Origin: Gemmatimonadota bacterium
GTDB taxonomy: Bacteria; Gemmatimonadota; Gemmatimonadetes; Gemmatimonadales; GWC2-71-9
NCBI GenBank assembly: GCA_041487875.1
Contig: JBGPOE010000010.1
Coordinates: 4,453 to 68,452, forward strand
Direction: 5' to 3'
DNA: 64,000 nucleotides
Shown piece by piece: positions 1 through 64,000 of the stretch (the stretch's first letter is position 1; each line of letters starts with the position of its first letter). Position numbers and translations under genes: made by a program. The notes under the pieces were generated by a model. It made no database searches. It was not told the DNA's origin and saw only the letters and a program-made list of their open reading frames with translations.

Positions 1-363
1 GTGCTCGTCACGGGCGGCGTGGGCGCGGGCGATACGCTGAGCGAGGCCGAGGTGGGCCGGCGCTACCTGGTGCAGCGCGGCGTGCCGTCCGACGCCGTCG
101 TGGCGCTCCCGCCAGCCGCCACGACGGTCGCGTCGCTCCAACGCGTGGCCGATTGGTTCGACAGCCGCACGTCGCGCCGCGTGGTGCTCGTGAGCGACGG
201 CTTTCACCTGTTGCGACTCAAGATCATCGCCAAGCGCCGCGGGCTCACCGCCTACACCTCGCCCGCGCCCGGCTCGCCCATCCGCGCGAACCTGCGTCGC
301 AACGCCGCCTATACGCTGAGCGAAGGTCTCAAGGTCCCCGTCACCTGGTTGTTCGACCGATGA
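1..363 (+). CDS. DUF218 (YdcF/ElyC-like) protein, C-terminal fragment; 5' end outside window
   Basis: ORF is open from base 1. The stretch RRVVLVSDGFHLLRLKIIAKRRGL resembles the C-terminal half of DUF218 proteins. The TGA at 361-363 overlaps the next ATG (ATGA). Confidence 0.45.
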   Translation: MLVTGGVGAGDTLSEAEVGRRYLVQRGVPSDAVVALPPAATTVASLQRVADWFDSRTSRRVVLVSDGFHLLRLKIIAKRRGLTAYTSPAPGSPIRANLRRNAAYTLSEGLKVPVTWLFDR

Positions 364-911
364 CCGACGACGCTTTGGTCTCGACCCGCCGCGTCTACTC
401 GGGCCGCGTGGTGCAGCTCGACCTCGATGCAGTGCGCTTTCCCGACGGCTCCACCGGCGAGCTCGAGCTCATCCGCCACCCCGGCGCCACGGCGATCGTG
501 CCGCTGCTCTCCGATCCCGGAGCGAGCGACCCGCTCATCCTGATGTTGCGCCAGTATCGCTACGCCGCAGGCGGTCCGCTGTGGGAAGTTCCCGCGGGCA
601 CCCTCGGCCCGGGGGAGGACCCGGGCGCGTGCGCGCGCCGCGAATTGGAGGAAGAAGCGGGCGTGACCGCCGGCCAGCTGGAGCACCTGACGACGATCTG
701 GACCACGCCCGGCTTCACCAACGAGCGGATCCACCTGTACTGGGCGCGCGACCTCCATGCGACGCGCACCGCCCACGAGCGGGACGAGTTCATCGAGGTG
801 GTGCCGCGGCCGCTGTCGCAGGTGCTGGACGGAATCCGGACAGGCGACGTATGCGACGCCAAGACCATCTGCGCCATCTTGTACGTGGCCGGATACAAGC
901 TCCAGCTGTAG
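360..911 (+). CDS. NUDIX hydrolase, ADP-ribose pyrophosphatase-like
   Basis: Nudix box GPGEDPGACARRELEEEAGV. I chose the internal ATG at 360 because it overlaps the upstream stop. The ORF-track start at 153 lies inside the previous gene. Confidence 0.8.
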   Translation: MTDDALVSTRRVYSGRVVQLDLDAVRFPDGSTGELELIRHPGATAIVPLLSDPGASDPLILMLRQYRYAAGGPLWEVPAGTLGPGEDPGACARRELEEEAGVTAGQLEHLTTIWTTPGFTNERIHLYWARDLHATRTAHERDEFIEVVPRPLSQVLDGIRTGDVCDAKTICAILYVAGYKLQL

Positions 912-1096
912 CGTTCCGGTGTCCCCGACGGGGGACGGTGTGTCGAATCGGCGCCGCCTGGCGGCGTGCCAAACGGGCCTATAATAACGTCTTAAGGAAG
1001 TGTGACGGCGGTACGGTTCGTGCCGTATCCTAGATAAAGGAATAGAGGTCTCTCTAGGCGGTTGGCGGTTTCCGTCCGAACCAGGTGGGGTGGTTT

Positions 1097-1738
1097 ATGA
1101 GAGCGCTCTTCAAAAAGGCACCACAAGCCACGGCGTCGCCCGCGACACATCGCGAGCAGCTGCATCAGCTCGACGACGGCCAGGTCGTGATGCGGCATCT
1201 CGACGGCGATCCACAGGCTTTCGGCACGTTGGTCGACCGGTATCAGACCCGGTTGCTCAACTTCGTGAATCGCACGATCGGCGATCGCGAGCGCGCCGAG
1301 GACCTGGTGCAGGAAGTGTTCATCCGGGTATTCCGGCACCTGCACCGCTTCGACCAGACCAAGAAGTTTTCGACCTGGATCTACACGATCGCGTCGAACC
1401 TGGCGAAGAACGAGCTGCGCAACCGCAGCCGCAATCCGTTGGTGCTGTTCCAGACCATCAAGAAGAACTGGGAAGCCGACCACCGGCCGTTACAGTTCGA
1501 GGATACCAAGGCCCGGCCGGACGACCTGTACCGCAAACGCTACTTGAAGGGCGCGGTGGACGATTGCGTGGCCAAGCTGCCCGAGCATCACCGCGAAGTG
1601 TTCGTCTTGCGCGAAATCGACGGGCGCAGCTACCAGGAGATCGCCGAGATCACAGGTTGCAACCTCGGCACCGTGAAGAGCCGGCTCAACCGGGCGCGCA
1701 ACAGCTTTGCGGAGCTGATTGCGCCCCTGCTCGAGTAG
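1097..1738 (+). CDS. ECF-family RNA polymerase sigma-70 factor
   Basis: Region 2 (DLVQEVFIRVFRHLHRF, WIYTIASNLAKN) and region 4 HTH (SYQEIAEITGCNLGTVKSRLNRAR). Start taken as ATG 1097; in-frame GTG 1085 is also possible. Confidence 0.85.
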   Translation: MRALFKKAPQATASPATHREQLHQLDDGQVVMRHLDGDPQAFGTLVDRYQTRLLNFVNRTIGDRERAEDLVQEVFIRVFRHLHRFDQTKKFSTWIYTIASNLAKNELRNRSRNPLVLFQTIKKNWEADHRPLQFEDTKARPDDLYRKRYLKGAVDDCVAKLPEHHREVFVLREIDGRSYQEIAEITGCNLGTVKSRLNRARNSFAELIAPLLE

Positions 1739-1769
1739 CGGAACCCTCCCGCCGTCGCTCGGGGTATCA

Positions 1770-2279
1770 ATGCCTGCGATGACCTGCTCCGAATTCCGGG
1801 ATCGCTACAGCGACTTCCGCGACGGCCTGATGACGGCCCCGCGGGAGCAGCGGCGTTGCGAGCGCCACCTGGCGTTATGCGCCGAGTGCCGCGCGTACGA
1901 CACGCGCGTGCGTCGGGGGGTGCTGGCGCTGCAGGCGTCGGGCGAGATCGCCGTGTCGCCGGAGTTCCGGCGCCGGCTCGATTCCCGGCTGCGGCGCGAG
2001 CGCTTGAGCGCGGCGCTGGTGGCGGGGCCGGTGCGCACGGCCGGCGGGCTCGCCGCCGCGCTGTTCGTGGCGGCCGCCCTGCTGCTGCTCGCCTCCGAGG
2101 GCGGGCACCGCGCCAGCGTGGCCGAAGCGCGCCCGCTGCCGCCCGTCGCATTCCCCAAGCCGGTGGCGCGGGCGGGCATTCCGTTCGTGTCGTTCCAGGA
2201 TCCGCGCGCCGCCGTGGTGCGGGGCAATGCGAGCCCGTACGGCAGCGCGCTGGTCGAACCCGCCTCCGCGAGTCGCTAG
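1770..2279 (+). CDS. anti-sigma factor, zf-HC2 type with one transmembrane segment
   Basis: HLALCAEC (H-x3-C-x2-C) motif and hydrophobic segment LAAALFVAAALLLLA. It lies directly downstream of the ECF sigma gene. Start is ATG 1770, inside ORF 1719..2279. Confidence 0.65.
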   Translation: MPAMTCSEFRDRYSDFRDGLMTAPREQRRCERHLALCAECRAYDTRVRRGVLALQASGEIAVSPEFRRRLDSRLRRERLSAALVAGPVRTAGGLAAALFVAAALLLLASEGGHRASVAEARPLPPVAFPKPVARAGIPFVSFQDPRAAVVRGNASPYGSALVEPASASR

Positions 2280-2327
2280 GCTCGCGCACTTTCTTCCCCC
2301 CTCCCGGGGCGGTAACTTCCCCGGTCT

Positions 2328-3380
2328 ATGGGGGCGATCACCCTGGACGAGTTCTTCCGGCGCCTCAAGCAGGGCCCACCCGACCCCGTCTACTACTGCT
2401 ACGGCGACGAGGACGTCTTGAAGGACGAGGCGGTCGCGGCGTTGCTGGACGCGACGGTCGATCCTGGCTTGCGTGATTTCAACGTGGACCAGCGGGCCGC
2501 GGCAGAGCTGGATGCCGAGGGGCTGCACAGTCTTGTGAACACGCCGCCAATGCTGGCCGAGCGGCGGCTCGTGGTGCTGCGCGGGGTGGAGCAGCTGCGC
2601 AAGAAATCCAAGGCGCGCGATGCGCTGCTCGCCTATCTCGCCGCTCCCAGCGCCGACACGGTTCTCGTCCTGGTGCAGGCGGCCGCCGCACCGCCCGAGG
2701 CCGATCTGGCGCGTGGCGCCACGGCCGTGGACGTGGGGCGCTTGCCGCCGCACCGGGTCAGAAGCTGGATCGCGCACCGCGCGGGCCGCATCGGCTTGGC
2801 GCTCGAGCCCGACGCCGTAGACCTGCTCGTCGCCGCGGCCGGGGACGACCTCACGCGGCTGGTGCAGGAGCTGGACAAGTTGCGCGCCGTGGCCGGCGAT
2901 CGCGCCGCCACGCGAGCCGACGTCGCGTCCCAGGTCGGCGCCCAGCACGGCGTGACCGTGCACGACCTGGCGGACGCGGTGCTCGCGCGTGACGGCCTCA
3001 AGGCGGCAGCGCTGGTGGAGCCGGTGCTGGAGCTGGCCGGGATGAGCGGCGTGCGAATCCTCTCCAATTTGGGGACGCACCTGGTGGGCGTAGCACTGGC
3101 GTGCGAAGAGCTGGAGCGCGGCACGGCGCCGCGCCAGCTCGCCGCTGTCTTGCACCGCCACCTCCTCGCCGCACGCGCCTACGGTCTGGGCGATTGGAAA
3201 GAGGTGGCCGAGAAGTGGGCAGCAGCGGCGGCCCGTTGGTCGATGGCGGATGTGTCACGCGCGCTGCGCGCCGCGCTCGCCGCCGATCGCGCGCTCAAGG
3301 ACACCACCGTGACGGATGAGCGAGGCATCGTGAGCCAGCTGGTGCTGGGGTTGGCAGTACAGGCGCGGGAGGCTGCGTGA
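2328..3380 (+). CDS. holA: DNA polymerase III delta subunit
   Basis: 350 aa. N-terminal pattern YYCYGDEDVLKDEA...PMLAERRLVVLRG and overall length are typical of HolA. Confidence 0.7.
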   Translation: MGAITLDEFFRRLKQGPPDPVYYCYGDEDVLKDEAVAALLDATVDPGLRDFNVDQRAAAELDAEGLHSLVNTPPMLAERRLVVLRGVEQLRKKSKARDALLAYLAAPSADTVLVLVQAAAAPPEADLARGATAVDVGRLPPHRVRSWIAHRAGRIGLALEPDAVDLLVAAAGDDLTRLVQELDKLRAVAGDRAATRADVASQVGAQHGVTVHDLADAVLARDGLKAAALVEPVLELAGMSGVRILSNLGTHLVGVALACEELERGTAPRQLAAVLHRHLLAARAYGLGDWKEVAEKWAAAAARWSMADVSRALRAALAADRALKDTTVTDERGIVSQLVLGLAVQAREAA

Positions 3381-4222
3381 GCGCGGTCAAGTTGCTCGTC
3401 GCTGCGGTCTTGCTGACCGCCTGTCCGCCCGACCGTCTGACCGCCCAGAGCGATCCCCGCCTCGTGGCCGCCGTACAGCTCTATCAGGCCGGCCGCCAGG
3501 ACTCGGCGCGCGCCGCCGTGCGGCAGCTGTTGCAGACGTTGCCCCCGGCCGATTCGGTGTACCCGCAAGCGCTCTACACGGCGGGCCTGCTCGCCGCGGA
3601 CCCCCAGACCGTCCAGACGAATCTGCAGCGCGTGGTGATCGAGTATGGCCAGTCGTCGTGGGCGGACGACGCGCTGCTGCGCCTGGCGCAGTTCTACTGG
3701 GCCCAGGGCGACCCCGCCTCCGCCGTCCAATCGGTGGAGCGGCTGCGGCGCGATTATCCCGACTCGCCGCTCGAAGCCCGGGCGGACCTCATCGCCGCAC
3801 AGGCCTATTTCAACCTCAAGGACGAACCGAGCGGCTGCGCCCGCTTGCGTGACGCCCTGGCCGGCGCCGGCGACGACGTCGAATTCAAGAATCAACTCTC
3901 CTTCTACCTGCCCCGCTGCCCCGCCGTGGCGCCGCCCGGCGTCACGGTACCGGCGACGAGCGCGCCCCCCGACAGCGTCGCCCCGCCGGCGCCGCCATCG
4001 AGCTACGCCGTGCAGGTGCTCGCCGTGAAGAGCGCAACGCAAGTGGACGACATGCTCACGCGGCTCAAGGTGATGGGCTTCGACGCGCGCGTGGTGCGAG
4101 ACACCAGCGGCTTCTTCAAGGTGCGCGTCGGGCGGTACGCCACGCGCGACGAGGCGGCGCGCGCGCAGGCGCGGCTCAAGACGCGGCTCGGCGGCCAGCC
4201 GTTTGTGGTGGAAGAGCCGTGA
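3377..4222 (+). CDS. SPOR-domain protein with TPR-like N-terminal region and signal peptide
   Basis: C-terminal SPOR fold pattern YAVQVLAVKS...GFFKVRVGRYATRDEAARAQARLK. N-terminal signal/lipobox LLTAC. GTG start overlaps the holA stop (GTGA). Confidence 0.65.
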   Translation: MSAVKLLVAAVLLTACPPDRLTAQSDPRLVAAVQLYQAGRQDSARAAVRQLLQTLPPADSVYPQALYTAGLLAADPQTVQTNLQRVVIEYGQSSWADDALLRLAQFYWAQGDPASAVQSVERLRRDYPDSPLEARADLIAAQAYFNLKDEPSGCARLRDALAGAGDDVEFKNQLSFYLPRCPAVAPPGVTVPATSAPPDSVAPPAPPSSYAVQVLAVKSATQVDDMLTRLKVMGFDARVVRDTSGFFKVRVGRYATRDEAARAQARLKTRLGGQPFVVEEP

Positions 4223-6831
4223 CCCGGCGGGTCGACGCCCCGCCGCCCGATACTCCCCTGATGCAGCAATACCGCGACATCAAGGCGCGGCATCCGCAGA
4301 CCATCCTGTTCTTCCGGATGGGCGACTTCTACGAAATGTTCGAGGACGACGCCAAGCTCGCCGCGCGCGAGCTGGGCCTCACCCTCACCAGCCGCAACAA
4401 CGGCGGCGCCGCCGAAGTGCCGCTCGCGGGCGTGCCCGTGAAGGCCGGCACGGAGTACTTGCGGCGCCTCGTCGCCAAGGGATACAGCGTCGCGATCTGC
4501 GAGCAGGTGGAAGACCCCAAGCTTGCCAAGGGCCTGGTGCGCCGCGAGGTGGTCGAGACGGTGACGCCGGGCACCGTCCTGGCCGAAGACTGGCTCGAGA
4601 GCCGCCGCAACAACTGGCTGGTGGCGCTTGCGCCGGAATCGGACCAGGTCGGCCTCGCCGCACTCGACCTCACCACGGGTGAGTTCGTCTGGGAGCTCGT
4701 GCCGCTGCCGGATCTGGCGGCAGCCATCGCGCGGTACGAGCCGGCGGAGGTCGTGCTGCCGGCGCAGGTCGACCTCGCCGCCCGCGCGCTCCCGGACTCG
4801 CTGACACGGACCGAGCGCGAAGCCTGGGAGTTCGATCCTGACTTGGGGCGGGACGACCTGACGCGCGCGCTCGGCCTCGCGTCGCTCGACGGGCTCGGCG
4901 TCCAAGCCGCGGACCGCGCCGCCGTGGGCGCCGCGGGCGCGCTGCTGCGCTACGCCAAGGAACTGAAGCCCGGCGGCCTGCCGCACCTCGGGCGCCCGCG
5001 GCTGGTGCGGCGCGGCGACGTCGTGCCGCTCGACGAGATGACCCGGCGCAACTTGGAGCTGGTGGAGCCGCTGCGCGCGGGCGATAGCGCCACCACCCTG
5101 TTGGCCGTGCTCGATCGCACCGTGACACCGATGGGTGCGCGCGTGCTGCGGCGCTGGCTGCTCGCGCCGCTCGTCGACCCCAGCGCCATCAACGCGCGGC
5201 TCGATGCGGTCGACGTGCTGACGCGCGATCCCCGCGGCCGCGACCGCTTGCGCGAAGCGCTCGACGGCGTGCGCGACGTGGAACGCCTGGCGGGCCGCGC
5301 GGCGCTGGGCCGTGCCACGCCGCGCGAGCTGGGCGCGCTGCGGGACTCGATCCTGCGGCTCGCCGACGTGCGCGAGGCGGTCGACGGGCTCGAGGCCCGC
5401 GAGCAGGCCGCTCTGCTCGAAGAAGCCGCCGGGTTCGACTTGCTCGCCGATCTGGGCGACGAGTTGGCGCGGGCCTTGGTGGAGCGGCCGCCCGCGCAGG
5501 CGGCCGACGGCGACGCGATCCGGCCGGGCTACGACAAGGAGCTCGACGAGCTCACCGACGCGCGCGACGGCGGCAAGGCCTACATCGCGGGCCTGCAGAG
5601 CCGCGAGCGCGAGCGCACCGGCATCACCTCGCTCAAGGTCGGCTATAACAAGGTCTTCGGGTACTACATCGAGATCACGAACCCCCACAAGCACCGGGTG
5701 CCGGCGGACTACGAGCGCCGCCAGACGCTCACCGGCGCGGAGCGCTACGTCACGCCCGAGCTGAAGACGTACGAGGCCAAAGTGTTGGGCGCCGAAGAGC
5801 GCATCGCGCTGCGCGAGGCCGAGCTCGTGGACGCCTTGCGCCGCCGCGTGGCGGCCGAGATCGCCCGCGTGCAGGCGAGCGCCGGGGCGCTGGCCCGGCT
5901 CGACGTTTGGGCGAGTCTCGCCGACCTCGCCCATCGCGACAACTTCGTGCGGCCCGCGGTGGACGACGGTCCGGCGATCGAGCTGGAGGCAAGCCGCCAC
6001 CCGGTGGTCGAGCGGATGATGGCTCGGGAGGCGTTCATCCCCAACGACGTGCGGCTCGATACGGCCTGCCGCGTCATCCTGCTCACTGGCCCCAACATGG
6101 CGGGCAAGTCCACCCTGTTGCGCCAAGTCGGCTTGTGCGTGTTGCTTGCCCAGATGGGGGCGTTCGTGCCGGCGCGCCGCGCCCGCATCGGCGTGGTGGA
6201 CCGGCTGTTCACGCGCGTGGGCGCCTCGGACAACCTCGCTCGCGGGCAGTCGACGTTCATGGTGGAAATGAGCGAGACCAGCGCCATCCTGCACGGCGCC
6301 ACGGCGCGGAGTCTGGTGCTGTTGGACGAAATCGGCCGCGGCACGTCCACCTACGACGGCGTCGCTATCGCCTGGGCGGTGACGGAGTTCCTTCATAACG
6401 TGGTGGGCTGCAAGACGATCTTCGCCACGCACTACCACGAGCTCACCCAGCTCACCGAGGAGCTGGCCCACGCGCGGAACTTCAACGTGGCGGTTCGCGA
6501 GGCAGGCGACGAGATTGTGTTCCTCCACCGGCTGGAGCCGGGAGGCGCCGACCGCTCCTATGGCATTCACGTGGGCCGCCTGGCGGGCCTGCCACCGGCG
6601 GTGGTGGGGCGCGCGTGGCAAGTGCTGCAGCTGCTCGAGGCCGGGCATCACGTGGCTCACCAGGCCGCGCCGCCGCCGCCCGACGCCGCGCAATTGGCTT
6701 TGTTCGGAGGCGGCACGCTGCCGGACCCGCTGCTCGAGGAGCTCGATCGCTTGGACCTGAACACGCTGTCGCCCCTGGAGGCGCTGAATCGCCTCGCCGC
6801 CTGGAAGCGGCGGCGCGAGGAGCAGGCGTGA
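4219..6831 (+). CDS. mutS: DNA mismatch repair protein MutS
   Basis: TPLMQQY N-terminus, Walker A GPNMAGKST, STFMVEMSET and DEIGRGTSTYDG motifs; 870 aa. Confidence 0.95.
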   Translation: MTRRVDAPPPDTPLMQQYRDIKARHPQTILFFRMGDFYEMFEDDAKLAARELGLTLTSRNNGGAAEVPLAGVPVKAGTEYLRRLVAKGYSVAICEQVEDPKLAKGLVRREVVETVTPGTVLAEDWLESRRNNWLVALAPESDQVGLAALDLTTGEFVWELVPLPDLAAAIARYEPAEVVLPAQVDLAARALPDSLTRTEREAWEFDPDLGRDDLTRALGLASLDGLGVQAADRAAVGAAGALLRYAKELKPGGLPHLGRPRLVRRGDVVPLDEMTRRNLELVEPLRAGDSATTLLAVLDRTVTPMGARVLRRWLLAPLVDPSAINARLDAVDVLTRDPRGRDRLREALDGVRDVERLAGRAALGRATPRELGALRDSILRLADVREAVDGLEAREQAALLEEAAGFDLLADLGDELARALVERPPAQAADGDAIRPGYDKELDELTDARDGGKAYIAGLQSRERERTGITSLKVGYNKVFGYYIEITNPHKHRVPADYERRQTLTGAERYVTPELKTYEAKVLGAEERIALREAELVDALRRRVAAEIARVQASAGALARLDVWASLADLAHRDNFVRPAVDDGPAIELEASRHPVVERMMAREAFIPNDVRLDTACRVILLTGPNMAGKSTLLRQVGLCVLLAQMGAFVPARRARIGVVDRLFTRVGASDNLARGQSTFMVEMSETSAILHGATARSLVLLDEIGRGTSTYDGVAIAWAVTEFLHNVVGCKTIFATHYHELTQLTEELAHARNFNVAVREAGDEIVFLHRLEPGGADRSYGIHVGRLAGLPPAVVGRAWQVLQLLEAGHHVAHQAAPPPPDAAQLALFGGGTLPDPLLEELDRLDLNTLSPLEALNRLAAWKRRREEQA

Positions 6832-7358
6832 TGCGCCGCGCGCTGTGGCTCGCCGTGGCATTCGTCGCCGCCGCCTGCCGCGCCAGCCCGCCGCCCGAGC
6901 AGGCCAGCGCGGCGCCGCCGGATGAAGAAGCTCCCGTCGCGGTGAACCCGCAGACGCCGATCCGCTATCCGCCGGCGCTGTTCGACCGCGGCGTCGAGGG
7001 CGAAGTGGTGCTGCGGCTGTTCATCGACTCGACCGGCCACGTGGTCACCGAGTCGAGCAAAGTGGCGGAGTCGAGCGGCTCCCGTTCGCTCGACTCGGCG
7101 GCGTTGGACGGGTCGCAGCTGCTGCGGTACGCGCCGGCCAAGCGCCGCGGCGTGCCGATCACCACCTGGTTCCTGCAGCCGGTCGAGTTCCGCCAGCCGC
7201 AGACGTCCGCTCTGGGCAACGAGCCCGATACCGTGACGCCGCGGCCCAAGGCGCCGTCGGCGCCGTTGCGGCGCGCCCCGCCGCCGCGCCGCGTTACGCC
7301 GCCCGACACCACGAAGGCCGCGCCCCAGAAGACGGACACCAGTGCCGCCCCACGCTAA
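6831..7358 (+). CDS. TonB C-terminal-domain lipoprotein with Pro/Lys/Arg-rich C-terminal tail
   Basis: Lipobox signal MRRALWLAVAFVAAAC. TonB_C-like core PIRYPPALFDRGVEGEVVLRLFIDSTGHV...APAKRRGVPI. The ATG shares one base with the mutS TGA (TGATG). Confidence 0.6.
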   Translation: MRRALWLAVAFVAAACRASPPPEQASAAPPDEEAPVAVNPQTPIRYPPALFDRGVEGEVVLRLFIDSTGHVVTESSKVAESSGSRSLDSAALDGSQLLRYAPAKRRGVPITTWFLQPVEFRQPQTSALGNEPDTVTPRPKAPSAPLRRAPPPRRVTPPDTTKAAPQKTDTSAAPR

Positions 7359-8727
7359 GCCGTACGCCAACGTCCTCGAGACGATCGGCTGGACGCCCAT
7401 GATCCGGCTCAACCGGGTCACGCAAGGCATCCGCACGCCGGTGTACGGCAAAGCCGAATTCTTCAACCCCGGCGGATCGGTGAAAGACCGCATCGGCGTC
7501 GCGATGATCGAGGCGGCCGAGCGCGAGGGACGCTTGCGGCCGGGCGGCGTGATCGTGGAGGCGACGTCGGGCAATACGGGCGTCGGTCTCGCCATCGCCG
7601 CCGCGGTGAAGGGCTATCGCTGCATCTTCACCATGCCCGACAAGATGTCGCAGGAAAAGGCGCGGCTGCTGCGCGCGCTGGGCGCCGAAGTCGTCATCAC
7701 GCCCACCGCCGTGCCGCCCGACCACCCCGAGAGCTACTTGATGAAAGGGCGCGCCATCGCCGCCGCCCTCCCCAATGCGATATTCGCGGACCAGCACTAC
7801 AACCCGGTGAACCCTGACGTCCATTACCGCACCACCGGCCCGGAGATCTGGGAGCAGACAGCCGGCAAGGTGACGCACTTCGTGTGCAGCCCGGGCACGG
7901 GCGGCACCGTCAGCGGCGTGGGCCGCTATCTTAAGGAGCGCAACCCCAAGGTCCGCGTCGTGGCGGGCGATCCGGCGGGCTCTATCTACAAGGCCTACGC
8001 CGAAACGCACGTGAAGGGCGACGGCCAGCCGTACAAGGTCGAAGGCATCGGCGGCGACAAGATTCCCACGTCGCTCGAGTTCGACGTGATCGACGAGTGG
8101 ATCACGGTGAGCGACAAGGACGCGATCCTGATGACGCGCCGCCTGGCCCGGGAAGAGGGGTTGTTCTGCGGCGGCTCGACCGGCGTGAACATCGTATCGG
8201 CGCTGGACGTGGCGCGTCGCGTCGACGATCCGCAGGCGTTGGTCGTGACGGTGTTGGCCGACACGGGTGAGCGCTACTTGTCCAAGGTCTACAATGAAGA
8301 GTGGCTACGGGAAAACCAGATCCTCGATGCCGAGCGCCGCCGCGTGGCGGATCTCGTGCACGCCAAAGAAAACGGGGCGCCGCCGCTCATCTCCGTGGCC
8401 CCGCAGGCCACTGTGCGCCAGGCGCTCAACCTGATGAGCACATACAACGTGTCACAACTGCCCGTACTGGAGCAGGAGAACGACGTCGGCGCGGTGTCGG
8501 AGCAGGCGCTCATGGCCCGCGCGCTGGAAAATCCGACGACGCTCGACCGTCCGGTGCGCGAGCTGATGGACTCACCCTTCCCGGTGGTGGACGGTGAGTG
8601 GCCGGTCGAGCGGCTCATCGAGCTGTTGTCGCGCGAGACGCCGGCGGCGCTGGTGAAGAGCGGCGGACGCCTGGCGGGCATCGTCACCCGCTACGACCTG
8701 CTGCACCAACTGGCGGGGCTGCGCTGA
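7342..8727 (+). CDS. cystathionine beta-synthase-like PLP enzyme with C-terminal CBS-domain pair
   Basis: Fold-type II PLP motifs (GGSVKDR, SGNTG). The C-terminal ~130 aa has CBS-pair character (QLPVLEQENDVGAVSE ... LAGIVTRYDLL). Confidence 0.8.
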   Translation: MPPHAKPYANVLETIGWTPMIRLNRVTQGIRTPVYGKAEFFNPGGSVKDRIGVAMIEAAEREGRLRPGGVIVEATSGNTGVGLAIAAAVKGYRCIFTMPDKMSQEKARLLRALGAEVVITPTAVPPDHPESYLMKGRAIAAALPNAIFADQHYNPVNPDVHYRTTGPEIWEQTAGKVTHFVCSPGTGGTVSGVGRYLKERNPKVRVVAGDPAGSIYKAYAETHVKGDGQPYKVEGIGGDKIPTSLEFDVIDEWITVSDKDAILMTRRLAREEGLFCGGSTGVNIVSALDVARRVDDPQALVVTVLADTGERYLSKVYNEEWLRENQILDAERRRVADLVHAKENGAPPLISVAPQATVRQALNLMSTYNVSQLPVLEQENDVGAVSEQALMARALENPTTLDRPVRELMDSPFPVVDGEWPVERLIELLSRETPAALVKSGGRLAGIVTRYDLLHQLAGLR

Positions 8728-9746
8728 TGCGCATCACGGTCCTCGCGGGGGGTGCTACGGCCGAGCGGACCGTGGCTTTCGCCGGTGCCGCACAGATCGT
8801 GGCCGCGCTGCGGGGCCGGGGCCACACGGTCCACGTCGTGGACACGACCAAGGGCGTGTTGTCGGACGGCGACGAGCGCCGCCTGCTCGCGGGCGATGTG
8901 GGTAAGGAGATTCCCGACGCGGCGGCGTTGCGCGGCGGCGAACGGCGCATGCTGTCGCAAGGTCTCGCCGAGCTGGACGTGGTGCAGGGCGCGGATTTGC
9001 TGTTCCTGTCGTTGCACGGCGGCGCGGGCGAAGGCGGTCTCCTGCAGGCGGTGCTCGACGTCATCGGGGTTCCGTACACGGGCTCGGGACCCCTGGGCAG
9101 CGCGCTCGCGATGGACAAGGATCTCTCCAAGCGGCTGTTCCGCCAGGCGGGCGTGCCGGTGCCTGCGTGGTTCATGACGCCCGTGTCGCCCGAAGACGTG
9201 ACCACGGCGCTGGGCTGGCCCGTGATCGTAAAGCCCTCCAAGCAAGGCAGCACCGTGGGCCTGAGTCTCGTGAAGGGCGCCAAGGACCTGGACACCGCCA
9301 TCGCGCACGCGGCGCGCTACGACGACGAGGTCATGGCCGAGCAGTTCATTCCGGGGCGGGAGTTCACGGTGGGCGTGCTGGGCGATGTGCCGCTCCCCGT
9401 GGGCGAGATCATTCCCAAGCACGAGCTGTTCGACTACGAGTGCAAGTACACGCCGGGGATGTCGGCGGAAATCTTCCCGGCGCAGATCGACACGCGGCAG
9501 GCGCGCCACCTGCAGGAGCTCGCACTCACGGCGCACCGCGCCGTGAAGCTGGGCGGCTACTCGCGCATCGACTTCCGTACGAGCCCCGACGGCGACATCT
9601 TTTGCCTGGAGGCGAACACGCTGCCGGGGCTCACCAAGACGAGTCTGTTGCCGCAGGCGGCGCGCGCGGCGGGGATCGATTTCGCGGAGCTGTGCGAGCG
9701 CATCTGCAGCCTGGCGCGGAACAGCGGGAGCGGCAAGGGGGAATAA
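8727..9746 (+). CDS. ddl: D-alanine--D-alanine ligase
   Basis: MRITVLAGGATAERTVAF N-terminus and ATP-grasp motifs (GPLGSALAMDKDLSK, VIVKPSKQGSTVGLS, LEANTLPGLT). The ATG shares one base with the upstream TGA. Confidence 0.9.
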   Translation: MRITVLAGGATAERTVAFAGAAQIVAALRGRGHTVHVVDTTKGVLSDGDERRLLAGDVGKEIPDAAALRGGERRMLSQGLAELDVVQGADLLFLSLHGGAGEGGLLQAVLDVIGVPYTGSGPLGSALAMDKDLSKRLFRQAGVPVPAWFMTPVSPEDVTTALGWPVIVKPSKQGSTVGLSLVKGAKDLDTAIAHAARYDDEVMAEQFIPGREFTVGVLGDVPLPVGEIIPKHELFDYECKYTPGMSAEIFPAQIDTRQARHLQELALTAHRAVKLGGYSRIDFRTSPDGDIFCLEANTLPGLTKTSLLPQAARAAGIDFAELCERICSLARNSGSGKGE

Positions 9747-9753
9747 CTCAGCG

Positions 9754-10590
9754 ATGGGCCCGCAACGGATGTTCGGCATGACCCCCTGGGTGCGGCGACT
9801 GATGGTCGCCAACCTCTTCGTGTTCCTGCTGCAGAGCACGCTGTTCACCTCTCCCGCGTTCGTACAGCAATTCGGCTTCAATCCGCTGTTCGCGCTGGCG
9901 CGCCCGTGGACGTTCGTCACCTACCAGTTCCTGCACGGCGGCGTCCTGCATCTCGCGTTCAACATGCTGGCGCTGTACGTGTTCGGGCCGCCCGTGGAGG
10001 AGCGGATGGGCGGGCGGGCGTTCTTGTCGTACTACCTACTGTGCGGCTTCGGCGGAGCGATCCTGTCGTTCGGCCTGCTGCAGCTGCCGCGGCCGATGGG
10101 AACCGTGATCGGCGCTTCGGGCGCCATCTATGGGGTCGCCCTGGCGTTCGCGTGGTACTGGCCGAACGAGCCGATTTACGTGTTCCCCTTGCCCGAGCCG
10201 ATCGCGGCGAAATGGCTGGTGGCATTCGCGGTCATCATCTCGCTGGTGCTGGCCTTCCTGTCGCAAGCGGACGGCGTGGCGCACCTCGCGCACCTGGGCG
10301 GCTTCGCGGCGGGGCTCGTCTATCTCAAGACGCAGGACTGGCGCGTGACGCGCGCCGAACGGCGCCTGCGGGCCGCCGCGCCGCCGGGTGTGCTGGTGCA
10401 TCCCGCAGCGCGCGTGGCGCGCGGCAGCGACGCCCATCCGCGGCCCAGCCGCCCGGCGGACCGTGATCGTGCGCAGCACGAGATCGACCGTGTGCTCGAC
10501 AAGATCTCCGCGTCGGGCCTCCAGAGTCTCACCCCCGCCGAGCGCAAGTTTCTCACCGAGATCAGCAAGCGCATGCGCCGCCCGCAGTAG
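9754..10590 (+). CDS. rhomboid-family intramembrane serine protease
   Basis: Catalytic Ser motif GASGAIYG and His motif HLAHLGGF within multiple hydrophobic helices. Confidence 0.8.
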   Translation: MGPQRMFGMTPWVRRLMVANLFVFLLQSTLFTSPAFVQQFGFNPLFALARPWTFVTYQFLHGGVLHLAFNMLALYVFGPPVEERMGGRAFLSYYLLCGFGGAILSFGLLQLPRPMGTVIGASGAIYGVALAFAWYWPNEPIYVFPLPEPIAAKWLVAFAVIISLVLAFLSQADGVAHLAHLGGFAAGLVYLKTQDWRVTRAERRLRAAAPPGVLVHPAARVARGSDAHPRPSRPADRDRAQHEIDRVLDKISASGLQSLTPAERKFLTEISKRMRRPQ

Positions 10591-10611
10591 CCCTATGCCG
10601 GGGGCACGGCC

Positions 10612-12621
10612 GTGATCGCGCTGGTGCTCGTCCTGGCGCTCCAGGACACCGCAAGCTACGCGCGCGCCGAATCACTACTCGCCCGAGGCCAGGTCAACGC
10701 CGCGATCGAGGTGGCCCGCAAGCTGGCGCGGCGTGAGCCCGACGACCCCCGCGTGCAGCTGCTCCTGGGTCGCGCCTATTACGCCCGCCCCATCACCGGC
10801 CGGTATGACGCGCTCGCGGCCTTCCAGAAAGCCGCCCGGCTCGCGCCCACCGATCCCGAGCCGTTGTACTGGCAGATGCGCGTGGGCTGGTATTTGGGCT
10901 CCGACGAGGGCGAGGTGATCGCCCGCGAAGCCATGCTGCGGCTGTTCGCGCTCGACCCCGACTACCGGGACGCCTGGCAGCGCTTCGGCGAGATCTACCA
11001 CAACGCGGACATCTGGCGCCGCGCCGACCGCGCCCTGGCGCGCCACGGCGACCAGCCTGCAGCCCTCCTGCACCGCGCCGAGTTGGCGCTCGCCTTGGGC
11101 CAGCCCGCCGTCACGGACTCCTTGCTCGCCCGGCGCCCCGCCGGCCTGCCCGACGTGAACGCCTTCCTGCTACGCGCGGAGGCGGGGTTCGACGCGGGCC
11201 GCGACACGGCCGGGTACGCGTGGTACGACTCCGCGCTGGTCTACGCCGACTACGACTCGACCGACGCGATCTGGGGCCAGGTCTGGATGATCGCCTCGCC
11301 CGAGGAAGCGGCGCGTTACGACAGCACGGCACCGGGCGAGCGGCGCGTTTTCTTCGAGCGCTTCTGGGCCACGCGCGACCCGGATCTATTCACCAGCGCG
11401 AACGAGCGCATCGGCGAGCACTACCGCCGCCTCGCCTACACGCGCCACTGGTTCAAGCTGCTGCACCCACTCACGCTGTATCACCGCTCGGCGCGCTACC
11501 GCGCGCTCACGAATTTCGGCGCGCGGTCGATCCTTGGCGCCTACGCCGACAGTCTTCCGGACCTCCTGCCCACGCGGACCGACCGGCTGCCCACGGCCAC
11601 AGGGTTGGGAGCCGATCCCGGCGCCGTGGGCGACACCACCCACAGCCGCACGATGTCCGCGCGCGCCGGGCTCGACGCGCGGGGCCTCGTGTGGATCCGT
11701 CAGGGCCCGCCCGATCTGCGCGTGTACGGCATCCCGGATCCGCTGCGCCCGATGGAAAACGTGGCGAGCCCCCTCGACATGGAGGGCTGGACGTACTACA
11801 CGCCGCGCGGGCCGCTCACCATCGCGTTCGCGCGGGGGTCCACGGGATTCGCGGGCGGTCAGATGGGCGGCGACTTCATCTTCTTCCCGGTGTCACCCCG
11901 CCAAGTGGCGAGCGCGCGCCGCCTGCTCGAGGGCGACCGCAGTACGCTGCCCGCGCCGTTCGGCGCCGCGCTGTTCATCGCGTACTTCCGCAGCGACCAG
12001 CTGGGCCGCACGGACTTGGCCTTCGCGAGCACGGGCGACTCGGCCGCGGCGGTGCTGTGGGACGGCACGGGCGACGAAATCGGCCGGGGATCGGGCGCGG
12101 CGGCCTTCGTGGTGAGCGTGCCGCCCGGCCGCCTGCAGCTCGGCTTCAACGCGGACTCGGGCAGCCGGCTGGGGCGGCTCAATGCCCGGATCGACGTGCC
12201 CGACCTGTGGACGCCGCCGCTCGCGCTGTCGAGCCTGTTGCTCGCGGCGGGCGATTCGCTGGCCGACCGCGCGACGACGCTCGCGCGCGTGCCGCCGGCG
12301 CTCACCTACGCCGCCGGTGCACCGCTCGCCGCCTACAGCGAGATCTACGGCCTCGCCGTGGACGGCGCCGGCCGGGCGCATTACACGGCCCGCTACACGT
12401 TCGAGCGCATCCAGTCCGCCGTGGGCCGGCTGTTCGGCGCCGCGCATCCGGTGGTGTTCGAGTTCACGCGCGATGTGCCGGGCCGTGAAACGGTGCGGGA
12501 GCAAGTCGTCATCGCGCCGGGGCGCGTGCCCCCCGGACACTATCGGGTGACCGTGGCGGTGACCGACCTTTGGCGAAATGTCAAGTCGCAGTCGGTGGCG
12601 CTCGACGTGACCCTGCGTTGA
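10612..12621 (+). CDS. GWxTD-domain family protein with N-terminal TPR repeats
   Basis: FFERFWATRDPD...EHYRRLAYTRHWF, then GLDARGLVWIRQGPPD (a degenerate GWxTDRG...G.PD) and EGWTYY. This parallels the clearer paralogue at 31746..33101. Confidence 0.55.
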   Translation: MIALVLVLALQDTASYARAESLLARGQVNAAIEVARKLARREPDDPRVQLLLGRAYYARPITGRYDALAAFQKAARLAPTDPEPLYWQMRVGWYLGSDEGEVIAREAMLRLFALDPDYRDAWQRFGEIYHNADIWRRADRALARHGDQPAALLHRAELALALGQPAVTDSLLARRPAGLPDVNAFLLRAEAGFDAGRDTAGYAWYDSALVYADYDSTDAIWGQVWMIASPEEAARYDSTAPGERRVFFERFWATRDPDLFTSANERIGEHYRRLAYTRHWFKLLHPLTLYHRSARYRALTNFGARSILGAYADSLPDLLPTRTDRLPTATGLGADPGAVGDTTHSRTMSARAGLDARGLVWIRQGPPDLRVYGIPDPLRPMENVASPLDMEGWTYYTPRGPLTIAFARGSTGFAGGQMGGDFIFFPVSPRQVASARRLLEGDRSTLPAPFGAALFIAYFRSDQLGRTDLAFASTGDSAAAVLWDGTGDEIGRGSGAAAFVVSVPPGRLQLGFNADSGSRLGRLNARIDVPDLWTPPLALSSLLLAAGDSLADRATTLARVPPALTYAAGAPLAAYSEIYGLAVDGAGRAHYTARYTFERIQSAVGRLFGAAHPVVFEFTRDVPGRETVREQVVIAPGRVPPGHYRVTVAVTDLWRNVKSQSVALDVTLR

Positions 12622-12676
12622 GCGAGGCTTGTCTCCGCGTTAGCGAGTTCCCAGATTGGGGCCTGTCACGGGCCCC

Positions 12677-13612
12677 ATGCTCGTCAATCTCGTCCCCGAG
12701 TTCCTCTCTTGCTGTGCCGCGCCCGATCCCGTTGCGGCCTACCACGACTACCTCGATCGTCACCGTCCCATCCTCGCGAGCTACTGGCACAATTACGTGC
12801 TGGCGCTCGACTCGCCGCACGCCGCCGACATCATTCGCGACACGCTGCGCGCCGAGCGCGCCGATCTGCGCCGCCTGCTGGAAGACGTGGACGTGGTGGC
12901 GATCGCCGAGGAGGCGCTGCGGCGCTCGCGCGAAACGCTCGAGGCCGATTGCCCGGTGGATCTCTATCTCACCGTGGGCGTCGGCGCCGCCAACGCGGGC
13001 GAGCTGGTCGTGGGCGGCCGGGGCATCGCGTTCGTGTGCCTGGAGCATTTTACCGGCCGGCCCAACCCCGAGACCAGCGGCCTGGGGCTCGCGCCGCACT
13101 TGCTGCCCCTGTGGATCGCCCACGAGGTGGCCCATGCCGTCCGCTACACCTCGCCCACGAGTCGCGCCGACCTGCGCCGCCTGGTCGCCGGGCAGTACGA
13201 CTACTGGGAGACCGGCAGCCGGGCGAGCGTGCGGGAGTTGCTCGTGAACGAGGGTGTGGCGGTGGCCGCCGCACGGGCGGTAGCGCCGGGCTTCGAGCCG
13301 TGGGAGTACTTCGGGTACACGCGCCGCCAGTACCGCCGGCTGCGTGAGCTCGACGCCTACCTGCGCCGCGCCGTGGCGCCCGACCTCGACGTCGCGGGGC
13401 TCGGCCTGCGACTGCGGTACCTGTCGGGCGGCATGAGCGCCGCGGCGCGCCTGGTGAGCGGCAAAGTCCTCCCCGAGCGCGCGGGCTATTATCTGGGCTT
13501 CCGAATGATCGAGAGCTACCTGGACGGGGCCGGTATCGCGGCCACCGTACGCGCCACCACGGCCGAGCTGCGCCAGGCGGACGACCGCGCCCTGGGCATC
13601 CAGACCGCATGA
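12677..13612 (+). CDS. putative Zn-dependent protease-like protein (DUF2268-like, HExxH)
   Basis: HEVAH motif in WIAHEVAHAVRY. Start taken as ATG 12677 (MLVNLV...); the ORF-track start 12656 is a TTG. Confidence 0.5.
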   Translation: MLVNLVPEFLSCCAAPDPVAAYHDYLDRHRPILASYWHNYVLALDSPHAADIIRDTLRAERADLRRLLEDVDVVAIAEEALRRSRETLEADCPVDLYLTVGVGAANAGELVVGGRGIAFVCLEHFTGRPNPETSGLGLAPHLLPLWIAHEVAHAVRYTSPTSRADLRRLVAGQYDYWETGSRASVRELLVNEGVAVAAARAVAPGFEPWEYFGYTRRQYRRLRELDAYLRRAVAPDLDVAGLGLRLRYLSGGMSAAARLVSGKVLPERAGYYLGFRMIESYLDGAGIAATVRATTAELRQADDRALGIQTA

Positions 13613-13818
13613 GCCCCAAGCGCAAGACGCCCGCCGAGCGCCGCAAGAACCGCCCCCTGCGGGAGGTCCTGGACGACCTGTTGAGCCACGCCCGCGACGT
13701 CAGCCGCCGCGCCCGCGACATGACCCCCCAGGAGATGGAATACGCCCAACAACGCTTGGAATGGCTGGCGGACGAGGTCTGGCGGGTGGCCACGGGCGGC
13801 GAGGAGCCGCCAGCGTAG
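13609..13818 (+). CDS. hypothetical small protein (69 aa)
   Basis: ATG overlaps the upstream stop (ATGA). Codon third positions are strongly G/C as in neighbouring genes. No recognisable motif. Confidence 0.45.
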   Translation: MSPKRKTPAERRKNRPLREVLDDLLSHARDVSRRARDMTPQEMEYAQQRLEWLADEVWRVATGGEEPPA

Positions 13819-13826
13819 ATTGCGGT

Positions 13827-14330
13827 ATGGCAACGAGCGGTCGATTCCGGGTAGCGGTGACCAAGGAGGACTTGGTCTTCGCAGCCGCCCATTTCATCAC
13901 GCTGGCGGGACACCGCTGTGAAGCGCTGCACGGGCACAACTACCGTGTCGGCGTCACGCTCGAGGGCGCGCTCGACACGGACAGTTGGTTCGTCGTGGAT
14001 TTCGCCGCGGTGAAGCGCGTCATGCGCCAGCTCACGAGCGAGCTCGACCACCGCGTCCTCCTGCCCCTCGAGAATCCCAAACTTGCCGTCACCACCGGGG
14101 CGGGGAGTGTTCGCGTGGCTTACGACGGCGAACCGCGCTACGTCTTTCCGGTGAAGGACTGCATGCTCCTGCCGATCCCCAACACCACCGTGGAGATGCT
14201 GGCACAGTATCTCACCGCACGCCTGCGGCACGAGCTCGCGGGCCTCGGCGTCGCCGGCCTGCGCGCGATCGAGCTCGAAGTGGAAGAGAACTTCGGGCAA
14301 TCCGCGAGCTACCGCGAAACACTGGACTGA
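13827..14330 (+). CDS. 6-pyruvoyl-tetrahydropterin synthase / 6-carboxy-tetrahydropterin synthase (PTPS/QueD) family
   Basis: CEALHGHNYRV (C-x3-HGH) Zn/active-site signature. Start is ATG 13827, inside ORF 13761..14330. Confidence 0.75.
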   Translation: MATSGRFRVAVTKEDLVFAAAHFITLAGHRCEALHGHNYRVGVTLEGALDTDSWFVVDFAAVKRVMRQLTSELDHRVLLPLENPKLAVTTGAGSVRVAYDGEPRYVFPVKDCMLLPIPNTTVEMLAQYLTARLRHELAGLGVAGLRAIELEVEENFGQSASYRETLD

Positions 14331-14341
14331 GGGCTGCGACC

Positions 14342-14683
14342 ATGGCCAAAGAATCCGCCTACACCGATGCCCAGATCGCCGCAGAGTTGAAGGGGTTACC
14401 GGGCTGGCGCTACGAAGGCGGCGCGCTGCGCCGCACGTACAAGACCGACGGCTGGCCCACCACCTTGATGCTCGTGAACGCACTCGGCTTCTACGCCGAG
14501 GCGGCCGACCATCATCCCGATCTCGAGGTGCACTGGGGCGCGGTGGCGGTAGCGCTGTCGACTCACAGCGCGGGTGGCATCACGCCCCAGGATGTCGCGC
14601 TGGCGAAGCTGTTCGAGCAGGCGGCGCTGTGGCAGGCGGGGCCGCCGTTCCGGCCGGCGGAGAAATTCGTGCGAAAAGGGTGA
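14342..14683 (+). CDS. phhB: pterin-4-alpha-carbinolamine dehydratase
   Basis: LPGW...DHHPDLEVHWGAVAVALSTH matches the PCD signature (HHP...). Confidence 0.85.
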   Translation: MAKESAYTDAQIAAELKGLPGWRYEGGALRRTYKTDGWPTTLMLVNALGFYAEAADHHPDLEVHWGAVAVALSTHSAGGITPQDVALAKLFEQAALWQAGPPFRPAEKFVRKG

Positions 14684-14693
14684 AGCGTTATCC

Positions 14694-16046
14694 TCACTTC
14701 CCGACACAAAAACTCCCAAACACCCGGTCCAGCACGTCGTCCGGCGTGACGACGCCGATCAAGTCGTCCAACGCCGTCACCGCCGCGCGCAGGTGCGTCG
14801 CCGCGGCGGCCGCGTCCACGCCCGCCGCCCGCGCCGCGTGAAACGCCTCCAGCTCCGCGAGCGCCTGTTCCAGCGCCGTGCGATGCCGCGCGCGCGTCAC
14901 GACCGGCTCCACATCGCCCAGCGACAGCAATCGCCCGAACGCCGCCTCCGCTAACCGGCGCTTCAAGGCGTCGAGCCCCGCGCCGCTGACGGTAGAGACT
15001 GACATAGCGGGCGGGCGGGCAGGCGGGCAGTCGGGTAGATCGGATTTCGTGGCCACTTCGATCACTGGTGCGCGCACTTCCGCGAAGAACTCCTCCCGTG
15101 CACCGTGCAACCCCGCACCCCGCACGGCGCACTCCTCACAATACAGCACCATGTCCGCGGCGCCGAGATACTTCCGGCTCACCTCGATGCCAATTTTCTC
15201 TACGCGATCCTCACTCGCCCGCAGCCCCGCCGTATCCACCAGCCGAAACGGGAAGCCCTCGAGGACAGCGGCTGCTTCGATGGCGTCGCGCGTGGTGCCG
15301 GGAATTTCGGTGACGATAGCGCGCTCGTTGCCGAGCAGGGCGTTGAACAGCGACGACTTGCCGGCGTTCGGCGGCCCCGCAATCACCACCAGTGCGCCTT
15401 CGCGCAGCCGTTCGCCTTCCGGCGCGGTGTCGAGCAACCGCTTGACGCGATCACGCACCACGGTCCAGGCAGCACGCACGCGCGTTTCGCTGACCGGACC
15501 CTCGTCTTCTTCGGGGAAATCGATGTCGTAGGCGATGAGCGCCTCGAGCTCGAGCACGTCCGCACGCAGGGCGGCCAGCCGCTCGGAGAGTCCGCGGTCG
15601 AGCTGCTGCAGCGCGCGGCGCCGCTGGGCGGGGGAGCCCGCGTCGATCAGGTCCGCAGTGGCTTCGGCTCGCAGCAGGTCCATCTTGCCGTTGAGCACCG
15701 CGCGGCGCGTGAACTCACCGGGCTCCGCGAGACGCGCGCCCGCCGCCACCAGCGCCGCCAGCGCGTCGGCCGGGACCACGAGGCCGCCGTGCGTCGAGAT
15801 CTCGACCAGATCGTCGCCGGTGTAGGAGTGCGGCTCGGGAAAGCAGACGGCCAGCACGTCGTCAATGGGCTCGCCGCTCGTGGGATGGTGCAGCGTCGCC
15901 CGCACCACCGCCCGGGCCGGGTCGGGGCGAAAAGGGGCAAGACAACGGGCCGCGAGCGCGAACGCGCCGCGGCCCGACAGCCGGATCAGCGCGATCGCGG
16001 AGCGGCCGGGAGGCGTCGCAAGCGCAACGATCGGATCGCTGAGCAC
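14694..16046 (-). CDS. mnmE: tRNA modification GTPase MnmE
   Basis: G1 motif GPPNAGKSSLFNAL, IPGTTRD, DTAGLR, and the C-terminal CVGK tetrapeptide typical of MnmE. Confidence 0.95.
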   Translation of the reverse strand: MLSDPIVALATPPGRSAIALIRLSGRGAFALAARCLAPFRPDPARAVVRATLHHPTSGEPIDDVLAVCFPEPHSYTGDDLVEISTHGGLVVPADALAALVAAGARLAEPGEFTRRAVLNGKMDLLRAEATADLIDAGSPAQRRRALQQLDRGLSERLAALRADVLELEALIAYDIDFPEEDEGPVSETRVRAAWTVVRDRVKRLLDTAPEGERLREGALVVIAGPPNAGKSSLFNALLGNERAIVTEIPGTTRDAIEAAAVLEGFPFRLVDTAGLRASEDRVEKIGIEVSRKYLGAADMVLYCEECAVRGAGLHGAREEFFAEVRAPVIEVATKSDLPDCPPARPPAMSVSTVSGAGLDALKRRLAEAAFGRLLSLGDVEPVVTRARHRTALEQALAELEAFHAARAAGVDAAAAATHLRAAVTALDDLIGVVTPDDVLDRVFGSFCVGK

Positions 16047-16071
16047 GTCGCCCGCCTCCCGTCCGCCGGTC

Positions 16072-17718
16072 TTACGTCTTGCCCTGCTGCCGCAGGCGCC
16101 GTTGCGCGATCATGTACTGCTGCGGGATGCTCGCGATGTTGCTCACCAGATAATAGAGGTTGAGCCCCGACGCGAGCCGGAAGAACAACATCGTCATCAT
16201 CACGGGCAGGAAGTACATCATCGTCTTCATCTGCGGGTTGGGCGGCACGCCCTTCTGCCCCACCTTCGACAAGACGAACATCGACAACCCCAACAACACC
16301 GGAATCACGTGCAGTGGATCGGCGCGCGACAGGTCCGGCAGCCACAACCACGGCACGCCGCGGAACTCGATCGTATTGGAGAACACGAAGAACAACGCCA
16401 GCAGCACCGGCCAAGGCAGGAGCATCGGCAGGCACCCGCCCAGCGGATTGACGTTGTGCTCCTTGTACACCCGCATCATTTCCTTTTGCAGCTTCTCAGG
16501 GTCGTTCTTGTGTTTCGCTTGAATTTCCTGAACGATCGGCTGGACCACCGCCATCCGCATCTGCGATTCCATGGCCTTCTGGTTCAGCGGCCACAACAGC
16601 AGGCGGATCAGTATCCCGAACGCCACCAGGACCCAGCCGTACGCCAGGTGGAGGTGCTCGTGCACCCACAACAGAATGTTCACCACCAGGACGGACACGG
16701 GCTTCACGATCGGCCGGAAGATCCAGCCGTAGGGATTGGCGTCGTCCAGATCGTGACCGACTTTGGCGAGTGTGCGGTACTCGAGCGGCCCGGTGAACAG
16801 GTCGTAGCGGAATTCGCCGGCCGGCGCCACGGGCAGCGTGAGGGCCAGCGCGGCCCGCGTCGCGTACTTGCCGGATCGCTCACCGCCCACCGCCACCGCA
16901 CCCGCGAACTGCGGCTGGTTTTCGTCGAGCGCCAGTGCCGCGGCGAGGAAATACTTCGACTTTACCCCCACCCACTCGAACGGCCCGTCCAACACCGCCA
17001 TCTCGCCCGGCTTGAGCGAGCCGAAGTCCTTGCGCTCGGACTTCCCCGCTTTGGTGACCACCGCGAAGTGGCGGTAGTCGTCCACCGAGTCGCCCTCCAC
17101 CGAGCGGAGGCCGTCGCCCATGCCCACGACCAGCACCGCGCCCTGGGGGCCGAGCCCTGTGACCTGGCCCCGGACCCCGAACCGGTAGGCGCCGGGGTCG
17201 AAGGTGTAGGTGATGCGCACCTCCACGCCCCCGCGCTGGGCCGTGAATGTGACGGCCGAGCCCGGGCCGTTCACCGCGAGCCCCCGGGCGGACGGCGCGA
17301 AGTCCCAGTCCGCGAGCGACACGGTGTCCTGCCCCACCACGAGCTTCAGTCCGAGCAGTGGGCGATCGTCCGGGACGAGCTGCACGCGGCGGCCCGCGTC
17401 ACCGGGCGCAAAGGATTGGAATTGCTGGAGCTGCGCTTGGACGAGCTGCGCGCCGTGCGTCGAAAAGCCCAGCCGCTCGAGAGGGGTGCTGACCCAGACG
17501 GTCTCGGCCGTGGCGGCGAGCGCGGCGGGCCGGCGGGCTGACGGGCTGGCGGGCTGGCGCGGCGCGCCCGTCGCAGTCGGCGCCGCGGCCGGAGCCACGG
17601 CCGTACTGTCCGCCTGTGCGGACTGCCCGACCGGCGCCTGCTTCGGCGGCCACAGGATTCCGGGGAGCAAAGCGATCAGCAGCATGAGACCGATCGCGAG
17701 GATGAAGCGTCGTTCCAC
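16072..17718 (-). CDS. yidC: membrane protein insertase YidC
   Basis: 548 aa. Large periplasmic domain followed by the conserved 60-kDa insertase core (WPLNQKAMESQMRM...GGCLPMLLPWPVLLALFF). Confidence 0.95.
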   Translation of the reverse strand: MERRFILAIGLMLLIALLPGILWPPKQAPVGQSAQADSTAVAPAAAPTATGAPRQPASPSARRPAALAATAETVWVSTPLERLGFSTHGAQLVQAQLQQFQSFAPGDAGRRVQLVPDDRPLLGLKLVVGQDTVSLADWDFAPSARGLAVNGPGSAVTFTAQRGGVEVRITYTFDPGAYRFGVRGQVTGLGPQGAVLVVGMGDGLRSVEGDSVDDYRHFAVVTKAGKSERKDFGSLKPGEMAVLDGPFEWVGVKSKYFLAAALALDENQPQFAGAVAVGGERSGKYATRAALALTLPVAPAGEFRYDLFTGPLEYRTLAKVGHDLDDANPYGWIFRPIVKPVSVLVVNILLWVHEHLHLAYGWVLVAFGILIRLLLWPLNQKAMESQMRMAVVQPIVQEIQAKHKNDPEKLQKEMMRVYKEHNVNPLGGCLPMLLPWPVLLALFFVFSNTIEFRGVPWLWLPDLSRADPLHVIPVLLGLSMFVLSKVGQKGVPPNPQMKTMMYFLPVMMTMLFFRLASGLNLYYLVSNIASIPQQYMIAQRRLRQQGKT

Positions 17719-17732
17719 GTTCGCGTCCTATC

Positions 17733-17960
17733 CTATGGCACCGGGTCGTAGCCGCCGGGATGAAACGGGTGACAGCGCAGGATGCGCCGGATGCCGAGCC
17801 AGGTGCCCTTGAGCGCGCCGTAGCGCTCCACCGCTTCGTACGTGTAGTGCGAGCAGCTCGGCATGAAGCGACACTGCGTCAACATCATGTGCGACAGCGT
17901 ACGCTGGTAGCCCACGATCAGTGCCATCACCGCGACCCGGGGCCAGCGTGCAAAGTTCAC
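17733..17960 (-). CDS. yidD: membrane protein insertion efficiency factor YidD
   Basis: [49 protein letters not shown] 17960 overlaps the rnpA TGA (GTGA); ATG 17927 is an alternative start. Confidence 0.85.
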
Positions 17961-18385
17961 GATACGCGCGCCAGCGCGTCGGTCAATTCGGCGTGCAGGA
18001 CTGCAAAGGAGGCGGCGTACGCGCCACGGCGGGCGCGTATCACGACATCGATGGCGGGAAGTCGCGACAGCGCGTGGCGGCGCAGAATCTCGCGGAGACG
18101 GCGGCGCAAACGATTGCGGGCCACCGCACTCTGGGAATGGCGGGGTACGACGATGCCCACGCGGGGATGGCCTTTGGTGTTCGATTGCCAGGCGAGATCG
18201 AGATGCGGGGCGCGCCGGCGCTGACCCTGCTCCCAGCACGTCGCGAGCTCCGAGGCGCGGGCGAGACGCGCGCGGCGAGGGAACCGCTCGCTCGTTACCG
18301 CTTGCCCCGGTGCTTGGACGGCAGCCGGACCGTGAGCTGCTTGCGCCCCTTCTTGCGGCGTCGCGACAGTACCGCGCGTCCCCAC
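17957..18385 (-). CDS. rnpA: ribonuclease P protein component
   Basis: [13 protein letters not shown]...[28 protein letters not shown] matches the RnpA core (RNR motif). The only canonical in-frame start upstream of the core is GTG 18385, which lies 91 nt inside rpmH. Confidence 0.8.
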
Positions 18386-18459
18386 CTGTCCGCCATGCGC
18401 GCGCGGAATCCGTGCTTGTTGATGCGTCGCCGATTGCGCGGTCGATATGTCGGGCCCAT
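18295..18459 (-). CDS. rpmH: 50S ribosomal protein L34
   Basis: Manual translation gives [54 protein letters not shown] (54 aa). It is below the ORF-track length cut-off. Confidence 0.9.
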
Positions 18460-18518
18460 CGCTGCCTCCGTAAGGGCGGGAAACCTACACGGTCGCGCGC
18501 GGACGGGTCAAGGTTGAC

Positions 18519-18527
18519 TTTTCCACA
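18519..18527 (+). promoter_or_regulatory. DnaA-box-like 9-mer TTTTCCACA upstream of dnaA
   Basis: 8/9 match to TTATCCACA, 59 nt upstream of the dnaA ATG, directly after a TTGACT hexamer (18514-18519). Confidence 0.4.
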
Positions 18528-18585
18528 CACGCCCCCCACTTTTTGGTCGCCCTTGCTCAACGTCCTTCCCTGATATCATTCGCCG

Positions 18586-19971
18586 ATGGAGCAGTCCGCT
18601 AAAGAAGCTTGGAAGCGCCTGCTCGAAGAGGCGCGACGTGAATTGTCGGATGCGACGGTGCGCACCTGGCTCGAGCCGGCCGTGCCGATCGCGCTCGACG
18701 ACGACCGTCTCATTGTCGGCGCGCCGGATCAATTCGCCGTCGAATGGAACGAGACGAAGCACGCGAGCCTGCTCGCGCGCGCCGCCGAGCGCGTCCTGGG
18801 CCGCCCGACGGCGGTCGTGTTCCGGGTGCAGGAAGACCGCCAGCACCGCCCGCAGATGGATTTCTTCGTGGCCTCGCGCGACGCGACCACGGCGACCGTG
18901 GGACCGACCGGCCCGACGACGCCGCTCAACGAGCGCTACACGTTCGAGAGCTTCGTCATCGGCAAATCGAACGAGCTCGCCGCCGCCGCGGCGCACGCGG
19001 TGTCCGAAGCCCCCGGCAAGACCTACAACCCGCTCTTCATTTACGGCGCGACCGGGCTCGGAAAGACGCACTTGATGCAGGCGATCGCGCACGCGGTCTT
19101 GCTCAAGGACACGAGCATCCGCGTCGTGTATCTCTCGGCCGAGCAGTTCTTGAACGAAGTCATCGAGTCGATGACCGCGCGGACGACGTCGGAGTTCCGG
19201 CGCCGCTACCGGGAAAACGTCGATCTCTTCCTGATGGACGACGTGCACTTCCTCGCCGGCAAGGAGCGCACACAGGAAGAGTTCTTCCACACCTTCAACG
19301 CGCTGTTCGAGGCGCGCAAGCAGATCGTACTCACGTCCGATCGCGCGCCCAAGGAAATTCCGGGGCTGGAAGACCGGCTCGTCTCCCGCTTCCAGTGGGG
19401 CATGGCGGCCGACATCGGGCACCCGGACCTGGAGCACCGCGTCGCCATCCTGCGCAAGAAGGCACAGCAGGACCACCTCGAGCTCACCATCCCCGACGAC
19501 GTGCTGCGCTTCATCGCCGAGCATGTCCGCTCGAGCGTCCGGGAGCTGGAGGGCTGCATCATCAAGCTGCTGCTCTTCGCGTCGCTCAAAAATCGCGAGA
19601 TCACCATCGAGCTCGCCCGCGAGGCGCTGTCCGACAAGATCCGCCAGGGCGACGACCGCGGCGGCCACCAGTCCCCCGCCACGCCGAGCATCGACCGGGT
19701 CCAGGAAGTCGTGGCCCGGCGGTGGGGCGTGACCCCCGAGGGCCTCCGCTCCAAGGCCCGCACCAAGACCCTTACGGTGCCCCGCCAGGTGGCGATGTAC
19801 CTGGCCCGCGACATGCTGGGGATGCAGCTGGTCGAGATCGGGCAGGCGTTCGGCGGCCGCGATCACTCGACCGTCATTCACAGCGTGGACAAGGTCGAGC
19901 GCCAGATGATGCGCGACCGCGGGTTCAAGGAACGGGTGGAGCAGACGCGGCTGGAGTTGTCCGCACTGTAG
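18586..19971 (+). CDS. dnaA: chromosomal replication initiator protein DnaA
   Basis: Walker A GATGLGKTHL, AAA+ core, and C-terminal DNA-binding domain (VAMYLARDMLGMQLVEIGQAFGGRDHSTVIHS). Confidence 0.97.
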   Translation: MEQSAKEAWKRLLEEARRELSDATVRTWLEPAVPIALDDDRLIVGAPDQFAVEWNETKHASLLARAAERVLGRPTAVVFRVQEDRQHRPQMDFFVASRDATTATVGPTGPTTPLNERYTFESFVIGKSNELAAAAAHAVSEAPGKTYNPLFIYGATGLGKTHLMQAIAHAVLLKDTSIRVVYLSAEQFLNEVIESMTARTTSEFRRRYRENVDLFLMDDVHFLAGKERTQEEFFHTFNALFEARKQIVLTSDRAPKEIPGLEDRLVSRFQWGMAADIGHPDLEHRVAILRKKAQQDHLELTIPDDVLRFIAEHVRSSVRELEGCIIKLLLFASLKNREITIELAREALSDKIRQGDDRGGHQSPATPSIDRVQEVVARRWGVTPEGLRSKARTKTLTVPRQVAMYLARDMLGMQLVEIGQAFGGRDHSTVIHSVDKVERQMMRDRGFKERVEQTRLELSAL

Positions 19972-20207
19972 CCCACATCCGGTGAGGGAAATGTGGGTGG
20001 GGTGTGGGGAGCAGCCCGGTCGCACCGAGTTCTGCCCAAAACGCCAACATCACCCACACGGCCCCAACAGTCGCCGGATGAGGTAGTGGTACGCGGGAGT
20101 CGCGACTTACCTCTGTCGCCAACATTTCCGCACGCTCTACTACTACTACTAGTTTAGAGATATAGTATAGAAGTAGAGTCTTTTCCCACTTGGAATTGTG
20201 GAGCGCC
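19972..20207. other. candidate oriC in the dnaA-dnaN spacer (DnaA-box-like cluster plus AT-rich element)
   Basis: CCCACA/TGTGGG cores lie within 9-mers at 19969-19977, 19992-20000, 20003-20011 and 20050-20058, plus TGTGGAGCG at 20197-20205. Each is a 6-7/9 match to TTATCCACA. The AT-rich tract is at 20138-20187. Confidence 0.55.
20138..20187. repeat. (TAC)4 microsatellite followed by a TAG-rich, AT-rich tract; putative DNA-unwinding element
   Basis: tactactactactagtttagagatatagtatagaagtagagtcttttccc. I counted 16 G+C in 50 nt, in a window that is otherwise roughly two-thirds G+C. Confidence 0.5.
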
Positions 20208-21314
20208 ATGAAGTTCACGATTACACGGGAACAACTGCAGGCCGGGCTGAACGCGGTGTCGGCGGCGATCCCCGCCAAAACGACGCTCCCCGTTCTGTCG
20301 AACGTGCTGGTCGAGGCCACCAAGCAAGGGCTCCGTCTGTCCGGTACCGATCTCGACATCGCGGTCAGCACCACCGTCGCGGCCGACATCGATGCCGAAG
20401 GCAGCGTCACCCTCCCCGCGAAGAAGCTGGCCGATATCGCGCGCGAGCTTCCCTCCGCTCCGATCCGGATCACCGCAGCCGGCGAGCAGCGCGTCTCGAT
20501 CGAGTGCGGGCGCTCGAAGTTCAAGCTGCTGGGCCTGCCGCGCGAGGAGTTTCCGTCCTTCCCCGCCGTGAAGTTCGACAGCGCATGGAAAGCCCAGGCG
20601 GGGGTGGTGCACAAGCTGGTGGGGCACGTCGCTTTCGCCGCCTCCACGGAAGAGAGCCGGCCCATCCTGAACGGTGTCCTCTGGGAGTTGCGCCCCGATC
20701 GGATGCGGATGGTGGCGACCAACGGCCACCGCTTGGCGAAAATGGACGTGCCGGCGAGCGGCGGCTCGACCGCCGACTTGATCGTGCCGCCCAAAGCTCT
20801 GGAGCAGATCCGCCGGCTCTTCCCCGCGGACGCGGAAATCGAGATTGCCAAGAGCGACAATCACCTGGGCTTTCGCTCCGCCACGACGCTCGTGTTCTCA
20901 CGCCTGATCGAGGGGCCCTACCCCCCCTACGAGCAGGTCATTCCGCGCGAGAACGACAAGATCGCCACCGTGGACAGAGAAGCGATGGCCGGCGCGCTCC
21001 GCCGCATGAGCGTCGTCGCGAGTGACCAGACGCACCGGATCCGGCTCGCGTTCTCGAGCGGCGCAGTCAAGTTCTCGGTGCAGACGCCCGACCTAGGTGA
21101 GGCCCAGGACGAGCTCGCGGTCACCTACGACGGCGAGCCGCTGGAGATCGGCTTCAACGCGACGTATCTACTGGAGATTCTGAAGTACATGCCCACCGAC
21201 GAAGTGCGCATCACCTTCAAGGCGCCCGAGCGGGCCGCGACGGTCGAGCCGGTGGGCTGGAACGATCCGGCGAGCTTCATGGCGCTGGTGATGCCGCTGC
21301 GTCTGGTCGACTAG
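20208..21314 (+). CDS. dnaN: DNA polymerase III beta sliding clamp
   Basis: MKFTITREQLQAGLNAVSAAIPAKTTLPVLSNVL N-terminus; 368 aa. GGAG RBS at 20200-20203. The ORF-track start 20190 is upstream of the conserved N-terminus. Confidence 0.95.
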   Translation: MKFTITREQLQAGLNAVSAAIPAKTTLPVLSNVLVEATKQGLRLSGTDLDIAVSTTVAADIDAEGSVTLPAKKLADIARELPSAPIRITAAGEQRVSIECGRSKFKLLGLPREEFPSFPAVKFDSAWKAQAGVVHKLVGHVAFAASTEESRPILNGVLWELRPDRMRMVATNGHRLAKMDVPASGGSTADLIVPPKALEQIRRLFPADAEIEIAKSDNHLGFRSATTLVFSRLIEGPYPPYEQVIPRENDKIATVDREAMAGALRRMSVVASDQTHRIRLAFSSGAVKFSVQTPDLGEAQDELAVTYDGEPLEIGFNATYLLEILKYMPTDEVRITFKAPERAATVEPVGWNDPASFMALVMPLRLVD

Positions 21315-22193
21315 TTCCCGCAGCGAATCGGTCGTCGTATCCGTCTTCACATGTAGGGTGTCCACGAGCAGCGAGTCCACCACCGGCGGGATCCGCGGTA
21401 GTTCGATCGCCGGCGGGACCATCGAATCCACCTCTTGCTCGATCGGAATCACGACGTCGCGGCCGTGGAAGCGCGCCAGGATCAGGTCCCGGCGCGCGAG
21501 CATGCGCGCGGGGCGCAAGAACGGGTTCGACGTAAGCGGCTGCGGCAGCGTCGCGGCGAGCTCGGCCGCCTGCCCTTCCTCGAGCTGCGACGGCGCCACG
21601 CCGAAGTAAGTCCGGCTGGCAGCGTCGGCACCCCAGACGTCGGGGCCCCACTCCACCAGGCCGAGATACAGCTCGAGGATGCGATCCTTGGGGAGCGTGA
21701 GCTCGAGCCGCAGCGCCGTAACCGCCTCCTTCAGTTTGCGCAGCGGATTGCGTGAGGGCGAGAGATACAGGTTCTTGGCGAGCTGCTGGGTGATGGTGCT
21801 CGCGCCGCGCAGCTGGTCGCGCCGTCGCCACACGGTCGCCACTGTGCGGGTGACGCTCATCCCGCGGTCCAGCTGCAGCGCATCCGCGATCTCGGTGAAA
21901 TCGATTCCGTGATGGCTGCGGAAGCGCGAGTCCTCGCCGATGATCACCATGCGCTGGAGGACGGGCGAGATCTCGCTCAGCGGAGCCGGGCGGTACGACC
22001 GGCACGCGGTGGCGCTCGCCCGCCCGCTCGCCCGACTGCCCGGGCCATGCTCGCGCATCATCGCTGTGCACCCCGGCCAGTGAGTTCGCCACCACACGGG
22101 CGGCGGCCACACCCCGAAAGCCCACAGCGCGGCGACCAGCACTGCCCCGCCGAGCGCGCGGCGCAAACGGTGGCGATCAGCCGGTGCGGTCAT
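21168..22193 (-). CDS. mtgA: monofunctional peptidoglycan glycosyltransferase (GT51)
   Basis: GEDSRFRSHHGIDF, GASTITQQLAKNLYL and RKLKEAV motifs; N-terminal TM helix. The ~100-aa C-terminal tail runs 147 nt into the 3' end of dnaN on the opposite strand. Confidence 0.8.
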   Translation of the reverse strand: MTAPADRHRLRRALGGAVLVAALWAFGVWPPPVWWRTHWPGCTAMMREHGPGSRASGRASATACRSYRPAPLSEISPVLQRMVIIGEDSRFRSHHGIDFTEIADALQLDRGMSVTRTVATVWRRRDQLRGASTITQQLAKNLYLSPSRNPLRKLKEAVTALRLELTLPKDRILELYLGLVEWGPDVWGADAASRTYFGVAPSQLEEGQAAELAATLPQPLTSNPFLRPARMLARRDLILARFHGRDVVIPIEQEVDSMVPPAIELPRIPPVVDSLLVDTLHVKTDTTTDSLRELVDQTQRHHQRHEARRIVPAHRLDRRGPLGRLEGDAHFVGGHVLQNLQ

Positions 22194-22204
22194 CAGCTCC
22201 GCGA

Positions 22205-22978
22205 CTAGCGGTGGTGAGGTGCTCGGGCGGAGATCCCGTAGATGTCGGCCTCATTCACTCCGCTGAGATCGCCCGGCGCGGTCGCGACGACGCCGACGGC
22301 ATCGCGTACTCCCAGCGAAATACCGAGGGCGAAACCTGCCCGGCGCAGGTGACGGTCGGTATCGATCCGCGCCAACATGCCGAAGCGCGAATGAGCCGGC
22401 CCGCCCCAGCGGATGCCCGCGGCGTAGCCGCCCTGACCGCCCGAGGCGAGCCGGGCGTGGGCAGAGATCGCGGTGCGCGCGCCGAACCGCCACGTGACGG
22501 CGGGTTCGACGGTGAACGGCTCTTGGAACCCGCGGACCATGGGCTGGCCGATGTTCGCGAACACGGCGCCGAGCGTGATCTCGGGTCGCACCAGGTACGT
22601 CAGACCCAGGTCCCAGCCCATCGAGTGCGCCCCACCCCGGTACACGGCGGTCGCGAAGCCCACGGTGAGCCCGCGCGTTCCGCCCGCCAAGCCCAAGCGG
22701 TACGTGGTGCCGGTCACGCCGCCGCCGAACAGGTCGCGCTGATAGCCGAATGCCAAGCCACTCGAGTTGAAGCCCGCCGTGATCTGGCGCAGGCGCCCGC
22801 GCGCGCCCGGGCTCCCGACCGCGAGATCCAGGTGCACCGACGCGTCACGCACGACGGCCAAGCCCGCGGGGTTGACCCAGATGGCGCGGGCGTCGGCGAC
22901 GTCAGTGGGATGGAGGTACAGCGTGGTGCGGTTGGCCGCGACTTGCGCCTGGGCCCCGGCCGCGCCGCACAGCAACAC
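22205..22978 (-). CDS. putative outer-membrane beta-barrel protein (NPAGLA motif)
   Basis: Alternating Gly/aromatic beta-strand-like pattern. WVNPAGLA near the N-terminus occurs in FadL/PorV-like barrels. GTG start gives only a short signal-like AGAQAQ segment, so the start is uncertain. Confidence 0.45.
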   Translation of the reverse strand: MLLCGAAGAQAQVAANRTTLYLHPTDVADARAIWVNPAGLAVVRDASVHLDLAVGSPGARGRLRQITAGFNSSGLAFGYQRDLFGGGVTGTTYRLGLAGGTRGLTVGFATAVYRGGAHSMGWDLGLTYLVRPEITLGAVFANIGQPMVRGFQEPFTVEPAVTWRFGARTAISAHARLASGGQGGYAAGIRWGGPAHSRFGMLARIDTDRHLRRAGFALGISLGVRDAVGVVATAPGDLSGVNEADIYGISARAPHHR

Positions 22979-23007
22979 GGCGAGCGCGCGGCCCGCCCGG
23001 CGCCCGA

Positions 23008-23886
23008 TTACGGCAGCACCTGTATCGTAACGTGCACCACGCGGCGGCCGGGGAGCCGGCCCGCCATCGGGAACACGAATGCGAGCTCGGTGGAGTCGGC
23101 CGTCTCGCCGCCCAGGTAGCGCCCGTCCAGCGCGACGTAGGTCATACCGGTTTCCGTGCTCTGGCCTTCGATGGTGAACGTCTGGCCGTTCGCATCGCCG
23201 CCGCCCGAGAGCACCAAGCTGGAGGCGAAACGGATTTCGAGGCTCTGCACACCGCCGTGCCCGGACGAGGCCGCGGCGTGCGCGTCCGTGGCGCCCCGGG
23301 TGATCACGACCGCGGCGCCCGCCGTGTCGGTCGTCGCCACCGTGTCGGTCCAGCTCGTGCCCGGAGCGACGCCCCCGTGCGGCAGCCGCAGATAGAAGTT
23401 GCGGAACCCGCCCAGAATCTGCCCGGTGAGTCGCGCCTGGCCGGAGTCGGAGGGCACCGCCTTGCGAAACTCGCCCTGGGGCGTGAGGCGGCCCCGGTAG
23501 GCAAGGCCCCGCGCGCCGTCCACACTCAGCGGCGGCGGCAGCACGGAGCCCGAATCCAGCACGATGGAATCGGCGGTCAGTGTCGTCGGGTACCCGACAC
23601 TATCGGCTGGGCCCGTAATCGTGGCCGAAACGTAGACGCGGTATCCCAGATCCTGGACCTGCGTCCCCATCCCGTAGTCCTGCTCCACATGGAGGCGCTG
23701 ATGCATCACGTAGCGGAGCGCGCTGGGCCCGTACAACACCCTGGCGGGGGCGGCGGGTGGCGGGGGCGCGGGAACCGCGGCGGGTGGTTGTGTGGCCGCC
23801 GGAGTGGGCGACGGCGGCATCGGCCGCGGCGTGGCGCAGGCGACCGCGAGGGCCGCCGCGGCGAAACATCGCGTCACCAGTCGCAC
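23008..23886 (-). CDS. hypothetical lipoprotein with Pro-rich linker
   Basis: GTG 23886 gives VRLVTRCFAAAALAVAC (lipobox) followed by PRPMPPSPTPAATQPP. The longer ORF-track form (to 24147) would run into rnpB. Confidence 0.5.
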   Translation of the reverse strand: MRLVTRCFAAAALAVACATPRPMPPSPTPAATQPPAAVPAPPPPAAPARVLYGPSALRYVMHQRLHVEQDYGMGTQVQDLGYRVYVSATITGPADSVGYPTTLTADSIVLDSGSVLPPPLSVDGARGLAYRGRLTPQGEFRKAVPSDSGQARLTGQILGGFRNFYLRLPHGGVAPGTSWTDTVATTDTAGAAVVITRGATDAHAAASSGHGGVQSLEIRFASSLVLSGGGDANGQTFTIEGQSTETGMTYVALDGRYLGGETADSTELAFVFPMAGRLPGRRVVHVTIQVLP

Positions 23887-23897
23887 CGGTCCCCCTC

Positions 23898-24125
23898 TCA
23901 GGTTCCTGCCGAACGATCGCTCTTGGTGCGACCGAAAATGGCGACGAGCTCCGGACCGTCGCTCGTCACGCGCAACAATTTCCAGCCGCGCTTCCGCATG
24001 TCCGTCCGCCACACGATCAGTTTCTCCCACTCCGCCGCCGTGGTGCGGAACACCCGCAGATCGGCGACGGACTCCCATTGCGCGGGATACGGTTTTCGGG
24101 ACGAGGGAGAGGAAGGCAGGGCCAT
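23898..24125 (-). CDS. hypothetical small protein (up to 75 aa)
   Basis: Strong G/C third-position bias. The segment RGWKLLRVTSDGPELVAIFGR looks globular. The ATG start overlaps the predicted 3' end of rnpB by about 20 nt, so the start is uncertain. Confidence 0.4.
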   Translation of the reverse strand: MALPSSPSSRKPYPAQWESVADLRVFRTTAAEWEKLIVWRTDMRKRGWKLLRVTSDGPELVAIFGRTKSDRSAGT

Positions 24126-24487
24126 AAGCCGAGTTCTGTTTGGTCACCGTGAGGCGACCAGATGGTCATCTCTCTGGGATGGCTGTCGCCAGCCACCTCG
24201 CGCGGCCTACCCGCAGCTCGAGCGACCCGGGCCGGGTCTCGCTGCTTATTTGGCCTTGCTCCGACTGGGGGTTGCCGTGCCACGTCCGTTGCCGAACGCG
24301 CGGTGGGCTCTTACCCCGCCGTTTCACCCTTACCCCTTGGATAAAAAGGGGCGGTCTGTTCTCTGTGGCCCTATCCGTCGCCTTGCGGCGCCCAGGCGTT
24401 ACCTGGCAGTCTGCCCTGTGGAGCTCGGACTTTCCTCGACACGCCACTCCTGCCAGCGTGCCGCGACCATCGCGCCCTGCCCCCTCC
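24106..24487 (-). ncRNA. rnpB: RNase P RNA, bacterial type A
   Basis: The minus strand reads CGAGGAAAGTCCGAGCTC (24438-24421), GGGTGAAACGGCGGGGTAAGAGCCCACCGCG (24329-24299) and ACAGAACTCGGCTTAT (24139-24124). The P4 halves GTCCGAGC/ACTCGGCTT covary relative to E. coli GUCCGGGC/ACCCGGCUU. The ends (P1) are approximate. Confidence 0.85.
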
Positions 24488-24540
24488 AGTGTGAAAGGTA
24501 GACGCTGCCGTCCACTGCAAGCAAGCGGGGCCGCAAAGGC

Positions 24541-26565
24541 CTATCGCTCCTTCATTAGCCGCCGGACCAGTCGGGCCAGGCTATCCCCGTGCACCGCCCC
24601 GGCCAGCACGTCGGCGGCGGCGGGGATCCAGAACCCATCATTCTCATCGAAGGCGACGCGCCGCAGCCGCGGCCAATCGGCGGGGGCCACCCGTCGCGGC
24701 AGAATGGCCATGGCGGTGAGGACGGGAATGCCGCGCGCGGCGTAGCGCGCCACCAGGGCGCGCCCGTCCGGCTCCGGCGTCAACAAGATGACCGGCGCAT
24801 TGGGGCCCGACAGACCGCGCAACAGGCCCAGGCGGAACCAATCCGCCGGCGCCACGTCGGCGCGCAATGCGAACAGCAAATCGGGCCGCGCGCGGCGCGC
24901 CGCCGTCCGGAGGGCCCGCACGCGTTCCGCCACGGCGGCTTCGAGCGCGCTGTCGTACGACGCCAGCAGGCCCGTCTCCTCGAGCGAGTCAGCGAGTGTT
25001 GCTGGTGACAACGCCGCGAAGCCCACGCTCCGCGTGGAGTCGAGCGCGCCGGCACGCACTAGCGCCGCAATCCCGGCCCGCGCGACCGCGGGGCAGAAGG
25101 AATCCGCGGGCGGCGCGCCCTCGACGTCCACTGCCACCGCGGGAACCAGGTCCCGTTGCTCCGCGGCCAGGCGTGCCAAGGCCCGCGCGGCCGGCAGCAG
25201 TTGGCGCGTCCAGAACTCGGGTGCGAGGGGGCACACCGGACCGGGCAGCGAGTCGCTCGCGGGCGGGAAGTCCCGGAAGTCGAGTACGGGAATCCAGTAT
25301 TGGCTCGTCGCCGCGAGTCGATCGGCGGTGGCCCGCCACAGTGCGCGCGTCGCATCGCGCTGCCACGTGGGTACGACCACGGAGTCGGGCGCCGTCTGAG
25401 GGTACGCGACGCTGGCGAGCCCGGTGAGGTTACCCACTTGCATGAACGCGACGAGCGAATCGAGCAACAGGCCGCCCCGTGCCGCGGGCGCGGCATCGAT
25501 GCCGGTCAACGGCTGGCGCAGCCACGCGAGCCGCAGTCCGTGCCGCAGCAGCCAGTCGGGCAGCGCCGCTGGGCTGGTGTCATGACGCGCCAACAACTCG
25601 GGCAGCGGCCGTGCGTCGGCGCCGAGCGGCGCAGCGAGCGGCGCCGCCTTGACCGGTATCGCGCGTGGGGCGTCTAACACCGCCAGGCGGGTGTGTCGCG
25701 CCGCCGGCGGGATGCTGGCCCACTCGGCCGGTCGGCGGGTCCATCGCGCGAGTGCCACGAGGAAGGCACGCGCGCGCTCCAGCCCGTCGCCGTCGAGCCA
25801 GGGCATCGTGCTGGGCCGCAGATCGGGGCCGAGCGCGTTCAACAGCTGCCGGCTCGCCACCACGATCAGCCCCGCCTCGACGCGGCTTGCGGCGATCACG
25901 GGCGAGCGGTGGCGACCGCTGGGCTTGGCGTTGGGTGGGCGCACGAATGCCGCGCCCGACGCGCGCGCCAGCGCCGCCGCTTCCCGCGGGACGCGCAGCG
26001 CGTGGTTGCGCCCCCCGGGGAACGGGTCGAATCCCCCCTCGCGTGGCCCCGAGCCCGCGCGTGGTGCGATACGGGGCTGGGGCGCGAGCGCCGCCGGTGG
26101 CGATAACGTGTCCTGCAGTGGCTCCGCGCTGATCGCGATTCCCGTCCCCGCTGCCGCGAGCCAGCGATTCAACACCCAGCGGTCGGCGGAGCCCGCGGCG
26201 TCGCCCGCGTAGCCCAGCACCACCACGCCGCCCCGCGCCGTCCATTCACCCAGCAGCGCCAGATCGGCCGTGTTGAGAGGATCCGATGGGCCCTCGGGTG
26301 CCGCTCCACCCAGCAGGATCAGGGTGCGATAGCGGGCCAGGTCGCCGCGCGTGATATGCGGATAGAAACGGCGATAGTCGACGCGGTACCCCGCTGCGCT
26401 CCAGGGCTCCGCCAGCGCGTTCAGCACGATGGGGTCGGCCTGCATCTGATCGAGCACGAGCAGGCGCCGTGCCTGCGGCTGGCAGGCGGCCAGCAGCAGA
26501 GCGGCGGCGGCGACCGCGCCTCGCCACGATGGTCCGATCATTTCGCCCTTGATGCTACCCGGCAA
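24541..26565 (-). CDS. hypothetical lipoprotein (674 aa), function unknown
   Basis: Signal/lipobox AAAALLLAAC. Long ORF with coding-type composition. Its start overlaps the stop of the upstream kinase gene by 11 nt. I recognise no catalytic motif. Confidence 0.6.
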   Translation of the reverse strand: MPGSIKGEMIGPSWRGAVAAAALLLAACQPQARRLLVLDQMQADPIVLNALAEPWSAAGYRVDYRRFYPHITRGDLARYRTLILLGGAAPEGPSDPLNTADLALLGEWTARGGVVVLGYAGDAAGSADRWVLNRWLAAAGTGIAISAEPLQDTLSPPAALAPQPRIAPRAGSGPREGGFDPFPGGRNHALRVPREAAALARASGAAFVRPPNAKPSGRHRSPVIAASRVEAGLIVVASRQLLNALGPDLRPSTMPWLDGDGLERARAFLVALARWTRRPAEWASIPPAARHTRLAVLDAPRAIPVKAAPLAAPLGADARPLPELLARHDTSPAALPDWLLRHGLRLAWLRQPLTGIDAAPAARGGLLLDSLVAFMQVGNLTGLASVAYPQTAPDSVVVPTWQRDATRALWRATADRLAATSQYWIPVLDFRDFPPASDSLPGPVCPLAPEFWTRQLLPAARALARLAAEQRDLVPAVAVDVEGAPPADSFCPAVARAGIAALVRAGALDSTRSVGFAALSPATLADSLEETGLLASYDSALEAAVAERVRALRTAARRARPDLLFALRADVAPADWFRLGLLRGLSGPNAPVILLTPEPDGRALVARYAARGIPVLTAMAILPRRVAPADWPRLRRVAFDENDGFWIPAAADVLAGAVHGDSLARLVRRLMKER

Positions 26566-27397
26566 ACGGCGTCAACGCATCGCGCATCGCCCCGGCCGTC
26601 GGCCAGCGCTCGGCACGCGGCTTGGCCAGCGCTCGGTGGATCGCCGCGGCGAGCTCCTTGGGCACGTCCCGACGCAGGCGGCGCAGCTCGGGCGGTGTTT
26701 TATGCTGGTGCATGTCGATCACCGCGGCCGCGCTGGGGGAAGAAAACGGCGGCCGTCCGGCGAGGGCTTCGAACATGACGACCCCGAGTGAGTAAAGGTC
26801 CGTGCGTCCGTCGATGTCGGGATCGGCAGCGGCCTGCTCCGGGCTCATGTACTCCTCTGTGCCCACCACGAAGCCGCTGCGCGTCACGCGATCCTCACCC
26901 GACGTCGTGATGGCGCGGGCGATGCCGAAATCCACGAGCACCGCGCCTGCGGGCGAGCAAACGATGTTGTCGGGTTTGATGTCGCGGTGGGCCAGACCCT
27001 GGTCATGAGCGTAGCCCAGCGCTTCCAGCACCTCGCAGGCGATGCGCACGGCCTGCGGAACGGGCAGCTGATGGTCGCGGCGCAGCAGCTGGCGCAACGA
27101 GTCGCCCGCGACGTAGGGCATCACGAACCACAGCAGATAGTCGGTCTCGCCGCACTCCACCACTGGCACGATGCGCGGATGGTCCAGCGCGCCGGCATAG
27201 TTGATCTCGCGCAGGAACCGGTCGGCTGCGACCGAAACGGCGAGCTCGGGATGCAAGACCTTGATGGCGACTTGCTGCCCGGTGGCGTCCCGCGCCCCGA
27301 AAATGGATGCGTTCCCGCCCCTGCCCACCGCCGCGATGTCGGTGTAGCGGTCGTCCAGCGCCTGGCGAACTCGGGACAACAGGTCGCGCTGCGTCAT
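26555..27397 (-). CDS. Ser/Thr protein kinase, kinase domain only (280 aa)
   Basis: GRGGNASIF...AIKVL, HRDIKPDNIV, DFGIAR, GTEEYMSPEQ (Hanks subdomains I-VIII). Confidence 0.85.
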   Translation of the reverse strand: MTQRDLLSRVRQALDDRYTDIAAVGRGGNASIFGARDATGQQVAIKVLHPELAVSVAADRFLREINYAGALDHPRIVPVVECGETDYLLWFVMPYVAGDSLRQLLRRDHQLPVPQAVRIACEVLEALGYAHDQGLAHRDIKPDNIVCSPAGAVLVDFGIARAITTSGEDRVTRSGFVVGTEEYMSPEQAAADPDIDGRTDLYSLGVVMFEALAGRPPFSSPSAAAVIDMHQHKTPPELRRLRRDVPKELAAAIHRALAKPRAERWPTAGAMRDALTPFAG

Positions 27398-27557
27398 TGT
27401 GGTGCCCGATGATATAGGGCCTTGCTCGGACCGGGGCTAGGTTCGCCCCGGTTGAGAATGGGTTGAGCGTGTCAGCGGGCCGTCCCCGGGCGGCGCGCGG
27501 CCTCCGCGGCGCACATTGACCAGAGGTTGACGGCGCGCCGTTAACGTGTGCGCCGTC

Positions 27558-28421
27558 ATGGTGACCATCTGCACTGTCGTGGCGCCCGCCGATCGACCGC
27601 GTCTCGAAGCCGCCGGGGACGGCTGCTTTGTGGCGATGCACGCCGACTCGCTGGGGGACGTGGTGAAGGCGGCGCGGACCAAACGGGTGGATGCGCTCGT
27701 GATCTCCGTGCACCACTGTTTGCCGCGCGAGCTCCCTGCGGTGGCGCGCTTTGTCCGCGAGTTCCCGTTGATTCCCACCGTGGCACTGGTGTCGCGCCCC
27801 GACCGCGCCGCGAGCGATCTGCTGCTGCGACTGGGCGCTTCCGGCGTCCGCGCCGCCGTGGACTGCACCGAGCCGCAAGGCTGGCGCCGCCTCCGCGATC
27901 TGGTGGGCCACCCGGCTTCGCCGGTCACGGCGCGCATTCTCGCGCGCATCATCCCTGCGCTGGGAGACTGCTCCGAGGAAGCGCGGCTCTTCTTCGAAGT
28001 GGTGGCGCGTCTCGCGCCGGTGCTGCCGACGGTGCGCGCCCTGGCGCGGCACCTGCGTCAGCGGCCCAGCTCGTTGATGTCGCGCTTCGGCCGCGCCAAC
28101 CTGCCCTCCCCCAAGAGCTACCTCGCGGGCATGCGGCTGCTCCATGCGGCGTGCTTGTTCCGCAATCCCGGGCTCTCCGTCGCCGACGTCGCGTACCGCC
28201 TGGACTATTCGTCGCCCCAGAGCTTCGGGCGCCACGTGAAGGCGGCGTTGGGCGTCACCGCCGGGGAGTTCCGTCACCGCTTTCCGTTCGACGTGGCGCT
28301 GGCGCGCTACGTCGACTTGCTCGTCGCCCCGTACCGGGAGGCCCTACGGGCTTTTCACCCCCTCAATGCGGGGATCTGGGACCAAGGACCCGACGCCCGA
28401 GCGGTCTCCTGGGCGGGGTGA
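27558..28421 (+). CDS. AraC-family transcriptional regulator with degenerate receiver-like N-terminal domain
   Basis: C-terminal AraC HTH (VRALARHLRQRPSSLMSRF...VADVAYRLDYSSPQSFGRHVKAALGVTAGEFRHR). Start taken as ATG 27558; GTG 27546 is an alternative. Confidence 0.75.
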   Translation: MVTICTVVAPADRPRLEAAGDGCFVAMHADSLGDVVKAARTKRVDALVISVHHCLPRELPAVARFVREFPLIPTVALVSRPDRAASDLLLRLGASGVRAAVDCTEPQGWRRLRDLVGHPASPVTARILARIIPALGDCSEEARLFFEVVARLAPVLPTVRALARHLRQRPSSLMSRFGRANLPSPKSYLAGMRLLHAACLFRNPGLSVADVAYRLDYSSPQSFGRHVKAALGVTAGEFRHRFPFDVALARYVDLLVAPYREALRAFHPLNAGIWDQGPDARAVSWAG

Positions 28422-28427
28422 CGAGTG

Positions 28428-30158
28428 TCAGTCCGCGGCTTGCGGCTGGGAGGGCGGAGGTGCGAGCGGGAGGACGCGGTGCTCGGCGGTGCGCTGCTCG
28501 CGCCGCAGTACCGAGAAGCGCGCGATGCTGCCACGCAAGCGCTCGGCCAGCTGCGCCAGTTGTTGCGATGTGGCAGTGAGGTCGCCCATGGACGTGATTT
28601 GCGCCTGGGTAGCGCTGGCCGCGCCGGCGGCGCTTACCGCCGAGGCGCTGGAGATCGCTGCGACCTGCTGCAGCCCCTGCGCCAGGGCTGCGAGACGCTC
28701 CGCCTGGCTGCGCGACACGCCGGCCGTGGCGTTCACGAGGTCGCCCAGCAGCTGCACACCCTGCCGCAGCTCCTGCAGCGCACCATCCGCCTCCGCCGCC
28801 ACGCCGCCGATGTCGCGCACTTTTGCTTCCCCCGCTTGCATCGCCCGTCCCGCCGCGTCGATGCCGGCCCGCAGCTCGCTGACCAGCTCGGCCACGTCGC
28901 GTGCCGACTTCCCGGCCTCACCCGCCAGCGAACGCACTTCGTCCGCCACTACGGCGAAGCCCTCGCCGTGCTCGCCCGCCCGCGCCGCCTCGATTGCGGC
29001 GTTGAGGGCGAGCAGGTGCGTCTGGCGCGCGATCCGTGCGATGGTCTGCGCGAACACGCCGATCCGCTCCGACATACCGGAGAGACCTGCCACGGTCGTG
29101 GCGGTGGCGCGCACTTCTTCGCCCACGGCGCGTAGCGTGGCGCTAGCGCGCTCCACCCGCTCGCGCCCGCGCTCTGCCGCCGCCACGAGCCGCGTCGCGT
29201 CCACCTGCATCAACTCGGCGCGCACCCGCAACGACTCCGCCTGGTCCGCCGCCTTGGCGCTCTCGCCCCGTGCGGACTCCGCGAGATCGCGTTGGCCCGC
29301 GAGATCGGTGGCGAGTGCCTGTGCCGTGTGCGTCACCGCCTCCGACGTCGCGTGCAGCTCCTGGGCCGACGCAGCGAGCTGTTCGGCGAACGCCGCCACC
29401 TCGTCCGCCTCGCGCTGCACGGTCGAGATGGTTGTGCCGATCTCTTCGAGCATGCGATTGAAGCTCTTCTCCAGAAACCCCAGCTCGTCGGACACGGTGG
29501 CCGCGGCGCGGACGGCCAGGAACCCGTGCTCCGCCTCACCCATCACACCGCGCGCTTGGCGGATGCGGTCGATCAACGTCGCGGGGATGCGTTTCAGCGA
29601 CATCGCCACCAGAATGAAGACGCCGGTCTCGATCAAGGCGGTGGTCTCGATCGGGGCGCCGCCGGCATACAGCCGGTTGTGGGCGACGCATGCGCCCAGG
29701 TAGGCGAGGGACGCCATCAGCACGAGGAATTCGCCCACGCCCCGTCCCTGGTCAAAGGCGTAAGGGAGGACCGCCAAGAAGAAGGCGGCTACGAGCCCAC
29801 CGTGTCCGAACCACACGACCAGCACGGCCATGAGCAGCACATCCAGCACGGCGAACGCGTAGATCAGCCACCACCGGTACCACCCTTTTTCGCTCGCCAG
29901 GCCGAGCACGCCGTTCAGCATGAGCGCCGCCACGGCGGCGAGGGCGATGGTTTGGGAGGACGTGGGGACCGCCCCCGCCAGGCGTCCGATGAATGCGATC
30001 AGCGTGCCGGTCGCGATGATCCACCAGCGGCGGCGCAGGGCGCGGTCGAAGGTCTCCAGATCCTTGAGCCGCTGCTCCAGGCCGACGCTCTCGTCCGTCC
30101 AGCCGCGCAGCCGGTAGGCGAGGGACATGCGGTCGGGCGTGGGGCGGGGAGGGGTCAC
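28428..30158 (-). CDS. methyl-accepting chemotaxis protein with multi-TM sensor, HAMP and MCP signalling domain
   Basis: Six hydrophobic helices, HAMP ([17 protein letters not shown]) and the conserved tip [31 protein letters not shown]. Confidence 0.9.
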
Positions 30159-30201
30159 GCGAGCATCTTACACGGCGCTGGGGTCGCGAGCCAGCGGGAT
30201 G

Positions 30202-30768
30202 TCAGGGGGTGGGCGTGAGTCCAAGCTCGGCGATGGCGACGAGCGTCTCGACGGCGTAACCCGCCTGCTCCAGCGCCGCGCGCCCGCCTTCTTCGCGGTC
30301 CACCACGGCGAGCACACCGAGCACGCGCCCGCCTTCCGCCTCGACGGCCGCGATCGCCTCGTGTGCTGAGCCGCCGGTCGTGATCACATCCTCCACCACC
30401 ACCACGCTCGCGTTCGGGGCGAAGCAGCCTTCGATCCGGCGGCCCGTGCCGTGGGTCTTGGCCTGCTTCCGGACCGTGAACGCATCGAGCGGCATCCCCT
30501 CGGCTCGGGCCGCCAGCGCGACGGCGTAGGCGACGGGGTCGGCGCCGAGTGTGAGGCCGCCAATCGCCTGGGGGTGCCAGCCGCGCGCGCGGAGCCGGGA
30601 AAGGCCCAGGGCGCCGATCAAGGCGAGGCCTTCGCCGGCCATCGTCGTACGCCGGGCGTCGATGTAGAAAGACGATCGTCGCCCGGAGGCGAGGACGAAG
30701 TCGCCGCGCGTGACGGAGCGCTCCAACAGGAGCTCGCGGAGCCGCCGATGGCGGTCATCGGGTGTCAT
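30202..30768 (-). CDS. pyrE: orotate phosphoribosyltransferase
   Basis: PRPP-binding motif VVVVEDVITTGGS; 188 aa, typical short PyrE. Confidence 0.9.
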   Translation of the reverse strand: MTPDDRHRRLRELLLERSVTRGDFVLASGRRSSFYIDARRTTMAGEGLALIGALGLSRLRARGWHPQAIGGLTLGADPVAYAVALAARAEGMPLDAFTVRKQAKTHGTGRRIEGCFAPNASVVVVEDVITTGGSAHEAIAAVEAEGGRVLGVLAVVDREEGGRAALEQAGYAVETLVAIAELGLTPTP

Positions 30769-30788
30769 AGTAGTAGCGATTGCAACTA

Positions 30789-31703
<915 letters not shown>

Positions 31704-31745
31704 CGAGGTCGCGCGAAGCTAACGCCCGGATTCGAGGTTCAGCAA

Positions 31746-33101
31746 GTGATACGACGTGCATTGACGTGCTTGGTTGCCCTCGCCGCCGCCTGTGGGCCGT
31801 GGCAGCGCGTCGGCACTACCGATCGCGCTCCCCCGCCGTCGCTCAGCGTGCAGCGGCTGTTCGATGCGACCACCGTCTATCAGGCGATGGGCTTCTTCGC
31901 CACCAGCGCCCCCTTGCCGATGGTCGCCTCGGTCCGCCACCTCGCGGGCCCGACGCCCGACAGCACGCTGATCGTGTTCGGCCTGTCACTGGCGAATCAC
32001 GCGCTGAGTTTCCACCGCGACGGCAACGAGTTCGTGGGCGAGTACCACGTCGATGTCTCGTTCCAGACGGACTCCGGCCCCGCGCGCCAGTTCGGCCGCG
32101 ATGAAACCGTGCGGGTCCACAGTTTTCAAGAGACCCTGCGCGCCGACGAGAGCGTGATCTTCCAGCAGTTCGTGCTGGTGCATCCGGGTGTGTACACGGT
32201 CAGCGTCGTGGTCCGCGACCGCAACAGCGCCGCGCTGGCGCGCCAACAGCGGCCCGACACAGTGCCCGCGTTCGCCGGTGCGGCGGTCGGCTCACCCATT
32301 CCGTTCTACCAAGGCAGCGGGCGGGACGGCGTCGCCGACCTCCCCAAGCTGCTCGTGAGTCCGCGCGCCACACTGCCCTACGGCGCGGATTCGCTGCGCT
32401 TCTACCTCGAAGCGTACGGGGCGGCCCCGCCCGTGCGGCTCGCCGTGCGCGCCGTCGACGACGGGGGCCACGACGTCTGGAGCGACACCGTGGCGCTGCG
32501 CGGCGATGCACGGCTCGCGTCGACCACACTCGTACTGCCCGCCGAGCGTTTGCCCATCGGGCAGGGGGTCCTGGAAGCGAGTGTCGTCGGGGCGGCGGCG
32601 ACGGCGCGCGCACCCTTTCTCGTCAGCTTCTCGAACCAATGGGTGGTCAACAATTTCGAGGAGATGGTAAGCCTGCTGCGGTACTTCGAGCGCCAAGACT
32701 GGGTGGCCAAGTTGCGCGCCGCGCCCGCCGAGCAGCGCCCCCAGGTGTGGCGCGATTTCTGGAAGGCGACCGACCCCGTCCCGATCACGCCCGAGAACGA
32801 GGCGCTCAACCAGTACTTCGAGCGCGTGCAGATCGCCACGCAACGCTATCGCGAAGAGGGCGCGCCCGGCTGGCTCACCGACCGGGGCGAAGTCTTCATC
32901 ACGCTGGGTGACCCCGACGACGTGTACGATCTTTCCAACGAGATGGGCCGGGGCGGCATCCGCGTGATACGCTGGACGTACACGCAACTCCGCGTCACCC
33001 TGTTCTTCGAGGATCAGTCGGGCTTCGGGCGTTACCGCCTCACACCCACGGCGCGCGCGGACTATCAGAGCGCGCTCTCCCGGGTCCGCCGAGCACAATG
33101 A
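31746..33101 (+). CDS. GWxTD-domain lipoprotein
   Basis: GTG 31746 gives VIRRALTCLVALAAAC (lipobox). C-terminal FWKATDP...GWLTDRGEVFITLGDPDDV...IRWTY is the GWxTD signature. Confidence 0.65.
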   Translation: MIRRALTCLVALAAACGPWQRVGTTDRAPPPSLSVQRLFDATTVYQAMGFFATSAPLPMVASVRHLAGPTPDSTLIVFGLSLANHALSFHRDGNEFVGEYHVDVSFQTDSGPARQFGRDETVRVHSFQETLRADESVIFQQFVLVHPGVYTVSVVVRDRNSAALARQQRPDTVPAFAGAAVGSPIPFYQGSGRDGVADLPKLLVSPRATLPYGADSLRFYLEAYGAAPPVRLAVRAVDDGGHDVWSDTVALRGDARLASTTLVLPAERLPIGQGVLEASVVGAAATARAPFLVSFSNQWVVNNFEEMVSLLRYFERQDWVAKLRAAPAEQRPQVWRDFWKATDPVPITPENEALNQYFERVQIATQRYREEGAPGWLTDRGEVFITLGDPDDVYDLSNEMGRGGIRVIRWTYTQLRVTLFFEDQSGFGRYRLTPTARADYQSALSRVRRAQ

Positions 33102-35302
33102 GGCGTGCCGTCCTCCTGCTGCTCGGCGCCGTCCGGGTCGCCGGCGCGCAGGAGTCAGGCATTGCGGCGCGCGCGGAATCACTCCGCGTCGCGGGCCGGC
33201 CGTGGCACGCGGCGGAAGTCCTGCTCGCGGCCGCCGCCCGCGAGGCACGCCCCTCGGCGCAATTCGTGGTCGAGGGCGCCAACGCGGAGTTGCGCGCCCG
33301 CCGCTACGATCGCGCCCGCGGGCTGCTTGCCGGCCAGCCGTGGCTCGAGGATTACGACAACGGCGCGGCGCTCGCGGCGCTCGCGGAAGCGGAAGCCGGG
33401 CTCGGTCTCGCGCCGCTCGCCGCCACCCACTACCAGGCGGCGCGCGCGCGCGCCACCGGGACCCGGGCGGCCCTGTTGGCGGTCCGCGCAGGGCTCGCGT
33501 TTCAAGCGGCGGGGCAGGTGGACAGCGCCGCGGTCGCCTACTCTGCGGCACGCGCGGACGGTCTGGGCGTAATCGATGCGTGGTTGCGCTTGCGCGAAGC
33601 CGCCACCACGGGCGATACCGCCCGAGCGTCGCGCCTACTGGCGGATCTGCCCGCACCCGCCGCGCGAGGCGCCGCAGCGGCGCGTGCCCACGCCCTGCTC
33701 AACGCGGCCGACACGGGCTTGGCGCTCGACGCCTTGGCCGCGGCAGGGCAGGGACTCGACGCGGCGCAGCTGGCGCTTGCCCTGGGCGACACAGCCCGCG
33801 CGCGGACGGCCGTCTACACCCTCCTCGACGCGTCTCCCGAGAGCGACGCGGCCGCGGCCGCGTCGGGGCTCGCGCTGCGCATCCTCTTGCCCCGCTCACC
33901 TGCCGAGCGCGTCGCGCTGGCCCGCACGCTCAAGGCGCACGGGGCGGCGGGCGATGCCCGGACGCTGGTCGCCCGGGCGATCGCCGACGGCGACTCCAGC
34001 GCCACCACGCTCCTCCTGTACGGCGAGCTACTCGCCGCCGCCGGCCGCTACCGCGACGCCGAGCGCGCCAACCTCGCCGCCGCCCGCGACTCCACCGTCG
34101 GCGCCCTCGCCGTGTACCGCCGTGCGCGCATTCTCGTGCGCCTCGGCGACCCCGGCGCGGCGCCGGCGCTGACGGGCTTCGCCGCCGCCTTCCCCGCCGA
34201 TACCGCCGCGCCGACCGCGCTGTACGTTCTCGCCGACTTTCTGCTCGACCGCGGCGACACGGCAGCCGCGGCGCGCTGGTTCACCGAGCTGTTTCGCCGG
34301 TACCCTTCGGATCAGCGCTCCTCGGTGGCGCGCATCCGGCTGGCGCTGCAGGCGCAGCGCGCGGGGCAGCTTGATAGCGCGGCGGCGTTGTACGGCGCGG
34401 AGGTGGCGGCGGCTGGGCCGCTGCGCCAGAGCGCACGGTTCTGGCTCGGCATGCTCGCCCGCGCGCGCGGCGACGCGACCGGCGCCCAAGCCACCTGGCT
34501 GGCGCTGGCGCGGGAGGATTCCATCGGCTACTACGGCCTGCGTGCCCGCCGCGAGGTGGGGCTCCCACCGCTCGCGTTCCGCGCCGCGGCGGTGCCCCCG
34601 GCGTCGCCCGCGGTGGCCGCGGCGCTGGGCCGCATCGACACGTTGATCCTCGCGGGGCTCGACTCGGCGGCGGACGATGAGGTGCGCGCGGTGCTGGCCC
34701 ACCCGCCGCAGGAGCTCGATGCGCTGCTTGCCTGGAGCGTGGGTCTCGCGGCGCGCGGCTTCGGGCCCAGCGCGGTGCGCTTGGGCTGGCAGGCGGCGCT
34801 GCGCTCGCCCAACGATCCGCGCGTGCTGCGTGCCATCTTCCCCTGGCCCAATCGTGGCGCGCTCGAGGCGGAGGCGCAGGAGTTCGGCGTGGACCCGTAC
34901 TTGCTGGCGGCGCTGGTGCGCCAGGAGAGCGTATTTGACGTGGAGGCGTTATCGCGCGCCGGTGCGCGTGGCTTGGCACAACTGCTCCCTGGAACGGCCG
35001 CCCTCACCGCGCGCGATTTGGACGTCACGTTCGACCCCGGCTGGATCACGCTGCCCGACTACAACCTGCACCTGGGAGCCGCGCACCTCGCGGAGCTGCT
35101 GCGCCGGTTCAGCGGCCGCGTGGAGGTGGCGGCTGCCGCATACAACGCGGGCGCCGCCCCAGTGGGCCGCTGGCTGACACGCCCGGGCGCCGACGATCCC
35201 GACCAGTTTCTCGAGCTCGTGCCGTACCCGGAAACACGCGGCTACATTCGCGCCGTGTTGCGCAACCGCGAGCTGTATCGCGCGCTATACGCCGCGGAGT
35301 AG
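33098..35302 (+). CDS. soluble lytic murein transglycosylase (Slt70-like: superhelical repeat domain plus SLT domain)
   Basis: C-terminal SLT motifs ALVRQESVFDVEALSRAGARGLAQLLPGTA and AAYNAGAAPVGRW. The ATG overlaps the upstream stop (ATGA). Confidence 0.8.
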   Translation: MRRAVLLLLGAVRVAGAQESGIAARAESLRVAGRPWHAAEVLLAAAAREARPSAQFVVEGANAELRARRYDRARGLLAGQPWLEDYDNGAALAALAEAEAGLGLAPLAATHYQAARARATGTRAALLAVRAGLAFQAAGQVDSAAVAYSAARADGLGVIDAWLRLREAATTGDTARASRLLADLPAPAARGAAAARAHALLNAADTGLALDALAAAGQGLDAAQLALALGDTARARTAVYTLLDASPESDAAAAASGLALRILLPRSPAERVALARTLKAHGAAGDARTLVARAIADGDSSATTLLLYGELLAAAGRYRDAERANLAAARDSTVGALAVYRRARILVRLGDPGAAPALTGFAAAFPADTAAPTALYVLADFLLDRGDTAAAARWFTELFRRYPSDQRSSVARIRLALQAQRAGQLDSAAALYGAEVAAAGPLRQSARFWLGMLARARGDATGAQATWLALAREDSIGYYGLRARREVGLPPLAFRAAAVPPASPAVAAALGRIDTLILAGLDSAADDEVRAVLAHPPQELDALLAWSVGLAARGFGPSAVRLGWQAALRSPNDPRVLRAIFPWPNRGALEAEAQEFGVDPYLLAALVRQESVFDVEALSRAGARGLAQLLPGTAALTARDLDVTFDPGWITLPDYNLHLGAAHLAELLRRFSGRVEVAAAAYNAGAAPVGRWLTRPGADDPDQFLELVPYPETRGYIRAVLRNRELYRALYAAE

Positions 35303-35414
35303 CGGTCCCTCCATCGCTTGACAGCGGCCCGCGCGGATGAAGGTTGAAGGCGCCCGGCACGGCTGCCGGGCGGACTCGTGCCGTGACCCGGAACCTCGCA
35401 GGGAGGCAGCACGC

Positions 35415-35615
35415 ATGGCTAAGGGAAAAGTGAAGTGGTTCAATGACGCCAAGGGGTACGGCTTCATTGAACAAGAGGAGGGCGAGGATGTGTTCGTCCA
35501 CTTCTCGCAGATTCAGATGGACGGGTTCAAGACGCTCGCGGAAGGACAGGCGGTGCAGTTCGAGGTGCAATCCGGCGACAAGGGACTGCACGCCACCAAC
35601 GTCGTTCGCGCCTAA
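35415..35615 (+). CDS. cspA: cold-shock protein, CspA family
   Basis: [31 protein letters not shown] contains the RNP1/RNP2 motifs; 66 aa. Confidence 0.95.
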
Positions 35616-35638
35616 CCGCGCGCGCTCGCCGCAGTCCG

Positions 35639-35667
35639 CCCCGCCCGGCGCCGCCGGGCGGGGTTTT
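35639..35667 (+). terminator. intrinsic terminator downstream of cspA
   Basis: Perfect 10-bp stem CCCCGCCCGG / CCGGGCGGGG (35639-35648 / 35654-35663) followed by TTTT (35664-35667). Confidence 0.8.
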
Positions 35668-35690
35668 CCTTCCCTTCTATATATTCCGCC

Positions 35691-38498
35691 ATGCCCGCCC
35701 CGACGCAGTCAGTCTTTCTGATCGACGGGTACGCCCTCATCTACCGCGCTTTTTTCGCGATGATCTCGCGGCCCCTCACCACGCGCCGCGGCGAAAACAC
35801 GTCCGCGGTGTGGGGGGTGACCAACTTCCTCCTCCGCCTGCTGGAAAAGCACCGGCCCGCCTACGTCGCCTGGGTGCATGACGTGGGCGAGTCGTTTCGG
35901 CACCAGCGCTACCCGCAATACAAAGCGACCCGCGAGAAGCTCGACGAGCAGCTGCAGCAGGATTTCGACCGCTCGGTGGAACGGATCACCCAGGTGCTCG
36001 ACGCGTTTCATATGCCGGTGCTGGGCGTTCCGGGCTTCGAGGCAGACGACGTGATCGGCACGCTCGCGGGGGAGGCGGCGCGCCGTGGCCTGCGGGCCGT
36101 GATCGTCTCGGGCGACAAGGACTTTCATCAACTGGTGGGCCCGGCGGTCGTGCTGCTCAACCCGGGCCGCGGCGGGCCGGCCGCCGTGGAGGAGCACTGG
36201 GTGGACGCGTCGAACGCGGCCGAGCGGCTCGGCGTGCCGCCCGAGCGCGTGGTCGATTACCTCGCCCTCGTGGGGGACAGCTCCGACAACGTGCCCGGTG
36301 TGAAGGGTGTGGGGGAGAAGACCGCGCTCGAGCTGCTCCAGACCTACGGCGATCTCGACGCCATTCTGGCGCGGGCCGCGGAGGTGCCGGGCAAGCGCGC
36401 GCGCGAAGCCCTCCTGGCGCAGGCCGACGCGGCCCGCCTGTCGCGCGAGCTGGTCACGATTCGACGGGACGTGCCGGTGACGCTCGATCTCGATCGCCTG
36501 CGGGTGCGCCCACCCGACGTGGCACGTCTCACGGAGCTTTTCATCGAGCTCGAGTTCAAGTCGCTCGTGCCGCGTCTCGAGGCGTTCGCCCGGGCCGCGA
36601 CGCCGTCGTCGGCCGCTCCGATCGCCGTGGCAGCCCCCGCCCCGGTCCAGGTCGCGCCGGGACAAACACCGGTGCGCATCGTGGCAGATGCGGCCCAGCT
36701 CGCCGCGGCGATCGCCGACTGCCGCCGCGCGCCGCTTGTGGCGTTCGACACGGAGACCACGTCACCCGATCCGCTGCGCGCCGAGCTGGTGGGCCTGTCA
36801 CTCGCGGCCGCACCGGACCGGTCCTGGTACCTGCCATTCGGCCATCGTGCGCCCGATGGCGAGCTCGCCGGCGGCGCGCCACCCGCCAATCTGCCGCCGC
36901 TCGCGAGCGCAGTCATGCTGCCCCTGCGCGATCTGCTCGCGGATCCGGGGGTGACAAAGGCTGCACATGACGTGAAGTACGACTGGCTCGTGTTGCGCCG
37001 CGCCGGCGTCGAGCTGGGCGGTGTCGCGTATGACTCGATGCTTGCGAGTTTCGTCCTCGACCCGGGCCGGCGGTCTCACGCGTTGGGCGATCTGGCACGC
37101 GAGCGTTTCGGCGTCGAGATGCAGACGTACGCGGGGCTCGTGGGGCGCGGGCGCGCCGAGCGGCCATTCGCGGAGATCCCGGTGGCGGCTGCGGCGCGCT
37201 ATTGTTGCGCGGACAGCGAGATGGTGCTGCGGCTGCGGGACGCGTTTGCCGGTGAACTGGAAGACCACCGGCTGTTGCCGCTGCTCGAAACGATCGAGCT
37301 GCCGCTCACGAGTGTGCTCGCCGACATGGAGTGGCATGGCATGCTCGTGGATCGAGCGCTGCTCGCCGAGATCGGCCGCGGCCTGACCAAGGAGCTGGCG
37401 GAGCTGGAGCGGGCGATCTATCAGGCGGCGGGGCGGGAATTCAACATCAACTCGACGCCGCAGTTGCGGACCGTCCTGTTCGAGAAGCTGCAGCTCCCCA
37501 CCCTCAAGAAAACCAAGACGGGTGCATCCACCGACTTCGAGGTGTTGGAGCAGCTAGCCGCGATGGGGCACGACGTCCCGCGCCTGCTCATCGAGTATCG
37601 CGAGCTCACCAAGCTCAAGTCGACGTACGTGGACGCCCTCCCCGGCTATGTCAATCCGGCCACGGGCCGCGTGCACACCAGCTTCAACCAAGTGGGCGCG
37701 AGCACCGGACGCCTGTCGAGCTCCAATCCCAACCTCCAGAACATCCCTGTGCGCACGGCGCGGGGCGGGGCGATCCGGCGGGCGTTCGTGGCAGCCGACG
37801 GCTGCGTGCTGGTCGTGGCTGACTACTCCCAGATCGAGTTGCGATTGCTCGCGCACCTCTCGGGTGACCCCGCGTTTGTCGAGGCGTTTCAGCAGGGCGG
37901 GGACATCCACCGCCAGACCGCGGCGGTGATCTTCGGCGTGTCGCAGGACAACGTGACGCCCGACATGCGCGCGCGCGCGAAGACCATCAACTTCGCCACG
38001 ATCTACGGACAGGGCCCGTTCGCCCTGTCGCGCCAGCTCGGCATCAGTCAGGAAGAGGCGAAGGAATTCATCGCGCAATACTTCCGCCGCTTCGCCGGGG
38101 TGCGGGCCTGGCTCGACCGCACGGTCGCCGAGGCCCGCGAAAAAGGCTTTGTCGAAACGCTGTTTGGGCGGCGGCGCTACATCCCCGAGCTGCGCGACCA
38201 GAACTTCAACATCCGCGCGTTCGGCGAGCGGACCGCGACGAATTCGCCCCTGCAGGGCTCCGCGGCCGACCTCATCAAGGTCGCCATGATCCGCATTCAC
38301 GCCGGTCTCCGCGCTGCGGGACTCGGCACCCGCATGATCCTCCAGGTGCACGACGAGCTGGTGTTCGAGGCGCCAGCGGCGGAACGGGAGGCGGCCACGG
38401 AGGTCGCAAAACGCCATATGGAGGGAGCCGCCGAGCTGCGCGTCCCCCTCGTCGTAAGTATCGGCGTGGGAAAGAATTGGCTCGACGCCAAAGGGTGA
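35691..38498 (+). CDS. polA: DNA polymerase I
   Basis: 5'-nuclease N-terminus, 3'-5' exonuclease (FDTETT) and polymerase motifs A (DYSQIELRLLAH), B (RRAFK-like/KTINFATIYG) and C (QVHDELVFE); 935 aa. Confidence 0.97.
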   Translation: MPAPTQSVFLIDGYALIYRAFFAMISRPLTTRRGENTSAVWGVTNFLLRLLEKHRPAYVAWVHDVGESFRHQRYPQYKATREKLDEQLQQDFDRSVERITQVLDAFHMPVLGVPGFEADDVIGTLAGEAARRGLRAVIVSGDKDFHQLVGPAVVLLNPGRGGPAAVEEHWVDASNAAERLGVPPERVVDYLALVGDSSDNVPGVKGVGEKTALELLQTYGDLDAILARAAEVPGKRAREALLAQADAARLSRELVTIRRDVPVTLDLDRLRVRPPDVARLTELFIELEFKSLVPRLEAFARAATPSSAAPIAVAAPAPVQVAPGQTPVRIVADAAQLAAAIADCRRAPLVAFDTETTSPDPLRAELVGLSLAAAPDRSWYLPFGHRAPDGELAGGAPPANLPPLASAVMLPLRDLLADPGVTKAAHDVKYDWLVLRRAGVELGGVAYDSMLASFVLDPGRRSHALGDLARERFGVEMQTYAGLVGRGRAERPFAEIPVAAAARYCCADSEMVLRLRDAFAGELEDHRLLPLLETIELPLTSVLADMEWHGMLVDRALLAEIGRGLTKELAELERAIYQAAGREFNINSTPQLRTVLFEKLQLPTLKKTKTGASTDFEVLEQLAAMGHDVPRLLIEYRELTKLKSTYVDALPGYVNPATGRVHTSFNQVGASTGRLSSSNPNLQNIPVRTARGGAIRRAFVAADGCVLVVADYSQIELRLLAHLSGDPAFVEAFQQGGDIHRQTAAVIFGVSQDNVTPDMRARAKTINFATIYGQGPFALSRQLGISQEEAKEFIAQYFRRFAGVRAWLDRTVAEAREKGFVETLFGRRRYIPELRDQNFNIRAFGERTATNSPLQGSAADLIKVAMIRIHAGLRAAGLGTRMILQVHDELVFEAPAAEREAATEVAKRHMEGAAELRVPLVVSIGVGKNWLDAKG

Positions 38499-38539
38499 GC
38501 ACATCTCTTGCAGGTTGGAACCCCGGTGCTCATGTTGTG

Positions 38540-38580
38540 GCGTCGGAGCCCCCAAGTTTGACCGGGGACCGACGCTTTTT
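38540..38580 (+). terminator. intrinsic terminator downstream of polA
   Basis: Stem GCGTCGG-AG-CCCC / GGGG-A-CCGACGC (38540-38575) followed by TTTTT (38576-38580). Confidence 0.7.
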
Positions 38581-38596
38581 GGCGCCGGGGGAGGCT

Positions 38597-38980
38597 GTGG
38601 TGCGTGCTGAGCGCGGCTTTACGCTGATCGAGCTCTTGATCGTGGTGGTGATCATCGGGATTCTCGCGGCCATCGCGATCCCGAAGTTCGTCAACACGAA
38701 AGAGAAGGCCTACATGGCGCAGATGAAGTCCGACCTCCGCAACCTGGCTACGGCGGAGGAGGCCTTCTTCTACGACAGCACTTCGTACACGACCAGCCTC
38801 GCGATGCTGAACAACTTCGCGCCGTCGTCCGCCGTGACGTTGACGGTCAACGAAGCCACGCCCAAGGGCTGGTCGGCCACGGCGGTGCACGCCCAGACGC
38901 CACGGAAGTGTTACCTCTTTTCGGGCGGCGCGGCACCGGTGGGGACCGCTACGGTGGAGGGCCGCATCACCTGCTCCTGA
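38597..38980 (+). CDS. type IV pilin / pseudopilin-like protein (prepilin N-terminal methylation motif)
   Basis: VVRAERG|FTLIELLIVVVIIGILAAIAIP. GTG 38597 is preceded by a GGGGGAGG RBS. The ORF-track start 38477 lies inside polA. Confidence 0.7.
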   Translation: MVRAERGFTLIELLIVVVIIGILAAIAIPKFVNTKEKAYMAQMKSDLRNLATAEEAFFYDSTSYTTSLAMLNNFAPSSAVTLTVNEATPKGWSATAVHAQTPRKCYLFSGGAAPVGTATVEGRITCS

Positions 38981-39018
38981 GTGACGTCTGCCGCCCGTTC
39001 ACGCGCCGCCGCGAGGGG

Positions 39019-39267
39019 ATGTGCTTCGCCCTCGATGGCGGCGTTTGGTTTCATCGCCACCGCCTGCGCGGTGAGGCGCTGGCCCACCTCGTGAGCGCCA
39101 ACCGCGACCAACTCCTGGCGGTCGGCCACGTCCTCGGCCTGCAACCGGCCTGGTTGCAGTACAAGCCGCTCAAGGACCCGCGCACGGGTGTGCGCGTGGC
39201 GGCGTGGCATTGGGATGTGTGGGGTGCGTTCCTGGCGAAGCTGGAAGACGAGGTGCGGCGACCTTAG
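39019..39267 (+). CDS. hypothetical protein, DUF4031-like
   Basis: MCFALDGGVWFHRHRLRGEALAHLVS...AAWHWDVWG loosely resembles DUF4031 proteins. Start is ATG 39019, inside ORF 38908..39267. Confidence 0.4.
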   Translation: MCFALDGGVWFHRHRLRGEALAHLVSANRDQLLAVGHVLGLQPAWLQYKPLKDPRTGVRVAAWHWDVWGAFLAKLEDEVRRP

Positions 39268-41531
39268 GGCTGCGCGTCGCCGCGTGGCGCCCGCACGCCC
39301 GGCCACCAATTCCACCGTCCCGCGATGTGCATGATCGCCGGCACGAGAACCATGCGGATCAGCGTGGCGTCGAGCAGCACGGCGGCGGCGAGCCCGAAGC
39401 CGATCAGTTGCACGGCGAGCACCCGCGAGAACGCGAACACGCCGAATACGCAGATCATGATCGCTGCGGCGTATGTGATAGTGGACGCCGTGCCGGACAA
39501 TCCTTCCATGGTCGCGTGGTCGTTGCGCCCCGTCTTGTCGAACACTTCTTTCACGCGCGCCAGTAGGAACACCTCGTAATCCATCGACAGGCCGAACACG
39601 GTCGCGAAGACCAGGATCGGGACCACCGCCCAGATGGCCTCGGTCGGGCCGTCGAGGCCGAAGAGCTTGGCACCGTGGCCGTGCTGGAACACGAACACCG
39701 TCACACCGAACGCGGCGCCCACCGACAGGCAGTTGAGCAGGACAGCCTTCAGCGGTACGAGCAAAGAGCGGAAGGCGACGAACAGCATGATCGCCGTAAT
39801 GCCGAGAATGAGACCGACCACCTGCGGCAACCGGCGCAACAGGTCCTTCTGCACGTCCACGTTGGCGGCGGCGAACCCGCCGACGAAAATCTGCGCGCCC
39901 TGTAACCCCCGCACGCCGCGCGCGGCCACGCGCCGGGCCGTGCGCACGACGTCCATCATGCCGGTGAAGGTGACGCTGTCGGCGGGGATCACGTCGATCA
40001 GCGTCGTCCGGGCGTCGGTGGAGAGATATGCGTTGAAGAACTGCGGAGACTTGGCGCGCACGGCTTCCGGATCGCTGTAGAACATCGCGAGCTGCAGGGC
40101 CGACAGCCGTGGCCGGATGGTGGCGATGCCGCGCACGTCTTTGATGCGGGGATCACGGCGCAACGAGTCGGACAGGACCTTGAGCCCGAGGAGCCGGGGG
40201 GCGGCCAGGGCCGATTGACCTTGCGGCAGCTCCACCACCACGCGCACCGGCATGATCACGCCGCTGGCGCCCATCTCCCGCAGCGCGTTCAACCCCTCGC
40301 CCGACTCCGACTGCTCGGGGAACCAGTTCCGCGCGGGCAGGCCGATGCGGATCTGCGTCAGCGGCAGACTGAGCACCGCGATCGCGATGCCGCCACCCGC
40401 GATGGCCCGCCAGGGGCGGTGCAGCAGGAACCGCGCCCACCGCTCCCACCCGGTCGGGGCGTGGAACCGGGCCAAGGGCCGGGCGAGCCAGCGCGGGCGA
40501 TCGATGTTGCGGCCGAGGTAGGAGAGCACGGCGGGGAGGAACGTCGTGGCGAGGAGCACGGCGACCCCCACGACCAGCAGGCCGCCGATGCCCACCGACC
40601 GCGTCTCCGTCAGCGGCGTCGTCGTCAGCGCGGCGAAGCCCACCACGACGGTCATCCCCGACGTCACTACCGCGGAGCCGGCAGTCTCGATCGTGCGGAT
40701 CGCCGCGTCCACCGGCGACAGGCCGCGGTTCATCTCCTCGCGGAAGCGCGTCACGATGAGCAGCGAGTAATCGATGCCGACCCCCAGGCCCACCATGGTC
40801 GTGATGTTGAGGACGAAGACGGACATGTTCTGAAATCGGGCGGCCACGGTCACCAGACCGAGGGCGATCGTAATGGCGAGCACGCCCACCACGAGGGGCA
40901 GCATGGCCGCGATCAGCGCGCCGAACGCCAGCACCAGCACCACAAGCGTCGGCGGCAGCGCCACCTTCTCGCCGTGTTCGGTGTCCTCCGCGCTGATCGT
41001 CCGGGTGTCGTGATCGAGCGCGGGGTTCCCCGTGACCTTCACGTCGAAGCCCACCGCCTCCGGCACGCCGGCGAGAGCGCCCTGCACGGTGTCGCGCAGG
41101 TCAGGGATGAACGTCTTGGTGATGTCGGCGGTGCGGTCGGGGGCCAGGGCGGCGATCAGAAACGTCGTGCGGCCGTCGGTGGAAACAAAGCTCGACTCGC
41201 CCAGCGTCTTGACGGAGACGACCTGGCTCACATACGGCTGGCGCGACACGGCGGCGGTGAGCGAGTCGAGCACCGCCGTGAAGCCGGGCGTGGTGTAGCG
41301 CATCGGCCCGTGCACCACGATGGCCACGTAGTCGGCGAACGGGGTCGGAAAATCGTCGCGCAGAATGCGGGAGGCGCGGGCGGACTCCGTCTGCTCCTGG
41401 AACGAGCCGCGCACCGACAGACTGCGCTGGACACGGCAGGCGCGCGGGGCGAACAGCACGAGGAGTGCCGCCCACGCCGCGATGACCGCTCCGCGCCAGC
41501 GGATGATCTGCCTCGCGGGCAGCGCGACCAC
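39264..41531 (-). CDS. MMPL/RND-superfamily membrane transporter
   Basis: 755 aa with two 6-TM blocks separated by soluble loops; typical duplicated MMPL architecture. Confidence 0.85.
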   Translation of the reverse strand: MVALPARQIIRWRGAVIAAWAALLVLFAPRACRVQRSLSVRGSFQEQTESARASRILRDDFPTPFADYVAIVVHGPMRYTTPGFTAVLDSLTAAVSRQPYVSQVVSVKTLGESSFVSTDGRTTFLIAALAPDRTADITKTFIPDLRDTVQGALAGVPEAVGFDVKVTGNPALDHDTRTISAEDTEHGEKVALPPTLVVLVLAFGALIAAMLPLVVGVLAITIALGLVTVAARFQNMSVFVLNITTMVGLGVGIDYSLLIVTRFREEMNRGLSPVDAAIRTIETAGSAVVTSGMTVVVGFAALTTTPLTETRSVGIGGLLVVGVAVLLATTFLPAVLSYLGRNIDRPRWLARPLARFHAPTGWERWARFLLHRPWRAIAGGGIAIAVLSLPLTQIRIGLPARNWFPEQSESGEGLNALREMGASGVIMPVRVVVELPQGQSALAAPRLLGLKVLSDSLRRDPRIKDVRGIATIRPRLSALQLAMFYSDPEAVRAKSPQFFNAYLSTDARTTLIDVIPADSVTFTGMMDVVRTARRVAARGVRGLQGAQIFVGGFAAANVDVQKDLLRRLPQVVGLILGITAIMLFVAFRSLLVPLKAVLLNCLSVGAAFGVTVFVFQHGHGAKLFGLDGPTEAIWAVVPILVFATVFGLSMDYEVFLLARVKEVFDKTGRNDHATMEGLSGTASTITYAAAIMICVFGVFAFSRVLAVQLIGFGLAAAVLLDATLIRMVLVPAIMHIAGRWNWWPGVRAPRGDAQP

Positions 41532-41621
41532 TTAGCGTCCAAACATATGCGGGCCACAATCATAGGCCGGAGCGCAGGCCAAAGCTAGCGGCGCTGTAGC
41601 GCACGTTTGCATATTGCGCGC

Positions 41622-42419
41622 ATGGCCGAGCGCAACGTGTCTCCTTTCGTCGCGGCTGCTGTCGCGGTGCTGGTGCTCGCGGTCGTGTGGGACGCCGTTC
41701 GTGGCGGCCGCCGCCCGGTGCCGCCACCGGCGCACGTCACCGCGGCGCCGGAATCCGCTGCGGCTCCGGCCGTGCGGCGTGATACGCTCGCCGCGCGCAG
41801 CGTGCCCCCGCGCGACACCGCTCCGTCCACCAGCTACATGGACCAACTCGCCAGGTCCGACACGCGGCGGCGCATTCGCGCGAGCGCCGGCATTGCGTAC
41901 CTGAGCGACGCCCTCGCCGTGTCCACCGACTCGATGCTGCGCCGCTGGGACAACCGCATCGCGAATCCCGTGCGCGTGTGGTTGCCGCCGGGCTCCGCGG
42001 CGAATTATCAGCCCGCGTTTCTCGACGCCGTACGGAGCGCGTTTGCCCGCTGGAGCGATACTGGCGTGCCGGTGCGCTTCGACCTCACGGCCGACTCGGC
42101 CACGGCCGAGGTGCGCTTCCGGTGGCGCGTACAGTTCGACATCGAGCGCTCAGGGCAGACGGACCTCGTGTGGGACCAGGACGGGCACATCGACTCGGCG
42201 ACCGTGACCCTCGCCACGTTCGACCCCAAAGGCCGCCCGATGAGCGCCGAAGACGTACGCCTCGTGGCGCTGCACGAAATCGGTCATGTCCTGGGACTGG
42301 AGCACTCGCCCGATTCGAGCGACCTGATGTTCCCCACCGCCCGGGTCCGCGACTTGTCGAGCAAGGACATCCAGACCGCGCTGCTGCTCTACCAGCTCGC
42401 TCCCGGCAGCCTCCGGTAG
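41622..42419 (+). CDS. membrane-anchored matrixin (M10) family zinc metalloprotease
   Basis: HEIGHVLGLEHS zinc motif followed by the LMFP Met-turn; N-terminal TM helix. Start taken as ATG 41622; TTG 41607 is in the ORF track. Confidence 0.7.
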   Translation: MAERNVSPFVAAAVAVLVLAVVWDAVRGGRRPVPPPAHVTAAPESAAAPAVRRDTLAARSVPPRDTAPSTSYMDQLARSDTRRRIRASAGIAYLSDALAVSTDSMLRRWDNRIANPVRVWLPPGSAANYQPAFLDAVRSAFARWSDTGVPVRFDLTADSATAEVRFRWRVQFDIERSGQTDLVWDQDGHIDSATVTLATFDPKGRPMSAEDVRLVALHEIGHVLGLEHSPDSSDLMFPTARVRDLSSKDIQTALLLYQLAPGSLR

Positions 42420-42423
42420 ACGC

Positions 42424-43527
42424 GTGACCCCACGCCAGATCACCTCATTCGTGGAGCGGACCGTCGCGGACGGCGGGCCGGCGACGCTCGAACAACAACT
42501 CGACGCGCGCGTCCGCGACGCGGAGCTCGTGACGCCGTTGCCCGATGGCGCGGTGCGGTGCGTGGCGTGCGGTCACCGCTGCCTCGTGAAGCCCGGCCGG
42601 CGCGGCATCTGCAAAGTGCGCTTCAATCGCGACGGTGTGCTGCGCGCGCCATCGGGATACGTCGCCGCGCTGCAATGCGACCCCACGGAAAAGAAGCCGT
42701 TCTTCCACGTGTTCCCCGGCTCCGACACGCTCACGTTCGGCATGCTCGGGTGCGACTTCCACTGCGGCTATTGCCAGAACTGGCTGACGTCGCAGGCGCT
42801 GCGCGACGACGCGGCGGGCGTCACGCCGACCGACATCACACCGCAGGACCTGGTCGGGCTGGCCCTCCGTCAGGGCGCCAAGCTCGTCGGGTCGTCGTAC
42901 AACGAGCCGTTGATCACGGCCGAGTGGGCGGTCGATGTGTTCAAGGCGGCGCGGCCGCACGGCCTGCGCACGGCGTTCATTTCCAACGGCAACGCCACGC
43001 CCGAAGTGCTGGACTACATCCGCCCGTGGACCGATGCCTACAAGATCGATCTCAAAGCGATGGATGACCGCCGCTACCGGGAGCTGGGTGGAGTGCTACA
43101 GCACGTGCTGGATGCGATTCGCATGGTGTACGAGCGCGGATTCTGGCTCGAAGTGGTGACGCTGGTAGTACCGGGGTTCAACGACGATGACGCGCAGCTC
43201 ACGCGCGCCGCGGACTCGATCGCTGCGGTCTCGCCGGATATTCCCTGGCACCTCACCGCGTTCCACAAGGATTACCGCATGACGGATCCCGACGACACAC
43301 CCGTCGAGACCCTGGTGCGCGCGTGCGAGATCGGCACCCGGGCGGGGTTGCGGTTCGTCTACGCGGGCAACATCCCGGGCGGCGTCGGGCGGTGGGAGAA
43401 TACCTATTGCCCCGACTGCGGCCACTTGCTGATCGAGCGCACCGGCTACGTCATTCGCCGCCAGCGCGTGGGTCCCGACGGGCGCTGTCCGGCGTGTGGC
43501 GGGCGCATTCCCGGGATCTGGTGCTAG
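42424..43527 (+). CDS. radical SAM enzyme, AmmeMemoRadiSam-system type
   Basis: N-terminal Cys knuckle VRCVACGHRCLVKPGRRGICKVR, DPTEKKPFFHVFPGS, rSAM cluster motif CDFHCGYCQNW, and C-terminal zinc ribbon CPDCGH...CPACGGRIPGIW. Confidence 0.7.
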   Translation: MTPRQITSFVERTVADGGPATLEQQLDARVRDAELVTPLPDGAVRCVACGHRCLVKPGRRGICKVRFNRDGVLRAPSGYVAALQCDPTEKKPFFHVFPGSDTLTFGMLGCDFHCGYCQNWLTSQALRDDAAGVTPTDITPQDLVGLALRQGAKLVGSSYNEPLITAEWAVDVFKAARPHGLRTAFISNGNATPEVLDYIRPWTDAYKIDLKAMDDRRYRELGGVLQHVLDAIRMVYERGFWLEVVTLVVPGFNDDDAQLTRAADSIAAVSPDIPWHLTAFHKDYRMTDPDDTPVETLVRACEIGTRAGLRFVYAGNIPGGVGRWENTYCPDCGHLLIERTGYVIRRQRVGPDGRCPACGGRIPGIWC

Positions 43528-44678
43528 CGCTGCTCCTGCTCTTGCAGGGCGTCGTGCCCGCCGAGGCTCCGGCAGCCGCGGCGCGCTTCGACGCGGCCAC
43601 CTTCGACCCGCTCGTGACCGACGGCATCCGGCGCGGCGCCTACCCCGGCGCCGTACTGGTGGTGGGGCGGCACGACGCGATCCTGTTTGCCAAGGGCTAC
43701 GGCCGTTTCACGTGGTCGCCCGCGAGCCGCGCGATGGATCCCGATTCGACGCTGTTCGACCTCGCGTCGCTCACCAAGGTCGTGGCCACCACCACCGCGA
43801 TGATGCTGTTGGTCGAGCGCGGGCGCATCGAACTCGATGCCCCGGTGGCACGCTACGTCCCCGAGTTCAACGGTCCGGGAACCGCGGCGATTACCGTGCG
43901 TCAGCTGCTCACCCATACGTCCGGGCTGCGCGCCGACATCCCGACGCCTGAGCTCAGAGCGCTTCCCGACAGCGCCGCGTTGCTGCGCCGAGTGCTGGCC
44001 GAAACGCCGCGCGTCCGGCCTGGCACGCGGGTCATCTACAGCGACTTGAATGCGATCCTGCTCGGCGAGGTGATTCGCCGCGTGGTGGGCGAGCCCCTCG
44101 ACGTGTTCGCGGCCCGGGAGATCTTCCTCCCACTCAGCCTCCACGCGACGATGTTCCGTCCCGCGGGGCGGCTCCGACCCCGGATTGCCCCGACCGGTGT
44201 CTGGCGAGGCCGTCCGGTGGCGGGCGTCGTGAACGACGGCAGTGCGTTCAAGCTGAAGGGCGTGTCGGGGAACGCCGGGGTATTCGCGACCGCAACCGAC
44301 ATCGCGCGGTTCGCGCAGTTCATGCTGGCGCGTGGCGTGCTGCCTGACGGACGGCGCCTGCTCCGCGCCGAGACGGTGCGGCTGTTCACGACCAAGGCGA
44401 GCGACGTCGCGAGCGGCCACGAGGCCCGCGCTCTAGGGTGGCAAGCCGTGCCGACCGGCGAAACCACATCGAGCGCCGGAACGCTGTTCGGACCAGCGAG
44501 TTATGGGCACACCGGTTGGACCGGCACGTCGCTGTGGATCGATCCGGACCGGGACCTGTTCGTGTTGTTGTTCACGAACCGTGCGTACCAGCCCCGCACG
44601 CGCACGTCGTTCACGGTGGTGAAGACGGTGCGGGGCGCCGTGGCGGATGCCGCTGCGCGCGCGTCCGATGCCCGCTGA
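43521..44678 (+). CDS. serine hydrolase, beta-lactamase/PBP4* (class C-like) family
   Basis: SxxK motif in DLASLTKV. The signal-like N-terminus VLALLLLLQGVVPAEA starts at GTG 43521, which overlaps the upstream stop. Confidence 0.8.
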   Translation: MLALLLLLQGVVPAEAPAAAARFDAATFDPLVTDGIRRGAYPGAVLVVGRHDAILFAKGYGRFTWSPASRAMDPDSTLFDLASLTKVVATTTAMMLLVERGRIELDAPVARYVPEFNGPGTAAITVRQLLTHTSGLRADIPTPELRALPDSAALLRRVLAETPRVRPGTRVIYSDLNAILLGEVIRRVVGEPLDVFAAREIFLPLSLHATMFRPAGRLRPRIAPTGVWRGRPVAGVVNDGSAFKLKGVSGNAGVFATATDIARFAQFMLARGVLPDGRRLLRAETVRLFTTKASDVASGHEARALGWQAVPTGETTSSAGTLFGPASYGHTGWTGTSLWIDPDRDLFVLLFTNRAYQPRTRTSFTVVKTVRGAVADAAARASDAR

Positions 44679-45033
44679 CGCACCGACGCTGATCTACGAC
44701 GGCGAGTGCGGCTTTTGCCGGCGCGCCGTGGAGCTGGTGCGCCGCTGGGACCGGGAACATCGTCTGCGCTACGTGCCGTTTCAGGACGAGGCCCGAGTCG
44801 CGCGCTTCGGCGTACCGCTTCCCGCGCTCGCGGCCGCGATGCACTTGGTCCTGCCGGATGGACGGGTGTACGCGGGCGCCGATGCGGCGCCCGAGATCCT
44901 ACGATTGCTGCCGGGCAAGGGCTGGCTGGCGGCGCCGTTCGCGCTCCCCGGGGCGCGGCCGTTGGCGCGCCGGGTGTATGGTTGGATCGCGCGACGCCGG
45001 CGCTGTCTGGTGCGTGGCCGACCCGCGGGCTAG
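44647..45033 (+). CDS. DCC-family thiol-disulfide oxidoreductase (DUF393)
   Basis: LIYDGECGFCRR motif (DGxCxxC). Confidence 0.75.
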   Translation: MPLRARPMPADAPTLIYDGECGFCRRAVELVRRWDREHRLRYVPFQDEARVARFGVPLPALAAAMHLVLPDGRVYAGADAAPEILRLLPGKGWLAAPFALPGARPLARRVYGWIARRRRCLVRGRPAG

Positions 45034-45056
45034 AGTTCGCTGGGAGGGAAACCGTC

Positions 45057-45362
45057 GTGACTGAGACGCTGACCGCCGACGCGATTCGCTCGGCGCTGCG
45101 GCAGGTGAAGGATCCCGAGCTGGACCTGAACATCATCGACCTCGGTCTCGTATACGACGTCGAGGTGGATCAGGGCGAGGTGCGCGTGAAAATGACGCTC
45201 ACGTCGCCCGGGTGTCCCGCGGGCCCGCAGATCGTCCACGACGCGGACCGCACGATCAAACAGATCGACGGAGTGAAGGACGTGGACATCGAAATCGTGT
45301 GGGAGCCCTACTGGTCTCCCGAAAAGATGGATCCGAAAGTGCGGGCCCTGCTCGGCTTCTAG
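45057..45362 (+). CDS. DUF59 (SufT/PaaD-like) Fe-S cluster assembly factor
   Basis: VKDPELDLNIIDLGLVYDV...TLTSPGCPAGP. GTG 45057 is preceded by a GGGAGGGAA RBS. Confidence 0.8.
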   Translation: MTETLTADAIRSALRQVKDPELDLNIIDLGLVYDVEVDQGEVRVKMTLTSPGCPAGPQIVHDADRTIKQIDGVKDVDIEIVWEPYWSPEKMDPKVRALLGF

Positions 45363-45363
45363 G

Positions 45364-46506
45364 TCAGCGCGGACCCAGTGCCGTTAGCAGCGCGTCTCCC
45401 AACACCTCCACTTGCCACCGCCGCAGCTCGGGTACCTGCAGCAGCCCTGCGCGATTCACCGGCTTAGCGCGCGCCACCGCTTCGAGCGTGGTGCGCCCGC
45501 ACAGCACGCCGGGATCGAGCCCCAACTTCTCGGCGACACGCGTCCGGGCCGCCTTCAGCCGCTCGACGCACTCGTCGAATCCGGGTTCCTTGGGCAGGCG
45601 GCGGGTGCGCTCGAGCTGGGGCAGGTCCCGCTCGGGAATGGCCCGCGCGCGCCGCACGGCGTCCAGCAAGGCGGGGCCGTGGCGCCGCGCCAGCGATGCC
45701 GGCAACTCCCGCACTCGCGCCAGAGCATCGGGCGAGTCGGGCAGGGCCTTGGCGACGCCCAACAACACGTCCGGTCCCACCACGCGGAACGGGGCCTTGT
45801 CTTCCCGCGCGGCCACGGTTTCACGCCAGTTGAACAGCTCGCGCAGCGCGGCCAGCTGACGCGGCGCGAGCGTCTTGGCGCCCTTCACCCGGAGGTAGGC
45901 GTCAGAGTCGTCGTCTCCCGGGCCCGTCCACCGCAGCGCTTCCAGCCGGACGAACTCCTCCTCTGCCCAGGCCAGACGGCCGAGGGTCTCCAGGCGGGCG
46001 CGTAGCGCGGCGCGCAGCTCCGGGAGATGGCGCGTGTCGGCCGCGGCGTATTCGAGCATCGCGGGCGGCAGCGGGCGCTGCGACCAGTCGGCCTTCTGAT
46101 GAGTTTTCGATAGCTTCACGCCGGCGTACTTCTCGAGCAGGGACGCGAGGCCGATGGCCGGCTCGCCCGCCAGTTGCGCCGCGATGCGCGTGTCGAACAG
46201 GCGCTTGGCGCGGAAGCCGTAGTCGCGGTCGAGAATGCGGAGGTCGTAGTCCGCGTCGTGGAAGATCTTCTCGACCTGCGGATCGGCGAGCAGCGCGCCC
46301 ACTGGGCTTAGATCGGCGACGGCCAGCGGGTCCACCACGGCGGTTTCCGTGCCGGCCGAAAGCTGGATCAGATAGATGCGGTCGCGATAGCGGTGAAAGC
46401 TCGCCGCCTCCGTGTCCGCCGCGACCAGCGGCGCCCGGCGGAACCGGGCGACGATCTCACCGAGCGCCTCGGGCGTCTGCACGAAGTGATCGGGAGGAGG
46501 AGTCAC
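45364..46506 (-). CDS. rnd: ribonuclease D
   Basis: DEDDy exonuclease motifs (VAADTEAAS, FHDADYDLRIL, YAAADTRHL) plus an HRDC region. GTG 46506 overlaps the upstream small ORF's stop (GTGA). Confidence 0.85.
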   Translation of the reverse strand: MTPPPDHFVQTPEALGEIVARFRRAPLVAADTEAASFHRYRDRIYLIQLSAGTETAVVDPLAVADLSPVGALLADPQVEKIFHDADYDLRILDRDYGFRAKRLFDTRIAAQLAGEPAIGLASLLEKYAGVKLSKTHQKADWSQRPLPPAMLEYAAADTRHLPELRAALRARLETLGRLAWAEEEFVRLEALRWTGPGDDDSDAYLRVKGAKTLAPRQLAALRELFNWRETVAAREDKAPFRVVGPDVLLGVAKALPDSPDALARVRELPASLARRHGPALLDAVRRARAIPERDLPQLERTRRLPKEPGFDECVERLKAARTRVAEKLGLDPGVLCGRTTLEAVARAKPVNRAGLLQVPELRRWQVEVLGDALLTALGPR

Positions 46507-46673
46507 TCCTGTTTGGCGACCTGGTCGAGACCAGCCGCGATTTGCTCCAGCGCTTTGGCGAGCGTCTTGTAGAATTCGGGGTCCGGCGCCTGCGGCGGGC
46601 CGCCGAATGGATCGCCGGCGCACTTGCGCGCCAGCCGGGCGGCGTGGCGGATATAGTCGGTGGCGACTGACAT
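46503..46673 (-). CDS. hypothetical small protein (56 aa)
   Basis: MSVATDYIRHAARLARKCAGDPFGG... Strong G/C third-position bias; translationally coupled to rnd. No recognisable motif. Confidence 0.45.
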   Translation of the reverse strand: MSVATDYIRHAARLARKCAGDPFGGPPQAPDPEFYKTLAKALEQIAAGLDQVAKQE

Positions 46674-47643
46674 GATGCCTGATCCGAAGCGGTTGTCGGA
46701 TAAGATAAGGGACGGGCTCCACGCCCGCAGTCTCGGCGCGCGGCCCACGCCCCTCGCAGACGCGCCGTCGCTCGCCCGGGTGACGGGTTTGGAGGCCCTG
46801 TGGCTGAAACGTGAAGACCGCCTGGGTGGCAATAAAGTGCGCTCCCTCGAATTCTTGCTCGCCAGAGCGTCGCCCGGCGACGTCGTGCTCACGATCGGCG
46901 GGACCGGCTCCACTCACTGTCTCGCTACCGCCTTGCACGCGCGCGCGCTTGGCTGCCGGGTGGCCCTGGCGCAGTTTCCGCAGCCCGAAACCGACAACGC
47001 CCTCGCGACGGCCGCCGCCACGATGACCCACGCCGATATTCTGCGCCGGGCACGTACCCATGCCACGTTCCCGCTTGCTCTCTTCACGGCGTTCGCCGCG
47101 GCGCGTCGCCTCGGACCGGTCACGTGGATTCCGGGCGGTGGCGCGTCAGCGGCGGGCGTCGTGGGCCAGGTGCTCGCGGGCCTCGAGCTCGCCGGGCAGA
47201 TCGAGACGCCACCCGACGCCATCGTGACCCCGCTCGGGTCCGGCGGCACGGCCGCGGGTCTCGCGCTCGCCACGATGGCGCTCGGCTGGCCCACGCGCAT
47301 TGTCGCCGTGCGCGTCGCCCCGGTGATCGTCGCGAACCGCTGGCGGATTGCCCGGCTCGCAGCCGCCGCGCGACGCCTCCTCGCTCGCCACGGCACGCCG
47401 CTCCCCGCCTCCCGCTCCCCCCTCGCTGTTTTGGTCGTCGACGCTCTTGGTCCGGGGTACGGCCACCCGACGCCGGCGGGTGAGGCGGCATGTCGGCTCG
47501 CGGCGGAACACGGGCTCGCGCTCGACTCGACGTATGGCGGTAAGGCGTTCGCGGTGCTGCCCGACTGCGCCCGGCGTGGGTTTCGGCGCGTCATCTTCTG
47601 GCATACGTTTGCTCGGCCGAACGCCTCGGAGCCCGCCGCGTGA
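46672..47643 (+). CDS. PLP-dependent ACC deaminase / D-cysteine desulfhydrase family protein
   Basis: LWLKREDRLGGNKVRSLEFLL (PLP-Lys motif). Start taken as ATG 46672; GTG 46660 is an alternative. Confidence 0.75.
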   Translation: MMPDPKRLSDKIRDGLHARSLGARPTPLADAPSLARVTGLEALWLKREDRLGGNKVRSLEFLLARASPGDVVLTIGGTGSTHCLATALHARALGCRVALAQFPQPETDNALATAAATMTHADILRRARTHATFPLALFTAFAAARRLGPVTWIPGGGASAAGVVGQVLAGLELAGQIETPPDAIVTPLGSGGTAAGLALATMALGWPTRIVAVRVAPVIVANRWRIARLAAAARRLLARHGTPLPASRSPLAVLVVDALGPGYGHPTPAGEAACRLAAEHGLALDSTYGGKAFAVLPDCARRGFRRVIFWHTFARPNASEPAA

Positions 47644-48845
47644 GCCCGTTCCCGACCGTCGATGTGACGGTGTACCCCTACGACTGCGATGCCTTCGGCC
47701 ACCTGAACCAGGGCGCGTGCCTGCTGCTCCTCGAGCGGGCGCGCTGGGACGCGCTGGCGCGGGGGCCCGGCATGGACTTGTTCAGACGCAACGGCGTATG
47801 GCCCGCCGTCCGCCGCACCACCATCGAATACAAGACCGGCGCTTTTCCCGGCGACGTGCTACGGGTGGAGACTGCGATCGTGGACCGGGGGACGACGAGC
47901 TTCACGATGCGGCACGTCATGCGCCGGCTCGCGGACGACGCCGTCGTGGCGGATGCCGAGATGGTGTTCGTCTGCATCAACGCCGTGGGGCGTCCCACTC
48001 CAGTGCCGGAGGAAGTCGCCCGGGTGCTGGGGCCGTCGCGGGCCACCGCCCGCGACCCGTTGCGCGTGGCGGCGGACGGTGCCGAGCTGGCCGTCGAGGT
48101 ACGTGGGGAAGGGCTCCCGGTCTTGCTGGTGCACGGCATGCCGTTCGATCGCTCGATGTGGCGGCATCAGATCGCGGCGTTGCCGCGCTGCAAGCGCATC
48201 GCATGCGACATGCGCGGTGTGGGAGATTCGACTTCCCCGGCGGACGGTTACACGCTGGCGCGATACGCCGACGATTTGGTGGCGGTGCTCGATGCGCTTG
48301 GCGTGAGGCGGGCGGTGGTGTGCGGGCTGTCGATGGGTGGTTATATCGCGTTCGAGTTGTTACGGCGTCACCCCGATCGCATCGCCGCGCTGGTGCTCGC
48401 CGACACGCGCGCCGAGGCCGACAGCGCGGACGTCCGGCGCCGTCGCGACGAGCTCGCTGCCCTCGCCGAGCGCGACGGTACGTTGGCGGTGGCGGAGCGC
48501 CTGCTGCCCGATCTCGTGAGCCCCGCCACCCGCTCGGCACAGCCGGAGCTACTCGATGTGGTGCGCGCTATGGCGGGCCGGTGGACGGTTCCGGGGCTGG
48601 TCGGAGCGCTGCGAGTGCTGCGTGATCGACCGGACTCTACGGAGACGCTGAGCCGGGTCGCGGTGCCGGCGCTGGTGTTGGGCGGCAGCGATGACGCGGT
48701 GACACCGCCCGACGTCGTCAAGCGGCTCGCCGCCGTGATCCCGGGAGCCCGCTACGCCGCGGTAGCCGCGGCGGGGCACTTGGCACCGCTGGAGCAGCCG
48801 CTCGCCACAACCCGGCTGATCGCGGACTTCCTGGAGACCCTCTAG
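47640..48845 (+). CDS. fusion protein: 4HBT/YbgC-like acyl-CoA thioesterase plus alpha/beta-hydrolase
   Basis: N-terminal hot-dog motif [15 protein letters not shown]-terminal [10 protein letters not shown] (oxyanion region) and nucleophile elbow GLSMGG. Confidence 0.75.
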
Positions 48846-49114
48846 CTGCCTTTACGCAGGGGCTTGCCGGGCGGAGTGTCGCTCTGGAAGATGTCGCGGT
48901 TCTTCGCGATGTAGCTCTTCCACTGGGGCGGGGTGTCTTCCTCGGGGAAGATGGCCGTGACGGGGCACTCCGGCTCGCAGGCGCCGCAGTCGATGCATTC
49001 GTCGGGGTGGATGTACAACATGTCCGGGCCCTCGTAGATGCAATCCACGGGGCACACGTCAACGCAGGAGCGATCTTTGACGTTGATGCAGGGCTCGGCA
49101 ATGATGTACGGCAT
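48842..49114 (-). CDS. fdxA: 7Fe-type ferredoxin ([3Fe-4S][4Fe-4S])
   Basis: [22 protein letters not shown] (C-x7-C-x3-CP) and [12 protein letters not shown] (C-x2-C-x2-C-x3-CP). Start is ATG 49114, inside ORF 48842..49150. Confidence 0.9.
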
Positions 49115-49302
49115 CCGCGGTTCTCCGGAAGGCGCCGCCCGCAACTCCAAGGAGCGCGTGGACCCACAAAAGTAGAAAGCACCCCACCTCAGTCAAGGTT
49201 CGAGGTGCGCTTGCCGCTTGACGTTAGCGCGTTGCGCGCGACCGCTCCCGCACGCCAGACTGCGCTTGGACCAGTTGCTATCCCTACTCCGCCAAGATCC
49301 GC

Positions 49303-49330
49303 AGTTAAGATACCCAACAGTATCTTAACT
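49303..49330. promoter_or_regulatory. perfect 11-bp inverted repeat AGTTAAGATAC-N6-GTATCTTAACT; candidate TetR operator
   Basis: Read directly from the sequence. It lies in the 275-nt fdxA/TetR divergent spacer. Confidence 0.4.
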
Positions 49331-49373
49331 TGATGTTCTGGCGACCAAGATACTAGCGATTTCAGTACTCATC

Positions 49374-49388
49374 GGTATCATAGATACC
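49374..49388. promoter_or_regulatory. palindrome GGTATC-ATA-GATACC abutting the TetR start codon
   Basis: It shares the GATAC/GTATC half-site with the 49303-49330 repeat. A further GATAC is at 49349-49353. Confidence 0.35.
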
Positions 49389-49389
49389 T

Positions 49390-49785
49390 ATGGGTACTAT
49401 CCGTGCACGCCGCAAGGCGGAAACGCGCTCCCTGCTCCTCGAGGCTGGTCTGCGCCTGTTCGCGCAACGAGGCTTTGACGGCGCAACACTGGACGACATC
49501 GCTGACTCGGCTGGATTCACCAAGGGAGCAGTGTATCGCCAGTTCCCCTCGAAATCAGCGTTCCTGCTGGCCTTGTTCGAGCAGTACGCGGCCGTGGCCC
49601 GGGCGGGATCCGGTGCACGGCAAGCCTCTTGGTTCATTCCCATCACCATTCATTTCGCCGCCCAAGCGCTGCGCGACCCACTGCTGCGCCGGCGGTTCCC
49701 CGTCGTCTTGGCCGAGGCGCCCGACGGCGGCACAGCCGATGGGGCGCTACTCAAGGCCTTAGCCCGTGTGTTCGCTCCGGCCTAG
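49390..49785 (+). CDS. TetR-family transcriptional regulator, unusually short (131 aa)
   Basis: N-terminal [43 protein letters not shown]. The stop overlaps the thiC stop convergently by 4 nt. Confidence 0.75.
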
Positions 49786-51131
49786 TCCGCGGGCACCGCC
49801 TCCCGTTTCTCGTTCTCCCGCGGGTCACGGACACCCAACGACCGCTCGATCTCCCGCGTGATGTGCATGGAGCAGAACTTGGGCCCGCACATGGCGCAGA
49901 ACTCGGCGCTCTTGAAGTACTCGGCCGGCAACGCCTCGTCGTGCAGTTCGCGCGCCCGGTCGGGGTCGAGCGACAAGCGGAATTGCTCGTTCCAGTCGAA
50001 ACCGTACCGCGCCCGCGACAGGGCATCGTCACGGTCGCGCACCCCGGGGCGGCGCCGCGCGATGTCCGCCGCGTGGGCCGCGATCTTGTAGGCGATCACG
50101 CCCTCGCGCACCTCCTCGGCGTTGGGCAGGCCGAGGTGCTCCTTGCGGGTCACGTAGCAGAGCATGTCGGCCCCGTACCAGCCGATCATCGCCGCACCGA
50201 TCGCCGACGTGATGTGATCGTACCCCGGAGCGATGTCGGTCACGAGCGGGCCCAGGGTGTAGAACGGCGCCTCGTGACAGATCTCCTTCTCCAGCCGCAC
50301 GTTCAGCTCGATCTGGTGCATCGGGATGTGTCCCGGGCCCTCGATCATCACCTGCACGTCCCTGGCCCACGCTCGCTCGGTGAGCTCCCCCAGCACGGTG
50401 AGCTCGGCCAGCTGCGCCTTGTCAGTGGCGTCGGCGAGGGAGCCCGGCCGCAAGCCGTCGCCCAACGACAACGTCACGTCGTACTCGCGCGCGATATCAA
50501 GCAGACGGTCGTAGTGGGCGTACAGCGGGTTCTGCTTACCGTGCTGCGTCATCCAATAGGCCATGAGCGAGCCGCCGCGACTGACGATGCCCGTCACGCG
50601 GCCGAGCGCGAAGGGAATGTGCTCGCGCAGAATGCCCGCGTGCACGGTGACATAATCCACGCCCTGGTGCGCTTGGTGCTCGATGTTGTCGAAGATGTGG
50701 TCCACCGTCAGCGTGGATACGTCGCCCGCGGCTTCGATTGCCTGGTAGATCGGCACGGTGCCGATCGGCACCGGGGACGCGGCGATGATCGCCACGCGGA
50801 TCGCGTCGATGTCCCCGCCGGTGGAGAGATCCATGACCGTGTCGGCGCCGTAATGCACGGCGTGGTGGAGCTTCTCCAGCTCCTGGTCGATGTTCGAGCC
50901 GACCGCCGAGTTGCCGATGTTGGCGTTGATCTTGACGCTCGCGACCTTCCCGATGGCCATCGGGTCCAGCCGCTGCGCCAGGTGGTTCACGTTGGCGGGG
51001 ATCACCAGCCGTCCGCGCGCCACTTCCTCTCGAATGAGCTCGGGGTCGAGCTGTTCCCGCTCGGCGACCCGCCGCATCTCCGGCGTGATCGTACTCTGGC
51101 GGGCCAAGTACATCTGCGTCTTGACGCTCAT
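49782..51131 (-). CDS. thiC: phosphomethylpyrimidine synthase ThiC
   Basis: Conserved ThiC core and C-terminal [12 protein letters not shown] Fe-S motif. I prefer ATG 51131 (MSVKTQMY) because ATG 51152 lies inside the TPP riboswitch. Confidence 0.95.
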
Positions 51132-51222
51132 TGCGACTCCCTTCGCCGGCATGATCCGGATCAGGTGTTGAGGGTTTGTTCTCAGCCCGCTCGCGAGCGG
51201 GCACCCCTGTCACCGCGCAATC
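51128..51222 (-). promoter_or_regulatory. TPP (THI-box) riboswitch
   Basis: The minus strand reads ACAGGGGTGCCCGCTCGCGAGCGGGCTGAGAACAAACCCTCAACACCTGATCCGGATCATGCCGGCGAAGGGAGTCGCAATG. This matches the conserved GGGGUGC...CUGAGA...ACCCU...ACCUGAUCYGGAUAAUGCCAGCGnAGGGA pattern. The P1 3' strand (GTCGCAA) abuts the start codon. Confidence 0.9.
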
Positions 51223-51241
51223 TAGCTGCGGGAGACCGGCG

Positions 51242-54200
51242 CTATCTAGCCTCCTCCACCAACAGCGTGAGGATCTCCCAGGGCCGCAGTGTGAGCGTGA
51301 CCGTGCGGCCGTCGCGGGCCACAGGAAGCGCCGCCGCCGGATCCTCCAGCAGGTTGGCGATCCGCACCCGCGCGATGCGTCGCCCGATAGCCAGCGTCGT
51401 GGTGGCTGGCCGCCCATGCCACTCGACCAGCCGCAGCACCCACGCGTCGGAGTCCTCGGCGCGTTTCAGAGCGGTGACGTAGACGTTCTCCGCCGCCACG
51501 GTCGCGAACGACCACGAATGGCCGTACACGCCGCCGTGTCCCGGCTCGGGTGCGGCGAGCAGCGGCCAGTTGAACTCCTGCCCGCGCCGCTCGGTCAGTG
51601 CCGCGCGCCAGTCGCCCGTGTGGGGATAGACGGCGAATTGGAAACGCTGCGGTCCGCGATCGGCGAGCGAGTCGGGCCACAGGGGCGCGCGCAAGAGACT
51701 CAATCGCATCGTGTGGCCGCGCGTGTCCCAGCCGTACTTGGAGTCGTTCAGCAGGCTCACGCCGAAATCCGGCCCCGACAAATCGGCCCAGCGATGGCCC
51801 GCATGCTCGTACTTGGCCCGCTCGGCCTGGGTCCGCGGGGCCGTGGGCTGGCCGATTGCGCCGTACGCGATCTCGTACGTCGCGCTGTCGGCCGTGACGT
51901 TCCAGTCGAACGCTACCTTCAGGAGCCGGTGGGTCTCGTGCCAGTCGATCGCGTTGTCCACCACCAACAGCGGTTCGTCGCGCCGCAAGATCAGCCGTTG
52001 GACGATGCGCGTGCCGTTCCAGGGCTTCTCGACCTCGATCCACGTGCTCATCTCGTCGGATCCCCGGCGCACCCGTCGCACCGAATCGAGCGGCCAGCGC
52101 TCGCCCGTGTAGCCGATGTCCCAGGCGTCCCACTGGCGCGGCTGGTCGCCGAACAGCTGCAGTGCGTTGCCGCGGCCGCCCGGCGCGAGCGCGTCCCGCT
52201 TGGCGCGCTTGTCGTACAACCGTGTGATTTGACCCGTGGTGGTATCGACATCCACCGCGAGGAAGTCGTTTTCGAGGTGCGCCGGGCCGCTCGTCAGCGT
52301 CCCTTCCGAGCCGCTGCCCGTGCGAATCCAGAACACCTTGAAGCCCAGCGACGGGACTTCGCGCGCCAGGAAGCGCAGCGTATCCCCGTCGACCTCGGCG
52401 AGCGTGGCGCGCTTCGCCGCGTCCACCGCCCGCAGGAAGCGGCTGTTCTTGAGGGACGCGAATGCACTATCCAGCAGCACCGCGGCGTAGGAGGAGCGGA
52501 CCCAGGAAGAAGGATTGAATACCACGATTGGCACGCCCTCGCCTCGCGTGTCCACTTGCGCGCGCAACCGCGCGAAGGCGGCGTCGCGCACCGCCGCCGC
52601 TACGGTTTGCGCGCTATCGTAGGTGCGCATCGCGTCGAGGTAGACGCGATGAATGCCCGACCCGGGCAGCAAGTCGTGGAATTGATTGAACAACACCTGG
52701 TGCCACGCCTGCTCGAGGTCGCGTCGCGGGTACGGCGCCGTGTCCAGCGCGGCCAGCATCTCGGCTGTGCCGAGCAGCTCCTCGCTGCGGCGGTTGCGCC
52801 GCTTCATCCATGACTGGGTGGTGTAGGTGCCGCGATGGTACTCGAGGTATAGCTCGTCAGACCACACGGGCCACGCCGCATCCGGATGTGCGGCTCGCAC
52901 CGTCTGCAGCGCGCGCTCCGGCGTGTCGTCGATCAACACCGGGTACGCCGGGAGGCGGCGCAGGTCGTCGCGCCGGTCGAGCATGTCGATGGTCGGCCCG
53001 CCGCCGTGATCCCCTACGCCGTACAACACCAACATCTGGTGCGCGCTGTCGGTGCGCGCGTTGTCGCTGCGCATCTCTTGGGCGAGGCGGGAGCCGTCGA
53101 GGTCGTGGTCGTATCCCCAGGGATTGTAGGAGAAGACGCGCGTCCCGTCCCGTCCCTGCCACACGAACGCGTCGTAGGGGAACTCCGTGGAGTCGTTCCA
53201 GCGGATCTTCTGCGTCACGAATGTCGTCATGCCGAGGCCGCGCCAGATCTGCGGCATCGACCATGGGTAGCCGAAGCTGTCCGGCGTCCACGCGATCTTC
53301 GAGCGCCGGCCCAATGTCCGCTGAAAGTAGCGCTGGCCGTACAGTCCCTGCCGGACGAGTGATTCACCGCCCGGGATGTTCTGATCGGCCTCGAGCCACC
53401 ACCCGCCCACCACGCTCCATGTCCCCGCGTTCGCCGCCGCGCGGATCGAGTCGACCAGCCCGGGCGCGCGCGTGTCGAGCCAGCGGTAGTACTGCGCCGA
53501 GCTGGCCGCGAAGGTCGCGCCCGGAAACTTCTGCTGGATCTTGAGCTCGGTGCGCCAGGTGTTCTCCACCACTCCCCACGTCTCGGCGTAGGGCCAGAGC
53601 CAGGCCGCATCGATGTGAGAGTTGCCGACCAGATGAATCGTGTCGGCGCGCACCCGCGCGACGAGCGGAGCGAGCAAAGAATCGTAGCGCGCCACCAGAA
53701 CGCGGTAGACACGCTTGTCGGCTTGCAGCGTGGCGGCGAGCCACACGCGCGGGTCCGGGAGCGCGACGCGCCCGCTCGAGTCTCCCAGTGCGGGCAGCAG
53801 GGCGACGTTGCGCGCGACGTCGGCGTACGTGCGGTCCCGCACGCGGGCGCGCGGCAAGTCCCACAGCTGGTGGCCGGCCGGGCGTCCAATCCGGATCGCC
53901 AGCGTGTCGCCCGCCCCGCAGGGCTCGCACAGCGCGACCGTGCCCGCCGCCCACGCCCGCGCCGCGCCGTTCACGCTGTAGCGCGCCGCGGGGCCGAGTT
54001 CCGCGGGAATCAAATCGAGTGTGAGCCCGGCGAGCGCGGGTGGCACGGTGACGTGTGCCACCAGCACTGTGTCGGACACCTGCCAATCGAGCGCGAGCCG
54101 CCCGCCCAGCAGCGTAAGCGTGGTCGCGGCATCGGCCGCGCCGCCCGACGTGACACGTGCCTTGGGCCACACGGCGACCAACTGCGCCGCGTCGCTCGTG

Positions 54201-55000
54201 CCGAGGCGCCCCAGCGTCGCGAGCGAGAACGGGAGGACGACCGCCCGGGGCTGTCCCGGCACGAGAGAGTCGGCATTGCCGCGCGCGACGGTGTCGCCGT
54301 TCAGCACGACGCGGACCGCCGCCGCGCTGGGGACGCCCGCTCCCCATGCCGCGACGCTGATGGCGCCGGTCGTGCGTAGTTGATCGCCGCTCCACGTGAA
54401 CGGCGCGGTCAGGCGCAAGGCGCCGAGCGTGATCGTGGCCGCGGGTAGCGTGCCGGGTTGCGCGTCCGGCGGCCGGCGGTTGGCCGTGGCGGGCGCCAGG
54501 CCGTCGAGCCATGCGCCGTAGCCGAACCCGCCCTGGCGATTCACCACTTTGAGAAGCAATGCGTTCCAACCGCCGGCGAGGCGCACGGTGACGCTGTCGC
54601 GCTCGACGTCCACACCCCGCGACGTGATGTGGCGGTGAATGAGCTGGCCGTTGAGCCACGCTTCGACGTCGTCGTCGCTGGTGAGAATCAGGGTGCGGGT
54701 TTCATCGCGCGGACTTCGCACGTACGCGAACGCATACACCGCGGTGTGATTCGTGACGCCGCCGAGGACGGTGTTGAGGTCTACCAAGCCATCAGGGCCG
54801 GCCACGACGGGTCGCCAGGCGGCATCGCTGTCCGGAAACGCCGTGGTCTCGCCGCCCAGGTAATCGCGCGTGACGCGCGCCGCACCGGTATCGGTGGGGA
54901 GGGGACGGGTGATGAGCCAAGCGCGGATTGGGGCCGGAGTGGCGATCGCGGGAACCGGTTGCTGCAGGGCCGCGAGGGCGGCGCAAGCGAGCGCGAGCAT
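51242..55000 (-). CDS. glycoside hydrolase family 38 alpha-mannosidase with ~440-aa N-terminal extension and signal peptide
   Basis: HLVGNSHIDAAWLWPY and TPDSFGYPWS GH38 motifs begin about 440 aa into a 1252-aa protein. The N-terminus MLALACAALAAL is signal-like. Confidence 0.85.
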   Translation of the reverse strand: MLALACAALAALQQPVPAIATPAPIRAWLITRPLPTDTGAARVTRDYLGGETTAFPDSDAAWRPVVAGPDGLVDLNTVLGGVTNHTAVYAFAYVRSPRDETRTLILTSDDDVEAWLNGQLIHRHITSRGVDVERDSVTVRLAGGWNALLLKVVNRQGGFGYGAWLDGLAPATANRRPPDAQPGTLPAATITLGALRLTAPFTWSGDQLRTTGAISVAAWGAGVPSAAAVRVVLNGDTVARGNADSLVPGQPRAVVLPFSLATLGRLGTSDAAQLVAVWPKARVTSGGAADAATTLTLLGGRLALDWQVSDTVLVAHVTVPPALAGLTLDLIPAELGPAARYSVNGAARAWAAGTVALCEPCGAGDTLAIRIGRPAGHQLWDLPRARVRDRTYADVARNVALLPALGDSSGRVALPDPRVWLAATLQADKRVYRVLVARYDSLLAPLVARVRADTIHLVGNSHIDAAWLWPYAETWGVVENTWRTELKIQQKFPGATFAASSAQYYRWLDTRAPGLVDSIRAAANAGTWSVVGGWWLEADQNIPGGESLVRQGLYGQRYFQRTLGRRSKIAWTPDSFGYPWSMPQIWRGLGMTTFVTQKIRWNDSTEFPYDAFVWQGRDGTRVFSYNPWGYDHDLDGSRLAQEMRSDNARTDSAHQMLVLYGVGDHGGGPTIDMLDRRDDLRRLPAYPVLIDDTPERALQTVRAAHPDAAWPVWSDELYLEYHRGTYTTQSWMKRRNRRSEELLGTAEMLAALDTAPYPRRDLEQAWHQVLFNQFHDLLPGSGIHRVYLDAMRTYDSAQTVAAAVRDAAFARLRAQVDTRGEGVPIVVFNPSSWVRSSYAAVLLDSAFASLKNSRFLRAVDAAKRATLAEVDGDTLRFLAREVPSLGFKVFWIRTGSGSEGTLTSGPAHLENDFLAVDVDTTTGQITRLYDKRAKRDALAPGGRGNALQLFGDQPRQWDAWDIGYTGERWPLDSVRRVRRGSDEMSTWIEVEKPWNGTRIVQRLILRRDEPLLVVDNAIDWHETHRLLKVAFDWNVTADSATYEIAYGAIGQPTAPRTQAERAKYEHAGHRWADLSGPDFGVSLLNDSKYGWDTRGHTMRLSLLRAPLWPDSLADRGPQRFQFAVYPHTGDWRAALTERRGQEFNWPLLAAPEPGHGGVYGHSWSFATVAAENVYVTALKRAEDSDAWVLRLVEWHGRPATTTLAIGRRIARVRIANLLEDPAAALPVARDGRTVTLTLRPWEILTLLVEEAR

Positions 55001-55009
55001 CGCTCCTGC

Positions 55010-55555
55010 TTACACGGCGCGCGGCGTCGGGGGTCCGTAGCGCTCGGCCGGCGTGTGTAGCTTCTCCCATTCCGACCGGAACGCGAACGGGTCCAGCCCC
55101 GTAGCGCGATCGACGGCGAGAATTCCGTCCACGTGGTCGATCTCGTGCTGCAGCAGCTCCGCCATCGGTCCCACCAGCTCGACCGTCCGCGCCTTGTTCT
55201 TGAGGTCCTGATAGCTCACGGTGATGCGGTAGGCGCGCGTCACGCGGACCAGCAGGTTCGGGAAAGAGAAACAATCGTCCCACACCAGGAAGTCTTCCGA
55301 GCCGACGTCGGTGATTTCCGGATTCACCATGATCCACCGCATCTTGCCCGGGTCTACCACCAGCAAACGCACGGGCGCGCCGATCTGCGGGGCCGCAATC
55401 GCGCGGCCCATCTTGTACTTGCGCTTTGCCGCTGTGAGCGTGTCGCGCAGATCGTCCGCCACCAGCCGGATCGCAGGCGATGTCGGGTCTTGCACGAGCT
55501 CACAGCGCGCCCGGAGCACCGGGTCGCCGAGTTGGCGGATGCGGCGGACAGCCAT
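55010..55555 (-). CDS. def: peptide deformylase (variant motif 2)
   Basis: Motif 1 GRAIAAPQIG, motif 2 DDCFSFP (canonical EGCLS) and motif 3 QHEIDHVDG. Confidence 0.8.
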   Translation of the reverse strand: MAVRRIRQLGDPVLRARCELVQDPTSPAIRLVADDLRDTLTAAKRKYKMGRAIAAPQIGAPVRLLVVDPGKMRWIMVNPEITDVGSEDFLVWDDCFSFPNLLVRVTRAYRITVSYQDLKNKARTVELVGPMAELLQHEIDHVDGILAVDRATGLDPFAFRSEWEKLHTPAERYGPPTPRAV

Positions 55556-55622
55556 AGGGGCCCTAATTCTGGGGTGGCGCGCCTTTGCCCGCCAGCAGGA
55601 AGCGGACTATGCTAGTGCCCCC

Positions 55623-56234
55623 ATGTCACTCGCCGGCGTCGTGCTCGCAGGCGGTCGTTCCGCCCGGATGGGAACCCCGAAGGCGCTGCTTGATTTTCGC
55701 GGCCAGCCGTTCGTCGTGCGCATCCTCGAGGCCCTTGAAGCCCTCGATCTCAAGACCCGGGTGTTGGTGCTAGGCCCCGATGCGGCTCGCGAGCGTGCGG
55801 CTGTCGCCGCCCACGACTGCCTGATCGTCGAGAACCCCGACGTGGAGGGCGGCCCCATCGCGTCTCTGAGGAAAGCGCTCGAGGCCCTCCAGCCCGTCCG
55901 TCCCGGCGCCATCCTGGTCTGGCCGGTGGACCTGCCGCACGTGCGGATCGCCACCGTCGAGCGGCTCATCGAAGCGCACGAGCGCGGCCATCCCAAGGCC
56001 GTCGTCCCGGTGTTTGGCGAGCGGCGCGGCCACCCCGTGATCTGGGACGAAGCCCTGTTCCCGCAGCTGGAATCGAGCGCGGCCGCCACCCGGGAGGGCG
56101 CGCGCGCCGTGCTGCATGCCCACGCCGGTGCGGTCGCCCAGGTCGCCGTGGATGACCCGGCCGTGATCGACTTCATTAACACGCCCGCCGATTACGAGCG
56201 CCTGATCCGCGAGATCAATCGGGACGCGTACTGA
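55623..56234 (+). CDS. MobA/MocA-like nucleotidyltransferase (molybdenum cofactor nucleotidylyltransferase family)
   Basis: VVLAGGRSARMGTPKALLDFRG N-terminal signature. Start is ATG 55623, inside ORF 55311..56234. Confidence 0.7.
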   Translation: MSLAGVVLAGGRSARMGTPKALLDFRGQPFVVRILEALEALDLKTRVLVLGPDAARERAAVAAHDCLIVENPDVEGGPIASLRKALEALQPVRPGAILVWPVDLPHVRIATVERLIEAHERGHPKAVVPVFGERRGHPVIWDEALFPQLESSAAATREGARAVLHAHAGAVAQVAVDDPAVIDFINTPADYERLIREINRDAY

Positions 56235-56266
56235 ACGGGCCCCCCTGGCCTAGGAATTCGGGCTTC

Positions 56267-56284
56267 ATACTGAATTCACAGTAT
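56267..56284. promoter_or_regulatory. inverted repeat ATACTG-N6-CAGTAT upstream of the TetR/aromatic operon
   Basis: Read directly. It sits in a locally AT-richer 92-nt spacer and is flanked by two GAATTC copies. Confidence 0.25.
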
Positions 56285-56326
56285 CTTTTTTACCCGGCGT
56301 TCAATTTTCGTGCGGGAGGGTCATCC

Positions 56327-56950
56327 ATGGCCGCTGCCACAGCTGTCGCCGCATCGCGTCCCACCCGCCACGTGCGGGAGAAGCGTCGGCGCCGCCGGAC
56401 CGAGATTCTGCATGCCGCGCTGCGGGCGTTTCGTGCCCAGGGCTACCACGCCACCACGCTCGACGACATCGCGGCGCTGCTGGGGCTGCGCAAGACGGCC
56501 CTGTATCACTATTTCCCCGACAAGGAAGCAATCCTCTACGCCTGCCATCGCGAAGGCTTGGCGGAAGTCACGGGAATTCTGGCGGCGGCGCGCCGCCATT
56601 CCCCGAGCGCCGCCGCACGCCTCGCCTACGTCATTCGCGAACACGTGCGCGTCATGACAGACACACTCGAGGGATCGTCGCTCGCGCTCGAGGTGTCGGC
56701 GCTGTCGTCCCGGCACCGCGCCGAAGTGATCGCCGCGCGCGACCGCTACGAACGGGCGCTGCGCGAGCTGGTGCGGGACGGCGTGGCCGCGGGTGAGTTC
56801 CGGCGCGTCGACCCCAAGCTCGCGATGTTCGCCATTCTCGGCGCGATCAACTGGGTGGTTCGCTGGTACCGTCCCGATGGTTCTGTGCCTCCCCAACAAC
56901 TCGGTGCTCACTTCGCCGACCATCTGATTCGAGGACTTCGCACGCCATGA
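56327..56950 (+). CDS. TetR/AcrR-family transcriptional regulator
   Basis: HTH ILHAALRAFRAQGYHATTLDDIAALLGLRKTALYHYFPDKEAI. GGGAGGG RBS. The stop overlaps the next ATG (ATGA). Confidence 0.85.
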   Translation: MAAATAVAASRPTRHVREKRRRRRTEILHAALRAFRAQGYHATTLDDIAALLGLRKTALYHYFPDKEAILYACHREGLAEVTGILAAARRHSPSAAARLAYVIREHVRVMTDTLEGSSLALEVSALSSRHRAEVIAARDRYERALRELVRDGVAAGEFRRVDPKLAMFAILGAINWVVRWYRPDGSVPPQQLGAHFADHLIRGLRTP

Positions 56951-58023
56951 CCACCATTGCGGCGCATCCGGCGCCCGCCCGGCATTTCGCCTCGCGGCCC
57001 GTCGACGACTTCGAGTTCCGGGAAATCCGCTACACCAAGGGCGACGGCGTCGCGCACATCACGATCGACCGCCCTCGCCATTACAATGCCTACTCCACCG
57101 CGACGCTGGAGGAGCTCGCCACCGCGTTCCAGGACGCGAGCTTCGATGACGCCGTCGGCGTGATCGTCTTGACCGGCGCGGGCGACCGCGCGTTCTGCAC
57201 CGGCGGCGACGTGAAGGAATACGGCCGCGATTACGTCCGCGTGCCGCGGGACTACTGGAAATACATGGCGCTGTTTCGCGCCTACATCGAGAGCATTCTC
57301 AACGCCGGCAAGCCCGTCATCGCGCGGATCAACGGCATGGCCGTGGGCGGCGGCAACGAGAGCCAGCTCGCCTGTGATCTCTCCGTCATCGCGCAGCACG
57401 CGTACCTGAAGCAGGTGGGCACGCACGTCGGCTCGGTGGCGTGTGGCGGCGCGACGCAATGGCTGCCGATCGCCGTGGGCGACCGGCGGGCGCGTGAGAT
57501 GCTGCTCCTCAACGAGCCCGTCCCCGCCGCGCAGGCGCGCGAGTGGGGTCTCGTCAACTGGGTCGTGCCGTCGGTCCGCCGCGGCGACGTGTGGATCGAG
57601 ACCGCGAGCGCGGCGGAGATCGCTCAGGCGCAGACAGGCGCCGACGGCTACGCCATCGATCTCTCCCGCCTCGACGGCTTCGTGGACGAGCTGGCGCGCA
57701 AACTGCTCGCGTCGTTCCCCGAATGCACGCGCTATACGAAACAGCAGACGAACTTCTGGAAGAATTTCGCGTGGCACCAAACCGTCCCCCACGCTCAGGA
57801 CTGGCTGTCCCTGCATTACGCGTGTTGGGAGCCGCTCGAAGGCATGCGGGCGTTCGCCGAGAAACGCCCGGCGCGCTACGCGGAGCTGCGGGCGCGCGCC
57901 GCGGCGGGCGAGCCGTCGGAAGCGCGCTGGGGCGCGCCGGTGCGCGATTGCCCCGGCTGCGGTGCTCAGGACCTGCCGGCATTACACACTCACTGCGGGC
58001 TATGCGGCGCACGGCTGTCGTAA
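56947..58023 (+). CDS. crotonase-superfamily enzyme, 6-oxocyclohex-1-ene-1-carbonyl-CoA hydrolase (Oah/BamA)-like, with C-terminal CxxC...CxxC tail
   Basis: AFCTGGDVKEYG...INGMAVGGGNE crotonase core. A long insertion with IDLSRLDGFVDELARKLLASFPEC matches my recollection of Oah/BamA rather than the 260-aa BadI/MenB. The tail is DCPGCG...HCGLCG. Confidence 0.6.
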   Translation: MTTIAAHPAPARHFASRPVDDFEFREIRYTKGDGVAHITIDRPRHYNAYSTATLEELATAFQDASFDDAVGVIVLTGAGDRAFCTGGDVKEYGRDYVRVPRDYWKYMALFRAYIESILNAGKPVIARINGMAVGGGNESQLACDLSVIAQHAYLKQVGTHVGSVACGGATQWLPIAVGDRRAREMLLLNEPVPAAQAREWGLVNWVVPSVRRGDVWIETASAAEIAQAQTGADGYAIDLSRLDGFVDELARKLLASFPECTRYTKQQTNFWKNFAWHQTVPHAQDWLSLHYACWEPLEGMRAFAEKRPARYAELRARAAAGEPSEARWGAPVRDCPGCGAQDLPALHTHCGLCGARLS

Positions 58024-58724
58024 CGGGCGCTGGCCGCGGCATTGGCTGGGCGGTCGCGGCGGCCCTCGCGCCGGACGCCTGGGTCGGGGCGCTCGATTGC
58101 GCGTTCCCCGACGGCCCAGGGTCCGCGCAGCTCGCCCTCCCGCTGGACGTGCGCGACACGGCCGCGGTGAACGCAGGTGTCGAGCGCATCGCGCAGGAGC
58201 GCGGCGGGATCGACTGGGTGGTGTGCGCCGCCGGCATCACGCGCGACCGCGTGCACTGGAAGATGAGCGACGCGGAGTGGAGCGAGGTGCTGGACGTGAA
58301 CCTGACGGGGGCCTTCCGCGTGGCGCGCGCCGCGGCGCCGCATCTGCGCCGCTCGCCCTGCGGGCGCCTCGTCTTCGTGTCGTCGATCAATGGCCTGCGC
58401 GGCATGTTCGGCCAGGCCAACTACGCGGCGGCGAAGGCCGGTCTCGTGGGCCTCGCGCGGTCGCTCGCTCAGGAGCTGGCGCGCGACGGCGTGACGGTGA
58501 ACGTCGTGGCGCCCGGATGGGTGGACACCGCCATGACCCGCGTCCTGGGCGACGCGGCACGCGAACGCGCAGTGGCCCGAACGCCCCTCGGTCGCGTGGG
58601 TCGCCCCGAGGAAGTGGGCGCGCTGGTCAGGTTCCTCTGCAGCGAGACGTCGGGGTTTGTCACCGGCGCCGTGGTCCCGATCGACGGCGGCCAGCTGCTC
58701 GGCGCGGCGGGAGGCGTCGCATGA
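58002..58724 (+). CDS. short-chain dehydrogenase/reductase (FabG/BadH-like)
   Basis: TGAGRGIG Rossmann motif and the catalytic S...YAAAKAG (YxxxK). The ATG at 58002 overlaps the upstream gene by 22 nt. Confidence 0.85.
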   Translation: MRRTAVVTGAGRGIGWAVAAALAPDAWVGALDCAFPDGPGSAQLALPLDVRDTAAVNAGVERIAQERGGIDWVVCAAGITRDRVHWKMSDAEWSEVLDVNLTGAFRVARAAAPHLRRSPCGRLVFVSSINGLRGMFGQANYAAAKAGLVGLARSLAQELARDGVTVNVVAPGWVDTAMTRVLGDAARERAVARTPLGRVGRPEEVGALVRFLCSETSGFVTGAVVPIDGGQLLGAAGGVA

Positions 58725-59476
58725 CCGCGGCGCCGGCCGTCCAGCCCATCGGGCGGATCGTGCTCGACCATCCTCCACTCAACATTCTCACGCGCGGCGG
58801 GCTGCATGAGCTGCGCGTAGAGCTCGCCCGTCTGGCCGAAGAGCGCGGCCTCCGGGTCCTCGTGCTCACCGCCGCCGGCAAGCACTTCTGCGCGGGTGCC
58901 GATGTCGCCGAGCACCTGCCGCCGCACCATGCCGCGCTCATTCCGGAGTTTCTGGAGACCGTGGCCGCGCTCGCTGAGTTCCCGGTCCCCGTGGTCGTGG
59001 GAGTGCAGGGCCGGTGTCTCGGCGGCGGCTTCGAGCTGGTGCAGGCGGCCGACTTGATCGTGGCCGGCGAAAGCGCGGTGTTCGGCCAGCCGGAGATCGC
59101 GCTCGGCGTGGTGCCGCCGGCGGCCTGCGTGCTCCTGCCCGAGTGGTTGCCGCGGGGGCTCGCCGCGCGCCTGATCTACAGCGGCGCACCGATCTCCGCA
59201 CGCGAGGCCGAGCGCGCCGGGCTGGTGGCTCAGGTGGTGCCCGACGCGGCGGTGGAGGCGGCCACGCTCGAGCTGGCCGCCACGATCGCGCGGCACAGCG
59301 CCGCAGCGCTGCGCATCGCCAAGCAGACTCTCTCGGAAGAGCGCGCCTGGGCGCGCCGTGCCGCGCTCCAGCGCGCGGGCCGCATCTATCTCACCGACGT
59401 GATGGCCACAGCCGACGCGCTCGAAGGCCTCCGCGCCTTCGTGGACAAGCGTCCCGCCGTCTGGAGCGATGCATGA
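58721..59476 (+). CDS. enoyl-CoA hydratase/isomerase (Dch/BadK-like crotonase)
   Basis: LTAAGKHFCAGADV...GRCLGGGFEL...FGQPEIALGV crotonase oxyanion and catalytic motifs; 251 aa; ATGA overlap with the SDR gene. Confidence 0.8.
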   Translation: MTAAPAVQPIGRIVLDHPPLNILTRGGLHELRVELARLAEERGLRVLVLTAAGKHFCAGADVAEHLPPHHAALIPEFLETVAALAEFPVPVVVGVQGRCLGGGFELVQAADLIVAGESAVFGQPEIALGVVPPAACVLLPEWLPRGLAARLIYSGAPISAREAERAGLVAQVVPDAAVEAATLELAATIARHSAAALRIAKQTLSEERAWARRAALQRAGRIYLTDVMATADALEGLRAFVDKRPAVWSDA

Positions 59477-60651
59477 GCGCCGCGACCGTCGCGGAAGTCT
59501 TCCCCGAATGGCGCGCGGACACGGCGGACGAAATCCTCGCCCGCTGTCGCGAGCTGCTCGAAGACCCGGACTTTCCCACCGTGCGCCGCTGGCGCGAGCA
59601 GGGCGGTCGGGTGCTCGGTCACTTCCAGGTCTATTTCCCCGAGGAGATCGCGCACGCGGCGGGGCTGCTGCCCTTCAAGGTGCGTGGCGCGCCGATCGAG
59701 GCGGCGAAGGCGGACTCGCATTTCGGATCGTATCTCTGCTCGATCCTCAAGACGTCGCTCGAGCTCGCGCTCTCGAAGCACGTCGAGCTCGATCTGTTCA
59801 TCACCCATCCGATCTGCGACGCCGCCCGCAACTTGGCGGGCGTGTGGGGGCGGAATTGCTCCTACCCCTGCCGCATCCTGTATCTGCCGCAGAATCCCAA
59901 CTCCGCCTTCGCGGTGGACTACCTGCGCGATGAGTACGAGCGCCTCACGCGGGTGGTAGAAGAGGTGGCGGGCAAGCCGGTGACGGCGGAGGCGTTGCGC
60001 GTATCCATCGGCGTGTTCAATGAGAACCGGGCGCTGTTGCGCCGGCTGTACGCGCTGCGCCGCGCCGAGCCGTGGCGGGTGCCGGTGGACGAGGCGTACG
60101 TACTCGTCGCCCTCGCGGGGCTGTTGCCGCGGGAGGAGCACAATGCGCTGCTGCGCGCCGTGCTGCCGCTGATCGAGCAACGCCCGGCGCCCCGGCGCGA
60201 CAAAGTGCGGGTGATTCTCGAAGGCGGCTTCTGCGAGCAGCCGCCGCTCGATCTGCTGCGTGCCATCGGCCGCTCCTGCTACGTCGTGGATGACGACCTG
60301 CTCGTGGGCCTGCGCTGGCTCGTCGCCGACGTCCCTACCGACGGCGATCCGTGGCGCGCGCTCGCCCACGCCTACGTGGAACACTCGGCGCACAGCCCGG
60401 TGCAGCACGATCTCCGTAAGCCCAAGGAGCGGATGCTCACCGAGCGGCTGGAGCGCTCCGGCGCCGAGGCCGCGATCCTGCTCGCCGCCAAGATGTGCGA
60501 GCCCGGCCTCGAGGAGCTGGTCGTGCATACGCGCACCCTCGACCAGCGCTCGGTGCCCTACTTCGTGAGTGAGTTCGAGGAGAACATGACGGACTTCGAC
60601 CAGCTCGAGATCCAGCTGGAGACATTCGTCGAGAATCTGCTGTTCGACTGA
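59473..60651 (+). CDS. benzoyl-CoA reductase / 2-hydroxyacyl-CoA dehydratase family large subunit (BcrC/BadD-like, 392 aa)
   Basis: Family-typical pattern YFPEEIAHAAGLLPF...SYLCS...HPICDAARN...ILEGG...KMCEP. It sits directly upstream of a second paralogous large subunit and two BcrAD/BadFG ATPases. Confidence 0.7.
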   Translation: MSAATVAEVFPEWRADTADEILARCRELLEDPDFPTVRRWREQGGRVLGHFQVYFPEEIAHAAGLLPFKVRGAPIEAAKADSHFGSYLCSILKTSLELALSKHVELDLFITHPICDAARNLAGVWGRNCSYPCRILYLPQNPNSAFAVDYLRDEYERLTRVVEEVAGKPVTAEALRVSIGVFNENRALLRRLYALRRAEPWRVPVDEAYVLVALAGLLPREEHNALLRAVLPLIEQRPAPRRDKVRVILEGGFCEQPPLDLLRAIGRSCYVVDDDLLVGLRWLVADVPTDGDPWRALAHAYVEHSAHSPVQHDLRKPKERMLTERLERSGAEAAILLAAKMCEPGLEELVVHTRTLDQRSVPYFVSEFEENMTDFDQLEIQLETFVENLLFD

Positions 60652-60662
60652 GCGAGGCGCAC

Positions 60663-61955
60663 ATGGTGGAAGCAGGAGCCGGAATCGTGGGGCGCGGCGG
60701 CGAAGCCGCGGGGCGGTTGTTTCGGAGCTGGTTCGACGGGCTCACCGCCGCGGCCGAAGAGGGGCGCGGCGCGGCGTACGTGTTCGTCATGGGCAGCGTG
60801 ACCGAGCTGCTGCGCGTCTTCGACTTCCCGATCGTCTTTCCCGAGATCAACTCCCTGCAGACCGCGGTGCGCCACGTCGCGCACGAGTATCTGAATGAAG
60901 CGGAAAACTACGGTTACTCGCCCGACATCTGCGGCTACGTCAAGGCGGACGTCGCGGTCCAGTTGCGGCGCGGCGCCCACCCGATGGGTCGCATCCCCAA
61001 GCCGGCGCTCGCCGTGTGCACCAACGCGTGCAACACCTACATCAAGTGGGGTGAGATGTGGGAGCGGATGCACGGCATGCCGCTGTTCACGCTCGACGTG
61101 CCGGGCTCGCGCGGCGCGGGCGTGACGTCCGAGCCCGGGAGCGAGGACTTCGAGCGCGAGCGCCGTTACGTCGCGGGGCAGCTCGGCGAACTGATCACCC
61201 TGTGCGAACGCGTGTCGGGGCGCGCCTTCGACGTGGACCGCCTGCGCGAGCACCTGGGACACGCCAACGCGATGCAGGCGGCATGGCGCGAGCTCATCGC
61301 GTGCAACCGCAGCCGCCCGGCCGTGTTCAACGCGCTGTCGGACGGCACCATCTACCTTGGCGTGGTGAACGGCTTCCGCGGCACGGCCGAGGGCGCCGCC
61401 TTTTTCCGGGACCTGCTCGAGGAGCTGCGGTACAAAGTGGACCACGGCATCGGCACGGTCACGAAAGAGCAGTGGCGGCTCGCGTTCGTGGGCGTGCCGT
61501 GCTACCCGATCTTCCGCCGCTTCGCGGAGCTGTTTACGCACTGGGGTGGAGTGTTCGTCAACTCGACCTACCTGTGGTTCGCCTCGGGCGGCGCCCACGT
61601 CGACTTCGAATACGACTTGGCGCGGCCGCTGGAGAGTCTCGCAGAGGGCGTGCTGCGCACCGTGCGGGGGGCGATGGACAGCATGTTCTTCCAGGCGCCC
61701 GCGCTCGCCGAGATGATCGATCCGTTCGGCATCGACGGCGTCGTGTTCCATCCGATCAAGAGTTGCCGCACGGTGTCCACGGGTCTCGCCGATACGCGCC
61801 GCGCGCTGATGGAGCTGCGCGACGTGCCCAGCCTCTTCATCGAGTCCGATCTGATGGATCGCCGCGTCGTGTCGGAGGCGCAGCTCAAGAACCGCGCCGA
61901 CGCGTTCTTCGAGGGCCTTGCGTCGCGCCGCGCGCAGCCGGCCCTCGCGCACTAG
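60663..61955 (+). CDS. benzoyl-CoA reductase / 2-hydroxyacyl-CoA dehydratase family large subunit (BcrB/BadE-like, 430 aa)
   Basis: FDFPIVFPEINSLQ...PDICGYVKAD...CNTYIKW...GVVFHPIKSCRTVS pattern of the HgdA/B-BcrB/C family. Confidence 0.7.
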   Translation: MVEAGAGIVGRGGEAAGRLFRSWFDGLTAAAEEGRGAAYVFVMGSVTELLRVFDFPIVFPEINSLQTAVRHVAHEYLNEAENYGYSPDICGYVKADVAVQLRRGAHPMGRIPKPALAVCTNACNTYIKWGEMWERMHGMPLFTLDVPGSRGAGVTSEPGSEDFERERRYVAGQLGELITLCERVSGRAFDVDRLREHLGHANAMQAAWRELIACNRSRPAVFNALSDGTIYLGVVNGFRGTAEGAAFFRDLLEELRYKVDHGIGTVTKEQWRLAFVGVPCYPIFRRFAELFTHWGGVFVNSTYLWFASGGAHVDFEYDLARPLESLAEGVLRTVRGAMDSMFFQAPALAEMIDPFGIDGVVFHPIKSCRTVSTGLADTRRALMELRDVPSLFIESDLMDRRVVSEAQLKNRADAFFEGLASRRAQPALAH

Positions 61956-61964
61956 GAGCACGCC

Positions 61965-62780
61965 ATGGCCCACGCCGCGGGAGTGGATGTTGGTTCGACG
62001 CAGACCAAGGCGGTGGTCTTGGACGAGGCGCGCCGCATCGTGGGCCGCGCCCTCACCGACACGGGCGCCAACGTCATGCAGGCCGCCGAGCGGGCGTTCG
62101 CGGAAGCGCTGCGCGACGCCGACCTCCGCGAAGACCAGGTCGAATACATCGTGGGCACGGGATACGGGCGCTACAAGGTCACATTCGGGAATACCCAGGT
62201 CACGGAAATCAGCTGCCACGCCCGCGGCGCGGTGCACATGTTCCCCGCCACGCGCACCGTGCTCGACATGGGGGGCCAGGACACCAAGGCGATTCGTGTC
62301 TCCCCCACGGGCGAGATCGTGGACTTCTGCATGAACGACAAGTGCGCGGCCGGCACCGGACGCTTCCTCGGCGCCGCCGCGGCGGCGCTCGACCTGCCGC
62401 TCGCCGAGCTCGGGCCCACGGCACTGCGCGGCGAACGGCCGGTGAAGATCAGCACCACGTGCACCGTGTTCGCCGAGTCCGAGGTGCTGTCGTGGGTCGG
62501 CAAGGGCCGGAAGATCGAGGACATCCTGTTGGGCGTCCACGAATCAATTGCCGCGCGGTCGCTTGGCTTGCTGCGGCGCGTCGGGATCACGCCGGACCTG
62601 ACCTTCACCGGGGGCGTGACGAAGAACCGCGCGATGGTGGAGGTCCTCAGCCGCCGGCTGGGCATGGAGCTGAACGTCGGGGAGGACTCGCATTATATGG
62701 GCGCACTTGGCGCCGCCTTGTTCGCGACGGACCGGATCCTCGCGGGGCGCGCGCCGACCGCCGCAGGCGGCACGGCATGA
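61965..62780 (+). CDS. BcrAD/BadFG-family ATPase ([4Fe-4S]-bridging electron-activating subunit), paralogue 1 (271 aa)
   Basis: ASKHA-fold N-terminus [24 protein letters not shown], cluster Cys motifs [12 protein letters not shown] and [19 protein letters not shown]. Confidence 0.85.
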
Positions 62781-63598
62781 CCTACACCGCCGGCATCGAT
62801 ATCGGCTCGACCTACGTGAAGGCGGTGATCGTCGGCGCGGAGGGCACGCCGCTCGGCCGGGCCCTTGAGCCGACCGGATTCAAGCTCGCGGCGGCGGCGG
62901 AGCACGCCCTGGCCGAGGCGCTCGAGCGCGCTGGCGTGGCGCGCCAGGACCTCGGCTATTTGGTCACCACGGGCTTCGGCCGCCACCAGGTCGGCATCGG
63001 CGACGTCGCGGTGACGGACTTGACCGCGGCCGCGCGCGGCGCCACCCACCTGTTCCCCGGGACACGGACCGTCCTCGACGTCGGCGGCCATACGATGAAA
63101 GCAAGTCGCTTAGGCCCGAACGGACGGGTCCAGAGTTTCCGGCTCAACGACAAGTGCGCGGCCGGCACCGGCGCGTTCCTCGAGAAGACGGCGCGCTACA
63201 TGGGGTATTCGATCACGGAGATCGGGCCGCTCGTCGCGACCTCCAAGCAGGCCGTGTCCATTTCCGGCGTGTGCGCCGTCTTCGCGGAATCCGAGGTGAT
63301 CAACTGGTTGTCCGAAGGCGCGGCACCCGCCGACATCATGCACGGCGCCATCGTGTCGCTCGTCGACCGCTGCGTGCAGCTTCTGAAGCGCGTGCGCATG
63401 GAGCCTGAATTCACCCTCGTCGGCGGAATTCTCCGGTTCGAGCGGATGGTGGACGTCGTGCGAGCCGCCCTCGGCGGCGCCGTCAACACACCGCCCGGGG
63501 ACCTCGTGCAGTTCATGGCGGCCTTGGGTGCCGCGCTCCTGGGGCAGCGCCGCCTCGAGCGTCTGGCGGCCGGCCGTGATGCCGCGCCCGTTGCCTGA
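62777..63598 (+). CDS. BcrAD/BadFG-family ATPase, paralogue 2 (273 aa)
   Basis: [47 protein letters not shown]; ATGA overlap with paralogue 1. The 846-aa ORF-track entry is only in frame for this last part. Confidence 0.85.
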
Positions 63599-63815
63599 CC
63601 AGGGCTGGGAGCGCCGCTTCGTCGCGGACGCGAACCGCGCGCGGGAGGCGGTTGCGCTGTACCAGGCGGCCGGCTTCGAGGTGCGGACGGTGCCTGCCGG
63701 GCCGGAAGATTTCGACACCGGATGCGAGCCGTGCGAGCTCGTGCAGCGCGGTGCGTTTCAGGTGATCTACACGCGGCGCGCGGCACAGGCCGCGATGCCG
63801 TCGGAGGAATCATGA
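63579..63815 (+). CDS. hypothetical small protein (78 aa) inside the aromatic operon
   Basis: [36 protein letters not shown]...CEPCELV. Coding-type G/C third-position bias. It overlaps both neighbours (20 nt and 4 nt). Confidence 0.5.
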   Translation: MPRPLPDQGWERRFVADANRAREAVALYQAAGFEVRTVPAGPEDFDTGCEPCELVQRGAFQVIYTRRAAQAAMPSEES

Positions 63816-64000
63816 GAGCCGCCGTGTTCCACGGTGCCAACCAGCCGCTCGAGCTCGCGGACATCCCCACCCCGCGTCCCGGGCCGGGCGAAGCGCTCGT
63901 GCGCGTCGCCGCCTGCGGCCTGTGCCACACCGACCTCCATTATCTCGATCACGGCGTCAAGACGTTCAAGACGCCACCTCTCGTGTTGGGGCACGAGGCC
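63812..64000 (+). CDS. Zn-dependent alcohol dehydrogenase (MDR family; Had-like), N-terminal fragment; 3' end outside window
   Basis: MRAAVFHG...VAACGLCHTDLHY...LGHEA carries the catalytic-zinc ligand motifs. Confidence 0.8.
   Translation, partial: MRAAVFHGANQPLELADIPTPRPGPGEALVRVAACGLCHTDLHYLDHGVKTFKTPPLVLGHEA

Follow-up and report, generated by a model that had tools for sequence, protein, structure and literature searches.

The window analysed here, a 64-kb stretch of DNA from a Gemmatimonadales MAG representing an uncultured soil bacterium, ends in ten ORFs that are all encoded on the plus strand between position 56327 and the window edge, each overlapping its neighbour or lying 9-11 nt away from it. 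ATGA start/stop overlaps are found at 56947, 58721, 59473, 62777 and 63812, longer overlaps of 22 nt and 20 nt at 58002 and 63579, respectively, and the two intergenic gaps measure 11 and 9 nt. This chained organization, described in the original prediction, agrees with the ORF coordinates and with the public gene calls for the source contig (GCA_041498915.1 JBGQJG010000003.1), which place the starts identically; the gene families named at that time were assigned again by Pfam. The count of ten genes is correct for the window itself, but an eleventh gene just outside it encodes a hemerythrin (L001 14169-14618) and overlaps the stop codon of the preceding alcohol dehydrogenase (ADH) gene. A SufR-like gene with its own promoter-like site follows. 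The order TetR, crotonase, SDR, hydratase, reductase subunits N, O, Q and P, 78-aa protein and ADH, with or without the hemerythrin, is repeated in dozens of independent MAG contigs, and the arrangement is therefore not due to chance. The co-transcribed TetR, SDR and 78-aa genes are conserved features and are not peculiar to the present contig.

Direct reading of the sequence upstream of the first gene revealed an AT-rich promoter/operator-like region (56255-56310, no strand assigned). The window's sole match to ATACN10GTAT, for which 0.04 would be expected, is ATACTGAATTCACAGTAT at 56267-56284 within this region, and a GTTCAAT half-site begins at 56299. Relatives have TTGACA in the equivalent place, with GTTCAAAWTTTGAAC after it. 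Of 42 loci, 21 carry the strict palindrome here; in 1.29 Mb it occurs 22 times, 21 of them at this position. The TetR-family regulator (56327-56950, plus strand, 207 aa; Pfam TetR_N and TetR_C_24) gave a weak match of 44 bits to MbdR (4uds). Its gene is the first of the operon in 45 loci; its co-transcription had been correctly noted, but this position is conserved among the loci and is not an oddity departing from textbook clusters.

Four consecutive plus-strand genes encode the subunits of a reductase, each with a one-to-one counterpart in MbdONQP, the structurally solved 3-methylbenzoyl-CoA reductase (MBR) of Thauera chlorobenzoica. The MbdN-like (gamma) large subunit (59473-60651, 392 aa) aligns without gaps over 384 residues with MbdN (PDB 9g87_B; E 2e-161, 541 bits, 59% identity), with seven cysteines in common, and the MbdO-like (beta) large subunit (60663-61955, 430 aa) matches MbdO (PDB 9g87_A; E 1.4e-155, 521 bits, 52-54% identity). 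The MbdQ-like (alpha) ATPase (61965-62780, 271 aa) shares 70% identity with MbdQ (PDB 9gai_D; E 3e-122, 410 bits), and the MbdP-like (delta) ATPase (62777-63598, 273 aa) shares 54% identity with MbdP (PDB 9gai_C; E 1e-85, 291 bits). Cys127, located in the motif NDKCAAGTG, and Cys166 do not vary among the two ATPases, MbdQ and MbdP, in agreement with the two cluster-ligand cysteines predicted for each. The beta subunit is, by homology, the catalytic one: its conserved residues Cys90, Cys123 and Cys368 align with Cys95, Cys128 and Cys380 of BzdO, which coordinate the catalytic [4Fe-4S]-OH2 cluster in the BZD-type enzyme BzdNOPQ of Aromatoleum sp. CIB (PDB 8s02). The subunits of the two enzymes are homologous, but identity to BzdN is about 27%, the matches to BzdN and BzdO reach about 92 bits, and His131 of BzdO is replaced by Tyr in the window protein and by Phe in MbdO.

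Pfam assigned both large subunits to HGD-D and both ATPases to BcrAD/BadFG. Since NCBI labels homologues "2-hydroxyacyl-CoA dehydratase" and the ATPases match dehydratase activators (about 212 and 160 bits), the four subunits could be read as a 2-hydroxyacyl-CoA dehydratase plus activator, or as some other ketyl-radical member of the BCR/HAD family with a non-aromatic substrate, accompanied by ordinary beta-oxidation crotonases and dehydrogenases. The 2-hydroxyisocaproyl-CoA dehydratase HadBC and its activator HadI from Clostridioides difficile indeed share with the window proteins the superfamily, the fold and ATP-driven electron injection by a BcrAD/BadFG-type ATPase. However, that system has one homodimeric activator, where the operon encodes two distinct ATPase paralogues; it uses ATP catalytically and not stoichiometrically, and it functions in amino-acid fermentation. 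Moreover, the large subunits gave only 124 and 93 bits to HadC and HadB, against matches four to five times stronger to MbdN and MbdO, none of their scores to HAD or BZD-type subunits exceeded 124 bits, and the HadB and HadC NCBIfam models yielded 125 and 150 bits, far from their cut-offs of 750 and 700. The dehydratase reading, which also conflicts with the sister clusters described below, is thus highly improbable. Because the four subunits match MbdN, MbdO, MbdQ and MbdP one to one (52-70% identity), we conclude from homology that the reductase is a class I aryl-CoA reductase of the MBR type, built from two distinct large subunits and two distinct ATPases. The proposal of a heterotetrameric class I enzyme thereby holds, although the label "class-I-like", implying an unplaced group, gives way to the characterised MbdONQP type. 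The BcrC and BcrB models also argue for this type, since the characterised MbdN and MbdO, at 230 and 221 bits, are as distant from them as their window counterparts, at 272 and 187 bits.

The remaining catabolic genes, also on the plus strand, encode candidates for the steps after dearomatisation. A 251-aa crotonase (58721-59476) had as its top NCBIfam model cyclohexa-1,5-dienecarbonyl-CoA hydratase (Dch; 184 bits, cut-off 292.5); it shares 39% identity with MbdW of Thauera chlorobenzoica and 55-70% with copies in related loci. The Zn-dependent ADH (340 aa) begins at 63812 and runs beyond the window edge at 64000, the entire gene being located at L001 13150-14172. It is a divergent relative of Had (244.5 bits to the NCBIfam model, cut-off 338.65) and shares 36% identity with MbdX and 39% with the genuine Had encoded in sister clusters. 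The 358-aa crotonase (56947-58023) belongs to the MenB/BadI/Oah group and is closer to Oah than to the other two members (207.6 bits, against 158.8 for MenB and 152.8 for BadI). It nevertheless stays below the Oah cut-off of 464.45 bits, shares 32-36% identity with genuine Oah/MbdY, lacks the two insertions of Oah and carries a C-terminal CxxC-x11-CxxC zinc ribbon that is conserved across phyla. It is a putative ring-opening beta-ketoacyl-CoA hydrolase. Finally, the 240-aa FabG-like SDR (58002-58724; Pfam adh_short_C2), whose top NCBIfam matches are 3-oxoacyl reductases, is a putative 3-hydroxyacyl-CoA dehydrogenase acting on the opened ring, and an SDR is also found in type-2, KSB1 and Rhodospirillales clusters, which have genuine Had and Oah.

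For the hydratase, the dehydrogenase and the hydrolase, the top model was in each case the matching benzoyl-CoA pathway enzyme, with a score under the curated cut-off. In comparison with BcrCBAD, Dch, Had and Oah of Thauera aromatica, the operon resembles the BCR-type pathway in enzyme family and predicted reaction order, BcrC, BcrB, Dch, Had and Oah being the top models for the corresponding genes, but differs in scores far below the equivalog cut-offs (272/421, 187/487, 184/293, 244/339 and 208/464, respectively) and in the lack of adjacent ferredoxin or KorAB genes. These scores, together with the 32-39% identity to genuine copies in sister clusters, indicate that the Oah-like crotonase and the Had-like ADH are paralogues, not orthologues, of Oah and Had, so that the likeness proposed for these enzymes stands at the family level. 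The three reactions are assigned from family and position only, and the complete ring-cleavage module that had been claimed is therefore an inference.

The gene at 63579-63815 (plus strand) encodes a conserved 78-aa protein, s78 (GWERRF...LGFEV...CxxC...IYTR), whose unnamed family is associated with reductases of the MBR type. It had no Pfam or NCBIfam match, while a profile search recovered 815 cluster representatives of the family. In 55 of 63 loci the gene immediately follows that of the second ATPase; it occurs as an uncalled copy in T. chlorobenzoica and is also present in Rhodospirillales and KSB1-like loci. The predicted structure was of middling confidence (pLDDT 70), and a structural search with it returned no match. 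Recombinant MbdONQP is reportedly active without a fifth protein, and an s78-like chain is absent from the solved MBR structures; therefore s78 is not a core catalytic subunit. Fusions of s78 with hemerythrin occur. Both proteins are conserved accessories, and we hypothesize that they shield the reductase, an Fe-S enzyme sensitive to oxygen and NO, or repair it.

The closest characterised counterpart is the mbd cluster of the Betaproteobacteria T. chlorobenzoica 3CB-1 and Azoarcus/Aromatoleum sp. CIB. In addition to the four subunits with their cluster cysteines, it has an s78-family ORF after the second ATPase gene, a TetR-family regulator, a Zn-ADH, and a long and a short crotonase. The operon differs from it in subunit order (N-O-Q-P instead of O-N-Q-P), in its co-transcribed first gene (mbdR forms a separate operon), in the short crotonase only 39% identical to MbdW, in an ADH and a zinc-ribboned long crotonase that are paralogues of MbdX and MbdY (36% and 32%), in the hemerythrin, in the lack of linked ligase, thiolase, 3HCDH and amidohydrolase genes, and in its Gemmatimonadota host. 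As first noted for the visible part, no CoA ligase or pathway-dedicated ferredoxin was found in the 64-kb window and the 2 kb beyond it (66 kb in all), nor was a thiolase or a ferredoxin-reducing enzyme (2-oxoacid:ferredoxin oxidoreductase). The genes for the CoA ligase, the electron donor and the system that regenerates it would lie elsewhere in the genome.

The closest relatives and the syntenic flanking genes all belong to Gemmatimonadales MAGs, consistent with the non-proteobacterial host first suspected. The module, supposed to be unexpected there, is not rare: the operon recurs in dozens of Gemmatimonadota MAGs, reductase-centred versions are found in Acidobacteriota and Chloroflexota MAGs, the cluster is auto-annotated as benzoyl-CoA reductase by JGI, and metagenome surveys have noted genes for class I BCRs in phyla of this kind (PMC11704145). 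Sister clusters, termed type 2 (the window operon being type 1), encode reductases about 70% identical to that of the window, together with a thiolase. Their Had and Oah score above the curated cut-offs (463 and 562 bits, respectively), which links this clade of reductases with the benzoyl-CoA pathway. On some Gemmatimonadota contigs, a genuine BzdNOPQ set, present as a separate gene set, lies immediately upstream with a ferredoxin and a BzdV-like oxidoreductase.

This adjacency of BZD-type and MBR-type reductases could reflect a division of labour. MBR is a promiscuous enzyme, and the type-1 operon may be specialised for substituted or modified aryl-CoA (e.g., methyl-, hydroxy- or halo-benzoyl-CoA), its replaced ADH and zinc-ribbon hydrolase being co-adapted to a substituted 6-hydroxy/6-oxo intermediate, with benzoyl-CoA left to type-2 or BZD-type clusters. 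The two paralogues under the cut-offs fit this proposal, as all the remaining MBR-type clusters examined, from T. chlorobenzoica, Rhodospirillales, KSB1-like loci and type-2 Gemmatimonadota, retain orthologous Had and Oah; Azoarcus sp. CIB uses its mbd cluster for 3-methylbenzoate and a separate bzd cluster for benzoate (PMC4424350). However, types 1 and 2 are not told apart by any position in N or O at the 85% level, an indication that their reductases share one chemistry, and the two sets of reductases form neighbouring sub-clades that may simply track host lineage. No genome was found with both types, and the operon has no linked substrate-specific ligase or transporter. Specialisation for substituted substrates is possible but rather unlikely.

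Taken as a whole, the 11-gene operon probably encodes anaerobic, ATP-dependent aryl-CoA dearomatisation and ring opening, with benzoyl-CoA or a close ring-substituted analogue as the substrate. The TetR repressor would keep the operon off until aryl-CoA builds up. The MbdQ-like and MbdP-like ATPases, with a bridging [4Fe-4S] cluster common to both, would then hydrolyse ATP to drive low-potential electrons into the MbdN-like/MbdO-like dimer, where the three-cysteine [4Fe-4S] cluster of the MbdO-like subunit would reduce the ring to a cyclic dienoyl-CoA, as expected from homology to solved and assayed enzymes. Water would be added by the Dch-like hydratase, the resulting alcohol oxidised by the Had-like Zn-ADH, the beta-keto ring cleaved by the zinc-ribbon crotonase and the 3-hydroxyacyl-CoA product oxidised by the FabG-like SDR. 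The enzyme type is known from Proteobacteria; in the Gemmatimonadota operon, two later enzymes appear to have been swapped for divergent relatives, and s78 accompanies the reductase.

Ten genes run on the plus strand from position 56327 to the edge of the window, and both the ORF list and the start-site check reproduced exactly the gene description of the original prediction. The start-site check placed ATGA overlaps at 56947, 58721, 59473, 62777 and 63812, longer overlaps of 22 nt at 58002 and 20 nt at 63579, and two gaps of 11 and 9 nt. Identical gene starts had been called on an overlapping public contig that extends past the window (GCA_041498915.1 JBGQJG010000003.1, hereafter L001; 70,492 bp). 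There, the Zn-dependent alcohol dehydrogenase (Zn-ADH) beginning at 63812 is completed past the window edge to its full length of 340 aa, and a 149-aa hemerythrin gene overlaps its stop codon. Next, beyond a 97-nt gap in which the region's sole promoter-like site is located, comes a gene for a SufR-like regulator of Fe-S cluster biosynthesis (L001 14716-15378, just past the window; 122 bits, cut-off 179). Since the hemerythrin gene overlaps the ADH stop and the SufR-like gene is set off by this promoter-bearing gap, the operon comprises eleven genes; the ten previously proposed are those within the window, and the eleventh, hemerythrin, lies just past 64000. A scan for terminator and promoter consensus sequences was uninformative inside the operon. 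Judged from N-terminal sequences, apparent SufB/C/D/S genes were seen downstream in related loci. Together with the SufR-like gene, they suggest that this operon, with its Fe-S-rich reductase, could be a neighbour of the suf genes.

Four adjacent genes in the operon encode two proteins with the HGD-D domain (PF06050) and two ATPases with the BcrAD_BadFG domain (PF01869) according to Pfam. Class I reductases comprise the BCR (benzoyl-CoA reductase), MBR (3-methylbenzoyl-CoA reductase) and BZD (BzdNOPQ) types (Fuchs et al. 2025, PMC11971306). In a comparison with solved PDB structures, all four window proteins best matched subunits of the MBR MbdONQP of Thauera chlorobenzoica, each a different one. 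On the plus strand, these are the gamma subunit N (59473-60651; MbdN 9g87_B, 541 bits, E 2e-161), the beta subunit O (60663-61955; MbdO 9g87_A, 521 bits, E 1.4e-155), and the ATPases Q (61965-62780; MbdQ 9gai_D, 410 bits, E 3e-122) and P (62777-63598; MbdP 9gai_C, 291 bits, E 1e-85), sharing 59.5%, 52.5%, 69.8% and 54.4% identity, respectively, with the T. chlorobenzoica proteins (blastp). The two ATPases are paralogues rather than duplicates, each having a different Mbd subunit as its best match.

The large subunits reached just 92-124 bits against HadC/HadB and BzdN/BzdO, and they missed the NCBIfam cut-offs for BzdN (86 vs 454 bits) and BzdO (93 vs 449 bits). The BcrC and BcrB models of NCBIfam ranked at the top for N and O, but with 272 and 187 bits the scores fell far short of the respective cut-offs of 421 and 487. 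The characterized MbdN and MbdO proteins also fall below these cut-offs, with 230 and 221 bits. As the window subunits and their Thauera counterparts score alike on the BCR models, the window enzyme sits where MBR sits, and on sequence grounds it is an MBR-type class I reductase. By homology, it is predicted to use ATP in transferring two electrons to an aryl-CoA, with a dienoyl-CoA as product.

A 2-hydroxyacyl-CoA dehydratase was also considered and rejected, because the operon carries two distinct ATPase genes, whereas those enzymes use a single homodimeric activator. In NCBIfam, the HadB model (cut-off 750) gave only 125 bits and the HadC model (cut-off 700) only 150. The assertion that the large subunits are not of the dehydratase type thus holds, with matches of 541 and 521 bits to MBR and of at most 124 bits to HadC/HadB. 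The cluster-ligand cysteines claimed for both ATPases were likewise found, Cys127 and Cys166 being invariant in the alignment of window Q and P with T. chlorobenzoica MbdQ and MbdP. In the O subunit, Cys90, Cys123 and Cys368 are kept in MbdO and align with Cys95, Cys128 and Cys380 of BzdO, which are the ligands of the catalytic [4Fe-4S]-OH2 cluster. The O subunit and MbdO also have an FPEINSLQ motif in common; the HMMER alignment to BzdO starts past Glu65, its catalytic residue beside the Fe-OH2 site.

The enzymes expected to process the reduced ring gave a different picture. The resemblance to Oah/BamA, Dch and Had initially assigned to them extends to the family level only, and all three proteins scored under the NCBIfam cut-offs. 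The 358-aa crotonase (56947-58023) reached 207.6 bits against the Oah model TIGR03200 (cut-off 464.45), its best stretch covering residues 30-218 only, and it lacks both Oah-specific insertions. Its C-terminus carries a CxxC-x11-CxxC zinc-ribbon tail (57949-58020), which is kept in the corresponding copies of Gemmatimonadota, Acidobacteriota and Chloroflexota clusters with the same architecture and is absent from genuine Oah and from the Thauera MbdY. The full-length Zn-ADH reached 244.5 bits against the Had model TIGR03201 (cut-off 338.65). The identity of this ADH and the crotonase to genuine Had and Oah and to MbdX and MbdY is 32-39%, that of the crotonase to genuine Oah and MbdY being 32-36%. 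The Dch-like crotonase (58721-59476) scored 184 bits with TIGR03189 (cut-off 292.5) and shares 39% identity with MbdW.

A scan of GTDB species representatives yielded at least 578 confirmed stretches. To compare cluster architectures, the window proteins were mapped onto the best 80 of these at least 578 loci, and gene calling relied on a codon model for which the window had served as training sequence. Two arrangements emerged. Type 1, that of the window, has the order TetR, 358-aa crotonase, SDR (58002-58724 in the window), Dch-like crotonase, N, O, Q, P, a 78-aa protein (s78; 63579-63815), ADH and sometimes hemerythrin, and is the commonest among the closest Gemmatimonadales relatives within the best 80 loci. 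In type 2, the order is TetR, ADH', long crotonase', SDR', often a thiolase and a DUF35-type protein, then Dch-like crotonase, N, O, Q, P and s78. The type-2 ADH' (463 bits with the Had model) and crotonase' (562 bits with the Oah model) exceed the curated cut-offs of 339 and 464 bits and share 54% and 50% identity with T. chlorobenzoica MbdX and MbdY; the type-2 Dch-like copy is under its cut-off, with 188 bits, as in type 1. T. chlorobenzoica, a Rhodospirillales MAG and a KSB1-like contig likewise have orthologous Had and Oah in their MBR-type clusters. Because these other clusters keep them while the window ADH and crotonase fail the cut-offs, type 1 is the derived variant. In type-2 loci, an isopropylmalate/homocitrate-synthase-like protein (12 loci; L043 15387-16637) and a protein with a zinc ribbon and TPR repeats (9 loci; L043 14686-15390) recur, and their genes lie downstream of s78 where mapped (L043 and L053).

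The derived pair could reflect either a different substrate or a non-orthologous replacement. Between the two types, reductase identity is about 70%, and a search for specificity-determining positions in N and O found no column separating type 1 from type 2 at the 85% level. In a crude neighbor-joining tree, indicative only since it was rooted solely on T. chlorobenzoica Mbd and carries no support values, type 1 mostly formed one sub-clade.

The original prediction placed the operon in a non-proteobacterial, Gemmatimonadota/Acidobacteriota-like host, which agrees with both its homologues and its genomic surroundings. The closest homologues are metagenomic, with 74-94% identity, and the named ones come from Gemmatimonadota or Gemmatimonadales MAGs. 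The flanking housekeeping genes (thiC, def and a MocA/MobA-like gene) have counterparts with 65-91% identity in nine loci, all of which bear a Gemmatimonadota, Gemmatimonadales or Gemmatimonadaceae label. Elsewhere the window consists of core chromosome, including mutS, yidC, mnmE, dnaA, dnaN and polA; dnaA and dnaN, with yidC and mnmE nearby, are located at 18586-21314, so that some 35 kb separate the operon from the likely origin of replication. Two structured RNAs above the Rfam gathering threshold were found on the minus strand, a TPP riboswitch (51121-51218) upstream of thiC (49782-51152) and, further upstream, a bacterial RNase P RNA (24109-24483). A tblastn search of plasmids with a large subunit as query returned distant relatives only, with at most 34% identity.

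The best 80 of the at least 578 loci belong mostly to Gemmatimonadota, with others from MAGs of Blastocatellia, Vicinamibacterales, Thermoanaerobaculia, Anaerolineae, Caldilineaceae, Ardenticatenaceae and Acidimicrobiia; none of these 80 comes from an isolate. Class I BCRs have been characterized biochemically in no more than a few facultative anaerobes of the Proteobacteria (PMC11971306). Metagenome surveys had already listed class I BCR genes, annotated through KEGG, in MAGs of phyla like those of the 80 loci, one Gemmatimonadota MAG among them (PMC11704145); another study found none in 37 reference genomes of the FCB superphylum (PMC10936416). This Gemmatimonadota operon is real, intact and widely conserved, and the aryl-CoA reductase it encodes is a class I enzyme of the MBR type. 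With its variant ring-processing enzymes and two conserved accessory proteins, it is uncharacterized, yet already visible to automatic annotation.

The TetR protein has a TetR fold and is distantly related to MbdR (4uds, 44 bits), whose operator consensus in Azoarcus is ATACN10GTAT (PMC4424350). An exact copy of this motif is present at 56267-56284, 43 bp upstream of the TetR start; it is the sole match in the window, with 0.04 expected by chance. The motif was found upstream of TetR in none of 44 related loci, the closest relatives differing at the defining bases, so its presence in the window is probably a coincidence rather than an MbdR operator. The relatives have instead a conserved upstream element composed of TTGACA, a GTTCAAAWTTTGAAC palindrome and a further GTTCAAAT half-site, of which the window keeps only a GTTCAAT half-site. 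Some Chloroflexota and Acidobacteriota clusters carry a PaaX-like regulator (L047 7824-8651; also L035 and L081), and mapping found no TetR in these three loci. The PaaX family is known for aryl-CoA sensing.

As originally noted, a CoA ligase and a dedicated ferredoxin are missing, and this absence extends 2 kb past the window: tblastn over the window and these 2 kb found no CoA ligase, IorAB/KorAB-type enzyme, BzdM-like ferredoxin, BzdV-like oxidoreductase or thiolase. The sole ferredoxin is of the 7Fe FdxA type (48842-49114, minus strand; 127 bits, cut-off 125) and is encoded 7 kb upstream of the operon in a housekeeping context, adjoining a plus-strand gene for a fusion of a YbgC-like thioesterase and a PcaD-like alpha/beta hydrolase (47640-48845). 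Related loci are richer in this respect. Six or seven of them carry IorAB-type 2-oxoacid:ferredoxin oxidoreductases, and in four Gemmatimonadota contigs (L024, L044, L068 and L053) the MBR-type genes are directly preceded by a second reductase with two ATPases. In L053, the scores of this second reductase (490 and 681 bits) are those of a genuine BzdN/BzdO; besides it and its ATPases, the L053 segment (2737-9828) encodes a ferredoxin and a BzdV-like Fe-S flavoprotein of 855 aa. Some Gemmatimonadota MAGs thus carry two class I types side by side. These BZD-type and IorAB contexts tie the reductase clade to anaerobic aromatic catabolism.

The s78 protein has no Pfam or NCBIfam match, and cluster look-ups of the window proteins and of s78 relatives returned no functional names. 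Among close relatives, residues W10, E11, R12, R13, F14, C49, C52, Y64, T65 and R66 are invariant. An s78 profile searched against 1.84 billion representatives recovered 815 proteins (E ≤0.001), nearly all of 66-130 aa, and matched 60 of the 17,460 six-frame ORFs of the compared loci, one per locus. Of the 63 loci whose sequence reached far enough downstream, 55 have the match directly after the second ATPase gene. The annotation of the T. chlorobenzoica chromosome (L084, CP018839.1) leaves the stretch from mbdP to its neighbouring gene empty; an uncalled s78-family ORF lies directly after mbdP (L084, about 12792-13110) and is the only profile match among the 293 ORFs of this locus (30.9 bits). 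Equivalent ORFs are found 3' of the second ATPase gene in four further loci (L085 to L088), that of L085 (5397-5717), a contig near-identical to T. chlorobenzoica, being annotated as a hypothetical protein of 106 aa. No s78 homolog is present in the PDB, MBR entries included. In the AlphaFold model (pLDDT 70), s78 forms a small beta-alpha-beta-alpha-beta unit whose CxxC immediately precedes a short helix, and a Foldseek search of the PDB gave nothing with E below 0.6, so that no function could be deduced from structure.

In a Caldilineaceae MAG (L047 14221-15063) and in a metagenomic protein (P0269), s78 is fused to a hemerythrin HHE domain, and separate hemerythrin genes are repeatedly found next to MBR-type clusters of several phyla: type-1, type-2, Rhodospirillales and KSB1-like ones. 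Purely as a hypothesis, s78 and hemerythrin could act as accessories that sense or repair oxidative or nitrosative damage to the Fe-S reductase. A broader proposal, which we regard as rather unlikely, is that this CxxC protein of about 70 residues, found from Betaproteobacteria to Gemmatimonadota, would be an unrecognized fifth partner of MBR, forming with hemerythrin an oxygen/NO-sensing or Fe-S repair module that enables an extremely oxygen-sensitive "Birch reductase" to operate in largely aerobic soil phyla; the type-1 operon would add a new pair of zinc-ribbon ring hydrolase and dehydrogenase.

All these findings leave the known mechanism standing, and the replaced hydrolase/dehydrogenase pair offers a concrete target for follow-up. 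The s78 and hemerythrin proteins are further targets and may explain how so oxygen-labile an enzyme is maintained. As the operon and its relatives show, uncultured Gemmatimonadota, Acidobacteriota and Chloroflexota of soil and groundwater commonly carry the MBR type, and dominant "aerobic" soil phyla may thereby aid the oxygen-free turnover of lignin-derived and pollutant aromatics.
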